Part shown: positions 1 to 64,000 of the stretch, in pieces
Layout of the letters: every line of letters starts with the position of its first letter
Numbering within the stretch: position 1 is the stretch's first letter
IMG/VR virus record: IMGVR_UViG_3300037851_000215
Coordinates: 30,219-94,218 of that record
Strand: one strand, 5' to 3'
Source: a virus
DNA length: 64,000 nucleotides
Notes under the pieces: generated by a model
The model's database searches: none
What the model was told of the DNA's origin: nothing
Seen by the model: the letters and a program-made list of their open reading frames with translations, nothing else
Position numbers and translations under genes: made by a program

Positions 1-3000
1 TTTGTTGATTTAAGGGGAGTGACAGAATAAAATCTCTAAGATAATCTTTTTTAGTTTCTTTAAATTCTTCGTCTCTAAAACGATTACTTATATAATTATT
101 TAGACGTTCTTTTTGTATATCAGATAATATTTCATTTAATGCTTGTCTATAATTATTATATTTATATTTAGCTAATGAAACAATTTTACCATTTATAATA
201 CGATGTTGATTAAGCATAGCAAATAATGTAGTATTTTGTAGATAATGTTCACCAATATCATTCATAAAATACATACTATTTGTACTTAATAAATCTTTCT
301 TTAACATTCCGCTAGTATAATCTTTTTCATTAGTATTTTGAGTTATATCAAAATATTTAATTAAAGCATTAGTTAATGTACCTGATTTTAATTTACCTAG
401 TGTATTAATCATATCAGGAATAGCTGCAATATACATTTTATCTGCTTTAGTTAAATCGGCATTATTGAAATACCACCCAGCAACAGATTCAAGTTGATTT
501 TGTATTTTACCAAATACAATGTTATTTACACCAGCAGTAATATTAAACCACATATTTTTAGCAGAAGAATATTTAATCATAATTTTAGCTATTTTGGTAA
601 AAGTACCTTCATCTATATCAAAATTACCATAATAAATAGCTTCAATCCATTCTGCTAAATGTTTTTCTAAATTAGTACCTTGACCCTTTTTAGTACCAAT
701 TACTGTTTTATCTAATGTTCTACCTGCTAATTTATTTTTTAATAATTCATTTTTACTATTTCGTTTATTAAAATCCATTTGACGTAATCTATGTAATGAA
801 GCATCTATATCAAATTTCATACCCATTTTAGCTTTATATATATTAGCTTCTCGTATAAAATTAGAAAATACTTCATATAGATTATAGTTAATACGTTTAG
901 CATTTAATTCAATATTTTCAGCACGTATTTTTTTATTTTTATCACGAACTTCTGCTAATGAATTAAAACTACCTCTACCAGCTTGTCTTATATCATTTAA
1001 TACATCTTTTTCATAATCTTCTAGTGTTTCATTAAATCGTCTATCTCTAAACTTAATTTCTTCCTCACGTCCTAAAAATTGAACCATTGGAATACCAAGT
1101 ATATAAACAAGTTCATCATTCATACCGACAAATGAATCACTTTTTTTATTTGCAGCATGACTTTCATACCATGCTTCAAGTTTTTCACTGATAGACATAT
1201 TCTCTTTATCAAAAGCAGACATAGTAGGAATAAATCCATCATTCAATATAGTTTTTCTACCAAAGTAATCAGTATATTTACTAATTATTTCAGTAAGTTT
1301 ACTATAAATAGGATCATCTTTAATAGCTTTCCATTCAGGATTTATATATTTATCAGAAGGAGTTTTAAACATACTATCTCCCATTCTAACATATGTTTTA
1401 TCTCCTTTCTTAATGAAATTACGCTTTTTCCATTCGTTAAATTCATATTCAATTAATTCTTCTTGTTTTTGACTTATAACTTTTTGAACTTCTTCATCAG
1501 AAACAGCAGTAATTTCATTATCCCTAAACCATGCAAGAGCACCATTTATATAACTAGGTGTACCTTTACCGTAAGTTTTAGTTAAATATCTAAATCTGTT
1601 AGCTTTATCAGTATAATATTGTTCCCAATTATATTTTTGAACTAGTTTACCTGTACGTTTACCATTTTTAATTTCAAGATATTTAATAAAATCGGCTTCA
1701 GTAATAGCAGTTAAAGGTTTACCTAATTTAGCAATAAGTAAATTTTCAAATTCAACTATATCTACATTACCTTCTCTTTTACCTTTATTCATAGCTATAC
1801 TGAATTTTTTTACTAAATTAGCTACAAATGCATTGTTAGTATCAGATAATGCATCTAACCATAGTTGAACGTAACTTTCATCATCAGCTACTTCAAATAT
1901 CTTACGTAAACCATCTAATATTTCAGGATTACTTGTATAATTTAATAATTCAGCTTCATAATAACTTTCTAATAATTTATTAAATTTATTATTAGCATTA
2001 TCTATTTTAGTACTTAAGTTTTGTAGTTCTTTAATAAGATTATTAATTATACGTTCTTCTTCAATAAAATTATCTCCATCTACAGATGTAAGTTCTTTAA
2101 TATGAACCCACCCCTTTAAAAAAGAAAGTGCCTTTGACATAAAACCAGTAAATTCTTTTCTCTTAATAGGATCATTTATTATATCAGTCATATTAGCATT
2201 TTCATACTCATCTAACCGTATAAGTAAACCACCTTTAAATTTATTATCTGGTTTAGAAAGTAATACATTACTTGCATATTGTAATGTTGCAGTAAGAGCA
2301 GTAGCAAAATTAGCAAGTCCTATTTCTGTAATTTCTCTTTCTAATCCTAATCCTTTAAGCATATCAAATAATTCTTTAGCTTGTTTATTAGCTGTATTAA
2401 TTCTTATAAGATTAGGAAGATTACCATATATTCTCTTAATAAGTTGATCTGCTGTATTAATTGCATTATTAACTGATTGAACAGGAGAAGAAGTATAAGA
2501 AGAAAATTTAATGGAAAGTTGAGGATTATCTGGATATAATTCATTTAATATTTCAGCTAATGCTCTTGCTTGATTTATATTACTAGTTGCAAATTTATCA
2601 GTAAGTACTTTATTTCTAGCATTAATACTTAGTTCACGAATTAATTCAGGATTTTGTTTAGCCCATTCTCTCCAAGCATTAAGATATGCATTCCATTGTT
2701 GTTCTCTAGTAATATTACCTAATGCTGGTTTACCTTTACCTTCCTTAATACTTAAATATCCTTTTACACTTACTTGATAATATTCTTCAATAGACATTTT
2801 ATGAGTAAGTGTACTTAACTGTCCAGTTGTATCATGTAATTGTTCTAATTGTGCACCTGGATTTAAAATAGCATAAAATGCACTAAATCTTTTATCTCCT
2901 GCACTTGATACTTCATATGATTTAGTAGAATATCTTGACCATGTATAATGAGTTCCTTTAGTATTTATATCTATTTCTTCTTCTATTCCACTAGCATTAT

Positions 3001-6000
3001 CATTAGCAACTGCATTATCTAACAATTTGTCAATAGTACCAATGTATTTATATTCAAATTGCTGTAAATCATTAGCAGCATCTAAATGATTGTCATGAAT
3101 ATAAGATATATCCCAACCTTCTTTTGCACTCCATTCTTTTCTAGCAGCAAGTGTACTTAAATCAATCTTATGTGGAGTTCTAGTAATTTGTATATATTCA
3201 CTAGTACCTTGTAATCTAACAAATTGACCTATTTTAAGTTTTTCCCATTTTTTAGCTTCATTACCGTGTCTAGTAGTAGCAGTTCTATGACCGGCTCTAA
3301 CTAAATCTAATGTAGTAGTGTATTCTTTAAGTTCGTCTCTAAACTTACCATCTTTAATACTCATATTCATAGCAAGATCGTTAGGATATACATTTTCACT
3401 AATTATATCTTTTTCACGCATCTTACTAATTAATTCCCTATATATTTCATCAGATGCTATAACAGTACCATCTGGTAATTGATTATTATTTGGAAATATA
3501 CTTTTAGATTCAACTTCATTTTCATTTAATTTAGGAACAGGATAATAATAATATGTACCAGTTATTTGATCATTTTCATCAATATTAACATAGTCAATTA
3601 CTTGTTTAAAAACAATCCATTCTACTTTATCTTTTTCTCTAATTTGAAGTTTAATGAATTTGGCTTTACGTACATTATTCCATGCTCTACTTGTATTTAT
3701 ATCATTCCATTTATTAGCAGGAATAGATATTATTCCATTGTTATTTGGTCTAAATAAAGGTAATTGTATATTTACTTCATCTCCTTGAAAATCACGAATT
3801 TTTGTAAATTGTGCTTCTTTAATTACACCACCATCTGGAACAAGTAAATTATTTCTCCAATTAGTACGCAATATCATATCAAAATAATCAATTCCAAATA
3901 ATGAAGCAATTAATTCATTTATTTCATTTTCTTTAGCTAATGTAAGTTTATTTGCAGTAGCTATTCTAAGTTTACTTTCTAAATGACTACTTAAATTAAT
4001 TCCTTTTTCATTATCTGTACCTTCAATAAATGCTTCTGTACTATTTGAAAAAATACTAACAGGAAGTAATTTACTATATGAATTAAAACCAAATGTAAAA
4101 CCAGATGTTAAATATTCGTATTTAACTAAATTTCTAGCAAGTACTCTTTCATATATATCATCACTATACCATAATGTAGTAAACGACTCAGTCATAGCAT
4201 TTGGAATATCATTAGGTATTAAATTAATTAAATGATATCCATTTCTTTCTATATCTGTAATTAGTAATTTAGTATCTAAATAATTTAAAATATGATTACT
4301 ATTATAATTACGTTGATCTAATAATAATTTAATTTGATTAGCTGCACTAAGTTCTTCAAATGCACTTATATTAGTTAAATCTCTAGTATTTACTTTTAAA
4401 TTTACATCAGTATTAATACCAAGAATTCTATGTTTTTCTGTAGTATTCATAGTATTTAACCAAGGTAAATCTTTAATAGCAGCAGTAGTTAGATATTTAT
4501 TAATTCTATTACTTAACTGTTTATCATATTTAACTTGATTAATATAATTAAATATTTCAGATTTGATATATTTTACTACATCTGTTTCACTTAGAAAATA
4601 ATTACTAAATGCTTTAAGACTTAATAAATTAGAAAATGTTAAAAATTGTTCTAGAATAGGATAAACACTTTCTTTATTTATTCCGAAATATTTAGGATAA
4701 ATAGCTACTGCTGCATTAGTTGTACCAACATCTAATAGACCACGTTCTGCAAATCTATTTATACTATATTCTAGTGAATTGGTAGTAGTAAATGTAGGTC
4801 CAGCACCAATACTATCAGTATTAAAAATATTTACTGCATCTGTAATTGTTTGTGCATAATGTTTATATACTTTAAATGTTTCAAGTAATTGTAATTGATA
4901 ACGTATGTGTTGTTCTAATTGTTCTAATCTAGCTTTATCAGCATTATCGCTTTTTAATATTGCATCTATTTCTTCTGCTGTAGTTGTATTTAAATTATCG
5001 AACAATCTATTAAATTCTATATTTATAGGTGTGTTATTTTTATATCCTAATATACCATATAAATAAGATTGTGCTTCATCACTATATGGAATAAATATAT
5101 TTTTACCTTTACTAATTTCATTATCCCAAGATTGTACAGATTTACCTGTACGTTTATTTATAAGTTTATATAAAATAGTTTGATATTTAGTTTTAATAAT
5201 ACTTATTTCTCTACCACGTTGAATAGTATGTAAATTATCAAAAAAGAATTCACTTAATTCACGTACAATAGGTTGATTAATTAATGTAGTAGATACATCA
5301 TAAGTAGAACCAATACTAACTAATAATTTCCAAATAGGAAGAGTATATTCATTAACATTATTAGGCAATGGTTTCCTACCTGCATCCAATACGTTAGCTG
5401 TAATTTGTGCAGAATATGTATCTATATGTTTACCTAAAACGTTAACAAAAGTATTAGCAGGATTATTAGTTAAATATCGATGTGTTACAATTGCATATTC
5501 TTTATTATTACGTGTCTCAAATCTAACATCCTGTTTGTAGTTTTTAATTAATTCTTTTTTATCTATTTCATTAGTAATTTCATATTCAATAATAGGTAAT
5601 GTATCTAAAACAGTACCAATAAATGGACTATTTCTATCAATATTATTTGCTAAAGTAATTCTAGCAATTTGAGCAATAGCATTAAACCTATCAATAGAAA
5701 TAGTAGTTCCTTTTAGATTAACACTTTGTTGTGATTTATCTCTATATTCTTGCTGACCAGCGAATGTAAGAATATTACTATTTTTACTAAATGGAAATAA
5801 TACTTTATTTATTTTACTATTTATTTTTTGAATATCATCAAAACTAGAAGTAAAAATAGTTTCTAAAAAATGTGCTGGATTAGTGAGAATAGAATAATAT
5901 ATATCTACAATCTGATTTTCTCTAGCACGTTTAGTATTTTGTGCTGAAATACTCCAATTTTCAATTATAGCTTTAACTTTATTTTTCAAAGCTATATATT

Positions 6001-9000
6001 CAGGTGTGCTTTTATAATTTATAAATGCTTCTCCGAAATCAGATTGCGTTTTAGCAAACAATTCTTCATGTAAATCAGTAAGATTATAAAGTAAAATTCG
6101 TTTGTTTTTACCTTTTGATTTAGTAAGTTTAATTTCAATATCACGAATTTTATTTACTACTTGTGTTAATCTAGCATCATTTTGAATATAATTATTTAAT
6201 TCAGTATTTTGTTCTTTATATTGTTTTATTAAATTATTGTAATCTGTTAATATAGAAATAATAGTACTTACATTATGTTCTTGCGATAATACGTGAATTA
6301 AATCTTCTTTACTGTCTAATATTGCAGTTACTCTATTATTTAAATCATTTTCTGTAGTACCTGTTATATATTCAATAGTTGATATTTTATCAGATTTAAC
6401 ACCATCTATAGTTTCATATTTACGTTGTAAATTATACAACATACTGTATACAGTATCCATATCAAAGTCAGAACCTGTTTGAGTAATAAATTCATCAGGT
6501 AATACTATAGCAGGACTGTTACTATCTGGTAAAAAACCAACTACTTTAAAAACATACATACTATATTTAGCTTCAGTAGGAATACGATAACCTATCATAG
6601 TCCTTACTTTATCTGGTATAGTATTAATATCAACTAGTTCACCCTCTTTATAAAAATATTTACTCCATCTAGGAAGTAATACTTCTGCTTCAATTATTTT
6701 TACACCATTTTCATCAAATGTTATATTTGATCGTAATTTAAGATCATTGCGTGAAGTAATTTCATTATGCCAATTTATTCCAGTAGTATTTTCAAGTTCA
6801 GATTGTTTTACTCCTTTCTTTTTATTCATAAATACAGATGACATCTGAGCAGCATGAACTCCAGGAAATTTCTGATTTGTAACACCGTTTGTAATAATAC
6901 TTGTTAAAAGATTTTCAAATTTATTTACAAAAGGACTAAAGAAAATAGGAAGATTAGCATAACCATTATTACCTATATTTAATGAATATACTACGTTTTT
7001 AGGTAAACCTCTATTTATTGCTTCTTTCTGTAATACTTCTAATATCTTTTCATATTCTATTTCACCTACAATGTTACCATTATTATCAATACTAACATCA
7101 AATGGTAACATAGTCTTATTTGCACTATGCCATATATTATTATTAAGTAAATCAAAATATTGAGTTTTTAAATCTTTACCTAATGTTTCAACACCATTTA
7201 TATTATATTTAGTATTATCATTTATATTTAAAATAATTTTCTTTGCTATCTGTCGTCCTAATGTATTTACTTCTTCCAATATATGATCTGGAATTTCTAA
7301 TTGCATATGAAGTCCTTTGTAATTATAAGGACGTTTACCTAAAGTAAGTTCATTAATAATATCGTTATCATCTAGTAATTTACCTTTTTTATCTGTTACA
7401 GTACCTATATGTAATGAACCTACTTTTTCAGCACTTGCAAAATTAAGTTGTCCAATTCCAACCTGTTTCATTAATTTATTAATAGTAGAAAGATCTAGAT
7501 CTTTAATTAAATCAGGAGTTAATACTATTTCTGCATTTTTAATTTGAACAGGAACCATTTTCTGCAATTCATGTGAATATTCAAAATCATAAAAAAAATT
7601 CTTTTGAATAGCAGCAAATTTAGAAATTTCATCTCTATTTAAAGGTGCTTTATCTCTAACTTTGTCAATAATATCTTTATATGAATCATATAAACCAAAA
7701 CCTTTAATTCTATTTATAAATTCTTCAAAAGTTATTAAAGATACTGAGTCAGCACTATCATTTCTTAGATAAGGGGATGTTATATTATATATCTTTAATT
7801 CTATAGCAGATAACTTAGGTATATTATTATCTATCTCTTCATCAGTGTATACTTTATTAAGTTTATTTATACGATATGTAGTAGTACCATCTGGATCTAA
7901 TATCTGATGTGTCATACGTACTAATTCATTATATATTTTAGATTTTAAAACTACATCTGATACAGTACTAGCATAAAATACACCAGGATTACTGTTAGAA
8001 AGACCATTAGCCAATACTTCACCAGCACGTTTGTTTAAGTCGGTTTGTGATATATAATCGGCAATACTACCATGAAATAATCTAGTTTGTTCTATATTAA
8101 ATAGATATGTATTTAAAGCATATTCTAATATAAATGTATTATATGTTTTATTTTTTAATAATTTATTAAGATTATCACTATAAACTACATCTCTATTTTC
8201 ATTGCGTAAATAACTATTACTAATATAATCATAATATATGCCTAATTTAGAAATAGCTGTATTAGTTTGTTGCTGAATAAATCTAAGTACATAATTTTCT
8301 AATAAACTTTTAAAATTAGTACCATTCATATCACTAGATAGTGCAACAGCTAAACTAGGACTATTAAGTAAGTGTTCAGTAAATGATAAACCATTTAATT
8401 TAAAATCATTAAAGGTAGTCATTTTACCTTTATTTATAACACTCATATTTTGTAATGAAAATACATTACCACTATTAGCTAAATCAAGTTCTAATTCATT
8501 ATTTTCATTTAGTTTAAATGATAAATAATTCTTATTTTGATTTTCATCTAATTTATAATGATAATATTTTTGAGTAGATGTACTTACATCTGCAATATTA
8601 GATTTTAATTTAACTTTACCATCTTCTATTATAACACTACCATCTTCATTTAATTCAAATAGAATTTCTTTAGCAGTTTGCATTGCAATCATTTCATCAA
8701 TGACTACATTAAATAATGCTTTAAAAATAGGAGTATCTTTTATTTTATTTAATCTTTCTTCATTAGGTATATTAGCTGATAGAATACTATAAAAATTGTT
8801 ATTTAATTCAATAATAGGTACTTCAAACAACATAGTATGTTTTCTATCAGATGGATTAAGTAAAGGCATTATAGCAGTTTCTTTACCTACTATTTCCTTT
8901 TTACTATTATATTTATATCTACCACCTGCAAGATAATAAACTAAACTTTTAAGTGTCCAATCAAATCTAGCTAAATCTGAATATTCAGTACCTTTATTAT

Positions 9001-12000
9001 CATCACGATTTTTACTACCTTGATATACAAAATTCTTAAATATAGATAGATTATGTTTATTAATACTATTATATCCTAATGGTATTTTTTTACCTTTTTC
9101 TATAGTATAGTTTAATATACCACGACCTTGTTCAATTAAATTACTGTTATCTATACGATCCCCCCATAAAATAAGAGAATGCTGATTACTTGGAACAAGC
9201 GCATATTTAGAAAGAAAAGCAAATATAGATTCATCAGTACCATTACGTAGTTCTTCAAAGAAATTACTAATAAAGCTAGGATTTCTAGGATCGAATATTA
9301 AATTTCCTTTTGTATTAATAGAACTATGATTAAAATGATCTATTCTAAGAAATTTAACTACATCAGCTAATTCACGTAATCTACCAAATTGATTAAAAAC
9401 TAATTTATTGTTTTTATTATAAAGTTCAATAAATCCATTAGCTTCTTTAGCAAATGGATCACTTTTAATATAAAGAAGTGGATTTAATAGTTTATTTATT
9501 ATATTATTACGATTAAGATTATATTGATGCATTATAGTATCAACATCTATCTCAATACCTATTTTATCAAATAACATAGATAACTGTTCAGCAGTTTGAT
9601 CAGTTATAACTGTAAAATTACGAGTTTGTACAAATAATGCTTTATATGCATCATTCCATTCTTTAATCCAAGTATCATTAAATATATTGTTTTCAGCTCT
9701 ACTTATAATAGTTCCAATCCATTTATTAGCAGTAACATATGAAAATGAATTTCTATTACCACTATCTAAATCGATCTCATTACCTAAATAAGTAGTTCTA
9801 TTTAAATCTATATATGAGTCAATAATAGCTTTATCATATTGAGTAAACCATGTATTAAGTAAATCTGGATCACTTTTAAGTTTTTGCCAAACTTGTAATA
9901 ATGATTTACCTATTGGATGTTTACTATTAGATGCAAAATTAAATAGAATATCTAACATTTCTTGCTTATTTAAAGCAGTACTCATTAAATCTCTAATTTT
10001 ACCATCTAATTCATTATAATTAAGATAGTTAGCAAACCCTGTTGGAGTTTCAATATTTGATTTAAATATATAATTACCTTGATTATCTATAGTAATATTA
10101 TTAGGATCAATCTCAGGAGTAGTATTAATTAAATTTTTAATTCTATCACTAACTGTTAAAATAGGATGTTGTGAAATAGCTTGATTTTCATCCCAACTTT
10201 TAGATAGATATTCTACTTCATCTTGATAATCATCTATTTCATGAATATTATATCCATTATTTTGAGAAAGTTGAACTTTAAATAATTTCCAAAATGCATC
10301 ATTATTTCTAACTTCATCACGAAGTTTAAATAATAATTCTTTTTGTGAATTAGAAAGTTGTCCTAATTCAGCCGCTTTACGACCTTTTCTACCTATATTA
10401 GCAAGTATATCTTGACGTATTTTATTCTCAGCAATATCTTTTACTTTAAGATTTTTATATTCATTACTAATTTCAATAAAAGCAGCTGTCATTAAACTAA
10501 TAACATTTCTTTCTTCTTCTTCAGAGAAATTAGAACCTGTTTGTTCAGTATTAAGTGTAGAAAGATAAGAAGAAAATTTAATAGTTTGTAAATCACGTTC
10601 TTCATTAATTTCTACTTCCCACCAATCATTTTCATATTCATCAGTAATACGTTGTGCATTATATAGCTTTTTAAGAATATTACCTATACGATTTTCATAA
10701 AATGCTTCAATAGGTTTGAGTTTTTCTATACCTTGTGATTTTAAGTCTTGTTTTTCTTTTATTTTATTTTCTAATATATATTTAACGTTTTCATTATATA
10801 ATTCAAAAGCTTCATTTTTAATAGTGTTATATCTATTATCAAATTCATTTTTAGTTATTTCTAACCCAGATTTATAATATTTATCACCTTTAACACTATG
10901 TGTTTTATAATAATGTTCTGTTAATCCATCTTCATTACTATCAAATTTATTAGGATTTTGTAAAGTTGGAAATTTATCAATAGTGGCCTTATCGTTTTGT
11001 AATAATTCAATTTCTTTATCAATTCTTCTTATCTCATCAGCAATAGTTCCATGTCCTTCAATCTTAGCAGCAGTTTCACCAGTAGGAAATACAACTTTTT
11101 TAAATTCACGTAAAGCACTATCTTGAACTATAGTTTTAATAAAGAAATTTATCCAATTACTTTCTTTATTAAGAAGTTGAAGAAATTGATTTTTAGATAT
11201 ATCTTGTTCAGTTAATACTGCATATTTATTAAAACTTTTAACAGCTTGTCCTGTATCAAAATATCTTCCTGCTTGTTCATTTGAAATAGGTTTTAATACA
11301 GAATGATATTTACTTGTACCGATAAAATTATCATCTTCATCATAATCATCAGTAATTTCTTGTTCAATTGTTTCTAAAAACCATTTTTCTTCATTTGTTT
11401 TAATTAAACGATCTCCATCAGATTCTCTTAAATCAAATATTTCTTCAGCTACTATTCCTGTTAGTATATCAATATCTCTAGTTTTCTGAAATTCAGATTG
11501 AACTTCAAGAATACGTCTAATATTAATAGTTTGTTGTACTCTTTCAGTATTTAATTCAAATTCTTTATCATATTCTTCTTTAGTAATTTCTTTTCCATCT
11601 TTAGTAAATTTTGATGTATTATTAACAACATCTATATCTATATTAATATTAGATATTGTTTCAGATCTAATATCACTTCTAAACCATCCTATGCTATTAG
11701 TAGGAATACCTCTTCCACCAGGATCTTGTGTAAAAGCAGCATGAGATTGCATAATAGGAACTATTTCAGGTGTTCTAATATCATATTCACGATAATTAGT
11801 TCCACCTGGAGCAGTTAAATTTTCATAATCAGCAGAAGGTAAGCTACCAACATGAGCAATTAATCCACCAGCACCATCATATTCTCTATCACTATAATCA
11901 AATCGTTTTCCTAAATTAACTTCAATAGAATAAGAAAGTGAACTAGATAAATTTAAAATAAGTTCATCTAAATTAACATCCTTAGTATTACTTTGTAGAT

Positions 12001-12271
12001 TAAATAATTGTTTATAACTACTAAATCCACCTATTTCATTTAATGTTTTCTCAATAGTCCAATTATTTTTAGCACCTTTACTAAATATTTCTTTAGCTCT
12101 ATCAGAACTAAGTAAATCAATTACTTTTAATCCTGCATTAATTGTATATTGATCTAAAGCAGGAGTACTAGTAAAAGATGAAAATTTATTCTGTGATTGT
12201 TGTTTTAAATAACTTTTTAATTCATTCATTGAATTAAAACGCATTCCCTTATATGTAGGTACACAAGCCAT
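1..12271 (-). CDS. Giant virion-packaged DNA-dependent RNA polymerase polyprotein (>=4090 aa, 3' end outside window)
   Basis: Absent from ORF track. ATG at 12271 (MACVPTYKGMRFNSMNELK...). Every stretch I translated by hand is open in this frame, down to the window edge (...ETKKDYLRDFILSLPLNQQ), and the track calls no minus-strand sub-ORF here, implying no internal stop. Beta'-like MIGYRIPTEAKYS and catalytic TQTGSDFDMD (DFDMD at 6455-6469); beta-like segment IQKNFF...PVQIKNAE. Confidence 0.93.
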   Translation of the reverse strand, partial: MACVPTYKGMRFNSMNELKSYLKQQSQNKFSSFTSTPALDQYTINAGLKVIDLLSSDRAKEIFSKGAKNNWTIEKTLNEIGGFSSYKQLFNLQSNTKDVNLDELILNLSSSLSYSIEVNLGKRFDYSDREYDGAGGLIAHVGSLPSADYENLTAPGGTNYREYDIRTPEIVPIMQSHAAFTQDPGGRGIPTNSIGWFRSDIRSETISNINIDIDVVNNTSKFTKDGKEITKEEYDKEFELNTERVQQTINIRRILEVQSEFQKTRDIDILTGIVAEEIFDLRESDGDRLIKTNEEKWFLETIEQEITDDYDEDDNFIGTSKYHSVLKPISNEQAGRYFDTGQAVKSFNKYAVLTEQDISKNQFLQLLNKESNWINFFIKTIVQDSALREFKKVVFPTGETAAKIEGHGTIADEIRRIDKEIELLQNDKATIDKFPTLQNPNKFDSNEDGLTEHYYKTHSVKGDKYYKSGLEITKNEFDNRYNTIKNEAFELYNENVKYILENKIKEKQDLKSQGIEKLKPIEAFYENRIGNILKKLYNAQRITDEYENDWWEVEINEERDLQTIKFSSYLSTLNTEQTGSNFSEEEERNVISLMTAAFIEISNEYKNLKVKDIAENKIRQDILANIGRKGRKAAELGQLSNSQKELLFKLRDEVRNNDAFWKLFKVQLSQNNGYNIHEIDDYQDEVEYLSKSWDENQAISQHPILTVSDRIKNLINTTPEIDPNNITIDNQGNYIFKSNIETPTGFANYLNYNELDGKIRDLMSTALNKQEMLDILFNFASNSKHPIGKSLLQVWQKLKSDPDLLNTWFTQYDKAIIDSYIDLNRTTYLGNEIDLDSGNRNSFSYVTANKWIGTIISRAENNIFNDTWIKEWNDAYKALFVQTRNFTVITDQTAEQLSMLFDKIGIEIDVDTIMHQYNLNRNNIINKLLNPLLYIKSDPFAKEANGFIELYNKNNKLVFNQFGRLRELADVVKFLRIDHFNHSSINTKGNLIFDPRNPSFISNFFEELRNGTDESIFAFLSKYALVPSNQHSLILWGDRIDNSNLIEQGRGILNYTIEKGKKIPLGYNSINKHNLSIFKNFVYQGSKNRDDNKGTEYSDLARFDWTLKSLVYYLAGGRYKYNSKKEIVGKETAIMPLLNPSDRKHTMLFEVPIIELNNNFYSILSANIPNEERLNKIKDTPIFKALFNVVIDEMIAMQTAKEILFELNEDGSVIIEDGKVKLKSNIADVSTSTQKYYHYKLDENQNKNYLSFKLNENNELELDLANSGNVFSLQNMSVINKGKMTTFNDFKLNGLSFTEHLLNSPSLAVALSSDMNGTNFKSLLENYVLRFIQQQTNTAISKLGIYYDYISNSYLRNENRDVVYSDNLNKLLKNKTYNTFILEYALNTYLFNIEQTRLFHGSIADYISQTDLNKRAGEVLANGLSNSNPGVFYASTVSDVVLKSKIYNELVRMTHQILDPDGTTTYRINKLNKVYTDEEIDNNIPKLSAIELKIYNITSPYLRNDSADSVSLITFEEFINRIKGFGLYDSYKDIIDKVRDKAPLNRDEISKFAAIQKNFFYDFEYSHELQKMVPVQIKNAEIVLTPDLIKDLDLSTINKLMKQVGIGQLNFASAEKVGSLHIGTVTDKKGKLLDDNDIINELTLGKRPYNYKGLHMQLEIPDHILEEVNTLGRQIAKKIILNINDNTKYNINGVETLGKDLKTQYFDLLNNNIWHSANKTMLPFDVSIDNNGNIVGEIEYEKILEVLQKEAINRGLPKNVVYSLNIGNNGYANLPIFFSPFVNKFENLLTSIITNGVTNQKFPGVHAAQMSSVFMNKKKGVKQSELENTTGINWHNEITSRNDLKLRSNITFDENGVKIIEAEVLLPRWSKYFYKEGELVDINTIPDKVRTMIGYRIPTEAKYSMYVFKVVGFLPDSNSPAIVLPDEFITQTGSDFDMDTVYSMLYNLQRKYETIDGVKSDKISTIEYITGTTENDLNNRVTAILDSKEDLIHVLSQEHNVSTIISILTDYNNLIKQYKEQNTELNNYIQNDARLTQVVNKIRDIEIKLTKSKGKNKRILLYNLTDLHEELFAKTQSDFGEAFINYKSTPEYIALKNKVKAIIENWSISAQNTKRARENQIVDIYYSILTNPAHFLETIFTSSFDDIQKINSKINKVLFPFSKNSNILTFAGQQEYRDKSQQSVNLKGTTISIDRFNAIAQIARITLANNIDRNSPFIGTVLDTLPIIEYEITNEIDKKELIKNYKQDVRFETRNNKEYAIVTHRYLTNNPANTFVNVLGKHIDTYSAQITANVLDAGRKPLPNNVNEYTLPIWKLLVSIGSTYDVSTTLINQPIVRELSEFFFDNLHTIQRGREISIIKTKYQTILYKLINKRTGKSVQSWDNEISKGKNIFIPYSDEAQSYLYGILGYKNNTPINIEFNRLFDNLNTTTAEEIDAILKSDNADKARLEQLEQHIRYQLQLLETFKVYKHYAQTITDAVNIFNTDSIGAGPTFTTTNSLEYSINRFAERGLLDVGTTNAAVAIYPKYFGINKESVYPILEQFLTFSNLLSLKAFSNYFLSETDVVKYIKSEIFNYINQVKYDKQLSNRINKYLTTAAIKDLPWLNTMNTTEKHRILGINTDVNLKVNTRDLTNISAFEELSAANQIKLLLDQRNYNSNHILNYLDTKLLITDIERNGYHLINLIPNDIPNAMTESFTTLWYSDDIYERVLARNLVKYEYLTSGFTFGFNSYSKLLPVSIFSNSTEAFIEGTDNEKGINLSSHLESKLRIATANKLTLAKENEINELIASLFGIDYFDMILRTNWRNNLLVPDGGVIKEAQFTKIRDFQGDEVNIQLPLFRPNNNGIISIPANKWNDINTSRAWNNVRKAKFIKLQIREKDKVEWIVFKQVIDYVNIDENDQITGTYYYYPVPKLNENEVESKSIFPNNNQLPDGTVIASDEIYRELISKMREKDIISENVYPNDLAMNMSIKDGKFRDELKEYTTTLDLVRAGHRTATTRHGNEAKKWEKLKIGQFVRLQGTSEYIQITRTPHKIDLSTLAARKEWSAKEGWDISYIHDNHLDAANDLQQFEYKYIGTIDKLLDNAVANDNASGIEEEIDINTKGTHYTWSRYSTKSYEVSSAGDKRFSAFYAILNPGAQLEQLHDTTGQLSTLTHKMSIEEYYQVSVKGYLSIKEGKGKPALGNITREQQWNAYLNAWREWAKQNPELIRELSINARNKVLTDKFATSNINQARALAEILNELYPDNPQLSIKFSSYTSSPVQSVNNAINTADQLIKRIYGNLPNLIRINTANKQAKELFDMLKGLGLEREITEIGLANFATALTATLQYASNVLLSKPDNKFKGGLLIRLDEYENANMTDIINDPIKRKEFTGFMSKALSFLKGWVHIKELTSVDGDNFIEEERIINNLIKELQNLSTKIDNANNKFNKLLESYYEAELLNYTSNPEILDGLRKIFEVADDESYVQLWLDALSDTNNAFVANLVKKFSIAMNKGKREGNVDIVEFENLLIAKLGKPLTAITEADFIKYLEIKNGKRTGKLVQKYNWEQYYTDKANRFRYLTKTYGKGTPSYINGALAWFRDNEITAVSDEEVQKVISQKQEELIEYEFNEWKKRNFIKKGDKTYVRMGDSMFKTPSDKYINPEWKAIKDDPIYSKLTEIISKYTDYFGRKTILNDGFIPTMSAFDKENMSISEKLEAWYESHAANKKSDSFVGMNDELVYILGIPMVQFLGREEEIKFRDRRFNETLEDYEKDVLNDIRQAGRGSFNSLAEVRDKNKKIRAENIELNAKRINYNLYEVFSNFIREANIYKAKMGMKFDIDASLHRLRQMDFNKRNSKNELLKNKLAGRTLDKTVIGTKKGQGTNLEKHLAEWIEAIYYGNFDIDEGTFTKIAKIMIKYSSAKNMWFNITAGVNNIVFGKIQNQLESVAGWYFNNADLTKADKMYIAAIPDMINTLGKLKSGTLTNALIKYFDITQNTNEKDYTSGMLKKDLLSTNSMYFMNDIGEHYLQNTTLFAMLNQHRIINGKIVSLAKYKYNNYRQALNEILSDIQKERLNNYISNRFRDEEFKETKKDYLRDFILSLPLNQQ
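2495..2512 (-). repeat. 18-bp direct repeat copy encoding IKFSSY (identical copy at 10565-10582)
   Basis: Plus-strand ataagaagaaaatttaat at both positions, same reading frame of the RNAP gene. Confidence 0.85.
10565..10582 (-). repeat. 18-bp direct repeat copy encoding IKFSSY (identical copy at 2495-2512)
   Basis: Plus-strand ataagaagaaaatttaat; a related NKFSSF peptide lies at 12173-12190. Confidence 0.85.
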
Positions 12272-12283
12272 TATAATTGGAGT

Positions 12284-12466
12284 TTAAAGTTGAGTATAAA
12301 TATTAGATAATTCTTTATGTAAATCGTTTATTCGTTCTTGTAATACTAATTCAAGTGCATCTTCTTCATTTTTACCTTGTTCAATTAATTTATTTACATC
12401 AATTATTAACAATGTTTTATCATCATTAGATAATGTACTACTATTAATTTTATCTATGACAGACAT
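12284..12466 (-). CDS. Hypothetical helical protein (60 aa)
   Basis: ORF track; overlaps upstream gene and ends 12 nt before the RNAP start. Confidence 0.7.
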   Translation of the reverse strand: MSVIDKINSSTLSNDDKTLLIIDVNKLIEQGKNEEDALELVLQERINDLHKELSNIYTQL

Positions 12467-12687
12467 ATCAAAAATGATTTAATTACCATCAATAATTCTT
12501 GTTCATCTTTTAATCCTATAAGTTTTAATGTAACAGTTTCTTCAGAACCATAATAAGGTATTTTATGTTTTCTAATTGTTCGTCTAGAATCAGCTATAAT
12601 TAAATCTACAGTCCAATATCCATTTGTAGCAACAGAAGTTTTTTCTGCACTCCAATATCCTTCTGTTGCTATTTCTAATGTGTTCAT
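12454..12687 (-). CDS. Hypothetical protein (77 aa), duplicated (I/V)AT(E/N)GYW motif
   Basis: ORF track; ATGA overlap with upstream gene; IATEGYW / VATNGYW internal repeat. Confidence 0.75.
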   Translation of the reverse strand: MNTLEIATEGYWSAEKTSVATNGYWTVDLIIADSRRTIRKHKIPYYGSEETVTLKLIGLKDEQELLMVIKSFLICLS

Positions 12688-13235
12688 AGTCTAGTAACTA
12701 CAGTAGATGTAGCATCACTTTCTATATCTAATGTAATATTATCAGTAGTTCGTTTACCTGTAACTTTATCAACGGTCATAGGATTACCTGATACTAGTCC
12801 TTGTAGTTCATGAAGTTCACTTAATTTAGTAGCTTGTTCTGGTGTAAGTCCACCACCACCACCATCAGATGAAAAAGATATTGCTTGTACTGGCTGTTGA
12901 TAATTAATTCTAACTACCCAACTACCTACTGTATTAACAAATGGATCTCCACCACCTTCAACTAGTAAAATACCGTCTATTATATTTAAGGTATGATTTG
13001 CTTCTTGTGGTCGTATTTTCCAATCATTTATTAAAAATGCATATATAGGTATTTTAGTTCCAGTAGATGGATCGATATCATTTCCACCTACTTGTGTTAA
13101 AGCAAGTGGATATTTAGAATTATCACTAGTTAAAAACCAATCAACCCATCTACTCCAAAGATCTCTAACACTTACTGTAGTAGTACCAGAAGTAAGAGTT
13201 ATAATCTTAGTTGAACCATCTATCGAATATGCCAT
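12684..13235 (-). CDS. Putative virion appendage protein (183 aa)
   Basis: ORF track; beta-rich N-terminal domain (MAYSIDGSTKIITL...RDLWSRWVDW), poly-Gly linker, short C-terminal domain. Confidence 0.55.
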   Translation of the reverse strand: MAYSIDGSTKIITLTSGTTTVSVRDLWSRWVDWFLTSDNSKYPLALTQVGGNDIDPSTGTKIPIYAFLINDWKIRPQEANHTLNIIDGILLVEGGGDPFVNTVGSWVVRINYQQPVQAISFSSDGGGGGLTPEQATKLSELHELQGLVSGNPMTVDKVTGKRTTDNITLDIESDATSTVVTRL

Positions 13236-13237
13236 AA

Positions 13238-14911
13238 TTAAACAATATATGCTCTATCTGTTTCTGCCGTAAGTGTTATAATAATACCTTTACTTTGACT
13301 TATAACACCAGTTGCTACTACTGGTTTAGCACTACCTGCATTACCAGCAATAACTGTTACAGGAGCATCTTCTCCTTCTGAACCAGCTCCTCTTTGATCA
13401 TTATTAGTATAATCATATGTAAAGCTAATAGATCCTGCGGTTATAGTACCTACAATTGGATTACCATCTTTATCATTTACGGTTATAGCATTACCTGTAC
13501 CATAATCATAACCTAAATTACTACCAGCATCATCATTAGTAAAGTACATTCTATAATAACCTGTACCACCTGAAGTAAGAGCAGCATTAAAATTAAGTGT
13601 ACCAGCAGATGCATATGGATATTCTCTAGTAGCAGCACTATTATCATAAAATACAATACTGTTCAAATCAGCATCTTGTATGCCTTGTATTAATACACCA
13701 CTACCACCACCAGCTGGGTTTGTAGGTATGTAATAACCACATTTAAGTGAAGGACCAACAAAGTTTAAAAGAAGAGATGCAGTTGTACCAATAACACTTG
13801 TACCACCAGATACAGCATTTATATTACCTGTCTGACGTAGTTGATATTGAATTTTAGTATATATTTCTTTAAGGGTGGCTGTAACAGGAGTTGCTCTTTG
13901 ACAAGTAAAAGATAAATTAGAACCTGATGAAATTGTACCAGTAACTGTTATAGTAGTAGCAGTATTACTAACAATAGGAAATGAAACACCTGCGTCAGTA
14001 CCTTCGTAAATAGTAAGAACACCGCCATTGTATGCACCAACTGTCATACCACCTGTTGCAGATGTTAATATAGAACCAGCACCAGGAGCTGAACCATCTA
14101 TACCAGAATGTGTACCTACATCTATAACTATACCAAAGTTTCTACCTGTTGCACTTTCTATTGTACGAGTAAATGAACCAGAGAAATATTTAATATTTAT
14201 TTCAGTATATGGTGATATAGTAGCTACATTAGCATCGGTATTTGTAATATCCAAATCAGCACCAACTGCAATAGGTAATGCAACTTTAAAAGCACCTGTA
14301 CTAGTTTCACCTACATCTGTCAGAATAGCATCATCATATAAATAACTTTCTTCTCTACAAAACAATTTAAAATAAGTTCTATTATCAAAATTACCATTAG
14401 ATGCATCACCATATACCTGTATTGCTTCATTTGGAGCATCATCATATGTAAAATTATATGCTGAACCACCAGAAGCTCTTTGATAATAAAATTGTGCTCC
14501 ACTAGGAAAACCAGATGCAAGAGCAACCATACCTACATATTGTCTATTTAATACTCCAGCAACAGAATATTCACTCCATCCAGCATCTCGTATCATTTGT
14601 CTACAAACATCATCATTTGGTTTCCATCCATTATATGTACCACCAGGATCTTGTCCAAATATATACTGACCTGATCTAGCATCAAGTACGTTCATTGGAA
14701 AAGGATAAGGTTGATATGTAGCAGTAGTCCATAGATCAATAAATTTTGCCCATAATGCATTACCAGTAACACCATCTTTTGCTACTAGACTACCATACGG
14801 AGCAAGATCAAATGTCTTACTAGAAACATCTAACCATATATTTCCATCTACACCTAAATTTCCAGCTGACGAACTAACGATCAGATCATCTGGATCAATA
14901 ATTTTAGCCAT
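13238..14911 (-). CDS. Putative virion structural/filament protein (557 aa)
   Basis: ORF track; G/T/S/A-rich beta-type composition; starts MAKIIDPDDL, ends ETDRAYIV. Confidence 0.55.
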   Translation of the reverse strand: MAKIIDPDDLIVSSSAGNLGVDGNIWLDVSSKTFDLAPYGSLVAKDGVTGNALWAKFIDLWTTATYQPYPFPMNVLDARSGQYIFGQDPGGTYNGWKPNDDVCRQMIRDAGWSEYSVAGVLNRQYVGMVALASGFPSGAQFYYQRASGGSAYNFTYDDAPNEAIQVYGDASNGNFDNRTYFKLFCREESYLYDDAILTDVGETSTGAFKVALPIAVGADLDITNTDANVATISPYTEINIKYFSGSFTRTIESATGRNFGIVIDVGTHSGIDGSAPGAGSILTSATGGMTVGAYNGGVLTIYEGTDAGVSFPIVSNTATTITVTGTISSGSNLSFTCQRATPVTATLKEIYTKIQYQLRQTGNINAVSGGTSVIGTTASLLLNFVGPSLKCGYYIPTNPAGGGSGVLIQGIQDADLNSIVFYDNSAATREYPYASAGTLNFNAALTSGGTGYYRMYFTNDDAGSNLGYDYGTGNAITVNDKDGNPIVGTITAGSISFTYDYTNNDQRGAGSEGEDAPVTVIAGNAGSAKPVVATGVISQSKGIIITLTAETDRAYIV

Positions 14912-14935
14912 ATTTCTTTTATGTTTATATTGTTA

Positions 14936-17209
14936 TTAATTTATATAATATCTATCTACAACTTGTGCTATTGGAATACTTGTATTACTAGCAGTTAAAA
15001 GATAATTTCTAATATAGTAAGGATTGTATCCTGCTTTGAATATTCCTATATCTATATAAGTAGATGCTGCATATTGATAATTATATTCATATGTAGTACC
15101 ACTATTACTTTGGGTATTTTCTAATTCAGTAGTAGTTCCTGCTTCTAATATAGATATATCACTACCATCGACAAGTCCAGTTAGTGTTAAAATAACTGGA
15201 TTTTCAACAGTAACTGTAGCACCAGCTGTTCTTATTGATGGAGTAGATCCACCACTAATTGTTATTGTCATTGAACCAGAAGCAATATTAATATATATTG
15301 CTTCATTACCAGTTGATCCATCTGTTGCGGCATATCCACTAAAATCAAGACCTGTTAAAACTATATCTGCTGCTGTACCACCAATTTCCATAGCATGACC
15401 AGTACCAGCAGAAATAAAATTACTATTTGTAATATTTTCAGCATCAGCTGGAGAAGCAATTGTTATTTTAGAATTATCAAACATACAATCATCTAAAACA
15501 GCTGAATTTAAAGTAAACATAGGACAATCTATAAAAGACATAGAGCTTAATTCAACTGAACTACGTAATGTGACTGTAGCATTAACAACCGATGTACCAG
15601 CAAAATCTAAATCTGCACTTGCACTATGACTTGCATTAAATCTCCAATAGTAAGGGCTTTCTGATGTAAATACACAATTTGTAAAAGCAAGACTATCGCC
15701 AGATAAACCATAAAATTCATAACCCATATGATTATTATCTACATGGAAATCAAGATTAGTTGTCTCATTAGCTTTTTTAGGATACTGAAATACGTTTAGA
15801 TTACAGCCTATAAAAGTTGCATCTGCACCGCCAAACTTAATCCTTGTCCATAACATACCAGTAGAACCAGCTACTTGAATAAGTGGTATATCAGAACTTC
15901 CTTTATTAATTGCAGTTACAAGATCATCAAAATTAAGCGGGTTAGATGATGTTCCACCAAGTATCTGCGATTCATTAAGTAACCATAATTGAGAAAAATC
16001 TAATTGTGTAGCACCATAATATCCTTGTGCTGCAAAATAAATATCATTTATAGCATTGTAAGCTATTGTACCACTAGTTGCATAACTAGTATCACTGCTC
16101 CCATTAACCTGTATTGCGAAGTTCTGCATATCCCAAGGTTTAGTAGTCTTTGCAAGCTGAGCACCAATAGTCCAAAATTTATAATCATTATCTGCATCTG
16201 CTATACCAATAAGAACTCCACCAGTAGAAGATATACCAGAATCAAGATAATCTCTAGGACTTGTATATTGCCACATACCAAATAACACACCACTACCAGC
16301 AGTAAAATCTTCTGCTGAGGTAAATGTTAATTCCTGTCCATATAAAACAGTTGTAGAAGAAGTAGCATTAAATCTTAATACACCATGAAAAGGATTATAT
16401 CCAACGTCAGCACTATTTGTTGTATATGCAACATAAGTTAAAGTTTTTGCTCCTACAGTAGTTATATCAAGTGGAGCTACTGTTTTTAATGCTCCTCTAT
16501 TAACAGTAGAAACGTTATTATTTAAAACAGATAAAAGAGTTGCAGGAAGATTACTATTACTTACATAAGGTGAAACGGCTGTATTATTACCATCATCTTT
16601 TATTGTAATAACTAATGCTCTTGTATCATCTGCTATTGTTCCAGCAAAGAATGACGGAACATATATAGCACCTGCTGTTTTTTTAAAGTCATACCCAACA
16701 ACTATTGAGTTAGCTCCTGTATCACCACCAAATAATTGTATTATTCCAGGTAAAGCAAAAGTACCATATACAGCATCACCACCAAGACAGTGTATAACTA
16801 ATTCATTGTTTTGAGTAGTTGTAGCAGACATACCTGTAAATGGAAGAGAACTATCATCAGAACCAGTTGCAGCTGCTTGATCTATCGCATCAGAACCATC
16901 AGTTGTAGAACCATCCCAATACTGTCCACGTATAGAAATTACTACACCTATACAAGTTTCACTTGTTAATGTAAAAGTAACTGTTTCAGAACTTGATGCA
17001 GCTCGTTTAGTATAAATACCAGTAGCATGTCCTGCTCCTAGAATAGTAGTAGCAGCAGACCATCCAGCAGGAGTTGTAAAAGCACTAGCTGTATCTTTAT
17101 TTAAACAAGCTACAAGTAAATCACCTGCTTCATGAACAGGCATATTCATTACCATATTTGCTGTAGCAACAGTATAAATAGTAGTAGCGTGATCTATAAT
17201 TCTTGCCAT
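14936..17209 (-). CDS. Putative fibre/adhesin protein with beta-helix-like region (757 aa)
   Basis: ORF track; N-terminal GDLLVA...TPAGW module, FTNCVF/FIDC/DDCMF beta-helix-like repeats, ends VDRYYIN. Confidence 0.55.
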   Translation of the reverse strand: MARIIDHATTIYTVATANMVMNMPVHEAGDLLVACLNKDTASAFTTPAGWSAATTILGAGHATGIYTKRAASSSETVTFTLTSETCIGVVISIRGQYWDGSTTDGSDAIDQAAATGSDDSSLPFTGMSATTTQNNELVIHCLGGDAVYGTFALPGIIQLFGGDTGANSIVVGYDFKKTAGAIYVPSFFAGTIADDTRALVITIKDDGNNTAVSPYVSNSNLPATLLSVLNNNVSTVNRGALKTVAPLDITTVGAKTLTYVAYTTNSADVGYNPFHGVLRFNATSSTTVLYGQELTFTSAEDFTAGSGVLFGMWQYTSPRDYLDSGISSTGGVLIGIADADNDYKFWTIGAQLAKTTKPWDMQNFAIQVNGSSDTSYATSGTIAYNAINDIYFAAQGYYGATQLDFSQLWLLNESQILGGTSSNPLNFDDLVTAINKGSSDIPLIQVAGSTGMLWTRIKFGGADATFIGCNLNVFQYPKKANETTNLDFHVDNNHMGYEFYGLSGDSLAFTNCVFTSESPYYWRFNASHSASADLDFAGTSVVNATVTLRSSVELSSMSFIDCPMFTLNSAVLDDCMFDNSKITIASPADAENITNSNFISAGTGHAMEIGGTAADIVLTGLDFSGYAATDGSTGNEAIYINIASGSMTITISGGSTPSIRTAGATVTVENPVILTLTGLVDGSDISILEAGTTTELENTQSNSGTTYEYNYQYAASTYIDIGIFKAGYNPYYIRNYLLTASNTSIPIAQVVDRYYIN

Positions 17210-17211
17210 AA

Positions 17212-17847
17212 TTAATCTGTTAAATAACTTATACCACCATAATGACCAAGTTTAATATTTCTATTGATCCAAATATCTCCACCTATCTTTCTCCATCTCA
17301 TACCAAAAGCAGCATCTTCATGTACAAGTAATTTATTTTCATTATCTATATAAGGTGAATAATAATCATGTATAAGTATTCTATTAGGCCCATGTATTAA
17401 AGTAGTAACTTTATTAAGTTTTTCAAATACTGATTTTTTAATTAAATTAAAACCAGCACCAACATAATTTACTTTAGTTATTGGTTCATCTGTTGTTTCT
17501 TCACATGGATTAACACAAAGTTCAACTTTTTGCCATTTTTTTAATCTATAAGGAGCAGCTGCAAATTCAACATCCATATCTAATAATACTAAAACATCTT
17601 TTGGACGAAATTGTATATCTGCATCAATACAAAGTAAATGAGTATAACCTAAATCTAAAAAACTAGCAGCAATATGATTTCTTGTTGATGGAATAAATGA
17701 TTCATTAGATGGAGTTATTATATCACAAGCTATATTTTTTTTAGTTAACAGTTTAGATAAAGAAAACAGAGAACTAGCTGTATAACTATGCATTTGTGCT
17801 CCATAACAAGGAACAGCTACTAATATACCTATTTTAGAATAATCCAT
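17212..17847 (-). CDS. GT-A fold glycosyltransferase-like protein (211 aa)
   Basis: ILVAVPCY start, RN motif, THLLCIDADI (DxD), VGAGFNLIKK, HEDAAF, LGHYG. Confidence 0.8.
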   Translation of the reverse strand: MDYSKIGILVAVPCYGAQMHSYTASSLFSLSKLLTKKNIACDIITPSNESFIPSTRNHIAASFLDLGYTHLLCIDADIQFRPKDVLVLLDMDVEFAAAPYRLKKWQKVELCVNPCEETTDEPITKVNYVGAGFNLIKKSVFEKLNKVTTLIHGPNRILIHDYYSPYIDNENKLLVHEDAAFGMRWRKIGGDIWINRNIKLGHYGGISYLTD

Positions 17848-17850
17848 ATC

Positions 17851-18342
17851 TTATTTATTCTGTTTAGCAATAATAGTTTTCATATTACCATTATTATCTC
17901 TAATAATGTCAAAAGACCAACTATTTAATTTATTTAAACTTGTATTTATACTTTTTAATTCATCTTTAAGAGATGAATTTTTAATTGCACTTTCTATTGC
18001 AAGTAATTCTTTTGAATTATTAATTTTAGATATAGTTAATAAATTATTATCAATCTTAGTTAAAACATCTGTATAATCAGTAGTTTTAATTTTTAAATTT
18101 ATATCACTAATTAAAATAGATAATATATCAATTAATGATTTAACTTCATCTAATTTATTGTTAATAACAATAGGTTGTTGTTTTAATTTGATATCAGTAC
18201 TTAAAACATTAGTAGTACTTGTTAAATTAGATAATGCTTCAGTTAATTTATCTAATAAATCTAGTAATACATTATCTTTTTGATTAGAAGATAAAGCAAT
18301 AATATCACGAAGTTCTTCTAATATTATCTTATATTCATCCAT
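17851..18342 (-). CDS. Coiled-coil protein with C-terminal beta-hairpin-like tail (163 aa)
   Basis: ORF track; L/I/N heptad-like pattern ending SWSFDIIRDNNGNMKTIIAK. Confidence 0.7.
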   Translation of the reverse strand: MDEYKIILEELRDIIALSSNQKDNVLLDLLDKLTEALSNLTSTTNVLSTDIKLKQQPIVINNKLDEVKSLIDILSILISDINLKIKTTDYTDVLTKIDNNLLTISKINNSKELLAIESAIKNSSLKDELKSINTSLNKLNSWSFDIIRDNNGNMKTIIAKQNK

Positions 18343-18343
18343 A

Positions 18344-21300
18344 TTATAATAATGAATTAAAATCTTTTATTTTACCTCTAAATAATCTTTGTGCATCAGA
18401 TGCTCTCATTTTACCAGCAGATGTATTAACTATTTTATTTCTACTTTTAGTAGGTATAACAAAATTATCTGATCTAAATTTATTAGTTTTTCCATAGCAA
18501 GGTTCACCTGTTTTATCATCAACAAAAGTAACATCATTTAAATCTATCGGTTCTTGTAAATTATTTGCAGATGGAATATTACTACTAAAAACAGCAAGTT
18601 TTTCACTTATATCAATATCACTATCACCAAAATCCCAATCATCTTCTGTAAGTCCTATATCAGAAACTACTCCAGTATAATGTTGTTCTGTAATAAATTG
18701 TTCAAATATAGTATTTAATTCATCTAATTTAGTACCAGTAATACCAAAAGCATTAGCTAATTCTCGTATTATTTCTTTTAATCTTGTCCAAAAACTAACA
18801 GTAACGTTATCTTTTTCTGTTTTAACTGTATCTAAAAACTTAGCAAAATCAACATCAGTAAGACCATATGTTAATATTTCTTCAACATCTTTATCATTAA
18901 TAATAGCTAATAATTTATTATCAATTTCTGTTTTATCTGGTTTAGAAACTAATGCTTTATATTGTTCTGTATTTTTTAATTCATCTCTAAATGTAGTAAG
19001 TGCATTTAATAATTCAGTACGTGCTTCAATTGATTTACTACCAATTAAACTATGTAGTATTTCATGTACTAATATAAGTGTAGCACTAGTAGGATTGTTT
19101 TTATACGCTTCTACCCACTTTTCATTTACAGATATAGATTTATCAGCAACATTATACCAAGCATATCTATTACTATATTGACCAGTAACAATACCATTAA
19201 ATTTAACATTGTCCGATATAACTAATTGATCTAAAATTGCTAATATAAAATCATATCTACTATCTAATTTAAACGTATTACTAAATTCTCTAAAAGTAGA
19301 AGTTTTTGTATTACTATCTAAATTACTTGTGTCAATATTTATTGCTAATGGTAACCCCCCTTTATTATTGACAGCAGTAGGCATAAAGTTACTAATCTTA
19401 TTACCATCTTTGTCAGTAACCATTCCTACATCAGTAACTATAACATTTGTATTGATTAAATATTCACTATAACTATTGTAAGTATTACCTAAAATATCAG
19501 TATATTTATTACCACTAAAGTTTTTATATTTAACAGTACGAGTTAATTTACCTAATTCTTTAGTAAATTGAGCTAAATCAATATTCTTTTCAACTAATAA
19601 ATCAGTTCCATTTTTACGTTCAATTCTATTATATTTAATAGAATTTTCATAAAAATTATATATAATAACTTGTTCTCTGCCTTGTTCATCAATAGTTATA
19701 AATCTAGCATCCTTATATGATAAATTTAAAATATTCTTTCTAGCAATACCATCATGATAAATTGTAAATATTTCTTCTATTTTTTCGTATATTGATGTAG
19801 CAATAGTATGATTTATTTCAACAGAATCTGTTTTATCAACTCTAATTTTACCATATTCCTGAATCAATCTAACTACTTCAGTTAATAATGCATTACCATC
19901 AGGAGAAGATAATAAATTACCATTTAATGTATTTAAATAAATTGGAACAGGAATAGTTGTATCTCTTCCTTCAACTCCTACATATAAACTATGAGTATAT
20001 TTAGGTTTAATAGAAACATGTGTATCATTAGGATCAGATACATTTTCTATAATTTTATTATGTGATTTAGTATCTAATTTATATAATTTAACTTTACCAG
20101 GAGAATTAATAATAGATAAATTATTAAATACCTTATTACCATTCTTATCCAATGCAATAATAACTGATCCACTAGTAATATGTGAAATAGTAGAAGAAAT
20201 AGTTACATCAGGATTAGCAGCAATGACTTTACGTATTTTCTTTACATTAATATGATCTCTATATAATTTATCTTTCCAATTATATACATTTTGTAAAACA
20301 TTCTGTTTATTAAATTCAATAGGTGCTGTACCTGTATCACTTTGTCCATAAAATAAAACATTACATATATGCATTAATGCTTTATTTCCAGCTGTACTTC
20401 TAGGATTAATATCACCTAATAAATCAAATATAATTCCAAAACTATCTTCTTTAAGTAATACTTCAAGTTGTTTATTAGCTTCAGTTATTGTATCAAATTT
20501 ATTACTATTATACCAACTTTGAATATGTGGAAACAATCGACTTAATAAATCGAGCCTAATATTTGTATTCTTTATATCTCTACTTAATTTATCAATCCAA
20601 TCGGTACCATCAAAACTATATCTTATTCCATGATGTATAGTGTTCGTTGTAGGGATTGCTGAAATGTTAGTAATACCATCTTTACTTTTTACACCTACAG
20701 ATATAGGAATTAAATCTGGATTATTTTTATTTTGGCTGAACTCCTGTTGCGTTGAATATTCAGAATTGACCTGCACTATTACTGGTGAATTTTTATCCAA
20801 CTGATTTAAAAGAAGTTTAAGTAAATCAGCATCTTCATTTGAAGACACCATTATATTACCATTTTCAAGAATAGTATAATTTACTTCTCTACCACTAAAA
20901 ACAAAAGTATTGAGACTATTAATTCCACCTGTTTCATTTATGTAATCTATATTATTAAATTCATATTCTTTATTAATGTTTTCAATACCAAATTCATGAA
21001 TAATATCATCTGCTGAAATATTATCTACATATTTACGTGTATTATATGTTCTTGTAGTTTTCGTTTCAGGATTAACAGTTGCATTACTTATTATTTCATA
21101 TGCATCTTTTAAATCATTATAATACTCTCTAAATACTTCAGCACCTACTAACTTAGCAAATTTTGCAGCAATAGATTTAAATTTAAAAAATGTATTTTTA
21201 GGTTTACCATTATGATCAAATTCATTAAATAATGGATCACCATTTGTACTATCATTTATAATACCAGTAATCCATTTATTAGCTCTTTCAACTTTAAGGG

Positions 21301-24300
21301 GAGTGAGTGGATTTTGTGCAGTAAAATCAATAGCTGGTTTAGTATTATCATCTGAATTAACAGCTCTAAATCCAGCAGCATTATTAATATGTTCTGAAAC
21401 AACTGCTTTATTTGCATCTTCTAATGTAATATCAGCAATATAACCACTAAGTAATAATATTTCATTAATTAATTCTTCTAACTTATTAAATTTAGAAAAA
21501 TAATTAAATACAGCAGTTAAATCTTTTTTAATATTCTGTTTAGCTACATCACTTAATTCATTTCCTTGCATAATAGCAAGTAATGTATTATAAATATTGT
21601 CTGTACCAGCAGCAGCTTTACGTAATTCATTTTCAACTAATGCTATAATACGTTCATCACGTTTACCTGTATATTTAACAGGTTCTGTGCTTAATTCATT
21701 AGTTTTAAAGATATCACTTAGTTTATCTACTATTTCTTGATTACTAGTTGCAATAGATTCACTAACTGATTTTTGTGAAAGTCGCCTATTCTTTTCTTCA
21801 ATTAAAAATTGTTTAGTATTAGTTAAAGAAGATGTATATAATTCAATACGACTATTATCTAACTTAGCTAAAGGATCATTAGCTTCAGCAAATGGATCGA
21901 TTTTAGTTTCTTTAATAGACTTAATATAATCGTCTATTTTTGCAATTTTAGCATCAATAGTTTCAGCAGTATCTTTATTTTCTTTATCTAATTTAATTTC
22001 AGCATTAATCTTGTCTTTAAACTGCCTAAATTGATATTCTTGTCTATCATTCTTTTCTTTTTTAAGTTGTTTTTCAACAATAGGAATACTTTTATCAGTA
22101 TTTAATAATTCTTCGTACTTAGTATTATCAGCTTGAATAAATATTTCAAATAACTTAGCATCAACTTCTTTATCAATTATATCAGAAATAGAATTAAAAT
22201 CACCAAGTGCTTCGTTATCTCCTAACTCTTTTCTCTTAGCTTTAATATCATTTTTAATTTCTTCAGCTCTAGTTTCTAATACTTTTCTTCTAGTTTCGTT
22301 ATTTTCAGAACTAATATATGTATCAATAAAAGAAATAACTCTACTATTTACAATATTTTCTAATGTACCATCTAAATCTTTATCTTTATTCTGTTCCTTA
22401 AGAGTATCATATGCAGGATTATTATTTTTTAGTTTACTTATTTCAGTTTTAATATTAGCATATGTTTTCTTATAATGATTAATATCATTTTTAATAGAAA
22501 CTGCTTTACCTAGAATAGCTTCTCTTATCCAAGGTTTAGTAACAGTACTATTAAATATTTTACCATAAACTTGTTTATATGTAGTTTCAGCATCTAATAC
22601 ATGTTGAGTTAAATCAGCTAATGTAGTGTCAAATGTATTTTCATCTGTAATTCCTAGTTCAATCAATTTAGTTTTAAATTCAGGATGTTTAAGCATATCA
22701 AGTAATAAATCAATATTACCATGTCTACTTGCATTTAAACCTAAACTATAACCTAATGATTGAAGTTCTTTTTTACTAAGATTATTTATTGCATTTGCTA
22801 TCTCAACATCATTGCCTTGTAACTTAGTTCCATTATTTGGATTTATACCATTATTAATTAAATCTAATTTACGTTTAGATTCAGCTATAATTAAAAATCT
22901 ATTTTTAATTTCTTCTACTTTTGCATCAGCACTATATGGATTTTTTTCATCAAATAACATTTCTTTAGCTGATCTATACAATCTAGTACCACCACTAAAT
23001 GTAACACCACCTAAAAATCCCCAAAATGCTTGTTCCCATGAAGAAGGATCATTTAAATATTCATTTAATCTATCTTTAAAATCACTATCTTTTTCTTTAC
23101 CTAATAAATATTTACCATACCAATTAGCATCACTTTGTGAAATAGCATTTATAAGTTCTTCTGCACCTTCACTGACTTGTTCACCGATAAATATAGAACT
23201 CCCCTTTAAAAAAGAAAGTGCTGCCACATTAGATTTAGCTGCGGCTCTAACTGCTGATTTACCAGTAGCTCCTAATTCTTGTTTAACAGGAGTTAATAAA
23301 TTAGCTTGATATGCAGTAGCTTTTCCAGATTGTAAACCAGCTCTAGTAATAACTTTGTTAGGTTTGAATATAGGAGCTAATTGCATCATATCAAATACAA
23401 GATTAACAGCATTCATTCCATAATTCTTCCATGCTGCTTTACTTGCAATAAATTCAGCTAAACCTGTTTTAGTAGCCGTTTTATGTTCTTTGATATATTC
23501 TTGTCCAATTTCAGAAGAAAGTAGTTTATTATATTCATTATCATCTGAAATAGTTTCTAATACTTCATTTCTAATAGTATTAAAAGATTGACTACTTTCT
23601 CTCATGTTCTCAGCATTACGCATAGCAAGAGAAGAAGTCATTAATTGTTGCCAATATCTTTCAGTATCAGTTATATCAGAAGCAATACCTAATCCTTTTC
23701 TAATAGCTTTTGTTTTACTAGCTTCAGAAAGTGTTTTTAATAATTTACTAAAATAACCAGTTGCTTTACTAGCACCTAATGCAGGAATAAACAAACCTGC
23801 TGTACTAAATACACTTACAAAATTACCAGTCCACCAACCTAAATCTTTCCAATCAAATGCTTTGTCTGGATTATATCTAAAAATAGGATTAGTTTCTTTT
23901 AATTCTTCACTTATATTATCTGCTAATTTAGTAAAAAAGTTATTAAAATCAGCATCTTTATTAAAAATCTCTTCAAACAAACTAACAGGTAATTCTAATA
24001 AACTACCAGCACCACCAATAAATCCTTGAGCTAATATTTCACCTACTCCACCCTGTACAAACATATTACCAATCTTACTACCAGCAGATTGATTAGCAGC
24101 AGCTTGTCTTTCTAAATTAACATTAGGATAAATTTCATTGATAAATTTTCTATATTTATCAATATTTTCAAAATTGTATCCAACTAAACTTTCTTGAATA
24201 GTAGGTTTAGCAACAACATCATATCCTAATGCCGTATTTATAGATTTAGGTGCTTCTTTAGAACCAGATAAAGCAAGTGATAGATCAATGGATTTATTAA

Positions 24301-24310
24301 CTAAGTCCAT
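18344..24310 (-). CDS. Large ejected (cargo) protein with C-terminal zincin-like metallopeptidase domain (1988 aa)
   Basis: HEILH at 19052-19066 followed by DVEEILTYGLTD; N-terminal hydrophobic Gly/Ala segments (WEQAFWGFLGGVTFSGG); position in the cargo/RNAP cluster typical of crAss-like phages. Confidence 0.8.
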   Translation of the reverse strand: MDLVNKSIDLSLALSGSKEAPKSINTALGYDVVAKPTIQESLVGYNFENIDKYRKFINEIYPNVNLERQAAANQSAGSKIGNMFVQGGVGEILAQGFIGGAGSLLELPVSLFEEIFNKDADFNNFFTKLADNISEELKETNPIFRYNPDKAFDWKDLGWWTGNFVSVFSTAGLFIPALGASKATGYFSKLLKTLSEASKTKAIRKGLGIASDITDTERYWQQLMTSSLAMRNAENMRESSQSFNTIRNEVLETISDDNEYNKLLSSEIGQEYIKEHKTATKTGLAEFIASKAAWKNYGMNAVNLVFDMMQLAPIFKPNKVITRAGLQSGKATAYQANLLTPVKQELGATGKSAVRAAAKSNVAALSFLKGSSIFIGEQVSEGAEELINAISQSDANWYGKYLLGKEKDSDFKDRLNEYLNDPSSWEQAFWGFLGGVTFSGGTRLYRSAKEMLFDEKNPYSADAKVEEIKNRFLIIAESKRKLDLINNGINPNNGTKLQGNDVEIANAINNLSKKELQSLGYSLGLNASRHGNIDLLLDMLKHPEFKTKLIELGITDENTFDTTLADLTQHVLDAETTYKQVYGKIFNSTVTKPWIREAILGKAVSIKNDINHYKKTYANIKTEISKLKNNNPAYDTLKEQNKDKDLDGTLENIVNSRVISFIDTYISSENNETRRKVLETRAEEIKNDIKAKRKELGDNEALGDFNSISDIIDKEVDAKLFEIFIQADNTKYEELLNTDKSIPIVEKQLKKEKNDRQEYQFRQFKDKINAEIKLDKENKDTAETIDAKIAKIDDYIKSIKETKIDPFAEANDPLAKLDNSRIELYTSSLTNTKQFLIEEKNRRLSQKSVSESIATSNQEIVDKLSDIFKTNELSTEPVKYTGKRDERIIALVENELRKAAAGTDNIYNTLLAIMQGNELSDVAKQNIKKDLTAVFNYFSKFNKLEELINEILLLSGYIADITLEDANKAVVSEHINNAAGFRAVNSDDNTKPAIDFTAQNPLTPLKVERANKWITGIINDSTNGDPLFNEFDHNGKPKNTFFKFKSIAAKFAKLVGAEVFREYYNDLKDAYEIISNATVNPETKTTRTYNTRKYVDNISADDIIHEFGIENINKEYEFNNIDYINETGGINSLNTFVFSGREVNYTILENGNIMVSSNEDADLLKLLLNQLDKNSPVIVQVNSEYSTQQEFSQNKNNPDLIPISVGVKSKDGITNISAIPTTNTIHHGIRYSFDGTDWIDKLSRDIKNTNIRLDLLSRLFPHIQSWYNSNKFDTITEANKQLEVLLKEDSFGIIFDLLGDINPRSTAGNKALMHICNVLFYGQSDTGTAPIEFNKQNVLQNVYNWKDKLYRDHINVKKIRKVIAANPDVTISSTISHITSGSVIIALDKNGNKVFNNLSIINSPGKVKLYKLDTKSHNKIIENVSDPNDTHVSIKPKYTHSLYVGVEGRDTTIPVPIYLNTLNGNLLSSPDGNALLTEVVRLIQEYGKIRVDKTDSVEINHTIATSIYEKIEEIFTIYHDGIARKNILNLSYKDARFITIDEQGREQVIIYNFYENSIKYNRIERKNGTDLLVEKNIDLAQFTKELGKLTRTVKYKNFSGNKYTDILGNTYNSYSEYLINTNVIVTDVGMVTDKDGNKISNFMPTAVNNKGGLPLAINIDTSNLDSNTKTSTFREFSNTFKLDSRYDFILAILDQLVISDNVKFNGIVTGQYSNRYAWYNVADKSISVNEKWVEAYKNNPTSATLILVHEILHSLIGSKSIEARTELLNALTTFRDELKNTEQYKALVSKPDKTEIDNKLLAIINDKDVEEILTYGLTDVDFAKFLDTVKTEKDNVTVSFWTRLKEIIRELANAFGITGTKLDELNTIFEQFITEQHYTGVVSDIGLTEDDWDFGDSDIDISEKLAVFSSNIPSANNLQEPIDLNDVTFVDDKTGEPCYGKTNKFRSDNFVIPTKSRNKIVNTSAGKMRASDAQRLFRGKIKDFNSLL

Positions 24311-24311
24311 A

Positions 24312-26753
24312 TTATTTGTTTAAATATTCTGTTATTAAATAACGCTGTATATCTTGAATTGTAAAGTTCTCTACAAGTTTTGTTCTTTCATTAGTAGTAG
24401 GATTTATTTGATTTAATATAAAACCTTCCATACCATTTTTCATTATACCAGTACTCAATTCAAATAGACCTCTTTTATTAGGATCGCTTTTAGAAATAGG
24501 AACTCCTCTTAATATTTGAGTAGGAAAATCAGCATATGTAAAATTGGGATTTACAGCTTCCATTACAGCTAAATCATTAAGAATAGGATCAATATATGGA
24601 CCATGTACTATTGTACTTAATGTATTATAAGCATATTCTTTAGCTACATCAGTAGATTCAGAAGCATTATTTAAAACAGTATTAACTCTATCCATTAATA
24701 TAGAGTTTCTATTATTTGGATTAGGTGTTATAATTTTACTAGCTAATTCAGGTGGAAGAGGATCTATATTATCATCATTAGGTACAAATCGAATAAGATC
24801 ATAACCAGGTTGCGATTTATTAGCACCAATTTCCAATACAGGTGTATATCTAGATTTATCTATTCCTGCTTCATCATACCAATCAGCAAGTGTCATTGGT
24901 TCACCTTGTGTATTAAGAGCACTAGGAATAATCCATTCACGTCCATTATTCATAATAACTTCAGCCCATGATTTCATCATAGGACTAGGTGCACCTTGTT
25001 TATCATGAAAAATTACAGTTTCAAATGATGCATTAATATCACCATCTTGAACTGCTTTAGTAAATGCATCTTCAAAGGTACGTTTTAAATTACCTTTACT
25101 TAATTTACTTGCTGCTCCAATTATTGCAGCACTTACTACTATATTTGGAATACTAAAGTTATTACTAGTTATTCCTAATCCTGGAATACGATTTGTAATA
25201 GATAATAATTTTTCGTTCTTATCCTGTCTTTCATTTAAAATATTACTTACTTCAGGTATAACATCGTCTCTAAGTCCAGTTAAATATTCTACTATTTCAG
25301 TTTCGTGATCTTTAAATATTTCTCTTTTAATAGGATCATCAACTAAAGAAATAAAGTCTTCCCATATAGCATCTCTTATATTAATACCATTAGGTGTCTT
25401 TAAAAACGACCTACGTAACATATTATCAACACCTTTGATATTATTTATTCTATTTTGAATATCTTTATACTTATCGCTATCTGGGCTATATGCTTTTAAT
25501 TGTTTATTTAATTCAGCAATTTGAGCAGTATTAACTTTAGGATCATAATTTAATCCTGTAATTGGACTAGTACCTTCATGTATGCCAAATATATTAGCAT
25601 CTTCCTCTTTTTTATCTTGCTTGGCTTTATTATACCAATATGCTTTATCTTCAACCAATTGACTATCTTGTTCTCTATAACCAAATCCTCTAGCAAAATC
25701 AATTACTTTATCTGTTTCCAAATCAGTTAAAACTTTACTATACATTCTTTGTAAAGTTTCATTATCACTTAAACCTTGTTCTCTATATTGTTTATATAAA
25801 GGTGTATTTTTAAAATTAGGAGAAATTGCTTGTATAGCAACAGTAGTTAATAAACCATTAATACCAGGTAAATACATTTTATTACTTACTGTATTCCATT
25901 CATCATCTACATGAATACCTATTTCTCTAAAATCAGCAGGAGTTATAGATTTACTTACAAAGTCACCATTTTCATCAGTTAAATATTTTCCATTTTCATC
26001 TTTAAGAGTAAAGGCATCAAATGTATATGCATTATTGATATAATCATAATAATCTTTAACCATTGGTGTAGTTTCAATCCAATCTGAAACTGCTTTAGCT
26101 ATTTTTTCACCATCTACCCCTTTAGCAGTTTCACGTAATAAGTAACCTTCTAATCCAGGATAAGGTCTTAGTATTTCAGCAACAGGTGTACCATTAATTG
26201 TACCAGCAGCTAAAGTATCTTTGTGTTGACTTAATTGATTTACTATTTTTAAAACTTGTTCAGTAGTATCAATTTTATCAATAGGAGTAGGTGTATTCCA
26301 TCTATTTAATACTTGACCTTCTGTATCTAACTCAACTGCTTTACTATTATATCTGTTATTATTAATATAAAATGCGTTTAATGCTCTATCATCTATCTTA
26401 CCTTCTTCATGTCTTTTTTGTAAATCAGTTTTAGTGGCTTGCAATTTAGCATAATCTTCCATAGAAGCTGATAATAACTTATCACCAGTTAACCGTTCTT
26501 TAGCTTTATATAGTATATTACTAGCATAATGCCATTTACCATCAACGGTTTCTAATAAGTTTTCAACATCACTAGTAGCTCTTGCTAAAACAGAAAGATT
26601 TCTATCTTCTACTTTAGAATTAGCCATAGCCTGTCGAAGAATACTAGTTTCTTCTCTATTTTTATAGTATTTAGCCTCTAATTCCTGACCTGTACGTTCA
26701 TATACATCAATAGGACGAGGTTTATAAGTAGATTGAAATTGAGCAAATTTCAT
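24312..26753 (-). CDS. Putative ejected (cargo) protein (~813 aa)
   Basis: ORF track gives start 26792; the ATG at 26753 (MKFAQFQSTYKP) sits 1 nt after the upstream stop and is more plausible; synteny between cargo protein 1 and the zincin protein. Confidence 0.65.
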   Translation of the reverse strand: MKFAQFQSTYKPRPIDVYERTGQELEAKYYKNREETSILRQAMANSKVEDRNLSVLARATSDVENLLETVDGKWHYASNILYKAKERLTGDKLLSASMEDYAKLQATKTDLQKRHEEGKIDDRALNAFYINNNRYNSKAVELDTEGQVLNRWNTPTPIDKIDTTEQVLKIVNQLSQHKDTLAAGTINGTPVAEILRPYPGLEGYLLRETAKGVDGEKIAKAVSDWIETTPMVKDYYDYINNAYTFDAFTLKDENGKYLTDENGDFVSKSITPADFREIGIHVDDEWNTVSNKMYLPGINGLLTTVAIQAISPNFKNTPLYKQYREQGLSDNETLQRMYSKVLTDLETDKVIDFARGFGYREQDSQLVEDKAYWYNKAKQDKKEEDANIFGIHEGTSPITGLNYDPKVNTAQIAELNKQLKAYSPDSDKYKDIQNRINNIKGVDNMLRRSFLKTPNGINIRDAIWEDFISLVDDPIKREIFKDHETEIVEYLTGLRDDVIPEVSNILNERQDKNEKLLSITNRIPGLGITSNNFSIPNIVVSAAIIGAASKLSKGNLKRTFEDAFTKAVQDGDINASFETVIFHDKQGAPSPMMKSWAEVIMNNGREWIIPSALNTQGEPMTLADWYDEAGIDKSRYTPVLEIGANKSQPGYDLIRFVPNDDNIDPLPPELASKIITPNPNNRNSILMDRVNTVLNNASESTDVAKEYAYNTLSTIVHGPYIDPILNDLAVMEAVNPNFTYADFPTQILRGVPISKSDPNKRGLFELSTGIMKNGMEGFILNQINPTTNERTKLVENFTIQDIQRYLITEYLNK

Positions 26754-26754
26754 A

Positions 26755-28533
26755 TTAATAAGTATATTTAATTGATTTACGTATCCTACCACCTCTAGCT
26801 CTTACAAAGTCAGTTCCAATACTATCTTTCCATCTAGCTTTTAAACTATCCATCATATCTCTATCTCTAAGAATAGTATTAAATTCACTAACTGCTCCTT
26901 GTACATTTCCTAATCTAGTACTTTCTAAATCACCAAATTGTTCATTAGCTGCTATTTTAGCATTTAATTTCATTAATTCGGTTTGATTTAGTGTATTAAG
27001 ATTATTCATATTATTTTGCATAATACCCATTGTATTCTGATTACGCAATCCTATTCCAATTCTATTTTTTTCACCATAGATTTGATTAAGATTACCTATT
27101 CTAGACATATTAGCACTATTTCTTAATGCACTAGCAATAGCAGGATCAATACCACTTAATCCAGAAATAGCACTTGCATATCCTTGATTAACAGCACTTA
27201 CATTATCAGATACATCTACATTTTCATTAAGTAAATAATTCTTACTTAATCTAGGAGTATATGATAAAGTTTGATTTAGACTATCAGTAATTAGATTTTT
27301 CTGCCTACCTAATATCTTATTAGACATAAGTAGATTACCAATAGTACCAGCAGCACCAAATATAGTATTAACATCTAAATTACGAATATTAGGTAAATTA
27401 AATGACTTACTTCTAGTTGTACTAGCACCAGTATATGGATTATTAGTTTTCTGTAAACCAGGAGTTTTAAACAACTGTAAACCAGATGTATCAACTTTCA
27501 TTGGACCAAGATTTATACCATTATATGCCATTGGTGCCATTTTATTATTTAATCCTATTAATTTAGCTTGTTTAGCTTCAATTATGGATTTATTCATTCT
27601 ATTTTTCATACGATCTAATTTAATAAATTGATCAGCAAAACTATTACCATTAACACCAATTCGTTTACTTAATACAAAAGGAGTATAAGGCATATCCCTA
27701 TCAGTAACAAGAACTTCACCTGGTTCAGCATATGCTAATACTCTACCTTTCTTTTTTATAGGGAGATTTTGACCAGATTCATGTGTACCAGTAGTAGTAC
27801 CAGATGAGTTAGTAAGTATTTTATTTCCATTACCTAATCCAATTCCTTTAGCAGCAATTTGACCACCATTAGCTTTAAGTTTTTTCATTGCAAAATAGTG
27901 TTTACTACTAGGCTTATAATGTGGATTATTAACATGTTCTTCCATAGCCCAATATTTCAATCCACCAGGATTAGCTGTTCTACCGTGAGTAACATCTATT
28001 CCTTTATTCTTATCTATATAATTTAGTGTTTCTTCTGGTGTCATTGTATTCCAAAGTGTTTGAGTAACTTTAGTACTATCTATAACACCACGTTTCACCA
28101 ATTCTGGATAAATACTTAATCTAGTATGAGGTCTCCATACATTATTTCTAACTATTGTAACTGCTTTTGGTGGTTTAATTGTAGGCTCTTGTACAGCACC
28201 ACCACTTTTCATAAATAAACTATTCATATTATTTAATTGAAAATCAGATAAATAATTCAAATCATTTAAATAAGTTTGTTTAGTATTGAGTTTATTTAAT
28301 CTATTTCTAGAATTAATCATTTCAGAACGCAATAAAGCATTTCGTCTATTCTGTTCACGAAGTTGTTTATTTTCTGATCTATTACCAGTTAATGCACCAA
28401 GTAATGCACCAGCACCACTTGCAATACCTGCTCCAAGTGGACCAAACATAGAACCAATACTACTTCCTATTTGAAAACCACTACTGGCGCCTGTTAATGC
28501 ACCACCCCAATCTTTTCTATTATATTTTTTCAT
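26755..28533 (-). CDS. Cargo protein 1-like ejected protein with N-terminal Gly-rich hydrophobic segment (592 aa)
   Basis: WGGALTGASSGFQIGSSIGSMFGPLGAGIASGAGALLGALTG; GTHESG...AEPGEV motif; N/M/Q-rich C-terminal helices; directly downstream of the muzzle gene. Confidence 0.7.
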   Translation of the reverse strand: MKKYNRKDWGGALTGASSGFQIGSSIGSMFGPLGAGIASGAGALLGALTGNRSENKQLREQNRRNALLRSEMINSRNRLNKLNTKQTYLNDLNYLSDFQLNNMNSLFMKSGGAVQEPTIKPPKAVTIVRNNVWRPHTRLSIYPELVKRGVIDSTKVTQTLWNTMTPEETLNYIDKNKGIDVTHGRTANPGGLKYWAMEEHVNNPHYKPSSKHYFAMKKLKANGGQIAAKGIGLGNGNKILTNSSGTTTGTHESGQNLPIKKKGRVLAYAEPGEVLVTDRDMPYTPFVLSKRIGVNGNSFADQFIKLDRMKNRMNKSIIEAKQAKLIGLNNKMAPMAYNGINLGPMKVDTSGLQLFKTPGLQKTNNPYTGASTTRSKSFNLPNIRNLDVNTIFGAAGTIGNLLMSNKILGRQKNLITDSLNQTLSYTPRLSKNYLLNENVDVSDNVSAVNQGYASAISGLSGIDPAIASALRNSANMSRIGNLNQIYGEKNRIGIGLRNQNTMGIMQNNMNNLNTLNQTELMKLNAKIAANEQFGDLESTRLGNVQGAVSEFNTILRDRDMMDSLKARWKDSIGTDFVRARGGRIRKSIKYTY

Positions 28534-31500
28534 AATACATTTGTTACATCAATGTCAACATTAGATATACGTAATTGATAATTATTACTATCATTTAAAT
28601 ATTTCATTCTAGCAATAACAAATTTAGTAATAAATTGTGATTTATCATACCAGTTTTTAGATAAATTAAGTGAAGCAGTTACTAAATCAAAATTATTATC
28701 TAAAACTGATAAATTAGGAGAAGTTAAATAATCTTTAATATCATTAAATATCCATTCACCATCTTGATATAATGTATTGCCTATTTCCTGTAATACATAT
28801 GGAGCTGTACTACCATATGTATATTCTTTTTTAACTACTGTTATTTCTTCACTACATAAATTTTTAGAATAAAATAATAAACTATGAATTGTACTATTCC
28901 AATAATTAATGCCAGATTTATATAAATTAGAAGTCCATTTAAAAGACTTTAATAAAAATCTTCTATTTTTATTATCATTAAATATCCAATCTATAATAGA
29001 ATAATTATAAACAGAATTATAATAACCATAGTTACCAGTAAACATTTTTCTAAAAATAGTATTACCACCCGTTTCTATAGCATACATCATTCCATTACTA
29101 TTCCATATATATTTATCAGGAGTATAAGAATGAAATGCAATCCAAAGTCCAGTTTCAAATTGAAAACTTAAAGTTAAATTTAAAATAATACTAGTATTAC
29201 TATTTTTAATAGTAACTAATAATCTTTTATATAAATCATCATATCCTAATATAACACCACTACCTATTGTTTCTTTAGTGTCGAAAGCCATAGTAGTTTT
29301 TACAGTAGTTCTAAACCAATCTTCAATACCTAATTTACTTATTTCATTTAATTTATCAGAAATTTGATAAACACTACCTCTATTCAAATCAACTACTATA
29401 AGTCCATATGGTGTAAGAATAGTACCTTCTCTATTCCATGGTTTAATATAATTACCATCAGCATCGTGTAATTCTTCTAATGGTCTATCAAACATATCAG
29501 TAGATTTAAGAGCAATATCAATATCAGTTGCTCTTAATTTGTCCATTACTATTCCTCTATAAATACTAAATTCAGTTTGAATATATGTAATATAATCATT
29601 ACCAAGTGCTTTATATATAGCACCTTTATTTGTAGGAATATCGAAGTAATCTAATATCTTATATTTATGCCAATATTTAGAACTACTTTCTAATGGTTGT
29701 GGTATAGAACTTTGAATACGATTAGGATAATAAGTATTTATATTAGTTAAATCATCATCTATACTATCTTGTCTTAATGTATTTAATAAATGATATAAAT
29801 TGCTATAAATATAATAATTAGCAATACCTGCATCTTGCATTGCTTGAATATATGTTTGTACATTTTCATTATTAAATACAGTAATATCAGTTAAAGGAAA
29901 AAACTTTTCATATTCGTTTTCACCTTCATATCTCATACCAGTATTAAGAATACTTTCAACAGGAAAATACCAAACAGAAGGAACTATATCTTCATCATCA
30001 TTAAGCACAAATCTTAATACAGAATTATGACCAACATAGTTATCCCCCCCATATAAAGAAAATGCACTAGTAGCACCGAGACTTTTAATAACACCTGTAC
30101 TAACTAATTCTTGATTACTAAAATTGAGATAAACATCATTCTTAATATTTATAAAATTAACTAAACGTTTATCAAAGCTACCACTTTCTGTTTCAAAATA
30201 ATAACAATTTTCTTTATTTTCGTTACTAGGTACTGTTGCAGTACTATAAGCAGGTAAATATTTTATAAGATTAACTTCACTATATACAGCTGTTTGTAAT
30301 GTATAATTAGTTATTTCTTTAATATAAGCACCATCTGTATAATCAGTTGATTGTAAATTTAATTCAGCTTTAATATGTGATGGTATTATATTAAGATTAT
30401 TAGCCATACTATCAAATCCATGAAATCTATATCCTATACCATCTTCAAATGCTAAACTTTGATCTAACATAAGTTGATCGTTAAGAGTACGTTTAGCATA
30501 TAATATTTCCCAACCATCTACAACAGCAGATAAAGAATTTCTTATAGCAATCGGTATATTATTCCAATCTAATGCAATACGAAGTCCTAATATTTCTTGA
30601 TTAGAGGTAGCTTCGTATTCAGATATAGTACATCCATTACCTTGTTCAATAGATACAACAAATCCACCATCGCTAGCTGCACTTAAACAAGATACTTCTA
30701 TTGTAATATAATCTCCTGTATTTAATTCAATATCTTCATTACAAGATAAAGTTATTAATTCAGGTGTGGTAGTTGCTACTTGTGATAGATTTACTATAGT
30801 AGACTCAGTATAAGTGCTATCACTATTCTTTTTATATTTTTTAATTAATAAATATGCGCTACCTTTAGTACCACTATATTCTATTACTTGATAATCTATA
30901 TCAAAATTAAGATTTATAGTAGTATTATATTTAGCAGTATATGTATTTACTAAAGATATACCTGGACCAGCTATTGTATAATCTCCTAGAGAACCAACTT
31001 TATTATTAGTTAATGCTCCATAATAACCATTTGTACTATAATTAAATTCATCTGGTGTTAATGATATAGTATTAACTAATGATGCATCATTTACTGTATG
31101 TACTACACCACCTTTCCATCCATGTAATTGACCAGCACTTGGAAATCTATGATGACGTACTTTATTATTACCTAAATTATCACCATATTTATTACCATAT
31201 GTTTCATTTTCATTTTCCCAAAATCCCATTTTACCATAATAATTACCTTGTTTACTAGCACTACTAGTAAGTTTGTAATTATCTATAGCATCACCATCTA
31301 CAGTAGTTTGTGCACTATTTTCAGTTCCAAGTGCTTCTCTACCAGGAATATGATAAATTCCATAATATCCACCAGTTTTAAGTCTAAGACCTAAATATAA
31401 AGCATATACTTCATCACTTCTAAATCCACGTTTATTAAAAATAAAAACACTATCTTTATAACTATTTTTTGTAGTAGATAAAGATGCTACTGTATCATTT

Positions 31501-32753
31501 ACCCAGTTAACAGTTAATATATCAGTTTTACATGTACCATCTGTTGCACTATCTAAACCTGTTGTTGTAGTATATGTAAATACACTAGGACCACTAACAG
31601 TAACAACAAAGTGTCCATTATATGCAGCTACACTCCAACCATTCATTGTAACTATATCATTGTTAGTTAAATTATGTGCTGCACTAGTAGTTACAGTTAC
31701 AGTTGTACCATTTCTAGATGCACTTGAAACAGATATAGTTCTAGGAGTTAATATATTATCATATATATCATCTAAACTAAGTTTAGTAGGTTTAGTTAAA
31801 TTATATAATCGAAGTCTTTTATTAGACTGTGTAATACTCTTTACTAATGAATATGCTGGTGAAGAAATAACTACTTCATTTAAATTAAATAAAGTCAAAT
31901 TATCTAAATCATCTATAATTACATTTACACCAGTACTTGCAATTCTATATCGTTTAGTAATAAAACATTGAATTGATTGTTCAGTTTTTTGAATTACGGC
32001 AATTTTGAAATAAGAATAGTCAGTGTCTAAATTACTTACATTAGCAATTATTGCTTTACTTGTTTGAACAAGACTAGCATTACCTTTAAATTGTTTATAA
32101 GATGTTAAAGTATCATCTAACGTAATAAAAATTGGATTAGAAATAACACCAAAATTAGTATTAACTTCTGGTTCTAATTCATAAGTTAAAGCCAGAAAAT
32201 ATGCAGCAGCAGGAAGATTACCACCATTAATTACACCACCAGTAATTGTTCCTTCTGCTAAATTAAAATTATTATGTTCAAATTCAGGAAATAAATATAA
32301 TTGTTTTAAATCTGCATCAGATGATATAGTTATAGCAGCACTTGTATTCATTATCATTGGTTTGTGAAAACCAGTAGTCCAAGCTATAATTAATTCACCA
32401 TCAGAATTATAATAATATACCCCTTCTATATAAATTCCTACATACACAGAAGGATTAATATTAAAAAAAGTAGTACCACCACTAATTAAATCAACAACTG
32501 TAGCAGTGGCACTTACTTTTTTAATATATGTTTTAGTATTTGAAGTATTCCATAGAAATAAGATAACTTCATTAGGAGTTACAATTCTTCCAATAAATTT
32601 ATGATTAGTTAAAGTAGCAATGTACTCACTATCACCAGGTTCATTTTCAATTTCATCAAAACCTCGACTTAATAGTACATTTTTAGCATATGCCCATGTA
32701 CCAGCAGCACTATCACTAAACTTACTATCTAATCGTAAACCTTTTAATTGCAT
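28530..32753 (-). CDS. Tail muzzle / stabilisation protein (1407 aa)
   Basis: Size, synteny and motifs (KRGFRSDEVYALY, YHIPGRE, MGFWENENETY, VRHHRFP, WIAFHSYTPD) recalled from crAss-like tail stabilisation proteins. Confidence 0.8.
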   Translation of the reverse strand: MQLKGLRLDSKFSDSAAGTWAYAKNVLLSRGFDEIENEPGDSEYIATLTNHKFIGRIVTPNEVILFLWNTSNTKTYIKKVSATATVVDLISGGTTFFNINPSVYVGIYIEGVYYYNSDGELIIAWTTGFHKPMIMNTSAAITISSDADLKQLYLFPEFEHNNFNLAEGTITGGVINGGNLPAAAYFLALTYELEPEVNTNFGVISNPIFITLDDTLTSYKQFKGNASLVQTSKAIIANVSNLDTDYSYFKIAVIQKTEQSIQCFITKRYRIASTGVNVIIDDLDNLTLFNLNEVVISSPAYSLVKSITQSNKRLRLYNLTKPTKLSLDDIYDNILTPRTISVSSASRNGTTVTVTTSAAHNLTNNDIVTMNGWSVAAYNGHFVVTVSGPSVFTYTTTTGLDSATDGTCKTDILTVNWVNDTVASLSTTKNSYKDSVFIFNKRGFRSDEVYALYLGLRLKTGGYYGIYHIPGREALGTENSAQTTVDGDAIDNYKLTSSASKQGNYYGKMGFWENENETYGNKYGDNLGNNKVRHHRFPSAGQLHGWKGGVVHTVNDASLVNTISLTPDEFNYSTNGYYGALTNNKVGSLGDYTIAGPGISLVNTYTAKYNTTINLNFDIDYQVIEYSGTKGSAYLLIKKYKKNSDSTYTESTIVNLSQVATTTPELITLSCNEDIELNTGDYITIEVSCLSAASDGGFVVSIEQGNGCTISEYEATSNQEILGLRIALDWNNIPIAIRNSLSAVVDGWEILYAKRTLNDQLMLDQSLAFEDGIGYRFHGFDSMANNLNIIPSHIKAELNLQSTDYTDGAYIKEITNYTLQTAVYSEVNLIKYLPAYSTATVPSNENKENCYYFETESGSFDKRLVNFINIKNDVYLNFSNQELVSTGVIKSLGATSAFSLYGGDNYVGHNSVLRFVLNDDEDIVPSVWYFPVESILNTGMRYEGENEYEKFFPLTDITVFNNENVQTYIQAMQDAGIANYYIYSNLYHLLNTLRQDSIDDDLTNINTYYPNRIQSSIPQPLESSSKYWHKYKILDYFDIPTNKGAIYKALGNDYITYIQTEFSIYRGIVMDKLRATDIDIALKSTDMFDRPLEELHDADGNYIKPWNREGTILTPYGLIVVDLNRGSVYQISDKLNEISKLGIEDWFRTTVKTTMAFDTKETIGSGVILGYDDLYKRLLVTIKNSNTSIILNLTLSFQFETGLWIAFHSYTPDKYIWNSNGMMYAIETGGNTIFRKMFTGNYGYYNSVYNYSIIDWIFNDNKNRRFLLKSFKWTSNLYKSGINYWNSTIHSLLFYSKNLCSEEITVVKKEYTYGSTAPYVLQEIGNTLYQDGEWIFNDIKDYLTSPNLSVLDNNFDLVTASLNLSKNWYDKSQFITKFVIARMKYLNDSNNYQLRISNVDIDVTNVL

Positions 32754-32754
32754 T

Positions 32755-33234
32755 TTATTTACTTTTTTCTACAATTGGAAGAATACCTTTCATTTGAGCA
32801 GGAGTAATTGAAAATGGAATATACTTTTTAGGAATGGGCTCAAATTTAAATTCACTATCTTTTTCTAGAAATTTAGTAAAATCAGATGTTAATGTTTCAT
32901 GCTCAATAATAACATCTTTATACTTTTCTTTTAGTAAATTAATTTCCTCATCAAATTTAACTGGATTAGAAATAGCAACTCCTGTCTTAGTGGTTAAATA
33001 TGTACCATTTTCATTTTTTATTGCATATTCATGTAATATTTTATCAGATGCAATTAAATATGCTTTATAATCATCTGTAGCTTTAGGACGTAATTTTTCA
33101 ATATCTCTAATCATTTTTTCTACATCTTCTTGTATAATAGCAAGACGATATGAAAATTCAATAGTATTGTTATTAGATAAATTAGCACATGCTACAATAC
33201 CTCTATTTAAAGAGTATAATTCATTTCTTGTCAT
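32755..33234 (-). CDS. Hypothetical protein, possible tail-fibre assembly chaperone (159 aa)
   Basis: ORF track; helical, follows fibre genes. Confidence 0.5.
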   Translation of the reverse strand: MTRNELYSLNRGIVACANLSNNNTIEFSYRLAIIQEDVEKMIRDIEKLRPKATDDYKAYLIASDKILHEYAIKNENGTYLTTKTGVAISNPVKFDEEINLLKEKYKDVIIEHETLTSDFTKFLEKDSEFKFEPIPKKYIPFSITPAQMKGILPIVEKSK

Positions 33235-33395
33235 TACGATAATAATATAGTTAATACTATTATACCTACAATAAATCCAATTGTAATAAGAACCATTTTA
33301 GTTCTATTATTTTTAATTGGATTAGTACCACTACCTGTACCATTATCATCTATTGGAGCAGGTGAATCTGTTGAATTGTCTGTGCGTTTTGCCAT
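33234..33395 (-). CDS. Small membrane protein (53 aa, single C-terminal TM helix)
   Basis: Below ORF-track cutoff: MAKRTDNSTDSPAPIDDNGTGSGTNPIKNNRTKMVLITIGFIVGIIVLTILLS; stop overlaps next ATG (TAATG). Confidence 0.75.
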   Translation of the reverse strand: MAKRTDNSTDSPAPIDDNGTGSGTNPIKNNRTKMVLITIGFIVGIIVLTILLS

Positions 33396-33422
33396 GATTA
33401 ATAATTTAAGTTAATATTAAAA

Positions 33423-34793
33423 TTAAGGTGGTGTTATTGCATCAAGTGTAACTATTACTGTATCTGTACTATATATACCATAAGAACAAGTAACATTAAC
33501 TTGACAGAATACATTATCTGATATTGTAACATTACCACTACCAGCTGCATTTGAATTATGAGTTATACTATATGGTATAGATGTACCTGATAAACAATCA
33601 ATTGTTAAATATAATCTAATTGTTGTATTTCCTTCTAATTCAACATCACCGGTGTATTCATATGCTTCAAAGTTGCTATTAGCTTCAGAAAGAACAACTT
33701 GTACTGCAATAGGAGCTGGTTTAGCTCCCTGCACAACTTCAATTTCAAATTCATTATGATCTGTATCATGAAATACAAAAGAAGAAGGACCAATAGCTGA
33801 GTAAGTATTATTGTTAGCTGTAGGAAATATACGTATTTCAGCACCAGAGCTATATGGACCACCACCAACAGTCATATCAGCACCGCCACTATCTTTAATC
33901 CCAAATCCTGTTGGTATTGTATCTATATGCCAATTATCATTAGATGTAACAATGTGTGATACTTCATAATATGCATAACCACCTTCATCCCAATCCCAAC
34001 CAAAACTAGTTTCATCATCTGGAGCTGATATCCAATGAGTTAAAGTAAAAGTACCTTGTGATTTAATAGTCTTACTACCCCAAGTTTCACCAGTTCCACC
34101 AGGAAATTCAATATATCCACTAGGTTCAGAACTTGTCCAAGATGTAGCGCTTGCAGATGATATAAAAAGTTTCCATGTAATGGTACCTGGATCCATTGAA
34201 ACAGGACTTGGAAAACCTAAGAAAGTAGGATTATCTGGATCACTTAAATCTAATGTTAAGTCAAAAGATAAATTTGTACCATCTGAAACAGTACCAAATG
34301 TTTTATAATAACTACCTACTTTTACGCCCCAATAATATGAACCATATCCTAAATCTGATAATAAAATTCTAACACTAGCAGATACAGTATTCATATTAGC
34401 AACAAAAGTTGCAACACATCCACTACCTGTTATATTTGGTGTTATAGATGCTGGAACAACTGCATTTCCACTAGTACACCATATAACAGGTCCAGCTACA
34501 TCTTTATCATGTTCATATCCTCTAAAATCACCTAATCTAACTGGTTCATCAGGACTACCACCAGGACTACCCCCTTGTGGTTGTAAATAATTCCAATTAG
34601 TTGGTAAATTTAAACCATATTTACTGTTACTACCAGCAGGCCAATTTGAACCATCTCCTGCATCTCTAATTGGTTTATACCTAGACCATTTATTTATATT
34701 AGCAGATGTGCCTAATGCAAATAGAGCATAAGTACTTTCTCCTAAAGTATTCCTTACAGTAACAATATCAATATTCGTAGTTCCTAATGCCAT
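33423..34793 (-). CDS. Tail fibre/receptor-binding-associated protein (456 aa)
   Basis: N-terminal INKWSRYKP...PVRLGDFRGYEH module resembling Bacteroidota phage fibre-associated proteins, then beta-rich Ig-like segments. Confidence 0.6.
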   Translation of the reverse strand: MALGTTNIDIVTVRNTLGESTYALFALGTSANINKWSRYKPIRDAGDGSNWPAGSNSKYGLNLPTNWNYLQPQGGSPGGSPDEPVRLGDFRGYEHDKDVAGPVIWCTSGNAVVPASITPNITGSGCVATFVANMNTVSASVRILLSDLGYGSYYWGVKVGSYYKTFGTVSDGTNLSFDLTLDLSDPDNPTFLGFPSPVSMDPGTITWKLFISSASATSWTSSEPSGYIEFPGGTGETWGSKTIKSQGTFTLTHWISAPDDETSFGWDWDEGGYAYYEVSHIVTSNDNWHIDTIPTGFGIKDSGGADMTVGGGPYSSGAEIRIFPTANNNTYSAIGPSSFVFHDTDHNEFEIEVVQGAKPAPIAVQVVLSEANSNFEAYEYTGDVELEGNTTIRLYLTIDCLSGTSIPYSITHNSNAAGSGNVTISDNVFCQVNVTCSYGIYSTDTVIVTLDAITPP

Positions 34794-36811
34794 TATGTAC
34801 TATATGCTATAACATTACCTTTTGAATAAATTGTATTTTCAAACGTAGCTGAAGAAGAACCTATTGTCACTTTAGTAGTTGTAGCTCTTTGTAAAACTAG
34901 GTCCTCATCATAACTACTTATGATACCTTCATCAACAATTAATCTTTTATTAAAATAATAAGATGATCTATCAGTAATAAAATGTGAATAACCACTATTT
35001 TGGGGACCGATTTCAATATATCCACTATCAGTCGTTACTTTAACTGCATTTCCTGTGCCTTCACTTATTAAAGTATTTGAATCATTAAGATTTATATAAG
35101 CTGTTGTGAGTGTATTTGAGAGACTCGCATTTGTTCCATAAATAGTTGCCCATCGAAGAGTGCTATAACCTAAGTAATAAGTGTTATCACCATTAGGATA
35201 AAAGTGCTGACTTGAAACATTATAGCCAGCATTAATTGACAAGCCGTCATATTTCGTTCCTGACGAATTATAAACTGCAAAATTTAATATACCTAAATTT
35301 AATTCAATTAACGAAGCAGCTGAACCTGTATTTATTCTTCCATAGATCGGACCGCCTACAGCTATATTATTCCCAATCCAAGCCTGACCATAAGAAACAC
35401 CGGGACTACCCGCTCCTATTGTTAAATTACAATCAGTAGTATCGTCCGAAAATAATAATATTCTTGTGCTTTCATGATTACCAGTAACAACTACCCCATT
35501 TGCAGATGTTTCAAGTTTCTTATTTGAACCGTGATATAATTCTACTGGTCCATTATTATTTAATACAATTTTTGTGGTCGTCCCACGACCAACATATAAT
35601 TGCATATTGTAATCACTTACTGTTGCGATATAATTAGTGTTTTCTACACCAGTAGTATCAAAATACACACCATTACCAACCCCTCTAATATAATTATGTC
35701 CAGTAACTACTACTCCAGTATTAACAGTTTCAAGTTTCTGTGAATTATCATAATTTAATCCGATACCACCGTCAAGATATGCGATTATACAATAATCATT
35801 ATAATCTCGTCCTATCCATAAATAAGATAAACTATCATTACTACCTAATGCACCAAATCCACCAAATACAGCATTAGTCGTTTTGTTATAAAATCCATAT
35901 CTTCTTGCCCAACCACCACCAGCAGCACCAGATGATGAAATACCAAAACCATAATATCCACCAGCTTCTCCAATCTTTATGTTATTAGTAGAACCAGTAA
36001 CTGTTACATCTCCAGTAAAAGTAGGATTAGTAAACATAGTTGTCTTACTTTCGTTAGTAACATTACCTAATCCTACATCACTAGCAACTAATCCATGTGC
36101 ACTCCAAGCAAACGTATTAGTACCAGTTGCTTTTAAAAATTGACCACTAGTACAAGTTGCACTATGAGCACTAACTATATCATGATCTGCTGGTATAAGT
36201 ACACTATCTAATATAGATAATACACCAGCATTCATTTCCATTTGACTATCATCTAATATAAAACCACCCATTGTAGAATTAGTAGCTGCGGGCATATCAT
36301 CCCAAAAACTACTACTAGGTGGAGAAGTTTGATATGCTATTACATTACCTGTTACAGAAAGATGACCTGCAGAACTAATTGTACTACCTGTTGAAACTAA
36401 TACTTTATCATGTCCAGTTCCATCCCAAATAAGTATTTCTCTATCTACTGATGCACTACTAGGTTGAGCTATAGCATTTACATCATTATAATCTAAACCA
36501 TGCGCAGAAAATCCATATGTAGTAGCACTAGTTGCTTTTAAAAAATGACCTGTTGTTAAACCACTTACTGGATGATTTGTAGTATCAATTAGATCATGTA
36601 TTCTAGGTGCATAATCACCAAATACTTCTTCTAATGCTGCATTGAGATTATCTGTACCTACAATTTCCCAACCATCTACTTTATGTTTTCTACTTAGATT
36701 GATTAAATGATAAAAAACATTATCTTTACTACAATAAACAAGTTGATCTGAGTAAATATTTTTCAGACCATATAATTCTTGTTTCTTACTTATAGTAATA
36801 ATATTATTCAC
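34793..36811 (-). CDS. Tail fibre protein with internal repeats (672 aa)
   Basis: DVGLGNVTN motif; duplicated FLKAT...SAHGL, KLET...GVVVTG and GNVIAY segments. Confidence 0.75.
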   Translation of the reverse strand: MNNIITISKKQELYGLKNIYSDQLVYCSKDNVFYHLINLSRKHKVDGWEIVGTDNLNAALEEVFGDYAPRIHDLIDTTNHPVSGLTTGHFLKATSATTYGFSAHGLDYNDVNAIAQPSSASVDREILIWDGTGHDKVLVSTGSTISSAGHLSVTGNVIAYQTSPPSSSFWDDMPAATNSTMGGFILDDSQMEMNAGVLSILDSVLIPADHDIVSAHSATCTSGQFLKATGTNTFAWSAHGLVASDVGLGNVTNESKTTMFTNPTFTGDVTVTGSTNNIKIGEAGGYYGFGISSSGAAGGGWARRYGFYNKTTNAVFGGFGALGSNDSLSYLWIGRDYNDYCIIAYLDGGIGLNYDNSQKLETVNTGVVVTGHNYIRGVGNGVYFDTTGVENTNYIATVSDYNMQLYVGRGTTTKIVLNNNGPVELYHGSNKKLETSANGVVVTGNHESTRILLFSDDTTDCNLTIGAGSPGVSYGQAWIGNNIAVGGPIYGRINTGSAASLIELNLGILNFAVYNSSGTKYDGLSINAGYNVSSQHFYPNGDNTYYLGYSTLRWATIYGTNASLSNTLTTAYINLNDSNTLISEGTGNAVKVTTDSGYIEIGPQNSGYSHFITDRSSYYFNKRLIVDEGIISSYDEDLVLQRATTTKVTIGSSSATFENTIYSKGNVIAYST

Positions 36812-37556
36812 TAATACCTGTTTGTCCAGTTATACTTTCAGATAGATTTATATTATTATCATTTCTAAAATCACCATTTATAGGTCTATCTGTATCAATT
36901 AAAAATGTTCTAAGTAATCTACTCATTTCAGCTCTATCCTCAGGATCAAATCCACTAGCTTGGTTCATAGCTTTCTTAGATTCTACTTCCCACATTAGAT
37001 AAGGATTTGTAATAGGATTTTTATTTTCTAATGAATAAATAGGATGTTTATGTCCTCGTCTAAGCATACAATACATAAGATACCATCCTATTGCATCTTG
37101 TATTATAGAATTATTTGGAATTTTAGGTAAATATACTTGCAGTTCTTGTTCCCATTCAATAGCTGCAACTTGATAATATAATCTAACAGTACCTTCTTCA
37201 AAAGAAAGAACTAAATATCCATTCTTTATACTATAACTTTCGGTACTTAAATATTCACATTCAACAGTAGGTTGTTTAATAGGATTAACAACATTTAATC
37301 TTTTAATTAAATAACCATCATATTCAACACCTAATATACGTTTAATATCAGATGGTACATTATCAGGTAGTTGTGCAATATGATCTACTACATCTAAATC
37401 AATATAAGTATCTTCATAAGAAGATATAAACAATAATCTATCTAAAGCATCAGCTATCCATAAAGGAGCACGTGATATCCAATCACTATAATCAATATCA
37501 AAGTTATTATCAATTCTAGCAATAACTTGTTTTGCTGATGTAAGTTGATAAATCAT
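36804..37556 (-). CDS. Tail ring/tubular protein (250 aa)
   Basis: Synteny upstream of fibres and muzzle; SAKQVIARI...WIADAL N-terminus and LPKIP motif resemble crAss-like ring proteins. Confidence 0.6.
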   Translation of the reverse strand: MIYQLTSAKQVIARIDNNFDIDYSDWISRAPLWIADALDRLLFISSYEDTYIDLDVVDHIAQLPDNVPSDIKRILGVEYDGYLIKRLNVVNPIKQPTVECEYLSTESYSIKNGYLVLSFEEGTVRLYYQVAAIEWEQELQVYLPKIPNNSIIQDAIGWYLMYCMLRRGHKHPIYSLENKNPITNPYLMWEVESKKAMNQASGFDPEDRAEMSRLLRTFLIDTDRPINGDFRNDNNINLSESITGQTGISE

Positions 37557-37559
37557 ACT

Positions 37560-37591
37560 TAAATATATGAAAAAAATTTAATATATGCAAA
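37560..37591 (-). promoter_or_regulatory. Bacteroidota sigma70-like promoter (TTTG-N20-TATATTTA)
   Basis: Minus strand TTTGCATATATTAAATTTTTTTCATATATTTA, just downstream of a terminator; 27/32 identical to the element at 61853-61884. Confidence 0.6.
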
Positions 37592-37600
37592 CAAAATAGT

Positions 37601-37633
37601 AAAAAAAGTGTAGCTCAATTAAGAGCTACACTT
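37601..37633 (-). terminator. Intrinsic terminator
   Basis: AAGTGTAGCTC-TTAATT-GAGCTACACTT 11-bp stem followed by T-run on minus strand. Confidence 0.85.
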
Positions 37634-37644
37634 AGATTTCAAGA

Positions 37645-38091
37645 TTAATCAGCAACAAGGAATTTAGTAGTAGTCCAACCTACAGTATCGTCTTGATAAA
37701 TCATAAAATAACTGTATAAAGCAGTGCCACTTAAAGCAGCTCCAGCAGTACCACTATCTATCTTTTGAGCAGCCTGTGGATAAATTTTTAATACAGCATT
37801 TGTAGCGTTTAATACAAGATGCACATCACCTGCTACTCCTGTAGGAAGTTGTACACCTTTTGTAGCATCTGCTCCAGTAACTAAATGAATAAATTTACTA
37901 GCAGATAAATCAGTAGCATCACCGATAACACTTCCAGCAGCTGCTACAATTTCTGCAACAGCTCCACGTAATATAGCAGTAATAGATGCAAGATTACTTG
38001 CTATATTAGTTACATTTGTATTATAACCATCAACTAATTCATTGATTTTGAGATTAGCTTTAGTTATAAGTTTACCAGGTAAAGTTTGCAT
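37645..38091 (-). CDS. Putative capsid decoration / short fibre protein (148 aa)
   Basis: Coiled-coil N-terminus plus beta-rich C-terminal head (GADATKGVQLP...LKIYP); own terminator suggests high expression. Confidence 0.45.
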   Translation of the reverse strand: MQTLPGKLITKANLKINELVDGYNTNVTNIASNLASITAILRGAVAEIVAAAGSVIGDATDLSASKFIHLVTGADATKGVQLPTGVAGDVHLVLNATNAVLKIYPQAAQKIDSGTAGAALSGTALYSYFMIYQDDTVGWTTTKFLVAD

Positions 38092-38103
38092 AATAAAATG
38101 TTT

Positions 38104-38589
38104 TTAATTGTTAGTATTAGATGTATTTTCTATTGCATGTTCAATATTAGTTGTAATTTTATCATTAAATTCACGTAAAGCAAGAGCACCCCCTATAAAT
38201 AAAGAAATGCAAGTAATTACAATTACACCAAGTGCAATCTTAGGATATTTTTTAATAACAGTATATTCAAGTAAATCTTCATTTAATTTAATAAATTTAC
38301 CATCTGTTTCTTTTTTTAAATTATTAATTATATCAGTTTGAGGACAATCTACAATTCTAGTATGTTCATGATGCTCGTTATAGTCCTCAAGTTGATTAAC
38401 TCTACCATTAGTTAATGTAGTTTGTTTTTCTACACCTCCTAATCTACTTTCAAGTTTATCTAAACGTTCAGTAACATCATCAAATCTACTATGAAAATTA
38501 TTAAATTCAGCATTCATATGTTTAGTTAAACCTTTAATCCTATCGCTAAACAATTTATCAAGAATAGCAATATCATTAGCATCTATCAT
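38104..38589 (-). CDS. Coiled-coil membrane protein, holin-like candidate (161 aa)
   Basis: Coiled coil with QTTLTNGRVNQLE and C-terminal TM helix IALGVIVITCISLFIGGALAL. Confidence 0.5.
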   Translation of the reverse strand: MIDANDIAILDKLFSDRIKGLTKHMNAEFNNFHSRFDDVTERLDKLESRLGGVEKQTTLTNGRVNQLEDYNEHHEHTRIVDCPQTDIINNLKKETDGKFIKLNEDLLEYTVIKKYPKIALGVIVITCISLFIGGALALREFNDKITTNIEHAIENTSNTNN

Positions 38590-38609
38590 AACTGTTGTTT
38601 TAAAGGGGG

Positions 38610-38993
38610 TTATAAATTAATTAGAAATACAATACTCGTTAAACCAATAATAAATTTAACAAACCATCCCCAACTAGCAAGTTTAGTCATTATCCTATCA
38701 TATAGCTTAGTTGTACCATAAAAGAATGTAGGAAGTTTTCTAGTTTTATTATAAATAATATCAAATAAAGCAAATCTTATACCAACAAAACCTACTATAA
38801 TTTTCCATAAAGGAATTGATATAAAATTTTGTATTAAGCCAGCAGTAACTATTGCAGTAAACGCAACTAATGTAGCCAGACTACTATTTTCTAAAATAGC
38901 AGATAGTTGTTTTTTACCATTATCATATGTGCCATCTGCTGTAGCACTAAGTACTGTATATAGTACTGTTAATATTAAAAGATATGCTATCAT
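38610..38993 (-). CDS. Multi-pass membrane protein (127 aa)
   Basis: Three to four hydrophobic segments. Confidence 0.65.
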   Translation of the reverse strand: MIAYLLILTVLYTVLSATADGTYDNGKKQLSAILENSSLATLVAFTAIVTAGLIQNFISIPLWKIIVGFVGIRFALFDIIYNKTRKLPTFFYGTTKLYDRIMTKLASWGWFVKFIIGLTSIVFLINL

Positions 38994-41263
38994 ACTTCTA
39001 TACCTTCTTTAAGTTGAATATTTGCTATACGATCGCCAGCATCTAAATCTAATACAAAGTATTCTGATGTAGTGTATGTGTTATCTGTAACAGGATTAGT
39101 ACCAACACCACCTGATGTAGAAACTAAAGTCCAAGTAGTATTACCAAATGCTCCACCTTTAATATATACTGTAAATACACCAACAAGAGAACGGGTTATT
39201 TTTATACGATACCAAGTATTATTGGTTATATATGAAATAGCAGAATACATTATATTCCCTCCTGCAAGAGAATAAAACAACACTCTTTCATTATTAATTA
39301 ATCTTATACTATAGTAAGCATTTGATATTTTATTGGAACAAAGAGTAACATAAGAATCATTAGTATCAGCTCCCTTATACCAGTCAAATTCCCATTGACC
39401 ATATGCTTGTTTACTAGGTATTGATATAATGCCAGCCGTAACACATTGCATAAAATGAGTTCCTTTTGTTAAATGTTTTAGTACAGGATCATCGGAAGTC
39501 ATTTCTGAAATCTTAAATGTCCCACTAGTCTTACTCCAACCACTAGGTACTTTACTAACATTATCTGCTCCCTCTTTCGAGAAGTCTTCTTTTAATGAAA
39601 TACGTTTTGCAAAAGAGTTATGATATGTTTGAATTTCTGATGTTGTAAGAATTCTATTTATATATTTTGCCTCTACTATTTCTGAATAAAGGGATTTACC
39701 ATTTTTACCAATAGATAATTGATCTGTAGATAATGCTGCAATATTAAAACCGCCCCCTATACCGATGTTTGTTCCATTAACATAAAAAGTAGCATTGGTT
39801 CCGTCCCAAGTGTAGGTTATTATTGTAAGAACGTTTTCTTTAGCTGCAATAAAATTAGTTCTTCCTAACCAAGCACCATTATATACATATGCTCCAATAT
39901 TTCCACCAGTCATACCAATGACTAACGTTCCAAAGCCAGATTTTACATTTGCAATAAAATACTGTTCAGCAGTTATCTTTTTAGGATATAATACTATTGA
40001 ATATGTGCCATAAAATGAAGATATACTACTGCTAGTATTAGCATAACCATTATTAAACAATAGACCTCTATTAGTAGATACTGCTTTTGTAAATGTCATG
40101 TTATTACCATTACCACTAATATCCACCAAAGTATTACCCTGTGGGATCATATTATAGGCAGCTACTAGACCTGTTATTTCTTGAATGGAAAGGTAATCAA
40201 AAGAAATAACTCCTGTATTAGTAAGAAATAATGCTATTCCAGCAGACGCTGGTGTATATGTAAATACAGTCTCTATTATTTGAGGCACTCCATTACCTAC
40301 AATTGAGTATAATATTGTAGAAGCAGTATAATCATATAATCTAAAAGTGATGCCATCGGTTAATGTTAACTTTGCGCTTAACTTATATTTAGACCCTGTT
40401 TTAAGAGTAAAAGAATTATTTCTTATCCTTGCAGAACCACTTGTACTAAAAGAAGAATCAGTTAATTTAGTAGCAGATGCTACAATAGTCCAAGAAGCAC
40501 TCAAAAAATCAAGAGGATCAGATAACAAATTTGTCTGAAAAGTATTCTCCTTCTCATTACTCAAATCAGTAGGCTTCATTGCTTGATAGTCAGGAGTTTT
40601 TAAAGATTCAACTGGATATGAATTAAGGAAGTCTTTATATGCAGCAGTACGTTCGGCTTCTGTTAATACTGTATTATAACCTACAAATTTTGCGATAGGA
40701 TGTATAGATGGATATCCAGCAGAACTGTTATTACCTACATATACATCTGTCGGAAATATACCAGGATCTGCACCTAATGAAAAAGTTTTTAATAAAATAT
40801 TATTTATATAAAAATCACAAGTTTTAGACGTTCTGTTAAAGACAATTAATAAATGACTCCATCTATTAAAAAAAGATAATAAATCAGATTTATTAACTGT
40901 TCCATAATAACGAATAGTTGTAGATCCTGTAACTTCAATATTAAAATCTGAAGATAAACTATATGATATAAATCCAATACCTTGTACTCCGCCTATGCCA
41001 GAATTACCTAATACTTGTTGATATACTCCAATAGGAGTAGGTCTTAAAAATATATAAGCTTCATAAGTAACACTTTCTACACCATGATTAACTCCAGTTA
41101 TTTTAGCATATTTATTACCAGCAGCAGTAGATTTATCATACCATAAACACATTCCTTTATCATGTCTCTGAAGATATGGTGAATTATAAGTAGTTAAAGG
41201 AGTACCACTAACCCTATCAACTAAACTACCAGTTCTAAAATCAACATCAAATATCTTACCCAT
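38990..41263 (-). CDS. LamG/concanavalin A-like lectin domain virion protein (757 aa)
   Basis: WSHLLIVF, GLVAAYNM...LVDISGNGN, YINRILTTSEI LamG-type motifs. Confidence 0.7.
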   Translation of the reverse strand: MGKIFDVDFRTGSLVDRVSGTPLTTYNSPYLQRHDKGMCLWYDKSTAAGNKYAKITGVNHGVESVTYEAYIFLRPTPIGVYQQVLGNSGIGGVQGIGFISYSLSSDFNIEVTGSTTIRYYGTVNKSDLLSFFNRWSHLLIVFNRTSKTCDFYINNILLKTFSLGADPGIFPTDVYVGNNSSAGYPSIHPIAKFVGYNTVLTEAERTAAYKDFLNSYPVESLKTPDYQAMKPTDLSNEKENTFQTNLLSDPLDFLSASWTIVASATKLTDSSFSTSGSARIRNNSFTLKTGSKYKLSAKLTLTDGITFRLYDYTASTILYSIVGNGVPQIIETVFTYTPASAGIALFLTNTGVISFDYLSIQEITGLVAAYNMIPQGNTLVDISGNGNNMTFTKAVSTNRGLLFNNGYANTSSSISSFYGTYSIVLYPKKITAEQYFIANVKSGFGTLVIGMTGGNIGAYVYNGAWLGRTNFIAAKENVLTIITYTWDGTNATFYVNGTNIGIGGGFNIAALSTDQLSIGKNGKSLYSEIVEAKYINRILTTSEIQTYHNSFAKRISLKEDFSKEGADNVSKVPSGWSKTSGTFKISEMTSDDPVLKHLTKGTHFMQCVTAGIISIPSKQAYGQWEFDWYKGADTNDSYVTLCSNKISNAYYSIRLINNERVLFYSLAGGNIMYSAISYITNNTWYRIKITRSLVGVFTVYIKGGAFGNTTWTLVSTSGGVGTNPVTDNTYTTSEYFVLDLDAGDRIANIQLKEGIEV

Positions 41264-41266
41264 TAC

Positions 41267-43171
41267 CTATAAATTATAATATTGTTTTTCATTAGAATAT
41301 ATCTGGCTAATCTCATTAGTTGTTAAAATACCGTCTATAATACGTACTTTGTCTACTGTACCTTTATAATAAGCACCGGCAAGTGGATTATAACCTATTT
41401 TTAAAGATTCTGTACCTGCTGCAGGAGTACCACTACTTCCATTTGCTGCTCCAGACAGTACACTATCAACATATATATTTGTAATACCAGTAGATGTTCT
41501 GGTGACAACTATAAAATTCCACTTTTTAGCTTTTATAGAACCAGCGACTCCTTGTTTTACTGTAGCGCCATCACTATATACATACACAGAACCACTTTGA
41601 ACAGTAGCAATGGCTAATTTACCGTTTCCAAATAATTGATTAGTAATAGTAGATACATTAATAGGATTAACCCAAGCAATAAATGTCTTATCCCCAACTA
41701 ATCCATCATAACTACCACAATCTAATTTACTTGCACTTCCATTAAAACTCATTACATTCCTATCACCATCCTTAACTAGACTAACGGAAGTGTTGGTGAC
41801 TGAGGGAATTATTTCATAAAGATTAAAAGTCGTTATTATAATAGTTGTGGCTACTGTATGCCTAAAATATACTTCTGTATCAGCAGCAGTAAACTCTCCA
41901 GTATAAGAAATGGAAGTTCCTGTTGTTTCGTAAAGAGTATTGGTAGCTCCAGCTTCTGAGTTATTAATTCTAAAAGTACCAGCATTTAATAGTGAACCTA
42001 CTACTTCTATTCTATATCTCTTACCAACTGTACACAATGCTTTATATGCCCCGCCAGTAGAAGAAGTAATTATTGTGTTAATTGTTGCCGTAGCAGCATT
42101 TAAAGTCCAACCAGATGAGAAGTTATTATTTAAAACAAGATTACTACCATACACATTCCCACTCAACTTATTAACACCACAACATACATCGAGGATAGGA
42201 CGAGTACGTTCTACTAGGACTTCTTTACAAGAAATACTATCTATTTCTCCAGTAAATGATGTACCATCAAATTCAAATACAATATTATCTGCTTGTAAAT
42301 ATCTTTCATGAATTCCAACAGCGTTTATTGACGTTGTACTTGCTGAAGCACTAGATTTAATTGTAAAAGAACCGGAAGAATAACTAGAAACATTTACAGT
42401 TATCTTATAACGTTTACCAGACACTAATATATTTGGAGTTTGAGGACAATCTGTACTTGTAGCATTACCAACAAGTTTACCATTACTTATTGACCATCCA
42501 GCTTCAGGAATCCAATTATTTCCAGTATCAAACCCCCCATTAACAACTAACTCAGGTCCTAACTGTTCATCTTTACTAAGATTAACATCTCTATATCTAG
42601 AGTTATTGTAAAGATTAGCTACATCAACAGCCGTCATATAATAATTATATACTTCAAAAGACTCAATTTCACATTGAGCTGTAGTAGCATATAAAGTTAT
42701 AGGTGTTCTTGATGGAAGTGTTCTATTAGCCCCCAATGAAGCATTTACAGCACCATCTAAATAAAATTGACCGCCTATAGTAGCATGATTGGTAAATACT
42801 ATATCATATTGTTTAGTAGTAGATGTTAGTGGTGTTATGGTACTATCGTAAATATAAATACCGGCATATGCCCTAATAGCATTGGTTGATTGAAACTGTA
42901 ATATAAATTTAGCTGCATTTGTTCCACCAATACCATTAGTAATAAATATAAGATCACTTCCACCAATAGCAGTACGTCTTAATTTTATTCTAACAGTACT
43001 GTTAACTGGAATAGGTAAATTATTAAACGTTACACTGCCACTAGTAAGTATACCTTTATTAAATGTAGCACTTGAGGGTACACCACCTTGCGCCATAACG
43101 CTTTGTTCGTCATTAAAACAAGAACGAAAGATACAACTACGATCTCCCCAAGTTTTACTCTCTTTACCCAT
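41267..43171 (-). CDS. LamG/concanavalin A-like plus carbohydrate-binding-like domain virion protein (634 aa)
   Basis: LGPELVVNGGFD, WNFIVVTR, YYKGTVDKVRIIDGILTTNEI motifs. Confidence 0.7.
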   Translation of the reverse strand: MGKESKTWGDRSCIFRSCFNDEQSVMAQGGVPSSATFNKGILTSGSVTFNNLPIPVNSTVRIKLRRTAIGGSDLIFITNGIGGTNAAKFILQFQSTNAIRAYAGIYIYDSTITPLTSTTKQYDIVFTNHATIGGQFYLDGAVNASLGANRTLPSRTPITLYATTAQCEIESFEVYNYYMTAVDVANLYNNSRYRDVNLSKDEQLGPELVVNGGFDTGNNWIPEAGWSISNGKLVGNATSTDCPQTPNILVSGKRYKITVNVSSYSSGSFTIKSSASASTTSINAVGIHERYLQADNIVFEFDGTSFTGEIDSISCKEVLVERTRPILDVCCGVNKLSGNVYGSNLVLNNNFSSGWTLNAATATINTIITSSTGGAYKALCTVGKRYRIEVVGSLLNAGTFRINNSEAGATNTLYETTGTSISYTGEFTAADTEVYFRHTVATTIIITTFNLYEIIPSVTNTSVSLVKDGDRNVMSFNGSASKLDCGSYDGLVGDKTFIAWVNPINVSTITNQLFGNGKLAIATVQSGSVYVYSDGATVKQGVAGSIKAKKWNFIVVTRTSTGITNIYVDSVLSGAANGSSGTPAAGTESLKIGYNPLAGAYYKGTVDKVRIIDGILTTNEISQIYSNEKQYYNL

Positions 43172-43180
43172 TACACATAA

Positions 43181-43624
43181 TTAAATTGCATATATTTCTG
43201 CACCTGAATCAAGTGGTTGATATACTATAGTCCATTTTATACTACCAGTAGCACTAGCTGCACAGTTAAGTTCAATTGAACCTGGTTGTACAATTATTGG
43301 TGTAACTAATTTAAAAGCAGGACTAGCAGTAACATTAACCATAGCGTTTGCTGGTGTACCTGTAATAGTATAAAAACCATTAACAACATCACCATTTATG
43401 TCATTAGTTGCACAAAGATCTGTACTAGTACCATCTGTTAACTTACTAACTAATTTAGTAGCATTAGCAATAGCTTGTATAGCTGTAGTTATCTCACCAA
43501 GTAAATAATGGATAACTACCCTACCTGTTACTGCAAATAAAGGTCTATTACCTGTCTGTGCTAAAATGCCTGTAGGACGTTGTACGTACTTTAGGCTTCC
43601 TATAGATTTACTAAAAGCTGGCAT
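43181..43624 (-). CDS. Putative structural protein, jelly-roll-like (147 aa)
   Basis: ORF track; beta-rich, ends IKWTIVYQPLDSGA. Confidence 0.5.
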   Translation of the reverse strand: MPAFSKSIGSLKYVQRPTGILAQTGNRPLFAVTGRVVIHYLLGEITTAIQAIANATKLVSKLTDGTSTDLCATNDINGDVVNGFYTITGTPANAMVNVTASPAFKLVTPIIVQPGSIELNCAASATGSIKWTIVYQPLDSGAEIYAI

Positions 43625-43625
43625 A

Positions 43626-44087
43626 TTATAATATTATTTGTGATTGATAAAAAGCAAATGTACCAGTACCATCATATTTAGACCAAGCTATCATAGCATT
43701 AACTATATTACTACAATAGTTTACAGGAAAATCATCTACAAACAATGGAGCAATAGCCTGTCTTAAAAGTATTTGTGTAGTAGGTACATCAGCATATACA
43801 GCAGGTGTTATAACATTACCTTCTGCATCTAATACAGCTGGTGTAGTTATATATTCACCACGCATTAATTGTTTACTGGCTTCTTGTATCTCATCTATTT
43901 TAGTATATACATAATTTACTAATGGATAATCAAGCTTTAATTCTGTAGCAGTGTGTGCTGCTGGACGAGCATTAGCAAAGCCATTTAATATATCATTTCT
44001 TGTGCCATCATCTAATGCAACTACTCTTTGTCTCATAGTTGGTTCAACTACTGGAGTAGGTTCTGTAAAACGATAAAATCCTAACAT
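43626..44087 (-). CDS. Hypothetical protein (153 aa)
   Basis: ORF track; TPAV...GNVITPAV segment like fibre-associated proteins. Confidence 0.6.
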   Translation of the reverse strand: MLGFYRFTEPTPVVEPTMRQRVVALDDGTRNDILNGFANARPAAHTATELKLDYPLVNYVYTKIDEIQEASKQLMRGEYITTPAVLDAEGNVITPAVYADVPTTQILLRQAIAPLFVDDFPVNYCSNIVNAMIAWSKYDGTGTFAFYQSQIIL

Positions 44088-44089
44088 AA

Positions 44090-45148
44090 TTAACTAGATT
44101 TTTTAATGAATACTGTGTATGTATTTGTAGCTGCAGAAGCAGTATTACTCTCTTGCACAAGTTTAAGCATATACTTAAGCATTGGCATAGGAGTATCTAA
44201 TACTATAATATCTTCAGATACATTACCAGTTGCGGTAACAATACCTGATGCTGAGCCAAATATATCTGCTGAAAGATCAACCCAGTTAGTATCAGCATCT
44301 GCTGTAGCGGTAGCATCTAATGTACCGTATATTTTTAAATATGAATTACAGTTAGTTGTGGGAGAAAGTCTATAATGAATGGTTAAATGGTTATATCCTT
44401 CCATTGGAATTTCATATCTTTTAACAGCTGGTAAAGAATATGCTTTACTAGACCATGTTGCAGCACCTGATAAAGTACCAGTTGATATATTAGTAGCACT
44501 ATCTACAGCGGTAATTAATGCATTTTGACTATCAGTAGTTTGGTATGCAGTATAACCAACAGCATGAGTAGCTACACTAAATGCACCATCAGCATCAACA
44601 ATATCATCTGTATCACCACCAGCATCACCAGTGGCTTTATAACCAAGAATATTAGTTTCACTAATAAGTGGTTCAACGTTAGTATAATGACCATACTGCG
44701 GGTTCTGTACAAGTACTTTATCAGCATCTAAAGAACTGTCTCGTCCTTTATCTGGTCCTAATAAAGTAACTAATACTTTATCTGTACTAACAAAATTGTC
44801 AGCATCACCTAATGTAATAACACCACCAGATACTTGTACATTAGTAAGAGGTAATGTTGTTACATCACCATCAGAAGCAATTTTCTTTATACTACCTGCT
44901 ACAACATGGATTGCTTCTAATGTAAATGATAAACCAGTAATTGTAATATTTTTAGTAGCAGCAGTAATAGTAGCAGTAAAATCATCAGAATCTGTATTAC
45001 TGTACGTATTATTACCACCGCCAGCTGCTGTACTAGTAGATGCAGGTCTTCCTGCACTATCTACAGCAGTAGTTAACACAGCTCTATCTCCACTAGTTAG
45101 TTCGACTAGAGCATCTATAATTTGACCTGCAATGTGTTTAAAATTCAT
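44090..45148 (-). CDS. Putative fibre/structural protein (352 aa)
   Basis: ORF track; T/A/D/S-rich beta composition. Confidence 0.55.
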   Translation of the reverse strand: MNFKHIAGQIIDALVELTSGDRAVLTTAVDSAGRPASTSTAAGGGNNTYSNTDSDDFTATITAATKNITITGLSFTLEAIHVVAGSIKKIASDGDVTTLPLTNVQVSGGVITLGDADNFVSTDKVLVTLLGPDKGRDSSLDADKVLVQNPQYGHYTNVEPLISETNILGYKATGDAGGDTDDIVDADGAFSVATHAVGYTAYQTTDSQNALITAVDSATNISTGTLSGAATWSSKAYSLPAVKRYEIPMEGYNHLTIHYRLSPTTNCNSYLKIYGTLDATATADADTNWVDLSADIFGSASGIVTATGNVSEDIIVLDTPMPMLKYMLKLVQESNTASAATNTYTVFIKKSS

Positions 45149-45160
45149 ATTTATAATATT

Positions 45161-46021
45161 TTAACGATTAACATATTGTAATATCCTTTGTATTCTGGTT
45201 TCTAATTCAGGACGTCTATAATTTATACTATGACTAGCATCAAATCTAACTAGTTCATGCATTTTATTAACAAATCCTATTTCAGTAGAATTTAAAATTT
45301 CTTCTTTACTTGTAAAAGGTTTTTTATTATCACGTTTTCTAAAGTTAGAAGGATAAAATCTAAATGTATGTCTATTCTTTAAATAAATAGATTTTTGCCA
45401 AATAACCCAATTAGCAAAATCACTATCGTGATATAAATGCCATTTATTACCATTAGGATTTTTTGCAGCATTATATAATTCTTTTCCTTGTTTAATTAGA
45501 TGTTCTCTATATTTAATACTATTACCCCAATCTACTGGTAATTTAGCAGGACACCCCTTAAAAAAGAAAGTACGTGGTTTTTCTTTGATAAACATTCTAC
45601 CTAAATGTCCAAATGTATATATACCACCATTAAGAATATATTTAGTTATTTCAAAATTTGCAGTAGTAAGTATTGATATAAATACTTCATAAGGAATAAT
45701 TGCTTTACTTAATCTATCATATAATGTTTTATGTGTAGATAAATAAATATGTGCAGTACTATATGATTTAACATAATGTGCTACTTTAGTAAGTTGACCA
45801 TTATTAACTAATGGTTTTATTTTAGAATATGCTATAACAGGAGCACTAAATATACTTTCAAGTGAAACACCTAAGTCAGTAAATAATTCCTTATTATTAA
45901 TAATAGAATTTTTAATATAAGCAATACTTGCTTGATACTGACTAATTTTAATATTAATAGCATGTAATCTACTATTAATAGAAAAAATATAATCTCGATA
46001 TAATTCTCTACTATCTATCAT
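45161..46021 (-). CDS. Conserved crAss-like protein with possible HU/IHF-like region (286 aa)
   Basis: ILNGGIYTFGHLGRMFIKEK and PVDWGNS segments; basic; position next to ring protein. Confidence 0.5.
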   Translation of the reverse strand: MIDSRELYRDYIFSINSRLHAINIKISQYQASIAYIKNSIINNKELFTDLGVSLESIFSAPVIAYSKIKPLVNNGQLTKVAHYVKSYSTAHIYLSTHKTLYDRLSKAIIPYEVFISILTTANFEITKYILNGGIYTFGHLGRMFIKEKPRTFFFKGCPAKLPVDWGNSIKYREHLIKQGKELYNAAKNPNGNKWHLYHDSDFANWVIWQKSIYLKNRHTFRFYPSNFRKRDNKKPFTSKEEILNSTEIGFVNKMHELVRFDASHSINYRRPELETRIQRILQYVNR

Positions 46022-46662
46022 TAACTTATATCTCTTAGTGTAACAGGATTTTTATCAGTAGCATCTTGCGTATTTCTAATCATTCTGGTTACTTCATCAA
46101 TAACTGCATTTAATAAATCACCAGCTAATGGAAATTCCATATCATCTTTATAACAGATACCTGTACTATCTTCACTTTCAGTTACATCTAATGAATTATA
46201 TACAGCATCTATTAAAACTCTTTCTAACTTAGTATTATTATAAATATAAACATAACCATTTATATAAAAATAACAAATACTATTTCCAATTAAAGGTAAA
46301 CTACGAATATATCTCATTACATAAGGTTTAATATAACGAAACGTAATTAACCTATCAGCACTACCAACAAATACAAATGGTACATCAGATTGATATCTAA
46401 CTGGAGTTGGTATTTTATTAGTAGTACGAAGTAATGTTGACTTAGAAGTAATACCTGTTAATTCAGATGCATTTACTAATTCTAATTCAGCATCATAAGG
46501 TTGTATATACTGTTCATTAATACCATATTTATCTATTTCACGATGTATAAAAAATGATCTAGTTTGAATAATCAAATCTTTAATTCGTTCAATAAATAAT
46601 ACGTCAGTATCTCTATCAAAACTACTTGCAATATGTTGTGATAATGTATTTAAAGTTGCCAT
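46021..46662 (-). CDS. Tail ring/tubular protein (213 aa)
   Basis: MATLNTL...IKDLIIQTRSFFI start, YFYINGYVYI, C-terminal DDMEFPL; synteny. Confidence 0.6.
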   Translation of the reverse strand: MATLNTLSQHIASSFDRDTDVLFIERIKDLIIQTRSFFIHREIDKYGINEQYIQPYDAELELVNASELTGITSKSTLLRTTNKIPTPVRYQSDVPFVFVGSADRLITFRYIKPYVMRYIRSLPLIGNSICYFYINGYVYIYNNTKLERVLIDAVYNSLDVTESEDSTGICYKDDMEFPLAGDLLNAVIDEVTRMIRNTQDATDKNPVTLRDIS

Positions 46663-46950
46663 TTAATATTCTAATACTTGTCGTTTATACATAATAGCAT
46701 TATATTCATCTTCAGTAAGCCAATCTAAATATGTCCAATCAGGATTATAAGATTGTCTTAATATTTCAATAGCTTCAAAATAAAAATGAGCAAGATGTAC
46801 TATCATATTACCTTGTTCTTCACTAATACCAAAACTTTTTTCATCATTAATTAACCAAGCAAGTGATTCAACTAAATCAACTTGTTTAGCTATATAAAAT
46901 GTTTGAAAAGCAGATAATAAATCAGAATTAAATGTAATACTTACTGCCAT
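46663..46950 (-). CDS. Possible tail hub protein (95 aa)
   Basis: ORF track; synteny between ring proteins. Confidence 0.4.
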   Translation of the reverse strand: MAVSITFNSDLLSAFQTFYIAKQVDLVESLAWLINDEKSFGISEEQGNMIVHLAHFYFEAIEILRQSYNPDWTYLDWLTEDEYNAIMYKRQVLEY

Positions 46951-47438
46951 ACTTTATTTGTACTTTGAGGAGTATTATTTTGTCTATCAAAATATTTATC
47001 ACATCTATCAATAGCTTCAGCTATAGTTGTATATTGAGTTAAAGAACCAGTTGAATATGACGCATTTTGATATGGTGTATTGCCAATAAATACTATTGAT
47101 AATAAAGCTAATGTAATAAAATCATATCCTTTTGGAAGATTTTTATTAATATCTTCTGCAAGTAACACTTCTTTAACATCATCTTCTAATTCATCTAATA
47201 TATCAGATAAAATTATAATAGTATTACCTTCACTTGCGTTTGGATTCCATATTTTATATAAACCTATATCATTGATTGTATAATCTTCATCACTACCGTG
47301 TGCTACAGTTAATATTGCAGCAGTATCAAAACTACCAGTAGTTAATAATTTAGATATCTCAAAATCAACTAATACTCCAGTAGTATTAGCAATATTAATA
47401 ACAGATTCTGATACAAATGTAATTGTTACACCAGTCAT
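46941..47438 (-). CDS. Possible tail hub protein (165 aa)
   Basis: ORF track; beta N-terminus plus helical C-terminus; synteny. Confidence 0.4.
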   Translation of the reverse strand: MTGVTITFVSESVINIANTTGVLVDFEISKLLTTGSFDTAAILTVAHGSDEDYTINDIGLYKIWNPNASEGNTIIILSDILDELEDDVKEVLLAEDINKNLPKGYDFITLALLSIVFIGNTPYQNASYSTGSLTQYTTIAEAIDRCDKYFDRQNNTPQSTNKVWQ

Positions 47439-48493
47439 TTTTCATTTAGTTTAGCTTCCATTAATAATTGTTCATAATTACCACTACTAACAGCAGCAGC
47501 AATGAATTTAGCTGTATTAGTAATTATTGTATCATGTGTAGACTCAGGTAAATCACAATTAACAACAGTAGGACTAGAAGTAAGAATTGCAGGTTTCTTT
47601 ATATAAATAACTCCTATTCTATTTATAGCATATCTATTTAAATGATATATATGTAATCCATTAGTACTTAATATAGTACCTATATATTTACGTTGTCCAC
47701 CAAATGGATTATTATTAAATGATATTATATCATATGTATTAGTTAATACATTTGGTAATTGTGTATCTAATAAATTAGTAGCAGCTACTACACCTAATCC
47801 ACTATCAGCTGTATTATCTACATAACTAGTCGTTACATTATCTGAAATAGTAGTTACTAACTTAGCATTATACCAATTGCCACCAGCAACTGTCCTATAT
47901 ATTTTTCTAGCAGTACATCCTGTAGAACCTAATGGAATACCTGTAATATTAACTTGTCCAGCAGTTGCTTTATCAGTAACAGTTATAGAACTAACACCAG
48001 TACTTACAATATCTGTTTCAGTTGTACCATATACAAAAGTAACAAAATATTTATGTATGCCATTATCAACATTACCAGCACTACCTAATGCTAAAGTAGG
48101 TGCAGATGCTGATCTATATGTAATACAATTGTAAGGTCTAACATAAGCATAACTAGCTTCAAATCTAAATAAGTCGCTAGGTAAAGTATATATGTAATAA
48201 TTATTATCAGTAGCAGGTAAAGTAGGTAATACAGTATCATCTACTTTAATTAATGTGTAAATATCATTATATTTACTTAGAATATCACCATGAGTTAGTA
48301 TTCTAAAAGGAACACGTTTATCCTCATCTGGTTTGTTAGCTTTGTTTATAACATTGTTAACAAACTCAGTAATAATTGTATTTAAAAAATAATCTTTAGC
48401 AGCAGGATCAAACCTGTTACTAGGAGTAGCATTTAATGTTTGTAACACTAAATCTAATCCAATATGCATATCACTTCTAGTGCGAACAGGCAT
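47435..48493 (-). CDS. Tail ring protein with inserted Ig/FN3-like domain (352 aa)
   Basis: DMHIGLD...DYFLN N-terminus and YIKKP...CDLPESTHDTII C-terminus; central YFVTF...RKIYRT...SYVDN insert. Confidence 0.65.
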   Translation of the reverse strand: MPVRTRSDMHIGLDLVLQTLNATPSNRFDPAAKDYFLNTIITEFVNNVINKANKPDEDKRVPFRILTHGDILSKYNDIYTLIKVDDTVLPTLPATDNNYYIYTLPSDLFRFEASYAYVRPYNCITYRSASAPTLALGSAGNVDNGIHKYFVTFVYGTTETDIVSTGVSSITVTDKATAGQVNITGIPLGSTGCTARKIYRTVAGGNWYNAKLVTTISDNVTTSYVDNTADSGLGVVAATNLLDTQLPNVLTNTYDIISFNNNPFGGQRKYIGTILSTNGLHIYHLNRYAINRIGVIYIKKPAILTSSPTVVNCDLPESTHDTIITNTAKFIAAAVSSGNYEQLLMEAKLNEK

Positions 48494-48503
48494 AATAATA
48501 AAT

Positions 48504-48537
48504 AAAAAAATAGCCCTGACCTGTTAGATCAGGGCTA
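48504..48537 (-). terminator. Intrinsic terminator after the capsid genes
   Basis: TAGCCCTGATC-TAACA-GGTCAGGGCTA-TTTTTTT on minus strand. Confidence 0.85.
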
Positions 48538-48545
48538 CTATTAAA

Positions 48546-49466
48546 TTACTCATTTCCAAGATCAGCATCAAAATTAGTAAGTCCTTCAACTGACTTACCG
48601 TCTCCACTATCACTAAGTGATGTTAATGCAGCAATAACAATTTCTTGCGTAACATTTTCTTCACTAGCAATAACAGCTCTCTGATTAGGAACCTTATGTT
48701 TTACAATCCAAGTATCATAAGTACCAGGAGTACTAGTATCTACTTCACTAACAGGTGTAAAGTTAAGATCACGATACTGAGGATAATTTGCATTACCCTG
48801 TCTTACTTCACATTCAAGTTCATATTTAGCTAAATCAGCAGCAATACCATTTCCTAAAACTACAGCAGTAGTCTGAGTAATAGTAGCATCGCGGAATATA
48901 CCTATTGGAGAAACCTGAAAAGGAATACCTGCTGTATCACCAGTAAGAACAATATCTGTTCCAGAGCTAGCTGTTACAATTTTAAGTGTATCGGCATTAA
49001 CAAGAGTAATAAGAGCTGCAACTACAGCTGCCTCATCATCACCACTCTGTACTTCATAGCTATATGTCCTATTTCTAGTAAGTTGATGTACAGGTTTACT
49101 TAAATCAGTTACGATAAAACCAGCCTCATCACCAACAGCAAGAGAAGTAAGACTAACAGCAATATTCATTACTTTAGCAACCTTAGCAACATATGCCTTA
49201 TAAGTACATGTAGCATTAGCTTTAGTAATTATAGGACTAAATTTAAGTCCATTAGCACTCCTAACTACCAGTTGAAATTTAGCAGGAGTATCAGCTTCAG
49301 AAGTAGCAGCAATGTTTACTACTTGATCATACGTAGCAGAACTAGGATCTTTATCTATCATTGCCCAAGCACCACTAGCTAGTGAACCAAGAGCATCGAT
49401 ATCACTAGAAGCAGGAGTAAGACCCGATGCATACGTATCGTGTGTAACTACCATTAATTGTTTCAT
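48546..49466 (-). CDS. Auxiliary capsid protein (306 aa)
   Basis: Two genes downstream of MCP, before a strong terminator; YKAYVA...and TYDTWIVKH motifs. Confidence 0.6.
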   Translation of the reverse strand: MKQLMVVTHDTYASGLTPASSDIDALGSLASGAWAMIDKDPSSATYDQVVNIAATSEADTPAKFQLVVRSANGLKFSPIITKANATCTYKAYVAKVAKVMNIAVSLTSLAVGDEAGFIVTDLSKPVHQLTRNRTYSYEVQSGDDEAAVVAALITLVNADTLKIVTASSGTDIVLTGDTAGIPFQVSPIGIFRDATITQTTAVVLGNGIAADLAKYELECEVRQGNANYPQYRDLNFTPVSEVDTSTPGTYDTWIVKHKVPNQRAVIASEENVTQEIVIAALTSLSDSGDGKSVEGLTNFDADLGNE

Positions 49467-49481
49467 GTTTCAAATATTTTT

Positions 49482-50465
49482 TTATTTTTTAATTGCAGTG
49501 TATCTAGCTGCAAATTCTTTCACTTTAGCAATTTTATCTACTGCTTCACTACTAAAATATGCAACTGCTTCATCCAATGTATGACCAAGAACAACACTAG
49601 TGTCATTACTATCTACTACAATTGAACTATTAGGAAGTCGTTTAAGAATACCTACTGCACAATATCGTTCAATTCGAGCTTTAGTTGTAAGAGATTTATC
49701 ATTTACGATAGCTAGAAATTCTTTAGGATTAGAGTCAGCAAATGTTTTAAGTTTTGCATCTGCATCAATATCTTCAAAAAGACTAGCATTCTCTCCTTTT
49801 ATAAATAAAATATCTCTAACTTTCTTACGATCTGTAATAATTTCAAGATATTTTTTAGTAGCTTCGATTGTAAGTGAATGATTTGCACGTCTGGTATTAT
49901 CAACTTCTTTTGGATCAACCAGTAGAAACTCAATTTTGACACTCTTATCAATTAGAGTGGCATTGTTAGCAACACGCCTATGATTTAAACAGAATATCCA
50001 AGTAAGATAATCAACTGGATTAATCGGAGTAGCATATTTATATTTTTCAAATTCATCTACTTTACTTAATACATATAATTTAAAATCATCATCTGTATTA
50101 ATTTCCGTTTTATCTGCTAACGCCTTTTTAATTAAAAGCGCAATATTATCTTTACGTGTATGATCATTAAGATCAAAATTAAAACCAATCTCTAATTTTA
50201 CACCACCAATTGGAACTTTAATACCAAAGCTATCCCAATAATTACGAACTTTTCTATACCAATCGTTTTCATTAGGATTACTTAAAATAATAGTAGGCAT
50301 AAGCACTTTTAACATTGCATCATGTTTTGATAGAATGTTTTTAACAGCACCATGACTAGTTCCTAAAGGTTGAGGTGGAGTACCAAATACATCAGCATTG
50401 ATAATCTGGTATACACTAGGATTTATTTTACTTATTAATTCGATTATACGACTTTGAGAAACCAT
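49482..50465 (-). CDS. Conserved crAss-like protein downstream of MCP (327 aa)
   Basis: Synteny; C-terminal LGHTLDEAVAYF motif. Confidence 0.6.
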   Translation of the reverse strand: MVSQSRIIELISKINPSVYQIINADVFGTPPQPLGTSHGAVKNILSKHDAMLKVLMPTIILSNPNENDWYRKVRNYWDSFGIKVPIGGVKLEIGFNFDLNDHTRKDNIALLIKKALADKTEINTDDDFKLYVLSKVDEFEKYKYATPINPVDYLTWIFCLNHRRVANNATLIDKSVKIEFLLVDPKEVDNTRRANHSLTIEATKKYLEIITDRKKVRDILFIKGENASLFEDIDADAKLKTFADSNPKEFLAIVNDKSLTTKARIERYCAVGILKRLPNSSIVVDSNDTSVVLGHTLDEAVAYFSSEAVDKIAKVKEFAARYTAIKK

Positions 50466-50518
50466 GATTATTTATTTATAAGTTAATATCTTTTATATAT
50501 CATTATTGGTATCTACTA

Positions 50519-51994
50519 TTAAAGTGACATTTCAAGCCAGAAAGAAGTAGTAGCATTTTTGAAGTTAATACCTCTAGAAGTCATAACTTCATAACTAGCT
50601 TTATCTTTAGTAGTAGACAACTGACCTGTTTCTCTTTTAATAACAGCTTTCCATGCATCAGGAATTGGAGTAAGACCAAGATAGATACCAGCAATTTCTT
50701 CACGTCCTGCTTCAGCTACAAGCTGAACATTTCGTTCACCAGCCATATCTTTACTATGATCTACAAAAACAAGGTTATAAGAATATAATGGATAACCATT
50801 ATATATCCTACCATTTTCTCTATCCTGTTGTGCAAGTGGACCATGATCAAACATCTTAGCAGGTCTAACTGTAATGGTACGACCATCTATCAGTTTATAC
50901 CTATTAAAATAAGCACCAAACTGAAGAAATCCATCACCAGTTACAACTTTATCACCCATAGCAAGAACATATTCTCCTGCTTCACCCATAAGCATATTAT
51001 GAAACATTTCTGCTCCACCACGTCCTGTATACAGAACAACTTCCATAGGTGTATCATCACTACGATTATCAAATACAGAACGAACTGTATTATCAAATTT
51101 AGTTTTAGTCAGGGTACTAAATGTATCATAGTTACCAGCTGTCTGAATAATTTCTTTTACTCCAGCACCTTTAGGAATAGGAAGTCCTGTTTCAGGATCA
51201 GCAGTTGTAATAATTCCTGCTGTAGTTCTATTATATTCAGAGTGCCAAAGATCAATTTCATCTTCAACTCTACGTTCAAGTTCCCACTGTTTTAATTCAA
51301 AAGGAAGCCACATATTAGTTTTACCACCACCTTCTAAATCAAGTTCAATATTAACAACCTTATTACTGATATTACCAGCAATAACTTTAGAATATCTCTG
51401 CCATCCAAACTGATTAGTAAGTTTACCAGGAACCATTCTATTAGAAGTAGTTCCATCTGAAAACTGACCAGCAACAGAAGTAGGTCCCATTGCCCATGCT
51501 TGACCAGCATAGAAATTAGAAGCAGCAATGTACTCTGTAAGATCGCTTGTAATAAGCTGTACAGTTACACGCCATCTTTTTTCACCTTCTTTCTTAGGTT
51601 CACTCTGAAAACGTACCTGATGAAGTTGATCTGGAGTAAATGCTGAATACTGATAATGAATCCAGTTGTCTTCAAAATAAACATCAAAAGGCATACAATT
51701 AAGCCCAGGGTAGCTAAGATTAGTATCAGCAAGTGCTACAACCTTAGTAGTCCATCTAGTCTTACCCATAACAGGCCAAGTATACTGTGTATCATTAAGC
51801 GCAATAGGCTTAACTGATTTAAAAGCATTCTGACCTTGTGTTGCGGTAAGTAGAGGAAACATATCACTATCTTTACCCCAAAGATAAGTGAGATTTTTAC
51901 TTAGAGTAACCTGATCGATAAGACCATGTTTATACAGTACATTCTCATCAAGATGAGTTTGACTGTTGTACTCTGTTGAAAAAAGTTCTCTCAT
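50519..51994 (-). CDS. Major capsid protein (491 aa)
   Basis: LTYLWGKDSDMFPLL, IPKGAGVKE, LYTGRGG, MFDHG motifs; synteny; tandem TAA-TAG-TAG stops. Confidence 0.88.
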   Translation of the reverse strand: MRELFSTEYNSQTHLDENVLYKHGLIDQVTLSKNLTYLWGKDSDMFPLLTATQGQNAFKSVKPIALNDTQYTWPVMGKTRWTTKVVALADTNLSYPGLNCMPFDVYFEDNWIHYQYSAFTPDQLHQVRFQSEPKKEGEKRWRVTVQLITSDLTEYIAASNFYAGQAWAMGPTSVAGQFSDGTTSNRMVPGKLTNQFGWQRYSKVIAGNISNKVVNIELDLEGGGKTNMWLPFELKQWELERRVEDEIDLWHSEYNRTTAGIITTADPETGLPIPKGAGVKEIIQTAGNYDTFSTLTKTKFDNTVRSVFDNRSDDTPMEVVLYTGRGGAEMFHNMLMGEAGEYVLAMGDKVVTGDGFLQFGAYFNRYKLIDGRTITVRPAKMFDHGPLAQQDRENGRIYNGYPLYSYNLVFVDHSKDMAGERNVQLVAEAGREEIAGIYLGLTPIPDAWKAVIKRETGQLSTTKDKASYEVMTSRGINFKNATTSFWLEMSL

Positions 51995-52009
51995 ACGTTT
52001 TTAATTAAT

Positions 52010-53311
52010 TTAATGAATTGGTAATACAATTTTTCCTTTACTTTGAGTTCCGCTTCCACCACTAGCCGATTTAGTATTTATCTTAAGGATTTGTTTGACT
52101 GCATTATTATTTACATTAGCAGCGATAAGTTGTGAATCATCGTACTTTGTAAATCGTCTATATGCTTCAAATAAATCATTGTGGGGTGTGCGTTGTGTAC
52201 TTTCTATATATTCATCATAATCATGTTGTGTCATGATATATGATTTGTTATCTATTGTAAATGTAAGAGGTTGTTCAATATATTTCTTAAAATCATCAAT
52301 AGTTTTAGTAACAATTTTACCATTTGCTTCTTTAACCTGAATTATATCTGGAATTTTAAAATTCTTATCTCCTAATTTTAATTGTTTATTAGTAAAAATT
52401 CCATTAATTTCATTCCAATATGCTTTATTAGCAGCTTCTTGTGCAGCTTTAACAGCAGCAGCATCAGTTGCTAATTTTGTTTTATCAGCTTCTTGTCTAG
52501 TTTTTAAATAAGAAAGAGAACTTACAGCTGCATCTTTCAGTTTTTTATCTTCTTTCAGATATTTAATCATATCTGCTATTTCAGCAGCAGGTACACCTTG
52601 AGCTGTTTTAGCTCTTGTATAAATATCTATTTGCTGATTTTCATCATCTTCTTTTATAGTAATTGTAGAATAATCTACTTGTTCAGTAAACTGTTCCAAA
52701 TTACCATGTACTGTTAGATGATCTATTATATTACTAAGAATTGGAAACTTAGTAAATAATTCATTAGTAGATTGTGTTTTACCTAGATCAAGTGATGCTT
52801 TCTGTAAATCTTGAATATATTGAGTCATACCTTCAAGAGTATTCTCATAAGCAACAGGTGTATTATCAGAACCTACAGGAATAAAATTAGTTACTTTTTG
52901 TAATTCACTAATATAATTTACTTCAGGTTCTCCATCATCTTGTGCAAGAAGTAATGTTTTTAACTCAGCTTTAGTTTTGAACACATTACCATCTTTTTTA
53001 ATACTACCATCTTTTTCTACAGTGTATTTAACACCATCTAATTCTACTTCAGCTCCTTCAACTAAAGATGCTTCAATAGAAGCACTACGTTCAGCTAATT
53101 TAGCCGCTTTAGCTCTCTCATCATCTGATAAAGAAGCACTTGTTTTAAGTGTTTCTAATTCAGCTTTTGTTTTAACAATTTTTCCATCTTCTCCTATCGC
53201 ATCTCCATCTTTATTTACTTTAAAAGTAGTTTCACCTATAACCAGATCAGTTAATTCTGGTACAGGTGGAGTTAAAGTAGGATTACCAACAGGTAAATTA
53301 AATTTGTTCAT
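52010..53311 (-). CDS. Scaffold-like capsid assembly protein (433 aa)
   Basis: Directly upstream of MCP; charged helical; duplicated KDG...KTKAEL(E/K)TL repeat. Confidence 0.6.
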   Translation of the reverse strand: MNKFNLPVGNPTLTPPVPELTDLVIGETTFKVNKDGDAIGEDGKIVKTKAELETLKTSASLSDDERAKAAKLAERSASIEASLVEGAEVELDGVKYTVEKDGSIKKDGNVFKTKAELKTLLLAQDDGEPEVNYISELQKVTNFIPVGSDNTPVAYENTLEGMTQYIQDLQKASLDLGKTQSTNELFTKFPILSNIIDHLTVHGNLEQFTEQVDYSTITIKEDDENQQIDIYTRAKTAQGVPAAEIADMIKYLKEDKKLKDAAVSSLSYLKTRQEADKTKLATDAAAVKAAQEAANKAYWNEINGIFTNKQLKLGDKNFKIPDIIQVKEANGKIVTKTIDDFKKYIEQPLTFTIDNKSYIMTQHDYDEYIESTQRTPHNDLFEAYRRFTKYDDSQLIAANVNNNAVKQILKINTKSASGGSGTQSKGKIVLPIH

Positions 53312-53418
53312 AATTTCATTTTTTTTCAGTTAATAATCTGTTATAAGTATAAAATTACATATAATACTACCAGTAATAATAGCAGCTTTATTAAACCAGC
53401 TATATCGGGTAATATATA

Positions 53419-55761
53419 TTATTTTTGTTTATTTTTATTTGATTGTTGTATTCGTTTATTAGCAATACGTTCTGCACTATTTATTTGTTTTTCACGTAAT
53501 TGATTTTTAATATTAGCATCATTACGTTTAAACTCAAGTTCGTCCCTACGAAGTGAATTATCATCTACAGTTGGGACATTAAAATCAATAGGAGAAGTAT
53601 CACCTAAGTTACTATTATTTATTTCAGCAACTCGAATACTAGCTTCTGCAGCAATTTGATCACCAGTTAGCTTAGTCTGATTAATTCCATCTTGTCTAAT
53701 ATTAGCTTGATCTGCAACATATCTAGCTGTTTCATTTCTATCTGCTTCAATTCTAGCATTTAATTCACGTTCAGCTTTGACTAATTCAGTTATAGCTTGA
53801 CGTAATTCAGGTACACTATCATGTTCAACTGCAGCAACAGCAGCTTCAGCATTACCTTTTTGACTTAGACCAAATGCAATATTACGTAATGCATCAACTT
53901 TATCTTGATCAACTTTAGAATTTTCAACTGTAACACCTGCATCTATCTCTCTAAATTCTTCTAAATTGAAATCTATATAAATATGTTTACCACTTTTCTT
54001 ATCAACATAATTAACACGAATGTCATCATTATAAGCAGCTTTAGCAAATTCAATATCAGCAATATGATCTTTTTCTAAAGCAGAATGAAACATAGTAATC
54101 ATTAATACATTACCTAATCTAGCTCTATAAATACTTTCTTGCATAACACCTTTACCGGTACTAGCCATAGTATTACCTAAAGCATAATCATTCATATTAG
54201 CAATTTCTAATGCTTCATTTTTATATTTATCTCTTAAATCGATTAATATTTTTAAATAATTTTCTAAACCATTTAAATTAATTACTCTAAATGCTTGTGC
54301 AACGGTATTAAAATCTACAATTGTATCATCATAAAATAAAGTATTATCTGCTTTGATATAAAACATTTTTTCATTTTTACTACCAGCAGAATCATCTTTA
54401 ATCATACTTAATGGCATAGTAACAATATAACCCTGATACTTAGCCATAGTTCTTTCTTGCTGTGCAGCAATAAGTCTATCTATAATTGCATATGAAATAA
54501 GACGATTAGGAATTGGATTTTGTTTAATATTTCTTAAAATACCTTTTTTACCGCCAACTGGTAATTTAGGTATCATAGTATGTTTATCATATCTTTGAAC
54601 AGCACAAGGTTCAGGAGTAAGATATACACCTGTAATATCATTACCAAATCTTTTTCCTATATAAACTTCTTCAATCCACTCTTTACGTAATTCTATATCT
54701 ACACCTTCTAATTTAACATAATCTTCAGAAACAGCTTCTTCATATATATTACCAAATGGATCATAAAATTTACGAATAGTAACTGGAATAAATGTACGCC
54801 AAATTATAGTATATTCATCTAATGCTTCATATTTATCAGTAACATCATATTCTTCAGAAGAATGTAAACTAAATTCAGATGCTCTACTTGTATCCCAAGT
54901 TCTACTAGCTAACCAACCACCTTTTATAGCAAAAACACCATTATCCCGTTTAGTTAATTCTTCTATATAAGTTTTTTCAATATTACTTAATTTATTCCAA
55001 TATAATTCACGTACTTTACTCAACGTAGTACGTTTCTTTATAACAAAACCTGTAAAATCTTCTACAAATTGTTCATCATTATAAATAGGATATGCTTCAG
55101 TAGGAGAAATAATAGAAGTATATACTTCATTATTTATAATTTCACGATATGTATAAAATTCTTCAGTAGCCCACCAATAATAAAAAGCTTGAATACGTTT
55201 ATCATCAAAATTATTAAGCGTATTCATATATTTAAGTAGATTTAGTGCTTTAGTAGCACGATCATCTATCCATTTCTCTTTAAATTCTTTTGCAAACTTT
55301 TCAATATCAGGCACTTCTTTTGTAGGCACACCTGTATTAATAGTTTGTTGATTAAGTAAATTAATTAATGCTTGTTGCATTAATGTATTAACTTCTTCTC
55401 TAACTTTTAAATCTCTGCGTAATATAGCATCTGCGTTATGTACAGCTACAGTAAACTTATAAGGTAAACCTATATATTCTCCTATGTTACGTTCACGTAT
55501 TGTATTAATTAAGTCTGTATCTCGTATTTCACCAGGCATTTTAGCAATAGTCTGACGAGTTTCAGGATTAACTAATGGACTAACAAAATACTTAATTGAA
55601 TCAGTATTTATTTTACCATTAGCTGCATCTAACCATTTAAGTAATTCTGTCTTATCATTAAGTGCCATTGCCTTACTAATAAGATAATCATAAGTAGGTT
55701 TATAGAAAGAATCATCTTCCTTTTTACTTCTACTAGTGTATTGATTAGGATAATCTATCAT
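53419..55761 (-). CDS. Portal protein (780 aa)
   Basis: Follows TerL; size; WIEEVYIGKRFG, KLPVGG motifs; coiled-coil C-terminus. Confidence 0.88.
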   Translation of the reverse strand: MIDYPNQYTSRSKKEDDSFYKPTYDYLISKAMALNDKTELLKWLDAANGKINTDSIKYFVSPLVNPETRQTIAKMPGEIRDTDLINTIRERNIGEYIGLPYKFTVAVHNADAILRRDLKVREEVNTLMQQALINLLNQQTINTGVPTKEVPDIEKFAKEFKEKWIDDRATKALNLLKYMNTLNNFDDKRIQAFYYWWATEEFYTYREIINNEVYTSIISPTEAYPIYNDEQFVEDFTGFVIKKRTTLSKVRELYWNKLSNIEKTYIEELTKRDNGVFAIKGGWLASRTWDTSRASEFSLHSSEEYDVTDKYEALDEYTIIWRTFIPVTIRKFYDPFGNIYEEAVSEDYVKLEGVDIELRKEWIEEVYIGKRFGNDITGVYLTPEPCAVQRYDKHTMIPKLPVGGKKGILRNIKQNPIPNRLISYAIIDRLIAAQQERTMAKYQGYIVTMPLSMIKDDSAGSKNEKMFYIKADNTLFYDDTIVDFNTVAQAFRVINLNGLENYLKILIDLRDKYKNEALEIANMNDYALGNTMASTGKGVMQESIYRARLGNVLMITMFHSALEKDHIADIEFAKAAYNDDIRVNYVDKKSGKHIYIDFNLEEFREIDAGVTVENSKVDQDKVDALRNIAFGLSQKGNAEAAVAAVEHDSVPELRQAITELVKAERELNARIEADRNETARYVADQANIRQDGINQTKLTGDQIAAEASIRVAEINNSNLGDTSPIDFNVPTVDDNSLRRDELEFKRNDANIKNQLREKQINSAERIANKRIQQSNKNKQK

Positions 55762-55763
55762 AA

Positions 55764-58031
55764 TTAATTTACTCTATATAATCCAATACCACTTAAAAAT
55801 GTCTGTTGTCCTTGTTGATAGTCAGGTTTTCTTTTTTTAGTAATATAAGCAAGACGTTCAAAAGTAAGAACTCTAAGAGCTGAAATTCTATCAAAATTAC
55901 CTTTTATATTATACTGTTGAAATTCTAATAGAGTAGGTAAATCGAATATATAGTGTAAGCGATAAACTGGAGTGTCATCTTCATTTAAATTAACAATTTC
56001 ATATAACCACCGTTTAAGTTGAATAATTCCATTAACTGCATTATCACCTTCTCCTATATAAATTCCATATTCATTAATATTTACTTCTTTAACTTTATTA
56101 GATGTATTTACTAAAGGATTTTTAATTAACCTATGAAGTTTATTCCATCTTTTAAAATCAGCTACTATTGTACCTCTATCAGTTTCAGGTAAACCTTTAG
56201 CATTATAATATTCTAATCCTTTTAAAAACTCATGTGAACAAGCTTCTTGAGAATCATCTCTTCTACCAACATATATAGCTTGTATTTGATCACTAGGAAC
56301 ACCTAAGTCATTAGGATAAGCTAAAATAAATATTGCATTAAGAGAGTTTTTAATAGTAACTTCTTTTATTGTTTTATCTTTACCAACGCTATCTGCTACT
56401 CCATAATATAAATTATTTGGAATAAGACCACCAAAACGTATCGGTTCATGATATATTCTCCACGCCCCATAAACGTCATCTCCTTTTTTAAAGGGAACAT
56501 TAGTAATATAAGGATGAATTTTTTCACCTTTACTATGTAATATATCATTAGTTATAAAATTAACAATACCTTTTTCATTCAATGTAAACTGACCATCTCT
56601 ATAAACAAAAGAAGATTGATTACTACGAACAAATGCAATATGATCGTTTAATTCAGTACTACTAAATATATTTTCATGTTCAATATTAAATGCTTCGCTT
56701 GGACTATTAGCACGCTGTGAACAATAAATAGCATAATCATCAGCTGCCATTTTAGTTTTCTTAGTTAATTTATCTTCTAAATCAATAAGATAAGATTTAA
56801 CTAATAAACTATTTCCATCTTTATCCATATGGGGTTCATAATTCCAAATTTGTGGATGAAAAAATCCACAAGTAGAGTGACGAGAACCTTTATCCCAAAT
56901 ATTTTCAAATGGCATCATACCATTTAAACCTGGATCAAAAAATGCATTACTAAAATCAATCCAATTTGCATCTTTAGTACCACCTGTACCATATACTCTA
57001 ATCGTACCTACTTTACCTTGTCCTATTTCTGTAGCAGACATAGTTACGTTAAGAGTTTGTTGTAATACAGGATTAACTCCTGATTCTTCAAAATCTATTT
57101 CAACAGCAGCTTTACCAACAGCAGCATTAGGATTATCTCTACATGTAACACTTAATGCTTTACTTCTAAATCCATATTTCTTATTACCTGTATGTTTAAG
57201 TTTATAACCTAATTCAATTTCTTCTAGATTTTCACTTAAATAACCACGTTTCCAATAAGTTTTATTTTCATACCAATCTAAACATTTCTTTAACATATCA
57301 CTTGTAGCACCAGGTTCAGTTAAATAAGCTGTATCATATGCTACAAGAAGAATAGTAATATCTGGATTTAAATTAATTGTATTAGCTCCTTGACTACCAC
57401 GTTTATGTGAATATCCTTTACGTCTAGCTTTTCCTTTAGCAAGATGAAAATCATTTTTAGCTATAAATTCATCTGTTTTAAAATTCCAATAATCACCATC
57501 CCAAAATCTAGGAAAACCTTCAACAAATTTTTGTTTTGTTTTACCTGATTTATTTAAAATAATTCTTTCTTCATCAGTAGGAGTACGAAGTATTCTACCA
57601 TAATTAAGATAGTTATAATGATCACCTGTAATTCTAAGTGGATGCAAATAAGAAAGTCGTTCAGTATCTGACTCGGCATTAATATAAGCATCTATATCTT
57701 TTCGATATAGTTTACATGGGGCATCTAGTCCATTTCTACGGCGAAATGTTTCTTGTCTCCAAAAATTATTATATGGAATAGTATTAGGTGCATATGTACA
57801 ATATACGCCTAATTTAATAAAATTATCAGCAACTTCTGTAAATAAATGAGTATTAACGAATATGAAATTCATATTCATTAAAAAACCACCACTATCTCCT
57901 ATTAAAAAATCATCATCATTGTCTATATATCCTGCTGCTCTAGCAGTATTATATTTAGATTTATCTTCAAAACAATAATCAATAAAAGGATGTAAATGTG
58001 GTTTATAATTATATATTTCTGGATTAATCAT
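55764..58031 (-). CDS. terL: Terminase large subunit (755 aa)
   Basis: Walker A-like KARRKGYS, Walker B FEESG, YGTGG, nuclease-domain GNFDRISAL. Confidence 0.92.
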   Translation of the reverse strand: MINPEIYNYKPHLHPFIDYCFEDKSKYNTARAAGYIDNDDDFLIGDSGGFLMNMNFIFVNTHLFTEVADNFIKLGVYCTYAPNTIPYNNFWRQETFRRRNGLDAPCKLYRKDIDAYINAESDTERLSYLHPLRITGDHYNYLNYGRILRTPTDEERIILNKSGKTKQKFVEGFPRFWDGDYWNFKTDEFIAKNDFHLAKGKARRKGYSHKRGSQGANTINLNPDITILLVAYDTAYLTEPGATSDMLKKCLDWYENKTYWKRGYLSENLEEIELGYKLKHTGNKKYGFRSKALSVTCRDNPNAAVGKAAVEIDFEESGVNPVLQQTLNVTMSATEIGQGKVGTIRVYGTGGTKDANWIDFSNAFFDPGLNGMMPFENIWDKGSRHSTCGFFHPQIWNYEPHMDKDGNSLLVKSYLIDLEDKLTKKTKMAADDYAIYCSQRANSPSEAFNIEHENIFSSTELNDHIAFVRSNQSSFVYRDGQFTLNEKGIVNFITNDILHSKGEKIHPYITNVPFKKGDDVYGAWRIYHEPIRFGGLIPNNLYYGVADSVGKDKTIKEVTIKNSLNAIFILAYPNDLGVPSDQIQAIYVGRRDDSQEACSHEFLKGLEYYNAKGLPETDRGTIVADFKRWNKLHRLIKNPLVNTSNKVKEVNINEYGIYIGEGDNAVNGIIQLKRWLYEIVNLNEDDTPVYRLHYIFDLPTLLEFQQYNIKGNFDRISALRVLTFERLAYITKKRKPDYQQGQQTFLSGIGLYRVN

Positions 58032-58658
58032 TTAAGATTCAATGTTATTACCAGGATCCATACTAGAATGTTTAACATCACCACCTCGCATAATTTGAAC
58101 AGCTTTTTCTTCTTCTTCTAAAAGACTCATAGCTTCTCTTAATTTTTTAGCTTGTTGTGGTATAGTAGTAGCAATATCAATAAGTTTTTGTTGATATTCT
58201 AAAATTTCTTTAATTTGATCTCTATTAAGTGTGGGAAGTTCTAATGTAGCTGTTAAATTATTTTCAATCTTTTCTACAATACGATCATTTAATGTAAAAA
58301 GACGAATTAATGTTTTAATTGCTTTTTTAGCTGGACTAAGATGTTCTTTTTCATACTGTACCATAACAGCACGAACAACATCATCAGGTTTATAATCAGA
58401 TGGTAATTTAGCATGTTTAATTGCATATTCGTGTGCTTCTTTATCATTAAGACCATGTTGTGCAGGATAAGCTGCAAAATCACACATGAAATAGATATAG
58501 GTAAACTCTTTATAAGCAAACTTTTTATGTCTACCATCAGTATCACCTATAACTTTACCACCTTGATCTCTAACTAAAATTTTTTTGATATTAGGATATA
58601 GAGCAATTTCTTCTCTATCCAATTGAGCTACATCACCATCAAACTTAAAAAACTTCAT
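58032..58658 (-). CDS. Conserved protein upstream of TerL, possible terminase small subunit (208 aa)
   Basis: Position; helical; C-terminal MRGG. Confidence 0.45.
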   Translation of the reverse strand: MKFFKFDGDVAQLDREEIALYPNIKKILVRDQGGKVIGDTDGRHKKFAYKEFTYIYFMCDFAAYPAQHGLNDKEAHEYAIKHAKLPSDYKPDDVVRAVMVQYEKEHLSPAKKAIKTLIRLFTLNDRIVEKIENNLTATLELPTLNRDQIKEILEYQQKLIDIATTIPQQAKKLREAMSLLEEEEKAVQIMRGGDVKHSSMDPGNNIES

Positions 58659-58659
58659 A

Positions 58660-59217
58660 TTAAATAGTAATTACATTTAGTAAACTAGTAGCTATAAATT
58701 TAGCTACAGATTGTTTATTTAGTTTATAACTATCTAAATCAAGTGTATTACTAATGAAACAAACTTCAATTAATATATTTTCACAATTAGGACGCATAAA
58801 TAGTAAAGTACCATGAGCAGATTGTACTTCTGTTTTAACTCCTCTATTATTAGTATTTAAAATACTAGCTATTCCTTTAGATAATGTAGCAGCAAAACTA
58901 CGTTCAAAGTCACTAGATTTAAAAGGAATTAATACTTCAGTTCCACGTACTTTATTATTATTATACCAATTAAAATGAATATCTAATGCTATATCTCTAA
59001 CATCTAATATATCATTTACCATTGCTACATCGTCTTTCAGAACTAAAGCATCTGAATTACTAATAGCATGAATATTTAGTAAACGTAATTCACCAATAAG
59101 AAGTCTACGTAAGTCAACAGTTAGAATTCCTTCTTTAATTCCATCTATACCAGTAGCACCATTATCTTTACCAGGAGCATCTGAATGTCCTGCACTAATA
59201 AATACTCTACGCTTCAT
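58660..59217 (-). CDS. N-acetylmuramoyl-L-alanine amidase (Amidase_3-type endolysin, 185 aa)
   Basis: VFISAGHS, E of GIKEG, LDIHFN and ILIEVCFISN zinc/catalytic motifs. Confidence 0.9.
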   Translation of the reverse strand: MKRRVFISAGHSDAPGKDNGATGIDGIKEGILTVDLRRLLIGELRLLNIHAISNSDALVLKDDVAMVNDILDVRDIALDIHFNWYNNNKVRGTEVLIPFKSSDFERSFAATLSKGIASILNTNNRGVKTEVQSAHGTLLFMRPNCENILIEVCFISNTLDLDSYKLNKQSVAKFIATSLLNVITI

Positions 59218-59549
59218 TATAATACAAGTTTAGTATTTACAGCATATATTTTAGAAGACATTTCTGTATGTTTACCTTTAAAAGGAAAATATAAATCATT
59301 TGTTTTACCATAAGCAGCTAAACGATTTGTAATAATCATAACATTAATATTACTTTTTACAGTAATGAAATTAAAGATATAAGGTTTATCAGTAATTGTA
59401 GATTTACTTACAATAACTGCTGCATCTACTTTAGGATGTTGTTTTAAAAAATAAGATACTGTTTTAGTATCAACATCTTCAAAAACAGCTACACTGTAAT
59501 TTTCAATATTTACAATAGGCTGTTCAACTAATTTTCTAATCTCTTCCAT
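59217..59549 (-). CDS. Hypothetical protein (110 aa)
   Basis: ORF track; translationally coupled both sides. Confidence 0.7.
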   Translation of the reverse strand: MEEIRKLVEQPIVNIENYSVAVFEDVDTKTVSYFLKQHPKVDAAVIVSKSTITDKPYIFNFITVKSNINVMIITNRLAAYGKTNDLYFPFKGKHTEMSSKIYAVNTKLVL

Positions 59550-60478
59550 TATACAAATATTTTTAATTGTTGTTTTAATGTTCTACTTTCAAAATGATGT
59601 TTAAACATGGTAGCAGAAAAATGTTTATAATCAAATAATTCAATTATATCTATTTTAATATTATCATCTTTCTCTCTAATCTGATATATTAAATTACCTA
59701 AATTTTTTAATCCTATTTGTTCAAGTAACCAAGCATAACCAGATACTTGTAAATTATAATGAACTCCAGTACTATCAGCAAGCATATGAATAGGAAATTT
59801 CATATATTTATGTGTATATATAAAATTATCTGTTGTATTGCCTTCTATATCTTTTTCAAAGTACCCTGCTTCATATTTAATATCATCTTTATTAGTTTTC
59901 CAATCTATAATAATAAACTCATTATCTCGTATAGCAACTAAATCTATTTTGCCAGAAATAAGTAAGTCTATATTATATACTCCTAATTCAGCATAAAATT
60001 TAAAACCTAATTGATGTAAAGATACAATAGCACTATAAATAGCTGGATACTTTTTATTTATACCTACTAACGTAAACCAATCAAAATCTAATGCACCAAA
60101 TGTATTATTTACTATATCTTCGTATGTAAACAATCTATCTTGAATTAAATCTGTACCAGCAATAGTTCTGTATCCAGTAGCACGTTTAGTTATATCTTCT
60201 AGATAGTCATGTTTTTCATTACCATTTACCAATGATACATCTTTAATTTTAATCCATTCAGCTTTAATTTGTTCTGCTGATTTACCTTTATATTTAAGGT
60301 ATTTAGGATGAAGTGGATTTTTACCAATACGTTCACATGCATTGGCTACTCCATCTGTATCGAATTCCTCATAATATTTACTTATAACAGTAGTAACACT
60401 AGTATATATATTACCACGATCATCTGTATACTTATGTTGTAGTTCATCAAAATATATAGTTCTATGTTGATGACTCAT
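59549..60478 (-). CDS. PD-(D/E)xK nuclease (309 aa)
   Basis: HKY...YTSVTTVI, AELGVY, SGKIDL, IIDWKTNK, YNLQVSGY. Confidence 0.85.
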   Translation of the reverse strand: MSHQHRTIYFDELQHKYTDDRGNIYTSVTTVISKYYEEFDTDGVANACERIGKNPLHPKYLKYKGKSAEQIKAEWIKIKDVSLVNGNEKHDYLEDITKRATGYRTIAGTDLIQDRLFTYEDIVNNTFGALDFDWFTLVGINKKYPAIYSAIVSLHQLGFKFYAELGVYNIDLLISGKIDLVAIRDNEFIIIDWKTNKDDIKYEAGYFEKDIEGNTTDNFIYTHKYMKFPIHMLADSTGVHYNLQVSGYAWLLEQIGLKNLGNLIYQIREKDDNIKIDIIELFDYKHFSATMFKHHFESRTLKQQLKIFV

Positions 60479-60932
60479 TTTTTGTTTTATTTAGAAAATT
60501 ATAATTAATTTTACCTTCTCTATTATTTACTTCAGCTATTGCAATTGGAATTAGAATTTCACGTTGTAGTTTATGTAATTCATCTAGTGCAAGTTCTGCT
60601 ATAACAGGATCAGCATCTTTAAGTTGATCAATATGATATTTTGCTTTTACTTTAGCAAATAGTTCTCTATTAACTTCAGATGTTTTTCTATATTTAAAAC
60701 ATCCTAATTTAGGCAATGTAATATTACGTTTATTTTCCATTGCCTGTATAATACTTTTATTTTGTGAATGAAGTATTTCTTTAACAATAAATTCTTGTTC
60801 AGCTGTAGATAGAACGTGTAAAAATTTAACAATATTAGTATTCTTTTTACGATTAGTAGAAGATGAAGAAGATAATAGAGTCTCTTTTACTGACTCCATT
60901 ATCTTCGGAAATAATTCATCATTAATTTTCAT
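60462..60932 (-). CDS. HU/IHF-like DNA-binding protein (~156 aa)
   Basis: IIQAMENKRNITLPKLGCFKYR resembles the HU/IHF helix-strand core; ATG at 60932 preferred over TTG at 60935. Confidence 0.55.
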   Translation of the reverse strand: MKINDELFPKIMESVKETLLSSSSSTNRKKNTNIVKFLHVLSTAEQEFIVKEILHSQNKSIIQAMENKRNITLPKLGCFKYRKTSEVNRELFAKVKAKYHIDQLKDADPVIAELALDELHKLQREILIPIAIAEVNNREGKINYNFLNKTKNESST

Positions 60933-61326
60933 CAATGATTCCTTTTATAATAAATTCAGGAAATATACCATATTCTACTACATTAACTTTAGGAGTAGAT
61001 TTAATATATTCTTGTAATTCACTCAGTTTCATATTAGCAGAAGAAAAGAAAGCTGTAAGTTTAGCAACACTTTGTTCATTACCTTTAACTTCTACTGCTT
61101 TATAGGGTTCAAGTTTCATTATAACTTTTTCTCCTATACTTAAATCCTTAACAAGTGGACCATAACCAGCAATACTAAATATAACAGGATCACCCTCGGA
61201 TCTTTCACTAGGTTTACCGGTACTTAAATCTAATACACTTGCTGTAAAATCTAATCTAACTAAAACATTATTTCCTCTAGGAATAATATTACAGTTAGTA
61301 GCTCCTCTAAATACATCATTGTTCAT
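60922..61326 (-). CDS. GroES-like co-chaperonin (134 aa)
   Basis: IIPRGNNVLVR, GYGPLVKDLSIGEKV, EYGIFPEFIIKGII match the GroES pattern. Confidence 0.6.
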   Translation of the reverse strand: MNNDVFRGATNCNIIPRGNNVLVRLDFTASVLDLSTGKPSERSEGDPVIFSIAGYGPLVKDLSIGEKVIMKLEPYKAVEVKGNEQSVAKLTAFFSSANMKLSELQEYIKSTPKVNVVEYGIFPEFIIKGIIDEN

Positions 61327-61359
61327 TTTATTATCAATTTAGTTTAACATAGATTAGAT

Positions 61360-61391
61360 CAAATATAAGTAAAATTTTTTAAACTACAATA
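61360..61391 (-). promoter_or_regulatory. Bacteroidota sigma70 promoter (TTG-N19-TATATTTG) heading the late operon
   Basis: Minus strand TATTGTAGTTTAAAAAATTTTACTTATATTTG; exact TAnnTTTG element 33 nt upstream of the GroES-like ATG. Confidence 0.7.
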
Positions 61392-61448
61392 CAAAAATCA
61401 AACTATTTTTACTCTATCTCTATAAAAAATACATTCTCTATCTAGATT

Positions 61449-61484
61449 AAAAGAAAAAGCCCTAAGTATATTACTTAGAGCTTT
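61449..61484 (-). terminator. Intrinsic terminator
   Basis: AAAGCTCTAAGTA-ATA-TACTTAGGGCTTT-TTCTTTT on minus strand. Confidence 0.8.
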
Positions 61485-61536
61485 ACCATTATAACCTAAC
61501 AAAAGTAAATAGACTAATAAAGTCAACCGATCTGCC

Positions 61537-61752
61537 TCAGGATTTATTAATTCTAGCTTGTCTTAAAGTATCTTTAACAAAATAAAATGCAATAATAACA
61601 TTTATACTAATTAAATAACCAGCTGGTACTTCTTTAAAATCATTAGCTATAGTATAACTAACAATTAAATAGATTAGTAATATTATAGCACTATAACCAC
61701 CAAATTTTCTGACACTATATGTGCCATCACTATCTTTAAATAAACTAGACAT
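61537..61752 (-). CDS. Small two-TM membrane protein, holin-like (71 aa)
   Basis: LFKDSDGTYSVRK start, two hydrophobic helices, basic C-terminus. Confidence 0.6.
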   Translation of the reverse strand: MSSLFKDSDGTYSVRKFGGYSAIILLIYLIVSYTIANDFKEVPAGYLISINVIIAFYFVKDTLRQARINKS

Positions 61753-61852
61753 CTATCTCTACTATTAGTTCGACCAGTATCTCAACAAGCACTCTTATCA
61801 AAAATTCTCTTTTTATCTTTAATACTATTTTTACTTCCCCTTGCTCCGCAAG

Positions 61853-61884
61853 TAAATATAAACAAAATATTTAATATATACAAA
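61853..61884 (-). promoter_or_regulatory. Bacteroidota sigma70-like promoter (TTTG-N20-TATATTTA)
   Basis: Minus strand TTTGTATATATTAAATATTTTGTTTATATTTA; 27/32 identical to 37560-37591. Confidence 0.6.
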
Positions 61885-62469
61885 TTTTTTTTGAATTATT
61901 TTTACATTACATCTATAATTTTTTTATATTTATGTACATCTTTAAAATATATAGCACTTTTTGCGATAAGCTCAGTAGCAACACTATTTTTACACATATT
62001 CACACTCCATTACCATCAGCTGCGCTATAGCTACTTTTATCTAAACCATTATTAAAAATAAATTAAAATTAATTCAGAAAATATAAAAAATAAATAGAAA
62101 TAGAAATAAAGAAGATAGATAGGATGGTGATAAAGTTGAAAGTAAGTTAAAATAATAAGATATTAAAAGTACAGAATGTGATAAAAATGGTAATAAAATA
62201 AACAGTATAAGAAATAATAATAAAACTAATAGAAAATATAGGATAAAAATGATAAAATAAATAATACAGAATATATTGAAAATAGTAATAACACACCCAT
62301 AAAAAAGAAAGATGAATAAGGCTGGTGATAGTAGATGTGATGTATGTAATAGTGAACGTGATGGTCCCAGATCAAGTCCCCCTACTTGAATTTGAGATTG
62401 AAGTACCTGTCATCATTTTTGACAGGGAATTTCTACCATTTTTATTAATAATTTAAAATCTAAAACATT

Positions 62470-62964
62470 ATGAAAACACAGAAAGTCGTTCGTATTAATT
62501 ATCTTCGTATTTATCCACGTCTTGTTGATGCTGGTGAAGGTAAAAAGCCTTATGCAGGTGCTCTTGTTCTTATGAATGTGGACGGTGGTATCGATGCAAA
62601 TGCTCTACGTCTTACAGCTAAACAACTTGACAATCTTGCTGGTATTTCTGGTATAAGAACAGCTGGTCAAGTAGGCTGGAATCAACTTGCAGCTCTTGTA
62701 GGTGTTGCTAAGAGTGCAGCCGTTGTTAGTATTGAGCCAGTGAAGAAAGGTGAGAAATACATTGGCAGTGACGGTAAAGAGCATATTCACGAAAAAAAAG
62801 ACTGGGATAGAATCAGTGTTGACAGTATCATGCTTGATGATGCAGTTAGTCGTGAGTTTAAGAAGGCAGTCATTCAAGATGTTATTGATGCATGGAGTGC
62901 ACCAGCTCTTCCTGAATTTGAAGGCAGTTTTGTTCCTGAAAGTGAAATGCCTCAGACTAAATAA
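62470..62964 (+). CDS. Hypothetical protein, first gene of the rightward block (164 aa)
   Basis: ORF track; A-rich leader, own terminator, acidic/Pro C-terminal tail. Confidence 0.8.
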   Translation: MKTQKVVRINYLRIYPRLVDAGEGKKPYAGALVLMNVDGGIDANALRLTAKQLDNLAGISGIRTAGQVGWNQLAALVGVAKSAAVVSIEPVKKGEKYIGSDGKEHIHEKKDWDRISVDSIMLDDAVSREFKKAVIQDVIDAWSAPALPEFEGSFVPESEMPQTK

Positions 62965-62982
62965 TATACGGCTGATATTGTT

Positions 62983-63018
62983 GAAGGAGTTAGTGTATTT
63001 CCACTAACTCTTTCTTTT
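62983..63018 (+). terminator. Intrinsic terminator
   Basis: GAAGGAGTTAGTG-TATTTC-CACTAACTCTTTC-TTTT. Confidence 0.8.
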
Positions 63019-63063
63019 AATCGGCAAGATTTAATTCTATTTAATCCATTTAATCTATAAGAT

Positions 63064-63270
63064 ATGACAATCGATGTAGTAAATGACAAGAGAGTTCGTG
63101 AAATTCATGTAGCTCCTATAATCAATACAGCTATTACAGTTGTTAGAAAGAAATCATTTAGTCTTCTATTACAAGAAGATGAATTAGTTGATATTGTTGA
63201 TAGAACTGAGTATCTTGACAATATATTAGATCAATTAGGGATATTAAAACCGATAATAAAAGTGATATGA
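63064..63270 (+). CDS. Hypothetical protein (68 aa)
   Basis: ORF track; ATGA overlap with next gene. Confidence 0.7.
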   Translation: MTIDVVNDKRVREIHVAPIINTAITVVRKKSFSLLLQEDELVDIVDRTEYLDNILDQLGILKPIIKVI

Positions 63271-63629
63271 AAAATATTAATGCATTTAAGAAACTTATTA
63301 AGAGATATGAAACTATTACTCTTGATGAGATTAAGGAAGCTAATATGAATCTTGTTAAATTAACAGGATTTAGTAGTACAAGGGATTGTATTTTATGCAG
63401 AGAAGCATGTAATATTCTTGGATGTGATATAGCTAATACATATTGTCATTATTGCATTTGGGCATTTAATACAAATCCATACCTTGATTGTTTGTATGGT
63501 GTTAATAATAAAACATATTATGCTATTGAATATGCTCTTGATCCTGAATCACTTTTAACGGCTTATCATGCTAGAGCTGCTCATATGAGAGAAAGACTTA
63601 TTGAACTTGGTTATACTACACCATCTTAA
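63267..63629 (+). CDS. Cys-rich hypothetical protein, possible metal binding (120 aa)
   Basis: CILC, CHYC and further Cys residues. Confidence 0.7.
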   Translation: MKNINAFKKLIKRYETITLDEIKEANMNLVKLTGFSSTRDCILCREACNILGCDIANTYCHYCIWAFNTNPYLDCLYGVNNKTYYAIEYALDPESLLTAYHARAAHMRERLIELGYTTPS

Positions 63630-63682
63630 ACTATTATTATGAAACGAAAATTACTTACAGATGGCAGTGGAGATTAAGAAGC

Positions 63683-63720
63683 AAGTAGAACGAGAGGGTC
63701 TATTCCCTCTCCTACTTTTC
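63683..63720 (+). terminator. Probable intrinsic terminator
   Basis: AAGTAG-AAC-GAGAGGG-TCTATT-CCCTCTC-CTACTT-TTC bulged hairpin. Confidence 0.6.
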
Positions 63721-63856
63721 TTACTATTCCAAATACCACTTTTCCACCTTTAGTATCTAACTTTATCATCATCTTTACATTCATTATTATCTTCTCTTCT
63801 TCTATTTCCTCTTATATCTCTTCTTAAACTTTTATTTAACTTAATTTATTTCACTT

Positions 63857-64000
63857 ATGTCACTATTAAATCTTCCTTTATCTGACTTAGCAGTATCAAT
63901 TAGATTATTAAATATACTTGCTTCAGCTAATATCACTACACTTTCTCAACTAGTTGAAAAGAGTGCTACTGAATTAATGGCAATTCGACATTTCAGTAAA
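63857..64000 (+). CDS. RNA polymerase alpha-subunit C-terminal-domain-like protein (partial, runs off right edge)
   Basis: Not in ORF track. MSLLNLPLSDLAVSIRLLNILASANITTLSQLVEKSATELMAIRHFSK follows the alpha-CTD pattern (L..P...L.(L/V)(S/T).R..N.L....I.....L......EL.....(F/L)GK). Confidence 0.72.
   Translation, partial: MSLLNLPLSDLAVSIRLLNILASANITTLSQLVEKSATELMAIRHFSK

What the first reader, a model, noticed from the sequence alone, without database searches (positions are those of the whole stretch)
1..12271. Unannotated >=4090-aa virion RNA polymerase built as a polyvalent protein carrying extra enzyme-like domains
Seen: one frame from ATG 12271 to the window edge. It holds an N-terminal module (aa ~35-565), a two-barrel RNAP core (DFDMD at aa ~1935), an ASCH-like domain (aa ~2970-3080), a NADAR-like domain (aa ~3110-3245) and a long helical C-terminal region. 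Established: crAss-like phages package an RNAP and deliver it into the host. Inference: this phage uses its injected RNAP as a carrier for nucleic-acid-acting enzymes, present before any phage gene is expressed. That would be a pre-loaded counter-defence or transcription-support toolkit. This is my main candidate for an undescribed system.
Basis: partly seen in the sequence, partly recalled or inferred. Interest (0 to 1): 0.85.

Follow-up and report, generated by a model that had tools for sequence, protein, structure and literature searches.

The report
Enzyme cassette on crAss-phage virion polymerase
This crAss-like phage's giant, probably injected RNA polymerase carries a swappable pair of small enzyme-like domains (ASCH fold and NADAR fold), most likely a ready-made tool for stripping host-made ADP-ribose or similar marks; the polymerase itself is an ordinary member of a known family.

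Summary
One stop-free frame runs from the ATG at window 12271 off the window edge. In the 94,218-bp genome it is 4,410 aa.

- Its core matches the solved phi14:2 virion RNAP (6VR4, E 9e-23), including the DFDMD loop.
- Giant size is normal for this family: crAss002 gp33 has 4,245 aa and p-crAssphage gp44 has 4,070 aa.
- The long C-terminal region is a conserved family module, not an add-on.

Both accessory assignments survive folding.
- aa 2967-3082 is an ASCH fold (YqfB, Z 10.4).
- aa 3108-3247 is a NADAR fold (three NADAR structures at Z 8.4-7.2, next hit 3.7). Invariant Glu, Lys and Asp sit where NADAR catalytic residues lie.
- Neither domain is detected by its Pfam model.

The pair sits in a variable slot. 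The closest relatives carry a DUF4326-like domain there, or nothing, or end at that point. ASCH and NADAR recur together on other giant RNAP proteins, and ASCH is often nested inside a NADAR loop. The N-terminal module is a separate mobile family of unknown function. A K-F-S-S-[YF] peptide marks three module joints.

Packaging, injection and enzyme activity are all inferred. The concept is already published (polyvalent proteins, virion-packaged NADARs), and this scan has found similar cassettes on other crAss-like genomes. I rate it a new variant of a known kind.

The parts
2..12271 (-). Window part (aa 1-4090) of the 4,410-aa virion-RNAP polyprotein gene. The last 320 codons and the stop lie beyond the window's left edge (genome 29257-30219).
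12161..12187 (-). Joint motif 1, K-F-S-S-F-T-S-T-P (aa 29-37), directly before the N-terminal module.
   Evidence: 3 occurrences against 0.009 expected by shuffling; found in no other ORF of the genome
10613..12163 (-). N-terminal module (aa 37-553). A mobile family of unknown function, mostly stand-alone, with many invariant polar residues (PGGTNY.E, GHAQF, GWFRSD, RRILE.QSD, NQFLQLLNK, FP.G.T..K.EGH).
   Evidence: no Pfam, PDB or Atlas identification; absent from closest relative P0091
10553..10579 (-). Joint motif 2, K-F-S-S-Y-L-S-T-L (aa 565-573), directly after the N-terminal module.
3992..9370 (-). RNAP core region (aa ~968-2760) shared with Intestiviridae 'RNAP catalytic subunit' genes at 22-28% identity.
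6416..8134 (-). Stretch (aa 1380-1952) that aligns with the solved phi14:2 gp66 virion RNAP (PDB 6VR4).
   Evidence: E 9.1e-23
6455..6469 (-). Catalytic DFDMD motif (aa 1935-1939), aligned to DFDID of gp66.
3026..3373 (-). Domain A: ASCH-fold (PUA-like) domain, aa 2967-3082. R2996, T2999, R3001 and E3051 correspond to YqfB K21, T24, R26 and E74.
2531..2950 (-). Domain B: NADAR-fold domain, aa 3108-3247 (phrog_9995). Family-invariant E3162 and D3225 and near-invariant K3170. A 19-aa insert sits at the loop where other proteins carry a nested ASCH.
2483..2509 (-). Joint motif 3, K-F-S-S-Y-T-S-S-P (aa 3255-3263), at the start of the C-terminal part. Conserved in P0091 (LKFSSYSSS) and degenerate in P0068 (IKAASYTSS).
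2..1378 (-). Window part (aa 3632-4090) of the conserved C-terminal module (aa 3632-4407), the 'unknown RNAP subunit' of fused crassvirus RNAP genes.

Best explanation
The gene encodes this phage's crAss-type virion RNA polymerase as a single 4,410-aa fusion. The order is: N-terminal module of unknown function, two-barrel RNAP core, a variable cassette slot, and a conserved C-terminal module.

The slot holds an ASCH-fold domain followed by a NADAR-fold domain, and these work as a pair. I propose that the NADAR domain cleaves the N-glycosidic bond that links ADP-ribose to a nucleic-acid base. I propose that the ASCH domain supplies nucleic-acid or modified-base recognition, or a second hydrolytic activity.

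The cassette is part of a protein that is made late, packaged, and ejected with the DNA. It would therefore be present at the incoming genome before any phage gene is expressed. There it could remove host-imposed ADP-ribosyl (or related) marks from the DNA that the polymerase must transcribe, or from its first transcripts.

Shown here: gene structure, RNAP homology, the two folds, conserved candidate catalytic residues, slot variability, and recurrent pairing and nesting of the two domains.

Inferred: packaging and ejection (by homology with phi14:2 gp66), enzymatic activity, substrate, and the counter-defence role.
For: RNAP identity:
- 6VR4 match at E 9.1e-23, including the catalytic loop.
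- Homology with annotated crassvirus RNAP genes.
- Last gene of the late-strand block, with the gp45/gp32-type neighbour upstream.

NADAR fold:
- AF2 model pLDDT 88.6.
- The three NADAR structures rank 1-3 of 48,161 chains (Z 8.4, 7.2, 7.2), and the next hit is Z 3.7.
- Foldseek top hit 8bat, probability 0.90.
- Invariant E and near-invariant K lie on the first core helix, and an invariant D follows the last strand. This matches the E/K/D catalytic set of DarT1-type NADARs (PMC11543638, PMC11125620).
- Fusion partners of the family are SLOG and DUF4326, the published NADAR context (PMC9503650).

ASCH fold:
- pLDDT 88.2.
- YqfB at Z 10.4, rmsd 2.4 A, 93 of 102 residues aligned, with ASCH members filling ranks 1-6.
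- Foldseek probability 1.00 for the best ASCH-superfamily hits.
- The GxRTATTR motif aligns with YqfB GRKTITIR.

Pairing: in 14 of 14 proteins from the domain-A search that also hold B, the two domains are nested (8) or adjacent (6).

Slot variability: P0091 has a DUF4326-like domain there, P0068 has nothing, and P0060 ends there.

Early-action context of stand-alone homologues: left-end early block of an N4-like phage and the head-gene cluster of phiKZ.

Precedent: phage NADARs neutralise DarTG1 by de-ADP-ribosylating phage DNA (PMC11257639).
Against: - No Pfam NADAR or ASCH match at E<=1, either on the protein segments or in a six-frame genome search.
- hhalign of the domain-B profile against E. 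coli YbiA finds nothing, so NADAR membership rests on fold and residue pattern only.
- The fold tools return no coordinates, so the catalytic residues were not superposed in 3D.
- In domain A the YqfB general-base Lys is Arg in most members.
- Most domain-B proteins lack domain A (71 of 75 longer ones), so the pairing is frequent on these giants but not obligatory.
- The published survey argues that phage NADARs mainly target soluble ADP-ribose derivatives, not macromolecular adducts (PMC9503650).
- The host and its defence systems are unknown.
- There is no virion proteomics for this phage.
Confidence: 0.5

Rival explanations
1. The cassette destroys small ADP-ribose-derived molecules, not adducts on DNA or RNA. 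Candidates are immune signals such as cyclic ADP-ribose isomers, or toxic NAD+ breakdown products. It would blunt NAD+-based host immunity in the first moments of infection.
For: [quoted passage not shown] The slot in the nearest relative holds a DUF4326-like domain, which is proposed to process phosphates on ADPr breakdown products. Family partners are SLOG domains.
Against: All phage NADARs tested so far act on guanine-ADP-ribosylated DNA (PMC11257639, PMC11125620). The partner ASCH/PUA-like fold is typically a reader or eraser of modifications on nucleic acids or nucleosides. One tethered copy per virion is a poor sink for a diffusible signal.
Confidence: 0.2
2. The cassette supports the polymerase's own transcription. 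For example, it trims NAD-derived 5' caps or removes base modifications (such as N4-acetylcytidine) from the first transcripts or from host tRNA. On this reading it is RNA housekeeping, not counter-defence.
For: The closest structural match of domain A is the ac4C amidohydrolase YqfB, with T, R and E equivalents conserved. The cassette is covalently attached to an RNA polymerase. The domain-B family is also found fused to RNase H, helicases and a T7-type RNAP fragment.
Against: The cassette is absent or replaced in the nearest relatives, which have the same polymerase. It is missing from all four cultured or reference Intestiviridae RNAPs, so it is dispensable for transcription itself.
Confidence: 0.12
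3. The 4,410-aa product is a polyprotein cut at the K-F-S-S-[YF] joints. The cuts would release the N-terminal module, the RNAP with its cassette, and the C-terminal module as separate virion proteins, matching what relatives encode as separate genes. This can be true together with any functional reading of the cassette.
For: Three motif copies against 0.009 expected, found only in this ORF. They lie exactly at module limits defined independently by homology: the N-module ends at ~553, and P0091/P0068 homology resumes at 3239-3242. P0091 starts at our aa ~610 and P0060 joins at our aa ~532. Site 3 is conserved in P0091.
Against: No protease with this specificity is known or identified here. 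Other fused crassvirus RNAPs lack the motif. Sites 565 and 3255 are identical over 18 nt, slightly more than codon bias predicts (P about 0.04), so the repeats could be recombination joints instead of selected cleavage sites.
Confidence: 0.25
4. The two domains are catalytically dead remnants kept as spacers, packaging signals or structural parts of the ejected complex.
For: No Pfam-level similarity to active families. Lys to Arg at the YqfB base position. The slot tolerates loss (P0068).
Against: The domain-B family keeps 15 invariant, mostly polar, positions across 44 sequences at 45-63% identity. Domain A keeps its motif across 28 sequences at 20-45% identity. Both families also exist as free-standing ~125-170-aa proteins in unrelated phages, which a mere spacer would not.
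Confidence: 0.08

Closest known systems
Cellulophaga phage phi14:2 gp66 virion RNA polymerase (PDB 6VR4; 10.1101/2020.03.07.982082), and the fused RNAP giants of Intestiviridae (p-crAssphage gp44, crAss002 gp33)
   Same: Sequence homology of the core, including the DFDxD loop. The core plus C-terminal-module layout is as in gp44/gp33. The genomic position is the same: last gene of the late block, next to the gp45/gp32-type protein.
   Different: Only 22-30% identical. It has an extra ~570-aa N-terminal module, and an ASCH + NADAR cassette that none of the four reference proteins has. Five extra ORFs separate it from the gp45-type gene.
Polyvalent proteins of phages and conjugative elements (Iyer, Burroughs, Anand, de Souza, Aravind 2017; PMC5512222)
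   Same: Several unrelated effector-type domains in one huge polypeptide. Domains are shuffled between relatives. The predicted use is delivery with the DNA for early action. A homologue of the N-module is fused to ART-PolyVal PF18760.
   Different: The scaffold here is a two-barrel virion RNAP, not a MuF, relaxase or primase-type anchor. That paper mentions neither ASCH, NADAR nor crAss-like phages.
Phage NADARs: T4 AdfN (gp30.3), NADAR-Bas32, NADAR-Bas60 (PMC11257639); DarG1/BC4488 NADARs (PMC11543638; PDB 8BAT, 8BAU)
   Same: YbiA/NADAR fold. A Glu/Lys pair plus an Asp after the last strand, as in the DarT1-associated clade. Phage-borne and positioned for early action.
   Different: Not recognised by the Pfam NADAR model. 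Embedded in a giant virion protein instead of a free early protein. Often interrupted by, or paired with, an ASCH domain. Activity is untested.
E. coli YqfB and other ASCH-domain proteins (PMC6972931; PDB 9KYF)
   Same: Same small beta-barrel fold (Z 10.4). Thr nucleophile, Arg oxyanion-hole and Glu positions are conserved.
   Different: The general-base Lys is Arg in most members. An extra N-terminal helix and C-terminal helix are present. No Pfam match above threshold. The context is a phage polyprotein.

Membership tests
crAss-type virion RNAP (phi14:2 gp66-like) | Sequence homology to the solved, biochemically validated enzyme | tested here: met
   phmmer of aa 1300-2100 against PDB: 6VR4_A at E 9.1e-23
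crAss-type virion RNAP (phi14:2 gp66-like) | DFDxD catalytic motif | tested here: met
   DFDMD at aa 1935, aligned with DFDID of gp66
crAss-type virion RNAP (phi14:2 gp66-like) | Two double-psi beta-barrels in one chain | not tested
Implied only by the alignment to 6VR4.
crAss-type virion RNAP (phi14:2 gp66-like) | Gene in the 'transcription block' at the end of the late/structural strand, beside the zincin-type RNAP-associated protein | tested here: met
   ORF map. The 1,988-aa ORF matches crAss002 gp32 and p-crAss gp45, but five extra ORFs intervene.
crAss-type virion RNAP (phi14:2 gp66-like) | Packaged in the virion and ejected into the host | not testable with these tools
   Needs virion proteomics or infection assays.
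NADAR superfamily | YbiA fold (helical core flanked by two small sheets) | tested here: met
   8bat Z 8.4, 2b3w Z 7.2, 8bau Z 7.2 rank 1-3; next hit Z 3.7; Foldseek probability 0.90
NADAR superfamily | Catalytic Glu and Lys on the first core helix (E88/K95 of E. coli C7 NADAR) | tested here: inconclusive
   Invariant E3162 and near-invariant K3170 lie on or just after model helix 61-69. The spacing is one residue longer, and no 3D superposition was available.
NADAR superfamily | Charged residue at the last strand (Glu, Asp or His by clade) | tested here: inconclusive
   Invariant D3225 directly follows the last strand, residues 122-124 of the model. Position inferred, not superposed.
NADAR superfamily | Match to Pfam PF08719 | tested here: not met
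   No hit at E<=10 on the segment or at E<=1 in the six-frame genome search. hhalign against YbiA gives probability 0.3.
NADAR superfamily | ADP-ribosyl N-glycohydrolase activity | not testable with these tools
   Biochemical assay needed.
ASCH superfamily (PUA-like) | ASCH beta-barrel fold | tested here: met
   YqfB Z 10.4, PH0355 9.0, PF0470 8.3, ZmASCH 7.9; Foldseek probability 1.00
ASCH superfamily (PUA-like) | N-terminal G-x-K-x-x-E/T-x-R motif and YqfB-type Thr-Lys-Glu triad with Arg oxyanion hole | tested here: inconclusive
   G-H-R-T-A-T-T-R aligns with G-R-K-T-I-T-I-R. T2999, R3001 and E3051 are kept, but Lys is Arg (R2996) in most members.
ASCH superfamily (PUA-like) | Match to Pfam PF04266 | tested here: not met
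   None for this protein. Only sub-threshold hits (E 0.005-0.04) in four homologues.
Polyvalent proteins (Iyer et al. 2017) | Two or more unrelated effector-type domains in one polypeptide of a phage or plasmid | tested here: met
   N-module, RNAP, ASCH and NADAR in one ORF
Polyvalent proteins (Iyer et al. 2017) | Domain order and content shuffled between related proteins | tested here: met
   Domain A lies before the core 19 times and after it 24 times. Slot content differs among the nearest relatives.
Polyvalent proteins (Iyer et al. 2017) | Delivered into the recipient cell with the DNA | not testable with these tools
   Inferred from RNAP homology only.

The most novel reading that the evidence does not exclude
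ASCH plus NADAR, nested or in tandem, is a dedicated composite eraser of base-linked ADP-ribose on nucleic acids. The ASCH barrel would take the place of the DNA-binding fold extension of DarT1-type NADARs. crAss-like phages would tether this eraser to the injected polymerase so that it travels along the very DNA being transcribed first. The slot that holds it would be a hot-swappable socket (NADAR, DUF4326 or empty) bounded by a conserved joint peptide, so that phage lineages can re-arm against the ADP-ribosylating defences of their hosts.
Probability: 0.25. Interest if true: 0.75.

Novelty: new variant of a known kind. Interest (0 to 1): 0.55.

Why it matters
crAss-like phages are the most abundant viruses of the human gut, yet almost nothing is known about how they survive host defences in the first minute of infection. 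A counter-defence or repair enzyme built into the injected polymerase would act before any phage gene is expressed. The natural presence, swap and absence series among close relatives gives a ready-made comparison for testing this. The work also defines two uncharacterised, widespread families: a divergent NADAR-fold family that is also found in phiKZ-like and N4-like phages, and a ~520-aa N-terminal module with enzyme-like conservation. It also shows a recurrent ASCH-in-NADAR nested architecture that could reveal how NADARs recognise nucleic-acid substrates.

Tried and rejected
- Whole-protein Pfam, NCBIfam and PDB searches found nothing. The whole-protein PDB search missed the 6VR4 match that a shorter segment found, so long queries lose sensitivity.
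- Pfam NADAR and ASCH models against the genome at E<=1: nothing.
- hhalign of the domain-B profile against E. coli YbiA: no relation detected. hhalign of the domain-A profile against YqfB: weak (probability 11%) but in the expected register.
- Profile searches of domains A and B and the N-module against PDB sequences: only chance-level hits.
- Other segments against the PDB: nothing.
- ESM Atlas: no usable lead for the N-module or domain B. The first two calls failed on length.
- tblastn of the N-module against GenBank phages: no match.
- The search for related loci in IMG/VR with the post-cassette stretch: no relatives.
- Complex prediction of domain A with domain B returned 'no answer'. It counts neither for nor against contact.
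- The idea that the KFSSY word is a genome-wide DNA motif was rejected: the 15-nt word occurs only at the in-frame sites of this gene.
- The idea that giant size is itself novel was rejected.
- Literature searches for Crassvirales or crAss-like together with NADAR or ASCH found no description. The library is incomplete, so this is weak evidence of novelty.
Full report
**Observation.** The minus-strand frame from the ATG at window 12271 is open to window position 2 (4,090 aa). The window is bases 30219-94218 of a 94,218-bp virus record rated complete. In the full genome the ORF continues for 320 more codons, giving 4,410 aa at genome 29257-42489. It is the last gene of the long minus-strand (late) block and abuts the plus-strand block. 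DFDMD is at aa 1935. G+C is only ~25% over the gene.

**The gene is a crAss-type virion RNAP of ordinary size.**
- tblastn of aa 1201-2400 finds 140 phage records, all below 60% identity. The best are Intestiviridae genes annotated 'putative RNAP catalytic subunit', at 26-31% identity.
- In crAss002, cr107_1, Rudgehvirus and p-crAssphage the homologous genes encode 4,245, 4,213, 4,098 and 4,070 aa. The last is annotated as a catalytic subunit fused to an unknown RNAP subunit.
- A segment search against PDB sequences matches phi14:2 gp66 (6VR4) at E 9.1e-23, with TGSDFDMD aligned to TGSDFDID. The whole-protein search had missed this.
- BLAST against the four references divides our protein into a shared core (aa ~968-2760), a shared C-terminal module (aa ~3632-4407), and two stretches with no counterpart (aa 1-967 and ~2760-3360).
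- The 1,988-aa ORF upstream matches crAss002 gp32 and p-crAss gp45.

Size and the C-terminal region are therefore family traits, not novelties.

**Domain B (aa 3108-3247).**
- PHROGs gives phrog_9995 (unknown function) at E 3.6e-31. Pfam and NCBIfam give nothing.
- In GenBank phages the domain is absent from crassviruses. It is 41-43% identical to small genes of phiKZ-like jumbo phages and N4-like Achromobacter and Delftia phages.
- The large protein collection holds many ~125-aa stand-alone homologues, a few fused to DUF4326.
- An alignment of 44 members has 15 invariant columns and gives an AF2 model with pLDDT 88.6.
- Against 48,161 PDB representatives, the three NADAR structures take ranks 1-3 (8bat Z 8.4, YbiA 2b3w Z 7.2, 8bau Z 7.2). 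The next hit is Z 3.7. Foldseek's top hit is also 8bat (probability 0.90, E 0.024).
[quoted passage not shown] In domain B, invariant E3162 and near-invariant K3170 lie on or just after the first core helix. Invariant D3225 follows the last strand.
- I could not superpose coordinates. hhalign against YbiA finds nothing, and Pfam NADAR does not hit.

I conclude that this is a NADAR-fold domain with a plausible NADAR-like active site, from a family too divergent for the curated model.

**Domain A (aa 2967-3082).**
- An exhaustive phmmer search finds 108 other proteins. Of these, 58 are at least 2,000 aa, with the domain at varying positions.
- Four homologues give sub-threshold Pfam ASCH hits on the homologous stretch, next to cpYpsA-SLOG and AlkB-type oxygenase domains.
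- The AF2 model (pLDDT 88.2) matches ASCH proteins throughout the top ranks: YqfB Z 10.4 (rmsd 2.4 A, 93 of 102 residues), PH0355 9.0, PF0470 8.3, ZmASCH 7.9. The best ASCH-superfamily Foldseek hits have probability 1.00.
- hhalign puts G-H-R-T-A-T-T-R on YqfB G-R-K-T-I-T-I-R. YqfB K21, T24, R26 and E74 are catalytic (PMC6972931). The equivalents here are R2996, T2999, R3001 and E3051. The general base is therefore Arg, which leaves catalytic competence open.

**The two domains form a linked, mobile pair.**
- Among the 108 domain-A proteins, 43 share RNAP-core similarity with ours (39 of the 58 giants). Domain A lies before the core 19 times and after it 24 times.
- 14 also carry domain B, always next to A: nested inside a loop of B in 8, A then B in 3, B then A in 3.
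- Our protein has the tandem form, with a 19-residue insert at that same loop.
- P0138, a 317-aa protein, has the same A-then-B order.
- In the reverse direction, of 75 longer proteins with domain B only 4 have A, while 18 share our RNAP core. Partners include SLOG, DUF4326, SF1 helicases, RNase H and DNA polymerase B. SLOG and DUF4326 are the published companions of viral NADARs (PMC9503650).

**The slot is variable among the nearest relatives.**
- P0091 (43% identical over our aa 610-4410) lacks the N-terminal module. Between its ASCH domain and the joint LKFSSYSSS it carries a different ~130-aa segment. Pfam's only hit in the whole protein is there: DUF4326, aa 2454-2529, E 0.0032, below the curated cutoff.
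- P0068 passes from ASCH straight to IKAASYTSS with no domain B.
- P0060 fuses a homologue of our 1,988-aa neighbour to the RNAP from our aa ~532 and ends just after ASCH.
- Neither domain is found in the four Intestiviridae references by HMM.

**N-terminal module.** aa 37-553 are homologous to parts of other giants at other positions and to 102 proteins of 300-930 aa. Most of these are stand-alone; one is fused to ART-PolyVal PF18760 and one to a histidine phosphatase. Conservation is enzyme-like, but Pfam, PDB profiles and the Atlas give no identity.

**Joint motif.** I confirm three copies, at aa 29, 565 and 3255, against 0.009 expected. There are none in other ORFs. They bracket the N-module and open the C-terminal part. 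Site 3 is conserved in P0091. The DNA word occurs only at these sites. Sites 565 and 3255 share 18 of 18 nt, and the probability of this from codon bias is about 0.04. Cleavage signal and recombination joint both remain possible.

**Timing context.** The stand-alone domain-B gene is gene 005 in the left-end block of an N4-like phage, upstream of its RNAP II genes. In N4 that block is transcribed by the injected polymerase (established knowledge). In phiKZ it lies directly after gp82, among head structural genes, and is mostly unannotated. Both fit the published view that phage NADARs act at entry (PMC9503650), and T4-type and other phage NADARs neutralise DarTG1 (PMC11257639).

**Known or new.** Polyvalent injected proteins and virion-associated NADARs are published ideas. 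The polyvalent-protein paper does not mention ASCH, NADAR or crAss. The NAD/ADPr survey does not mention crAss or PUA and calls phage NADARs 'typically standalone'. I found no paper linking Crassvirales with NADAR or ASCH. This scan has already reported similar cassettes on other crAss-like genomes. The verdict is a new variant of a known kind.

Noticed in passing
window 12684-18342 (minus strand): Five ORFs (183, 557, 757, 211 and 163 aa) lie between the RNAP gene and the 1,988-aa gp45/gp32-type gene. These two genes are adjacent in crAss002, cr107_1, Rudgehvirus and p-crAssphage.
   Followed up: partly
L011 4001-4363 (phiKZ AF399011.1 79879-80241): The phiKZ homologue of domain B (41% identity, ~121 aa) starts 3 nt after the annotated end of gp82, within the head-protein gene cluster. 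Only its last 117 nt are annotated (PHIKZ082.1), so this looks like an under-annotated NADAR-fold gene.
   Followed up: partly
protein P0060 (4,790 aa; no locus available): In this relative, the homologue of our separate 1,988-aa RNAP-associated protein is fused in frame to the RNAP. Gene fusion and fission in the transcription block is therefore fluid, and its breakpoints coincide with our module joints.
   Followed up: partly
genome 1-60 and 94160-94218 (outside/at window end 63942-64000): The first ~60 bases of the record repeat the sequence at its end (…TAGATTATTAAATATACTTGCTTCAGCTAATATCACTACACT…). This indicates a circular or terminally redundant assembly, although the record is classed as linear.
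   Followed up: no
window 2111-2131 and window 23201-23221; window 1967-2036 vs genome 22680-22750: A 21-nt exact repeat is shared between the RNAP gene and the 1,988-aa gene, and there is a 70-nt stretch of 75% similarity to a plus-strand region. These may relate to the dispersed ~20-bp motif flagged by another first-stage note.
   Followed up: no
aa ~4270-4298 of the ORF (genome ~29590-29680, beyond the window's left edge; L001): A hydrophobic stretch (…LCAVLAAGFVLKSL…) is followed by a run of five Asp near the C-terminus of the conserved C-terminal module. This could be a membrane-active or metal-binding element of the ejected protein.
   Followed up: no
window 10613-12163 (aa 37-553): The N-terminal module defines a large family with no Pfam assignment (102 homologues). 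It has about 45 invariant positions in six tight motifs, which is worth a fold prediction of its own.
   Followed up: partly

Follow-up and report, generated by a model that had tools for sequence, protein, structure and literature searches.

A NADAR-like domain carried by a crAss-type virion RNA polymerase: a candidate ADP-ribosyl N-glycohydrolase

We identified, within a giant crAss-type RNA polymerase polyprotein encoded in the 64,000-nt stretch of viral DNA analyzed here (the window), a domain of the functionally unannotated phrog_9995 family whose predicted structure is closest to the structures of NADAR proteins. We favor, with moderate confidence, the interpretation that this domain (residues 3109-3246) is a divergent ADP-ribosyl N-glycohydrolase of the NADAR superfamily that is borne by the polymerase and clears ADP-ribose from the phage template or RNA.

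The host open reading frame encodes 4410 aa in the full record, where it occupies positions 29257-42489 of the genome on the minus strand. The window includes most of this gene, with the polymerase features located as follows:

2..12271, minus strand: in-window part of the giant polymerase polyprotein gene, which runs 962 bases past the window start
5972..7774, minus strand: crAss-type RNA polymerase catalytic region, residues 1500-2100, delineated by tblastn homology
6455..6469, minus strand: DFDMD metal-binding motif, residues 1935-1939, located in the translation

In tblastn searches, the catalytic region showed 31-35% identity (E 1e-60 to 1e-67) to the 'putative RNAP catalytic subunit' of crAss002, Carjivirus communis and other phages. 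The catalytic motif of crAss-like virion RNA polymerases is DFDxD (10.1101/2020.03.07.982082), so that the 4410-aa protein displays both of their hallmarks, the motif and the homology across the catalytic region, in agreement with the preliminary description of this DNA, which had named a virion RNA polymerase as the carrier of the domain. The same two features are shared with phi14:2 gp66 and crAss001 gp47/gp49/gp50, crAss-type polymerases that the virion carries and that are translocated into the host cell (10.1101/2020.03.07.982082). By homology with these proteins, and because its gene closes the structural module, the 4410-aa polymerase is predicted to be packaged and injected as well. 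Compared to phi14:2 gp66 (2180 aa), however, the protein described here combines 4410 aa in a single chain, in which an ASCH domain and the NADAR-like domain lie as inserts after the polymerase core and ahead of some 1150 aa of C-terminal sequence.

The NADAR-like domain and its candidate active-site residues map to the following positions:

2534..2947, minus strand: NADAR-like domain, residues 3109-3246, phrog_9995 family, identified by a PHROG match, homologues and an AF2 model
2786..2788, minus strand: E3162 codon (GAA; numbered E63 in the 151-aa piece), specifying the putative catalytic Glu at the start of the first core helix (62-70); 113 of the 114 family members have Glu at this position
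2762..2764, minus strand: K3170 codon (K71), putative phosphate-binding Lys that closes the helix of E3162, invariant in 114 of 114 members
2597..2599, minus strand: D3225 codon (D126), Asp immediately following the last predicted beta-strand, invariant in 114 of 114 members

The peptides from which a NADAR-like domain had originally been proposed are all present, in the order given, in the minus-strand translation of 2..12271: WSRYSTKSYEVSSAGDKRFSAFYAIL begins at residue 3111 (window position ~2940), and ...ARALAEILNE finishes near residue 3244 (window position ~2540). A scan of the whole protein matched this segment to phrog_9995, a family of unknown function, over profile positions 2-123 of 124 (E 3.6e-31). 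We collected 195 homologues of 83-265 aa (E<=1e-3), mostly stand-alone proteins, along with 70 longer, fused ones, and an alignment of 114 family sequences contained 11 invariant columns and 24 more that were at least 90% conserved. Residues 3109-3246 are thus confirmed as a discrete domain, conserved far beyond chance. Among the stand-alone members are phiKZ 082.1 and gp05 of Achromobacter phage Axy24, and in N4-like phages the phrog_9995-family domain is a stand-alone gene of the early region.

Structure prediction yielded a confident AF2 model of the domain (pLDDT 91.5, pTM 0.87), with helices at positions 62-70, 76-79, 90-107, 109-118 and 135-146 and strands at 19-21, 42-44, 53-55 and 123-125; this arrangement of five helices with small N- and C-terminal strands fits the published description of NADAR (PMC9503650). 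When the model was compared by VIA-align with 48,161 PDB representatives, three of them NADAR, these three took the first three ranks, namely, the G. lovleyi NADAR 8bat (Z 8.5, rmsd 3.8, 126 aligned residues, 21% identity), E. coli YbiA 2b3w (Z 7.2, 119 aligned) and the Phytophthora NADAR with ADP-ribose 8bau (Z 7.1), all with Z values of 7-8.5, a range that, according to the warning of the tool, may mean no more than a shared arrangement. The fourth rank fell to Z 4.4, nothing but the three NADAR representatives exceeded Z 5, and a further search agreed. Foldseek against the PDB likewise placed 8bat at the top (E 0.026, probability 0.87), as the sole near-significant match, the next one having an E of 1.3. 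Among the structure matches in BFVD, ranks 1-4 were members of the family itself, and ranks 5-50 were enriched in NADAR, with at least 14 viral proteins annotated as such. The NADAR fold originally proposed from motifs is therefore supported, at the level of predicted structure, for residues 3109-3246.

At the sequence level, the relationship escaped every method applied. Pfam searches with the whole protein and with the domain gave neither NADAR nor any other credible match; the NADAR model PF08719 did not appear for any of the 114 family members at E<=10; NCBIfam matched neither the NADAR-like nor the ASCH domain; phmmer searches of PDB sequences with the domain and with the giant protein found nothing; a search of the same sequences with the family HMM returned chance matches only (E above 0.5), with no NADAR among them; and the protein-language-model search of the ESM Atlas gave no usable match. 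PF08719 has low sensitivity for phage forms, however, because a six-frame search of T4, cr118_1 and Axy24 with this model produced no match, not even to gp30.3 of T4, a proven NADAR. Aligning the family with 40 YbiA-like NADARs by hhalign gave a non-significant result (probability 0.16, E 0.37) and no result in global mode; with a relaxed threshold, a colinear, low-confidence alignment of 147 columns to YbiA NADARs was obtained. This alignment pairs RFSAF...IExxYQ with FSNF...SEHYFQ of YbiA, so that the resemblance of motifs noted in the preliminary description was recovered as a pairing but did not reach statistical detectability.

Known NADARs employ a catalytic set consisting of a Glu, a Lys and an Asp, Glu or His in the last strand (PMC11543638, PMC11125620, PMC11825919). 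The conserved Glu is located in the first core helix (E43 in PnNADAR, E88 in E. coli C7, E36 in T4), the pyrophosphate-binding Lys canonically follows it at +7 (K50, K95 and K43, respectively), and the charged residue of the last strand defines subfamilies: Glu in YbiA, Asp in the DarT1-linked BC4488 type and His in gp30.3 (PMC11125620). All equivalences proposed here for the Glu, Lys and Asp are drawn from motif order rather than from three-dimensional superposition. By alignment, E3162, paired with YbiA E48, would correspond to the conserved Glu of the first core helix; it is the first of the two glutamates in the SIEE motif that had been singled out previously, and the second is not conserved. 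D3225 is placed by the model directly after strand 123-125 and is a plausible counterpart of the charged last-strand residue; on the low-confidence hhalign path, it lies opposite YbiA D130, not E125. The family also departs from canonical NADAR, with an invariant Ala in place of the Asn of FSNF, the His of EHY missing, and a Lys that mostly lies at +8 from the Glu; P0015 and P0308 show the canonical +7.

Comparison with characterized NADARs places the domain closest to the DarT1-associated BC4488-type antitoxins (G. lovleyi 8bat, E. coli C7), which include its best structural match and share with it the candidate Glu, Lys and last-strand Asp, the Asp state being the mark of this subfamily. These antitoxins, however, are larger (~190-220 aa vs ~120-140 aa), have no detectable sequence-profile relationship to the domain, carry FSNF where the domain has FSAF, and lack the +8 Glu-Lys spacing found in most phrog_9995 members; moreover, unlike the DarT1-associated NADARs, the domain resides within a phage polymerase with no adjacent DarT toxin gene. 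AdfN (T4 gp30.3, Bas32, Bas60; PMC11825919) resembles the domain in being phage-encoded, in having its NADAR fold recognized when predicted structures were compared with the three PDB entries named above, in the conserved Glu and candidate Lys of the first core helix, and, for T4, in being missed by the Pfam NADAR model. The two differ in that gp30.3 has a last-strand His, the canonical E-x6-K spacing and a life as a free early protein, whereas the domain has an Asp, mostly the +8 spacing, and a place in a predicted virion protein; furthermore, activity on DarT1-modified DNA has been demonstrated for gp30.3, whereas that of the domain is predicted. E. coli YbiA (PF08719) shares the fold, the colinear motifs GD..FS[AN]F, [ST]/I-E..[YF]Q, basic Gly loop and Trp, and the C-terminal helix pattern L-small-x-I-L-[MN]-E, but the domain has an Asp for the last-strand Glu, has no riboflavin-pathway context, and fails the Pfam model completely.

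Directly upstream of the NADAR-like domain lies a second small module:

2987..3385, minus strand: ASCH (PUA-like) domain, residues 2963-3095, identified by homologues and an AF2 model

This module has 107 homologues, and its AF2 model (pLDDT 89.7) retrieved E. coli YqfB as the top match in Foldseek (E 4e-4, probability 1.00). YqfB also came first in the comparison by Z score (Z 10.3, rmsd 2.6, 94 aligned residues), with other ASCH entries at Z 7-8, such that the predicted structure agrees with those of ASCH proteins with a PUA-like beta-barrel; the Pfam ASCH model gave sub-threshold hits only, for 5 of 18 homologues. The same tandem, ASCH followed by the NADAR-like domain, recurs in three other sequences (L006, L071, P0392), and AlkB-type oxygenases are fused to the same ASCH family.

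Members of the phrog_9995 family are fused to DUF4326, SLOG (YAcAr, cpYpsA), Macro, canonical NADAR and Kinase-PolyVal, as well as to the template-handling enzymes PolA, PolB, T7-type RNA polymerase, SF1 helicase and many crAss-type polymerases. Macro, SLOG, DUF4326 and NADAR belong to the ADP-ribose network described previously (PMC9503650); in the phage's own genome, Pfam detected no match to Macro, DUF4326, DUF7831 or NADAR. Among the best 80 IMG/VR loci, the domain is found within ORFs of more than 1000 aa in 31, and at least 17 of 30 long ORFs also contain DFDxD, with the domain on either side of that motif. The motif KFSS[YF] was considered as a general cassette boundary and rejected because it is missing from 30 related giant ORFs. 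The architecture of the 4410-aa protein is reminiscent of the polyvalent proteins of Iyer, Aravind and colleagues (PMC9503650), which are giant, multidomain, predicted to enter the cell with the DNA, and equipped with small conflict and repair domains, and the packaging of NADAR, Macro and Nudix domains in virions was predicted in general terms in the same work. There, however, the emphasis is on myoviruses and on MuF and portal fusions, and crAss-like phages are unmentioned, whereas the carrier here is a crAss-type virion RNA polymerase.

According to the interpretation we favor, the domain, as part of a virion-carried RNA polymerase, would enter the cell together with the genome. The distal ribose would be bound by E3162 and the last-strand D3225, and the pyrophosphate by K3170 and the Gly-Lys-Gly-Lys-Pro loop (K3179), followed by cleavage of the bond joining ADP-ribose to the nucleobase. 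ADP-ribose would in this way be removed from the phage template DNA, the nascent RNA or both, ahead of phage gene expression, with the partner ASCH domain being, presumably, of the modified-base-reader type. The biochemical background adduced earlier for such a role holds: guanine ADP-ribosylation by DarT1 is reversed by NADARs (PMC11543638), and T4 gp30.3 is the NADAR AdfN (PMC11825919). Both the catalysis and the substrate of the domain, including DarT1-modified guanine in DNA, are extrapolated from such relatives. More tentatively, and as a possibility that we rate well below an even chance, the ASCH and NADAR-like pair might constitute a polymerase-tethered eraser of base lesions that performs transcription-coupled de-ADP-ribosylation on the single-stranded DNA template or on the transcript as it emerges; crAss-like phages would then have invented this module recurrently, and phiKZ-like and N4-like phages would possess a free-standing early version of the family.

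Alternatively, the domain could be a hydrolase of the NADAR fold that acts not on nucleic acids but on soluble ADP-ribose derivatives (for instance, signals of the immune response, metabolites that are toxic, or products of NAD breakdown), in which case its injection would blunt NAD-based signaling defenses. The SLOG, Macro and DUF4326 fusions, which Iyer et al. interpret as a phage network operating mainly on low-molecular-weight ADP-ribose derivatives (PMC9503650), are compatible with this scenario, as is the fusion to a canonical NADAR in P0308, suggestive of two specificities that share labor. We nevertheless regard a soluble substrate as unlikely, given the repeated fusion to crAss-type and T7-type RNA polymerases, PolA, PolB and SF1 helicase, the recurrent tandem with ASCH, a family fused to AlkB base-repair oxygenases, and the fact that base-linked ADP-ribose is the target of all NADARs characterized so far.

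The other two alternatives question the chemistry itself. The likeness of folds might be convergent or too weak to indicate homology, with the domain serving the ejected polyprotein without catalysis, as a structural part or in nucleic-acid binding; the moderate Z values and the failure of every sequence method, the protein-language-model search included, to detect NADAR would be expected under this explanation. We consider it quite improbable because all three NADAR representatives, and they alone, exceed Z 5, the YbiA alignment is colinear over the whole domain, and the polar residues S, D, E, K, K, D and Q are invariant in stand-alone proteins of ~120 aa, which indicates an active site, not a spacer. 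Slightly less probable still is a NADAR-like fold with a genuine active site whose chemistry is unrelated to ADP-ribose, that is, an N-glycosidase or hydrolase that acts, together with ASCH, on some other modified nucleotide or base. Such a role would accommodate the departures from the canonical motif (Ala for Asn, the missing His, the +8 spacing), the cleavage of riboflavin-pathway N-glycosides by YbiA-type NADARs (PMC9503650), and the N4-acetylcytidine amidohydrolase activity of YqfB, the nearest structural relative of the adjoining ASCH domain, but the Macro, canonical NADAR, SLOG and DUF4326 partners indicate ADP-ribose chemistry, and the basic Gly-Lys loop and an invariant Trp are found where NADARs bind pyrophosphate.

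Crassvirales surpass all other viruses of the human gut in abundance. The removal of ADP-ribose from bases of DNA and RNA has only recently been recognized as a front of the phage-bacteria conflict (DarTG1, AdfN); on the phage side, most of what is known so far concerns free early proteins of coliphages, T4-like ones and a few others. The present analysis proposes a fold and a testable activity for the phrog_9995 family, which occurs in phiKZ-like jumbo phages, N4-like phages and many crAss-like phages and, in the latter, is built into the polymerase that they are predicted to inject. If the domain is active, crAss-like phages would deliver a ready-made de-ADP-ribosylase with their genome, and their Bacteroidota hosts would be expected to employ nucleic-acid ADP-ribosylation as a defense.

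The query departs from the family consensus by one further element:

2792..2854, minus strand: lineage-specific insertion of ~20 residues in the N-terminal beta-hairpin, recognized by comparing the query with the family consensus DGRTIE

In the model, the insertion region comprises the two strands 42-44 and 53-55, with a pLDDT of 80-88.

The virus record spans 94,218 bp at 28% G+C, and the window corresponds to its 3' two-thirds. The features relevant to the present analysis are as follows.

Window 12271 past the window start (genome 29257-42489), minus strand: giant polymerase ORF, 4410 codons in the full record
Window 2987-3385, minus strand: ASCH (PUA-like) domain, residues 2963-3095, directly upstream of the NADAR-like domain
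Window 2534-2947, minus strand: NADAR-like domain, residues 3109-3246

The preliminary description had proposed, from sequence alone, that the virion RNA polymerase contains a NADAR/YbiA-like domain, possibly an injected eraser of DNA ADP-ribosylation. The peptides it quoted occur in order at residues 3111-3244 (window ~2540-2940, minus-strand translation), so this observation is correct as written. With the whole 4090-residue translation as query, the only strong PHROGs match was to phrog_9995 (function unknown), covering residues 3109-3246 (profile 2-123 of 124, E 3.6e-31). Searching 5.8 billion proteins yielded 195 homologues of 83-265 aa, the majority of 110-140 aa and therefore consisting of the domain standing alone, as well as 70 longer, fused homologues. 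An alignment of 114 members has 11 invariant columns and 24 more that are at least 90% conserved, with the consensus elements GYEVSSxGDKRFSAFYA, DGRTIExxYQxDVKGY, GKGKPP, LWxEYLxLWxxWA and LTDxFATTxINQARALAxILNE, in this order. The window copy retains all conserved positions and carries ~20 extra residues in the N-terminal hairpin. Thus, this stretch is a discrete, conserved domain.

The assignment to NADAR is reached through predicted structure but not through sequence comparison. Pfam gave no match for the domain or any of the 114 family members, even at E<=10, NCBIfam gave none for the domain, and neither phmmer nor the family HMM found a NADAR among all PDB sequences. Profile alignment of the family with 40 YbiA-like NADARs by hhalign was not significant (probability 0.16, E 0.37); the 20 columns picked in this non-significant alignment are the motifs of the preliminary description (RFSAF...DGR...IExxYQ versus FSNF...DGK...SEHYFQ). 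At a relaxed threshold, the alignment extended colinearly over 147 columns, matching GKGKPP to GRdRkkP, an invariant Trp to YbiA W89, and ALAxILNE to mLGxILME. These profile alignments are consistent with homology to NADAR, without being evidence by themselves. The Pfam silence weighs little for phage forms because the NADAR model PF08719, searched against all six frames of T4, also misses gene 30.3 (minus strand, 2308-2766 of the T4 locus L005), the product of which is an experimentally proven NADAR, AdfN (PMC11825919); PF08719 overlooks divergent phage NADARs.

The AlphaFold2 model built from the 114-sequence alignment (pLDDT 91.5, pTM 0.87) consists of five helices with short strands at the N-terminus and ahead of the last helix, which is how the NADAR fold has been described (PMC9503650). 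When the model was compared structurally, all against all, with 48,161 PDB representatives, the three NADAR entries took the top ranks, a result that was confirmed. The G. lovleyi protein scored Z 8.5 (rmsd 3.8, 126 aligned residues, 21% identity), YbiA of E. coli Z 7.2, and the Phytophthora NADAR with ADP-ribose Z 7.1; rank 4 scored only Z 4.4. The sole near-significant Foldseek match in the PDB was likewise the G. lovleyi NADAR (E 0.026, probability 0.87; next E 1.3), and among predicted viral structures, four family members were followed by at least 14 NADAR/YbiA-annotated proteins within the top 50. The Z values themselves are moderate, and the NADAR fold is supported by their clean separation, the near-whole-domain coverage, and the concordance between two methods. 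Evidence of this kind, against the same three PDB entries, also underlies the assignment of T4 gp30.3 to NADAR (PMC11825919).

In NADARs with solved structures and mutants, the residues that matter for function are a Glu and a Lys within the first core helix plus a charged residue at the final strand: E43/K50/E125 for the Phytophthora protein, E88/K95/D171 for that of E. coli C7, and E36/K43 for that of T4. At the final strand, YbiA has Glu, the DarT1-linked BC4488 family has Asp, and gp30.3 proteins have His (PMC11825919, PMC11543638, PMC11125620). In the phrog_9995 family, E3162 (E63 of the modelled 151-aa piece) is Glu in 113 of 114 members, whereas K3170 (K71) and D3225 (D126), the latter immediately after the last predicted strand, are invariant. 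A Gly-Lys-Gly-Lys-Pro loop with an invariant Lys (K80) and an invariant Trp occupy the place of the NADAR pyrophosphate-binding Gly-Arg loop and W89. We infer that these residues are equivalent to those of the NADAR active site. The family nevertheless departs from NADARs in having FSAF, with an invariant Ala, in place of FSNF, in lacking the His of EHY, and in a Glu-Lys spacing of +8 in most members, with +7 in two proteins (P0015 and P0308).

The host protein is a crAss-type polymerase. Residues 1500-2100 show 31-35% identity (E 1e-60 to 1e-67) to the putative RNAP catalytic subunits of crAss002, Carjivirus communis and others, with a DFDMD motif at residue 1935. The phi14:2 homologue is packaged in the virion, is translocated along with the DNA, carries out early-gene transcription, and works on single-stranded templates in vitro (10.1101/2020.03.07.982082), and polymerase proteins are capsid cargo in crAss001; by homology, the 4410-aa protein would be packaged and injected as well. 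As a separate observation, an identical 18-bp word, ATTAAATTTTCTTCTTAT, encodes the peptide IKFSSY twice in this ORF (window 2495-2512 and 10565-10582, minus strand), directly after the NADAR-like domain and after the N-terminal module, with a third variant, KFSSF, at residue 29; none of 30 related giant ORFs, among them that of the close relative L006, contains [KR]FS[ST][YF].

Among the best 80 IMG/VR loci, the domain lies in a small ORF in 45 and in an ORF longer than 1000 aa in 31; at least 17 of 30 long ORFs also contain a DFDxD motif, and the position of the domain relative to it varies between lineages, being downstream in some and either far upstream or N-terminal in others. This implies that the domain is a mobile module and has been joined to crAss-type polymerases repeatedly. 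In one lineage, represented by IMG/VR contigs of 55-98 kb (L057, L061, L076), it occupies the extreme N-terminus (residues ~70-227) of a DFDVD-bearing giant protein rather than following the polymerase core, and was therefore placed independently. The Pfam-confirmed fusion partners are DUF4326, SLOG (YAcAr, cpYpsA), Macro, canonical NADAR and Kinase-PolyVal domains, together with family A and family B DNA polymerases, a T7-type RNA polymerase fragment and an SF1 helicase; DUF4326, SLOG, Macro and NADAR belong to the ADP-ribose-processing network of Iyer and co-workers (PMC9503650).

The adjoining ASCH domain is likewise a mobile module, and most of its 107 homologues sit within giant phage proteins. 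Its model (pLDDT 89.7) matches ASCH proteins, the closest fold being the ac4C amidohydrolase YqfB of E. coli (Z 10.3, rmsd 2.6; Foldseek E 4e-4), followed by other ASCH entries and then by YTH and EVE readers of modified bases. The ASCH-NADAR-like order recurs in L006, in the unrelated L071 and in a 317-aa protein (P0392), and the same ASCH family is elsewhere fused to AlkB-type oxygenases, SLOG and DUF7831. In the 254-aa P0394 (compare the 241-aa P0324), the Pfam DUF7831 match is split in two, and the ASCH-like domain falls within the part that precedes the C-terminal stretch, which suggests one module inserted into another.

Taken together, we moderately favor an ADP-ribosyl N-glycohydrolase of divergent NADAR fold that would reach the cell together with the virion polymerase and most likely act on base-linked ADP-ribose of phage DNA or RNA. 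Guanine modified by DarT1 in ssDNA, the target proposed in the preliminary description, is one plausible case; NADARs also act on RNA guanosine and cytidine adducts. Action on soluble ADP-ribose derivatives appears unlikely, given that the modified-base reader next door and the polymerase and helicase fusions tilt the choice towards nucleic acids. A non-homologous or non-catalytic module, to which the negative sequence searches could point, is improbable in light of the structural ranking and the conserved Glu, Lys and Asp, and slightly less probable again is other N-glycosidic chemistry, with the altered FSAF motif, the missing His and the +8 spacing on one side and the fusions to Macro, canonical NADAR, SLOG and DUF4326, the basic Gly-Lys loop and the invariant Trp on the other.

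That phages encode NADARs and that these counter DarTG1 is already known. Iyer and co-workers predicted frequent virion packaging of ADP-ribose-network domains, forecasting virion delivery of NADAR-type domains in general terms (PMC9503650); we found no publication joining crAss-like phages to NADAR or naming the phrog_9995 family, and no library annotation for this family.

Among annotated phages, phiKZ-like jumbo phages encode the domain as a small hypothetical protein (PHIKZ082.1), and N4-like phages of Achromobacter and Delftia carry it in their early region at the left end. There it is a stand-alone gene, as in Achromobacter phage Axy24 (gp05, 1804-2193), among small early genes in a region that precedes gp16 and gp18, both annotated as RNA polymerase genes. 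In crAss-like phage cr118_1, the domain (NC_055872.1, 12001-12450) lies inside the 4946-aa gp14, the label of which, 'exonuclease V', probably stems from an SF1 helicase module and masks a polyvalent giant protein.

Follow-up and report, generated by a model that had tools for sequence, protein, structure and literature searches.

The proteins gp53 and gp54 of cyanophage Syn5 are said, in work by Raytcheva and co-workers from 2014, to be the proteins of the horn on its head, and antibodies to them reportedly left infectivity un-neutralised. For close to two decades the horn has stood as a curiosity to which, to our knowledge, no function has been assigned. Cited work on Syn5 assembly places the addition of the horn later than that of the tail (PMC4238041). 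A further protein, gp55, was assigned by Gipson et al. (2014) to knob densities on the Syn5 hexons and not to the horn, an assignment made by secondary-structure matching only, without a built model (PMC4102127). In the literature that we searched, no relatives of the Syn5 horn were described. Here we report a gene cassette of a crAss-like phage in which three genes, encoding proteins of 557, 757 and 183 aa, are by sequence and profile comparison homologues of Syn5 gp53, gp54 (C-terminal domain only) and gp55, respectively.

The window, that is, the whole stretch of 64,000 nucleotides that was analysed, belongs to a 94-kb crAss-like phage. Seven minus-strand ORFs occupy positions 12284-18342, exactly the coordinates first given in an earlier note on this DNA. 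They are flanked by a 1988-aa zincin cargo ORF (18344-24310) and a virion RNA polymerase ORF (2-12271), which is open at the window edge, so that its length of >4090 aa is a lower bound. In ascending coordinates the seven ORFs encode 60, 77, 183, 557, 757, 211 and 163 aa. The features of the locus are as follows.

10733..18691, minus strand: entire stretch without counterpart in the nearest relative (L019), as given by the match boundaries in that record
17851..18342, minus strand: 163-aa L/I/N-rich helical protein, a candidate for the gene that opens the transferred block (position, shared motif, weak HMM)
17212..17847, minus strand: 211-aa GT-A-like glycosyltransferase candidate, phrog_1574 (PHROG, profile, structure, motif)
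14936..17209, minus strand: 757-aa gp54-like protein with a swappable beta-rich body and a module-specific C-terminal domain (hhalign)
13238..14911, minus strand: 557-aa gp53-like protein, marker of the module (hhalign, tblastn, AF2)
12684..13235, minus strand: 183-aa gp55-like protein with a conserved N-terminal domain, Gly-rich linker and variable tail (hhalign, adjacency)
12454..12687, minus strand: 77-aa small ORF, positional analogue only, with a 4-nt overlap with the end of the gp55-like gene
12284..12466, minus strand: 60-aa small ORF, an orphan and putative coding sequence

By the ORF coordinates, neighbouring genes of the cassette overlap by at most 13 nt and are at most 24 nt apart, in agreement with the earlier description of seven tightly coupled ORFs between the zincin cargo gene and the RNA polymerase gene. 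The same note had seen no evident promoter or terminator and had described three of the products as rich in G, T, S and A, and both observations were borne out. Promoter-like sites in the cassette (24) are fewer than in shuffled sequences (44.7 +/- 7.4), and the two terminator-like sites, both of them within genes, compare with 1.7 by chance; the G+T+S+A content is 41% in the 557-aa protein, 41% in the 757-aa protein and 34% in the 183-aa protein.

Profile comparison of the 557-aa family (A3) with Syn5 gp53 gave an hhalign probability of 100% (E 5e-109) over the full length, residues 1-446, and the 557-aa protein also found Syn5 by tblastn (E 1e-26 and 1e-32), the matches being reciprocal. The 183-aa family (A2) matched gp55 with a probability of 99.5% (E 4e-23), and the 757-aa family (A4) matched gp54 with a probability of 95% (E 3.6e-8), over only the last 81 residues. 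Homologues of gp53, of the gp54-type C-terminal domain and of gp55 thus stand adjacent and co-oriented in the window, which is the gene content and arrangement of a Syn5-type cassette. Comparison of the gp53-like and gp54-like profiles revealed no similarity between them; the 557-aa model nonetheless matches Syn5 gp54 in BFVD (E 5.5e-6, TMq 0.26).

The three genes also keep together elsewhere. They are adjacent in 13 of the 13 loci first compared, as well as in Syn5, Panino, Rctr197k and MW202577, and among 80 further IMG/VR loci the gp53-like gene had a gp54-type neighbour in 69 and a gp55-type neighbour in 72. The earlier note had asked whether homologues co-occur as a cassette across phages, and these neighbourhoods indicate that they do. 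Syn5 gp56, gp57 and gp58 were never carried along with the trio in the loci compared. Syn5 horn-type genes form a widespread module: a search of 1.84 billion proteins for the gp53-like family alone gave, at E<=1e-3, 591 representative clusters. Carriers of the module range from 25% to 68% GC, and the gene order 54-53-55 is commoner in metagenomes than the 53-54-55 of Syn5.

The reciprocal homology of the trio to three Syn5 genes, its conserved adjacency with gp56-gp58 left behind, and the podoviral nature that the known cultured carriers, Syn5 and Panino, have in common with crAss-like phages (PMC11590407) suggest that the cassette most likely makes an accessory appendage outside the crAss-like virion and not a primary receptor binder, a reading that we favour with some reserve. 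The appendage module proposed in the earlier note, with an extra filament on the virion, fits the horn homology, but the relationship to Syn5 had been missed. Several points weigh against an accessory appendage. The experimental localisation is that of Syn5, a T7-like phage, and here the structure is predicted from genes; the homology to gp54 is short; and the trio shows nothing adapted to a crAss-type capsid, resembling that of a non-crAss phage along its whole length.

In addition, the cassette sits among genes for ejected proteins, which may signal a role inside the virion or in ejection; its proteins would then be packaged with the cargo and, as the earlier note offered as an alternative, deployed with the ejectosome. 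It is position that speaks for such a role: the cassette lies within the cargo/RNA polymerase gene array, and in three other loci (L005, L007 and L010) the trio adjoins large proteins whose matches to internal-virion or DNA-pilot proteins are weak. However, the cargo proteins of crAss001 are alpha-helical and must unfold for passage through the tail (PMC10172136), whereas the 557-aa protein is predicted by its AF2 model (pLDDT 93.8, pTM 0.86) to be a confidently folded all-beta multidomain protein. As the Syn5 homologues are external and the neighbours of the trio in other phages include portal or protease genes, we regard an internal or ejected role of these proteins as highly improbable.

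The host phage itself belongs among the Crassvirales by every feature considered: its capsid protein is 44.7% identical to that of cr127_1 (Crevaviridae), it has PHROG portal and terminase matches, and it carries the giant virion RNA polymerase array. With two 92-kb IMG/VR records it shares 41-47% identity in the cargo proteins and the RNA polymerase; the search for closer relatives of the phage gave only two in IMG/VR and none in a metagenome scan. In the three nearest crAss-like relatives (L019, L020 and cr127_1) the cassette is absent at the junction and the large cargo genes are adjacent, which the earlier note had given as the normal arrangement. In L019 the match extends to residue 1873 of the 1988-aa protein and continues at the next base with residue 514 of the RNA polymerase, all within one ORF of >5221 aa. 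Besides the seven ORFs, the stretch at 10733..18691 takes in 115 aa from the end of the 1988-aa protein and 513 aa from the start of the RNA polymerase ORF. The L020 junction is alike save for a 172-aa linker, its flanks likewise forming one ORF (>5200 aa in both). No trio gene was found in any crAss-like record among 50,697 phage genomes.

A syntenic block is present in an uncultured phage (IMGVR_UViG_3300037307_000169, loci L007/L026/L101; hereafter L007), a complete genome of 64.9 kb and about 60% GC that has no match to the capsid protein of the window and is not a crAss-like phage. In the same order as the window it encodes a helical protein, a glycosyltransferase (57% identity, directly upstream of the 757-type gene), the 757-type (73%), 557-type (71%) and 183-type (69%) proteins and a small ORF. 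Unlike the window, L007 has an amidase-like gene before the glycosyltransferase gene and, separating the 557-type from the 183-type gene, a Cys-rich ORF of 109 aa; GC3 is 0.81 there as against 0.08 in the window. Given this block in an unrelated phage and its absence from the three relatives and the crAss-like collection records, the cassette is, on sequence grounds, a horizontally acquired copy of a mobile gp53-gp54-gp55 module, as the proposal of horizontal acquisition had anticipated. The raised GC at 13-17 kb (0.33-0.35) was ruled out as evidence of recent or foreign DNA, because the GC3 of the cassette (0.06-0.12) equals that of the rest of the phage; other beta-rich structural genes share the raised GC. 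Since the window copies carry the extreme codon bias of the host phage, the transfer is not recent. A search for flanking repeats or an insertion signature returned only short imperfect matches in AT-rich DNA, and the idea that the trio has paralogues in the gene set at 33-45 kb of the same phage was rejected, there being no BLASTP match at E<=0.01.

The trio probably does not provide a host-specific binder, because the proteins remain 71-73% identical across genomes with GC3 of 0.08 and 0.81-0.83, because carriers span the GC range given above, and because the phage keeps a separate beta-rich gene set at 33-45 kb. The contrary possibility is a second set of receptor-binding or depolymerase-type tail fibres or spikes on the crAss-like tail, which would widen or change host range. 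Beta-rich proteins with this G/T/S/A-rich composition resemble fibres, and the 557-aa model contains beta-sandwiches that resemble domains of Dit, tail-tip and tailspike proteins (Z 5.8-8.8), a likeness that also counts against an accessory appendage. These fold matches hold at the level of domains only: an insert at residues 266-342, missing from Syn5 gp53, resembles Dit/tail-tip beta-sandwiches (Z 8.8), residues 432-554 are transthyretin/CnaB-like (Z 7-8.8), and the best Foldseek matches of the model are Gram-positive pilins (TM 0.15).

The 757-aa protein bears on the same question. It comprises a body (aa 1-664) and a C-terminal domain (aa about 671-757, window 14936-15199) that is the sole part conserved across all 13 aligned homologues. 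The body, 73% identical to its L007 counterpart, is exchangeable: it also occurs, at 57% identity and without horn partners, in a stand-alone 826-aa protein of locus L116. Its N-terminal 75-90 aa turn up again in a protein of a Rhizobium N4-like phage, under the annotation minor tail protein, a point for a fibre and against an accessory appendage, and CBM_35_2 was weakly detected in two gp54-like homologues. The 757-aa protein itself had no Pfam or PDB sequence match, and an Atlas search gave nothing usable. Conservation of the C-terminus and not the N-terminus is, however, the reverse of the usual fibre logic, and protein identity of more than 70% in phages whose hosts have 25% and 60% GC is not what receptor binders show. 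The genes that adjoin the trio elsewhere are those for portal, protease and internal-virion proteins and not tail genes. Moreover, the Syn5 homologues are reported (Raytcheva 2014) to be localised to the horn, with non-neutralising antibodies. A second tail-fibre set is therefore unlikely in our estimation, and an accessory appendage remains the reading that we prefer.

The gp55-like protein raises a different alternative, in which the trio would decorate or cement the capsid lattice instead of forming a single filament. The proposed knob location of Syn5 gp55 (Gipson et al. 2014, PMC4102127) favours this and tells against an accessory appendage, and crAss001 does bear head fibres on its lattice (PMC10172136). 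That location was, as noted, proposed from secondary structure; moreover, in 72 of 80 loci a gp55-like gene accompanies the gp53- and gp54-like genes, which is never true of the gene for gp58, the knob protein whose location was determined by experiment. A decoration protein must also fit one lattice, yet the module moves among T7-like, crAss-like and other types of phage, and we would give lattice decoration only a slim chance. The 183-aa protein has a conserved N-terminal domain of about 120 aa followed by the linker and tail listed above. AF2 gave only a poor model of the monomer (pLDDT 57.7), and neither Foldseek nor VIA-align found a fold match for that model (best Z 2.6); the gp55-like profile had no match in the PDB. 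For the N-terminal domain of T4 gp9/gp10 (PF07880) the 183-aa protein scores below threshold, at 15 bits against a cut-off of 25, and 3 of 13 gp55-like family members match it (best E 0.018); an adaptor role of this kind gained no support.

Upstream of the trio, the 211-aa protein matches phrog_1574 (E 1e-23), and a profile of six homologues matched, among PDB entries, the GT-A glycosyltransferase A197 of STIV (2c0n, E 0.03). D75-A-D77 (DxD), E177, D178 and H202 are invariant in the six homologues, the DxD motif lying opposite the D-E-D region of A197 in the alignment. With a pLDDT of 0.89, the Atlas model reaches TM 0.93 to viral clusters labelled Anp1 or nucleotide-diphospho-sugar transferase, partly Glycos_transf_2, the latter annotated on only 33% of the members of these neighbours. 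A Pfam search with the window protein returned no family at threshold, and Anp1 was matched by 3 of the 6 homologues (best E 0.013). We consider the earlier glycosyltransferase call moderately supported and the protein a GT-A-like candidate. Relatives of this family adjoin the trio in only one record besides that of the window, namely L007.

The 163-aa ORF starts 1 nt past the stop of the 1988-aa gene, and its product, a putative coiled coil in the earlier note, is 42% L+I+N. In L005, L007, L016 and L012 the corresponding place ahead of the module is taken by helical proteins of 102-145 aa, which have in common a C-terminal W-x-[FL]-x-I-x-RD-x-x-G motif; an HMM of these four ranks the 163-aa ORF first, weakly (E 0.06), among the 355 six-frame ORFs of the window. 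At the position of the 77-aa ORF, most loci have an ORF of 54-109 aa with a C-terminal helix of the D-[DE]-x-E-L-L-x-I type. Homology of the 77-aa ORF to those downstream of gp55-like genes was rejected (five-member HMM, E 3.8, rank 3). The 60-aa ORF had no homologue in about 115 loci, PHROGs or Pfam.

For the accessory appendage, we can only infer the location on the virion, the roles of the subunits and the target of the glycosyltransferase. Its building blocks would be the gp53-like protein of 557 aa and the gp54-like protein of 757 aa, joined by the gp55-like protein of 183 aa as third obligate partner, and it would be assembled late, onto the filled capsid. The about 85-aa C-terminal domain of the 757-aa protein would serve as a module-specific docking piece and its about 660-aa body as an exchangeable working end, while the linked GT-A-like enzyme would probably glycosylate a module or virion protein. 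A fuller picture, possible but doubtful, is a horn on the crAss-type capsid in which gp53-like subunits stack head to tail on a gp55-like base and carry a swappable gp54-like tip docked by its C-terminus, with glycosylation by the linked transferase. Such a host-independent filament might mediate adhesion to particles, mucus or non-host surfaces instead of infection, and the module might be a general accessory of tailed phages that crosses orders.

A Syn5-type horn module has thus entered the Crassvirales. Its passage across phage orders and the 25-68% GC range, with protein identity still near 70%, speaks for a role that does not depend on host receptors, and its spread offers many further systems in which the appendage can be sought. 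The insertion point gives a hint of where new genes are tolerated in crAss-like phages: it is the linker that separates two putative processing motifs, of the FSS[FY]/SYS type, in a giant polyprotein of cargo and RNA polymerase.

Among known systems, crAss001 has head fibres (a gp21 trimer and a gp29 dimer; Bayfield et al. 2023, PMC10172136) that are accessory appendages on a crAss-type capsid. Their genes lie within the block of head genes, and they attach across the whole lattice; no sequence relationship of the cassette to them was detected. STIV A197 resembles the 211-aa enzyme in its length of about 200 aa, the aligned DxD region and its viral structural-gene context, and differs from it in that the match is marginal and the 211-aa protein has no Pfam family at threshold. 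With Syn5 the window shares adjacent, co-oriented gp53, gp55 and gp54-type C-terminal homologues in a podoviral late structural operon. The two differ in gene order (53-54-55 in Syn5, 54-53-55 here), in the gp54 body, that of Syn5 being unrelated to the body of the 757-aa protein, and in the insert carried by the gp53-like protein of the window. The linked glycosyltransferase and helical protein are present only in the window, which is without Syn5 gp56-gp58. Finally, the module lies before the terminase gene in Syn5 (Autographiviridae, Voetvirus), whereas here it is set inside the cargo/RNA polymerase locus of a crAss-like phage.

All seven tightly coupled open reading frames (ORFs) that the earlier note described at 12284-18342 were found there, neighbouring ORFs overlapping by up to 13 nt or standing at most 24 nt apart:

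17851-18342, minus strand: 163-aa ORF, helical
17212-17847, minus strand: 211-aa ORF, glycosyltransferase (GT) candidate
14936-17209, minus strand: 757-aa ORF, gp54-like (C-terminal domain)
13238-14911, minus strand: 557-aa ORF, gp53-like
12684-13235, minus strand: 183-aa ORF, gp55-like
12454-12687, minus strand: 77-aa ORF, small, a positional analogue only
12284-12466, minus strand: 60-aa ORF, orphan

As that note had also observed, no promoter or terminator is evident: sigma-70-like sites were fewer (24) than in shuffled sequences (44.7), and the two terminator-like hairpins, both within genes, are at chance level. Its description of three products as G/T/S/A-rich likewise holds, these residues making up 41% of the 557-aa, 41% of the 757-aa and 34% of the 183-aa protein.

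A tblastn comparison of the 557-aa protein with phage genomes matched six records, including gene 53 of cyanophage Syn5 and a 39.6-kb Manatee Spring phage (69% identity). Genes adjoining the gp53-like gene are similar to the C-terminal end of the 757-aa protein in Syn5, MW202577, Rctr197k and Maribacter phage Panino, and the 183-aa protein is also matched by neighbours in the first three. In profile comparisons Syn5 gp53 aligned with the 557-aa family over its full length (probability 100%, E 5e-109), gp55 with the 183-aa family (probability 99.5%, E 4e-23) and gp54 with the 757-aa family over the last 81 residues only (probability 95%, E 3.6e-8); the Syn5/window matches are reciprocal. Syn5 gp53 and gp54 are the proteins of the horn, a projection on the Syn5 head, as Raytcheva et al. 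2014 are said to have reported.

The neighbourhood search proposed in the earlier note showed the order gp54-like, gp53-like, gp55-like to be kept in 13 of 13 close IMG/VR loci. The gp53-like family comprises 591 representative clusters at E<=1e-3, and a profile scan gave 548 confirmed loci. Among the best 80 of these 548, the gp53-like gene is adjoined by a gp54-type domain in 69 and by a gp55-like gene in 72, loci lacking a partner being mostly cut by contig ends; in none of the 80 do crAss genes occur within 7 kb, and a crAss-type capsid protein is absent from the ten trio-carrying records checked whole. Judged by these neighbourhoods, the trio is a conserved, mobile unit. Its flanking genes vary between phages: portal and capsid-protease genes in two loci (L012, L006), large internal-virion-like proteins in three others (L005, L007, L010). 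That the trio encodes internal or ejected proteins is, in our estimate, very improbable. The gp55-like protein of L005 (9635-10789) is 384 aa long, and a further domain, some 200 aa in size, follows its Gly-rich linker.

The window corresponds to the right-hand 64 kb of a virus record that is 94,218 bp long. The major capsid protein shares 44.7% identity with that of cr127_1 (Crevaviridae), the portal and terminase match PHROG families, and the two proteins flanking the cassette find their matches among crAss genes, "RNAP-associated zincin" for the 1988-aa and RNA polymerase for the >4090-aa protein; by gene content the phage is crAss-like. Only two relatives of its lineage were found in IMG/VR, L019 and L020, both 92-kb records with 41-47% protein identity. 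The expectation that the large cargo genes normally adjoin was borne out. In cr127_1 only 3 nt, and no cassette, lie between the two genes, and in L019 (9908-25570) and L020 (9842-25855) the zincin cargo and virion RNA polymerase counterparts form single ORFs of >5221 and >5338 aa, whereas the window has two genes (18344-24310 and 2-12271). Relative to all relatives found (L019, L020 and cr127_1), the cassette is by this comparison an insertion.

In L019 the match to the 1988-aa protein runs to residue 1873 and that to RNA polymerase residue 514 begins at the next base, so window 10733-18691 lacks a counterpart: the C-terminal 115 aa of the 1988-aa protein, all seven cassette ORFs and the N-terminal 513 aa encoded by the RNA polymerase ORF. 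An equivalent of these 513 aa (10733-12271) is missing from L019, L020 and cr127_1, and tblastn of 50,697 phage genomes gave no match. The breakpoints fall in a variable linker marked by short FSS/SYS-type motifs, namely IKFSSY, NKFSSF and LAVFSSN in the window (10565-10582, 12173-12190 and about 18600) and PIISF/PVSYS and PIVSF/SISYSS at the corresponding junctions of L019/L020; these bordering motifs are candidates for processing sites. Between its linker motifs L020 has a different insert, 172 aa long. A search for flanking repeats at the cassette borders found none.

The absence of the cassette from L019, L020 and cr127_1, together with a syntenic block in L007, upholds the view that the module was acquired horizontally. 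L007, an uncultured non-crAss phage of about 60% GC (64.9-kb record, rated complete), shares the gene order, with identities of 57% (GT), 73% over the full length (757-aa type), 71% (557-aa type) and 69% (183-aa type). Further upstream of its GT lies a 134-aa helical protein at the position of the window 163-aa protein; both carry a C-terminal W-x-[FL]-x-I-x-RD-x-x-G motif, as do L005, L016 and L012, and an HMM built from the helical proteins of L005, L007, L016 and L012 placed the 163-aa ORF at the top of 355 six-frame ORFs, at an E of only 0.06. In L007 the block also contains an amidase-like 152-aa gene (4579-5037), located between helical protein and GT, and a 109-aa ORF (9634-9963), Cys-rich and with a signal-like N-terminus, that separates the gp53-like from the gp55-like gene. 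The 77-aa ORF shares only position with small ORFs downstream of gp55-like genes. Given the L007 synteny, the weak 163-aa link, the purely positional 77-aa analogy and the orphan 60-aa ORF, five of the seven genes, or perhaps six, arrived as one block. Judged by third-position composition, this transfer is not recent, since the cassette genes have a GC3 of 0.06-0.12, like the remainder of the phage, versus 0.81-0.83 for the homologues in L005 and L007. The higher GC at 13-17 kb was considered as a sign of foreign DNA and rejected, amino-acid composition explaining it.

Only the last ~85 residues of the 757-aa protein are conserved across the family; its residues 1-664 have a 57%-identical counterpart within a stand-alone 826-aa protein on a 60% GC metagenome contig (L116, 6338-8818), a protein that has neither the gp54-type C-terminal domain nor gp53- or gp55-like neighbours. 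On these alignments the 757-aa protein is a mosaic. Its N-terminal 75-90 aa are also found, at 38-44% identity, in small proteins of Rhizobium N4-like and jumbo phages; in Rhizobium phage RHph_N38 (Schitoviridae; 5926-6570) such a protein is followed by a carboxypeptidase-regulatory-like-domain protein. The identification of the 211-aa product as a glycosyltransferase is moderately supported: it matches phrog_1574 and has an invariant DxD, ED and His, its profile matches STIV A197 GT-A at E 0.03, and its Atlas structural neighbours (TM 0.93) carry GT labels only in part. More distant GT relatives do not adjoin horn genes, so that the GT is an accessory of one sub-lineage; we infer that it may glycosylate the Ser/Thr-rich module proteins.

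The predicted 557-aa structure is of high confidence (pLDDT 93.8, pTM 0.86), and no solved structure matches the whole protein. Residues 266-342, an insert not in Syn5 gp53, resemble Dit/tail-tip beta-sandwiches (8gtc_P: Z 8.8, rmsd 2.3, 75 aligned). A T4 gp9/gp10 hint for the 183-aa protein fell below threshold. We consider a tail-borne fibre set unlikely. The conservation between phages of 25%- and 60%-GC hosts is unlike that of receptor binders. Residues 432-554 are transthyretin/CnaB-like (Z 7-8.8), and the best Foldseek matches were Gram-positive pilin shafts, at a TM of only 0.15. The model also matched the predicted Syn5 gp54 (BFVD A4ZRD5; E 5.5e-6, TMq 0.26), although comparing the sequence profiles of the two families gave no match; gp53-like proteins and gp54 may be distant structural paralogues. 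Between gp53-like and gp55-like proteins the N-terminal domains align weakly (E 0.004, probability 8.7%), [DE]-R-x-Y ends are shared, and the poor 183-aa monomer model gave no structural match. The pilin-like top matches, the weak N-terminal similarity and the shared ends are weakly compatible with a head-to-tail gp53-like filament in which a gp55-like protein would form the base and a gp54-like protein the tip. The joining of a conserved gp54-like C-terminal domain to a swappable body suggests that the former would be a docking piece and the latter an exchangeable tip.

Homology, obligate three-gene linkage and very high conservation across hosts of 25% and 60% GC make a Syn5 horn-type accessory appendage on the virion exterior the most likely product of the module, a reading we hold to be reasonably probable. 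The chief weakness of this appendage reading is that no feature adapted to a crAss capsid is apparent in the cassette proteins. Decoration of the capsid lattice seems quite improbable. The Syn5 horn is attached after the tail (PMC4238041).

To the Syn5 system the window adds an apparently split giant polyprotein gene, judged against L019 and L020, as well as a GT linkage and a crAss-like carrier of the horn module. Neither the window nor the ~110 fetched trio-carrying loci contain a homologue of Syn5 gp56, gp57 or gp58, the last being the capsid knob protein located by experiment; gp55 thus accompanies the horn genes rather than the knob gene. This linkage calls into question the published placement of gp55 in the capsid knob, which was made through secondary-structure matching only (PMC4102127).
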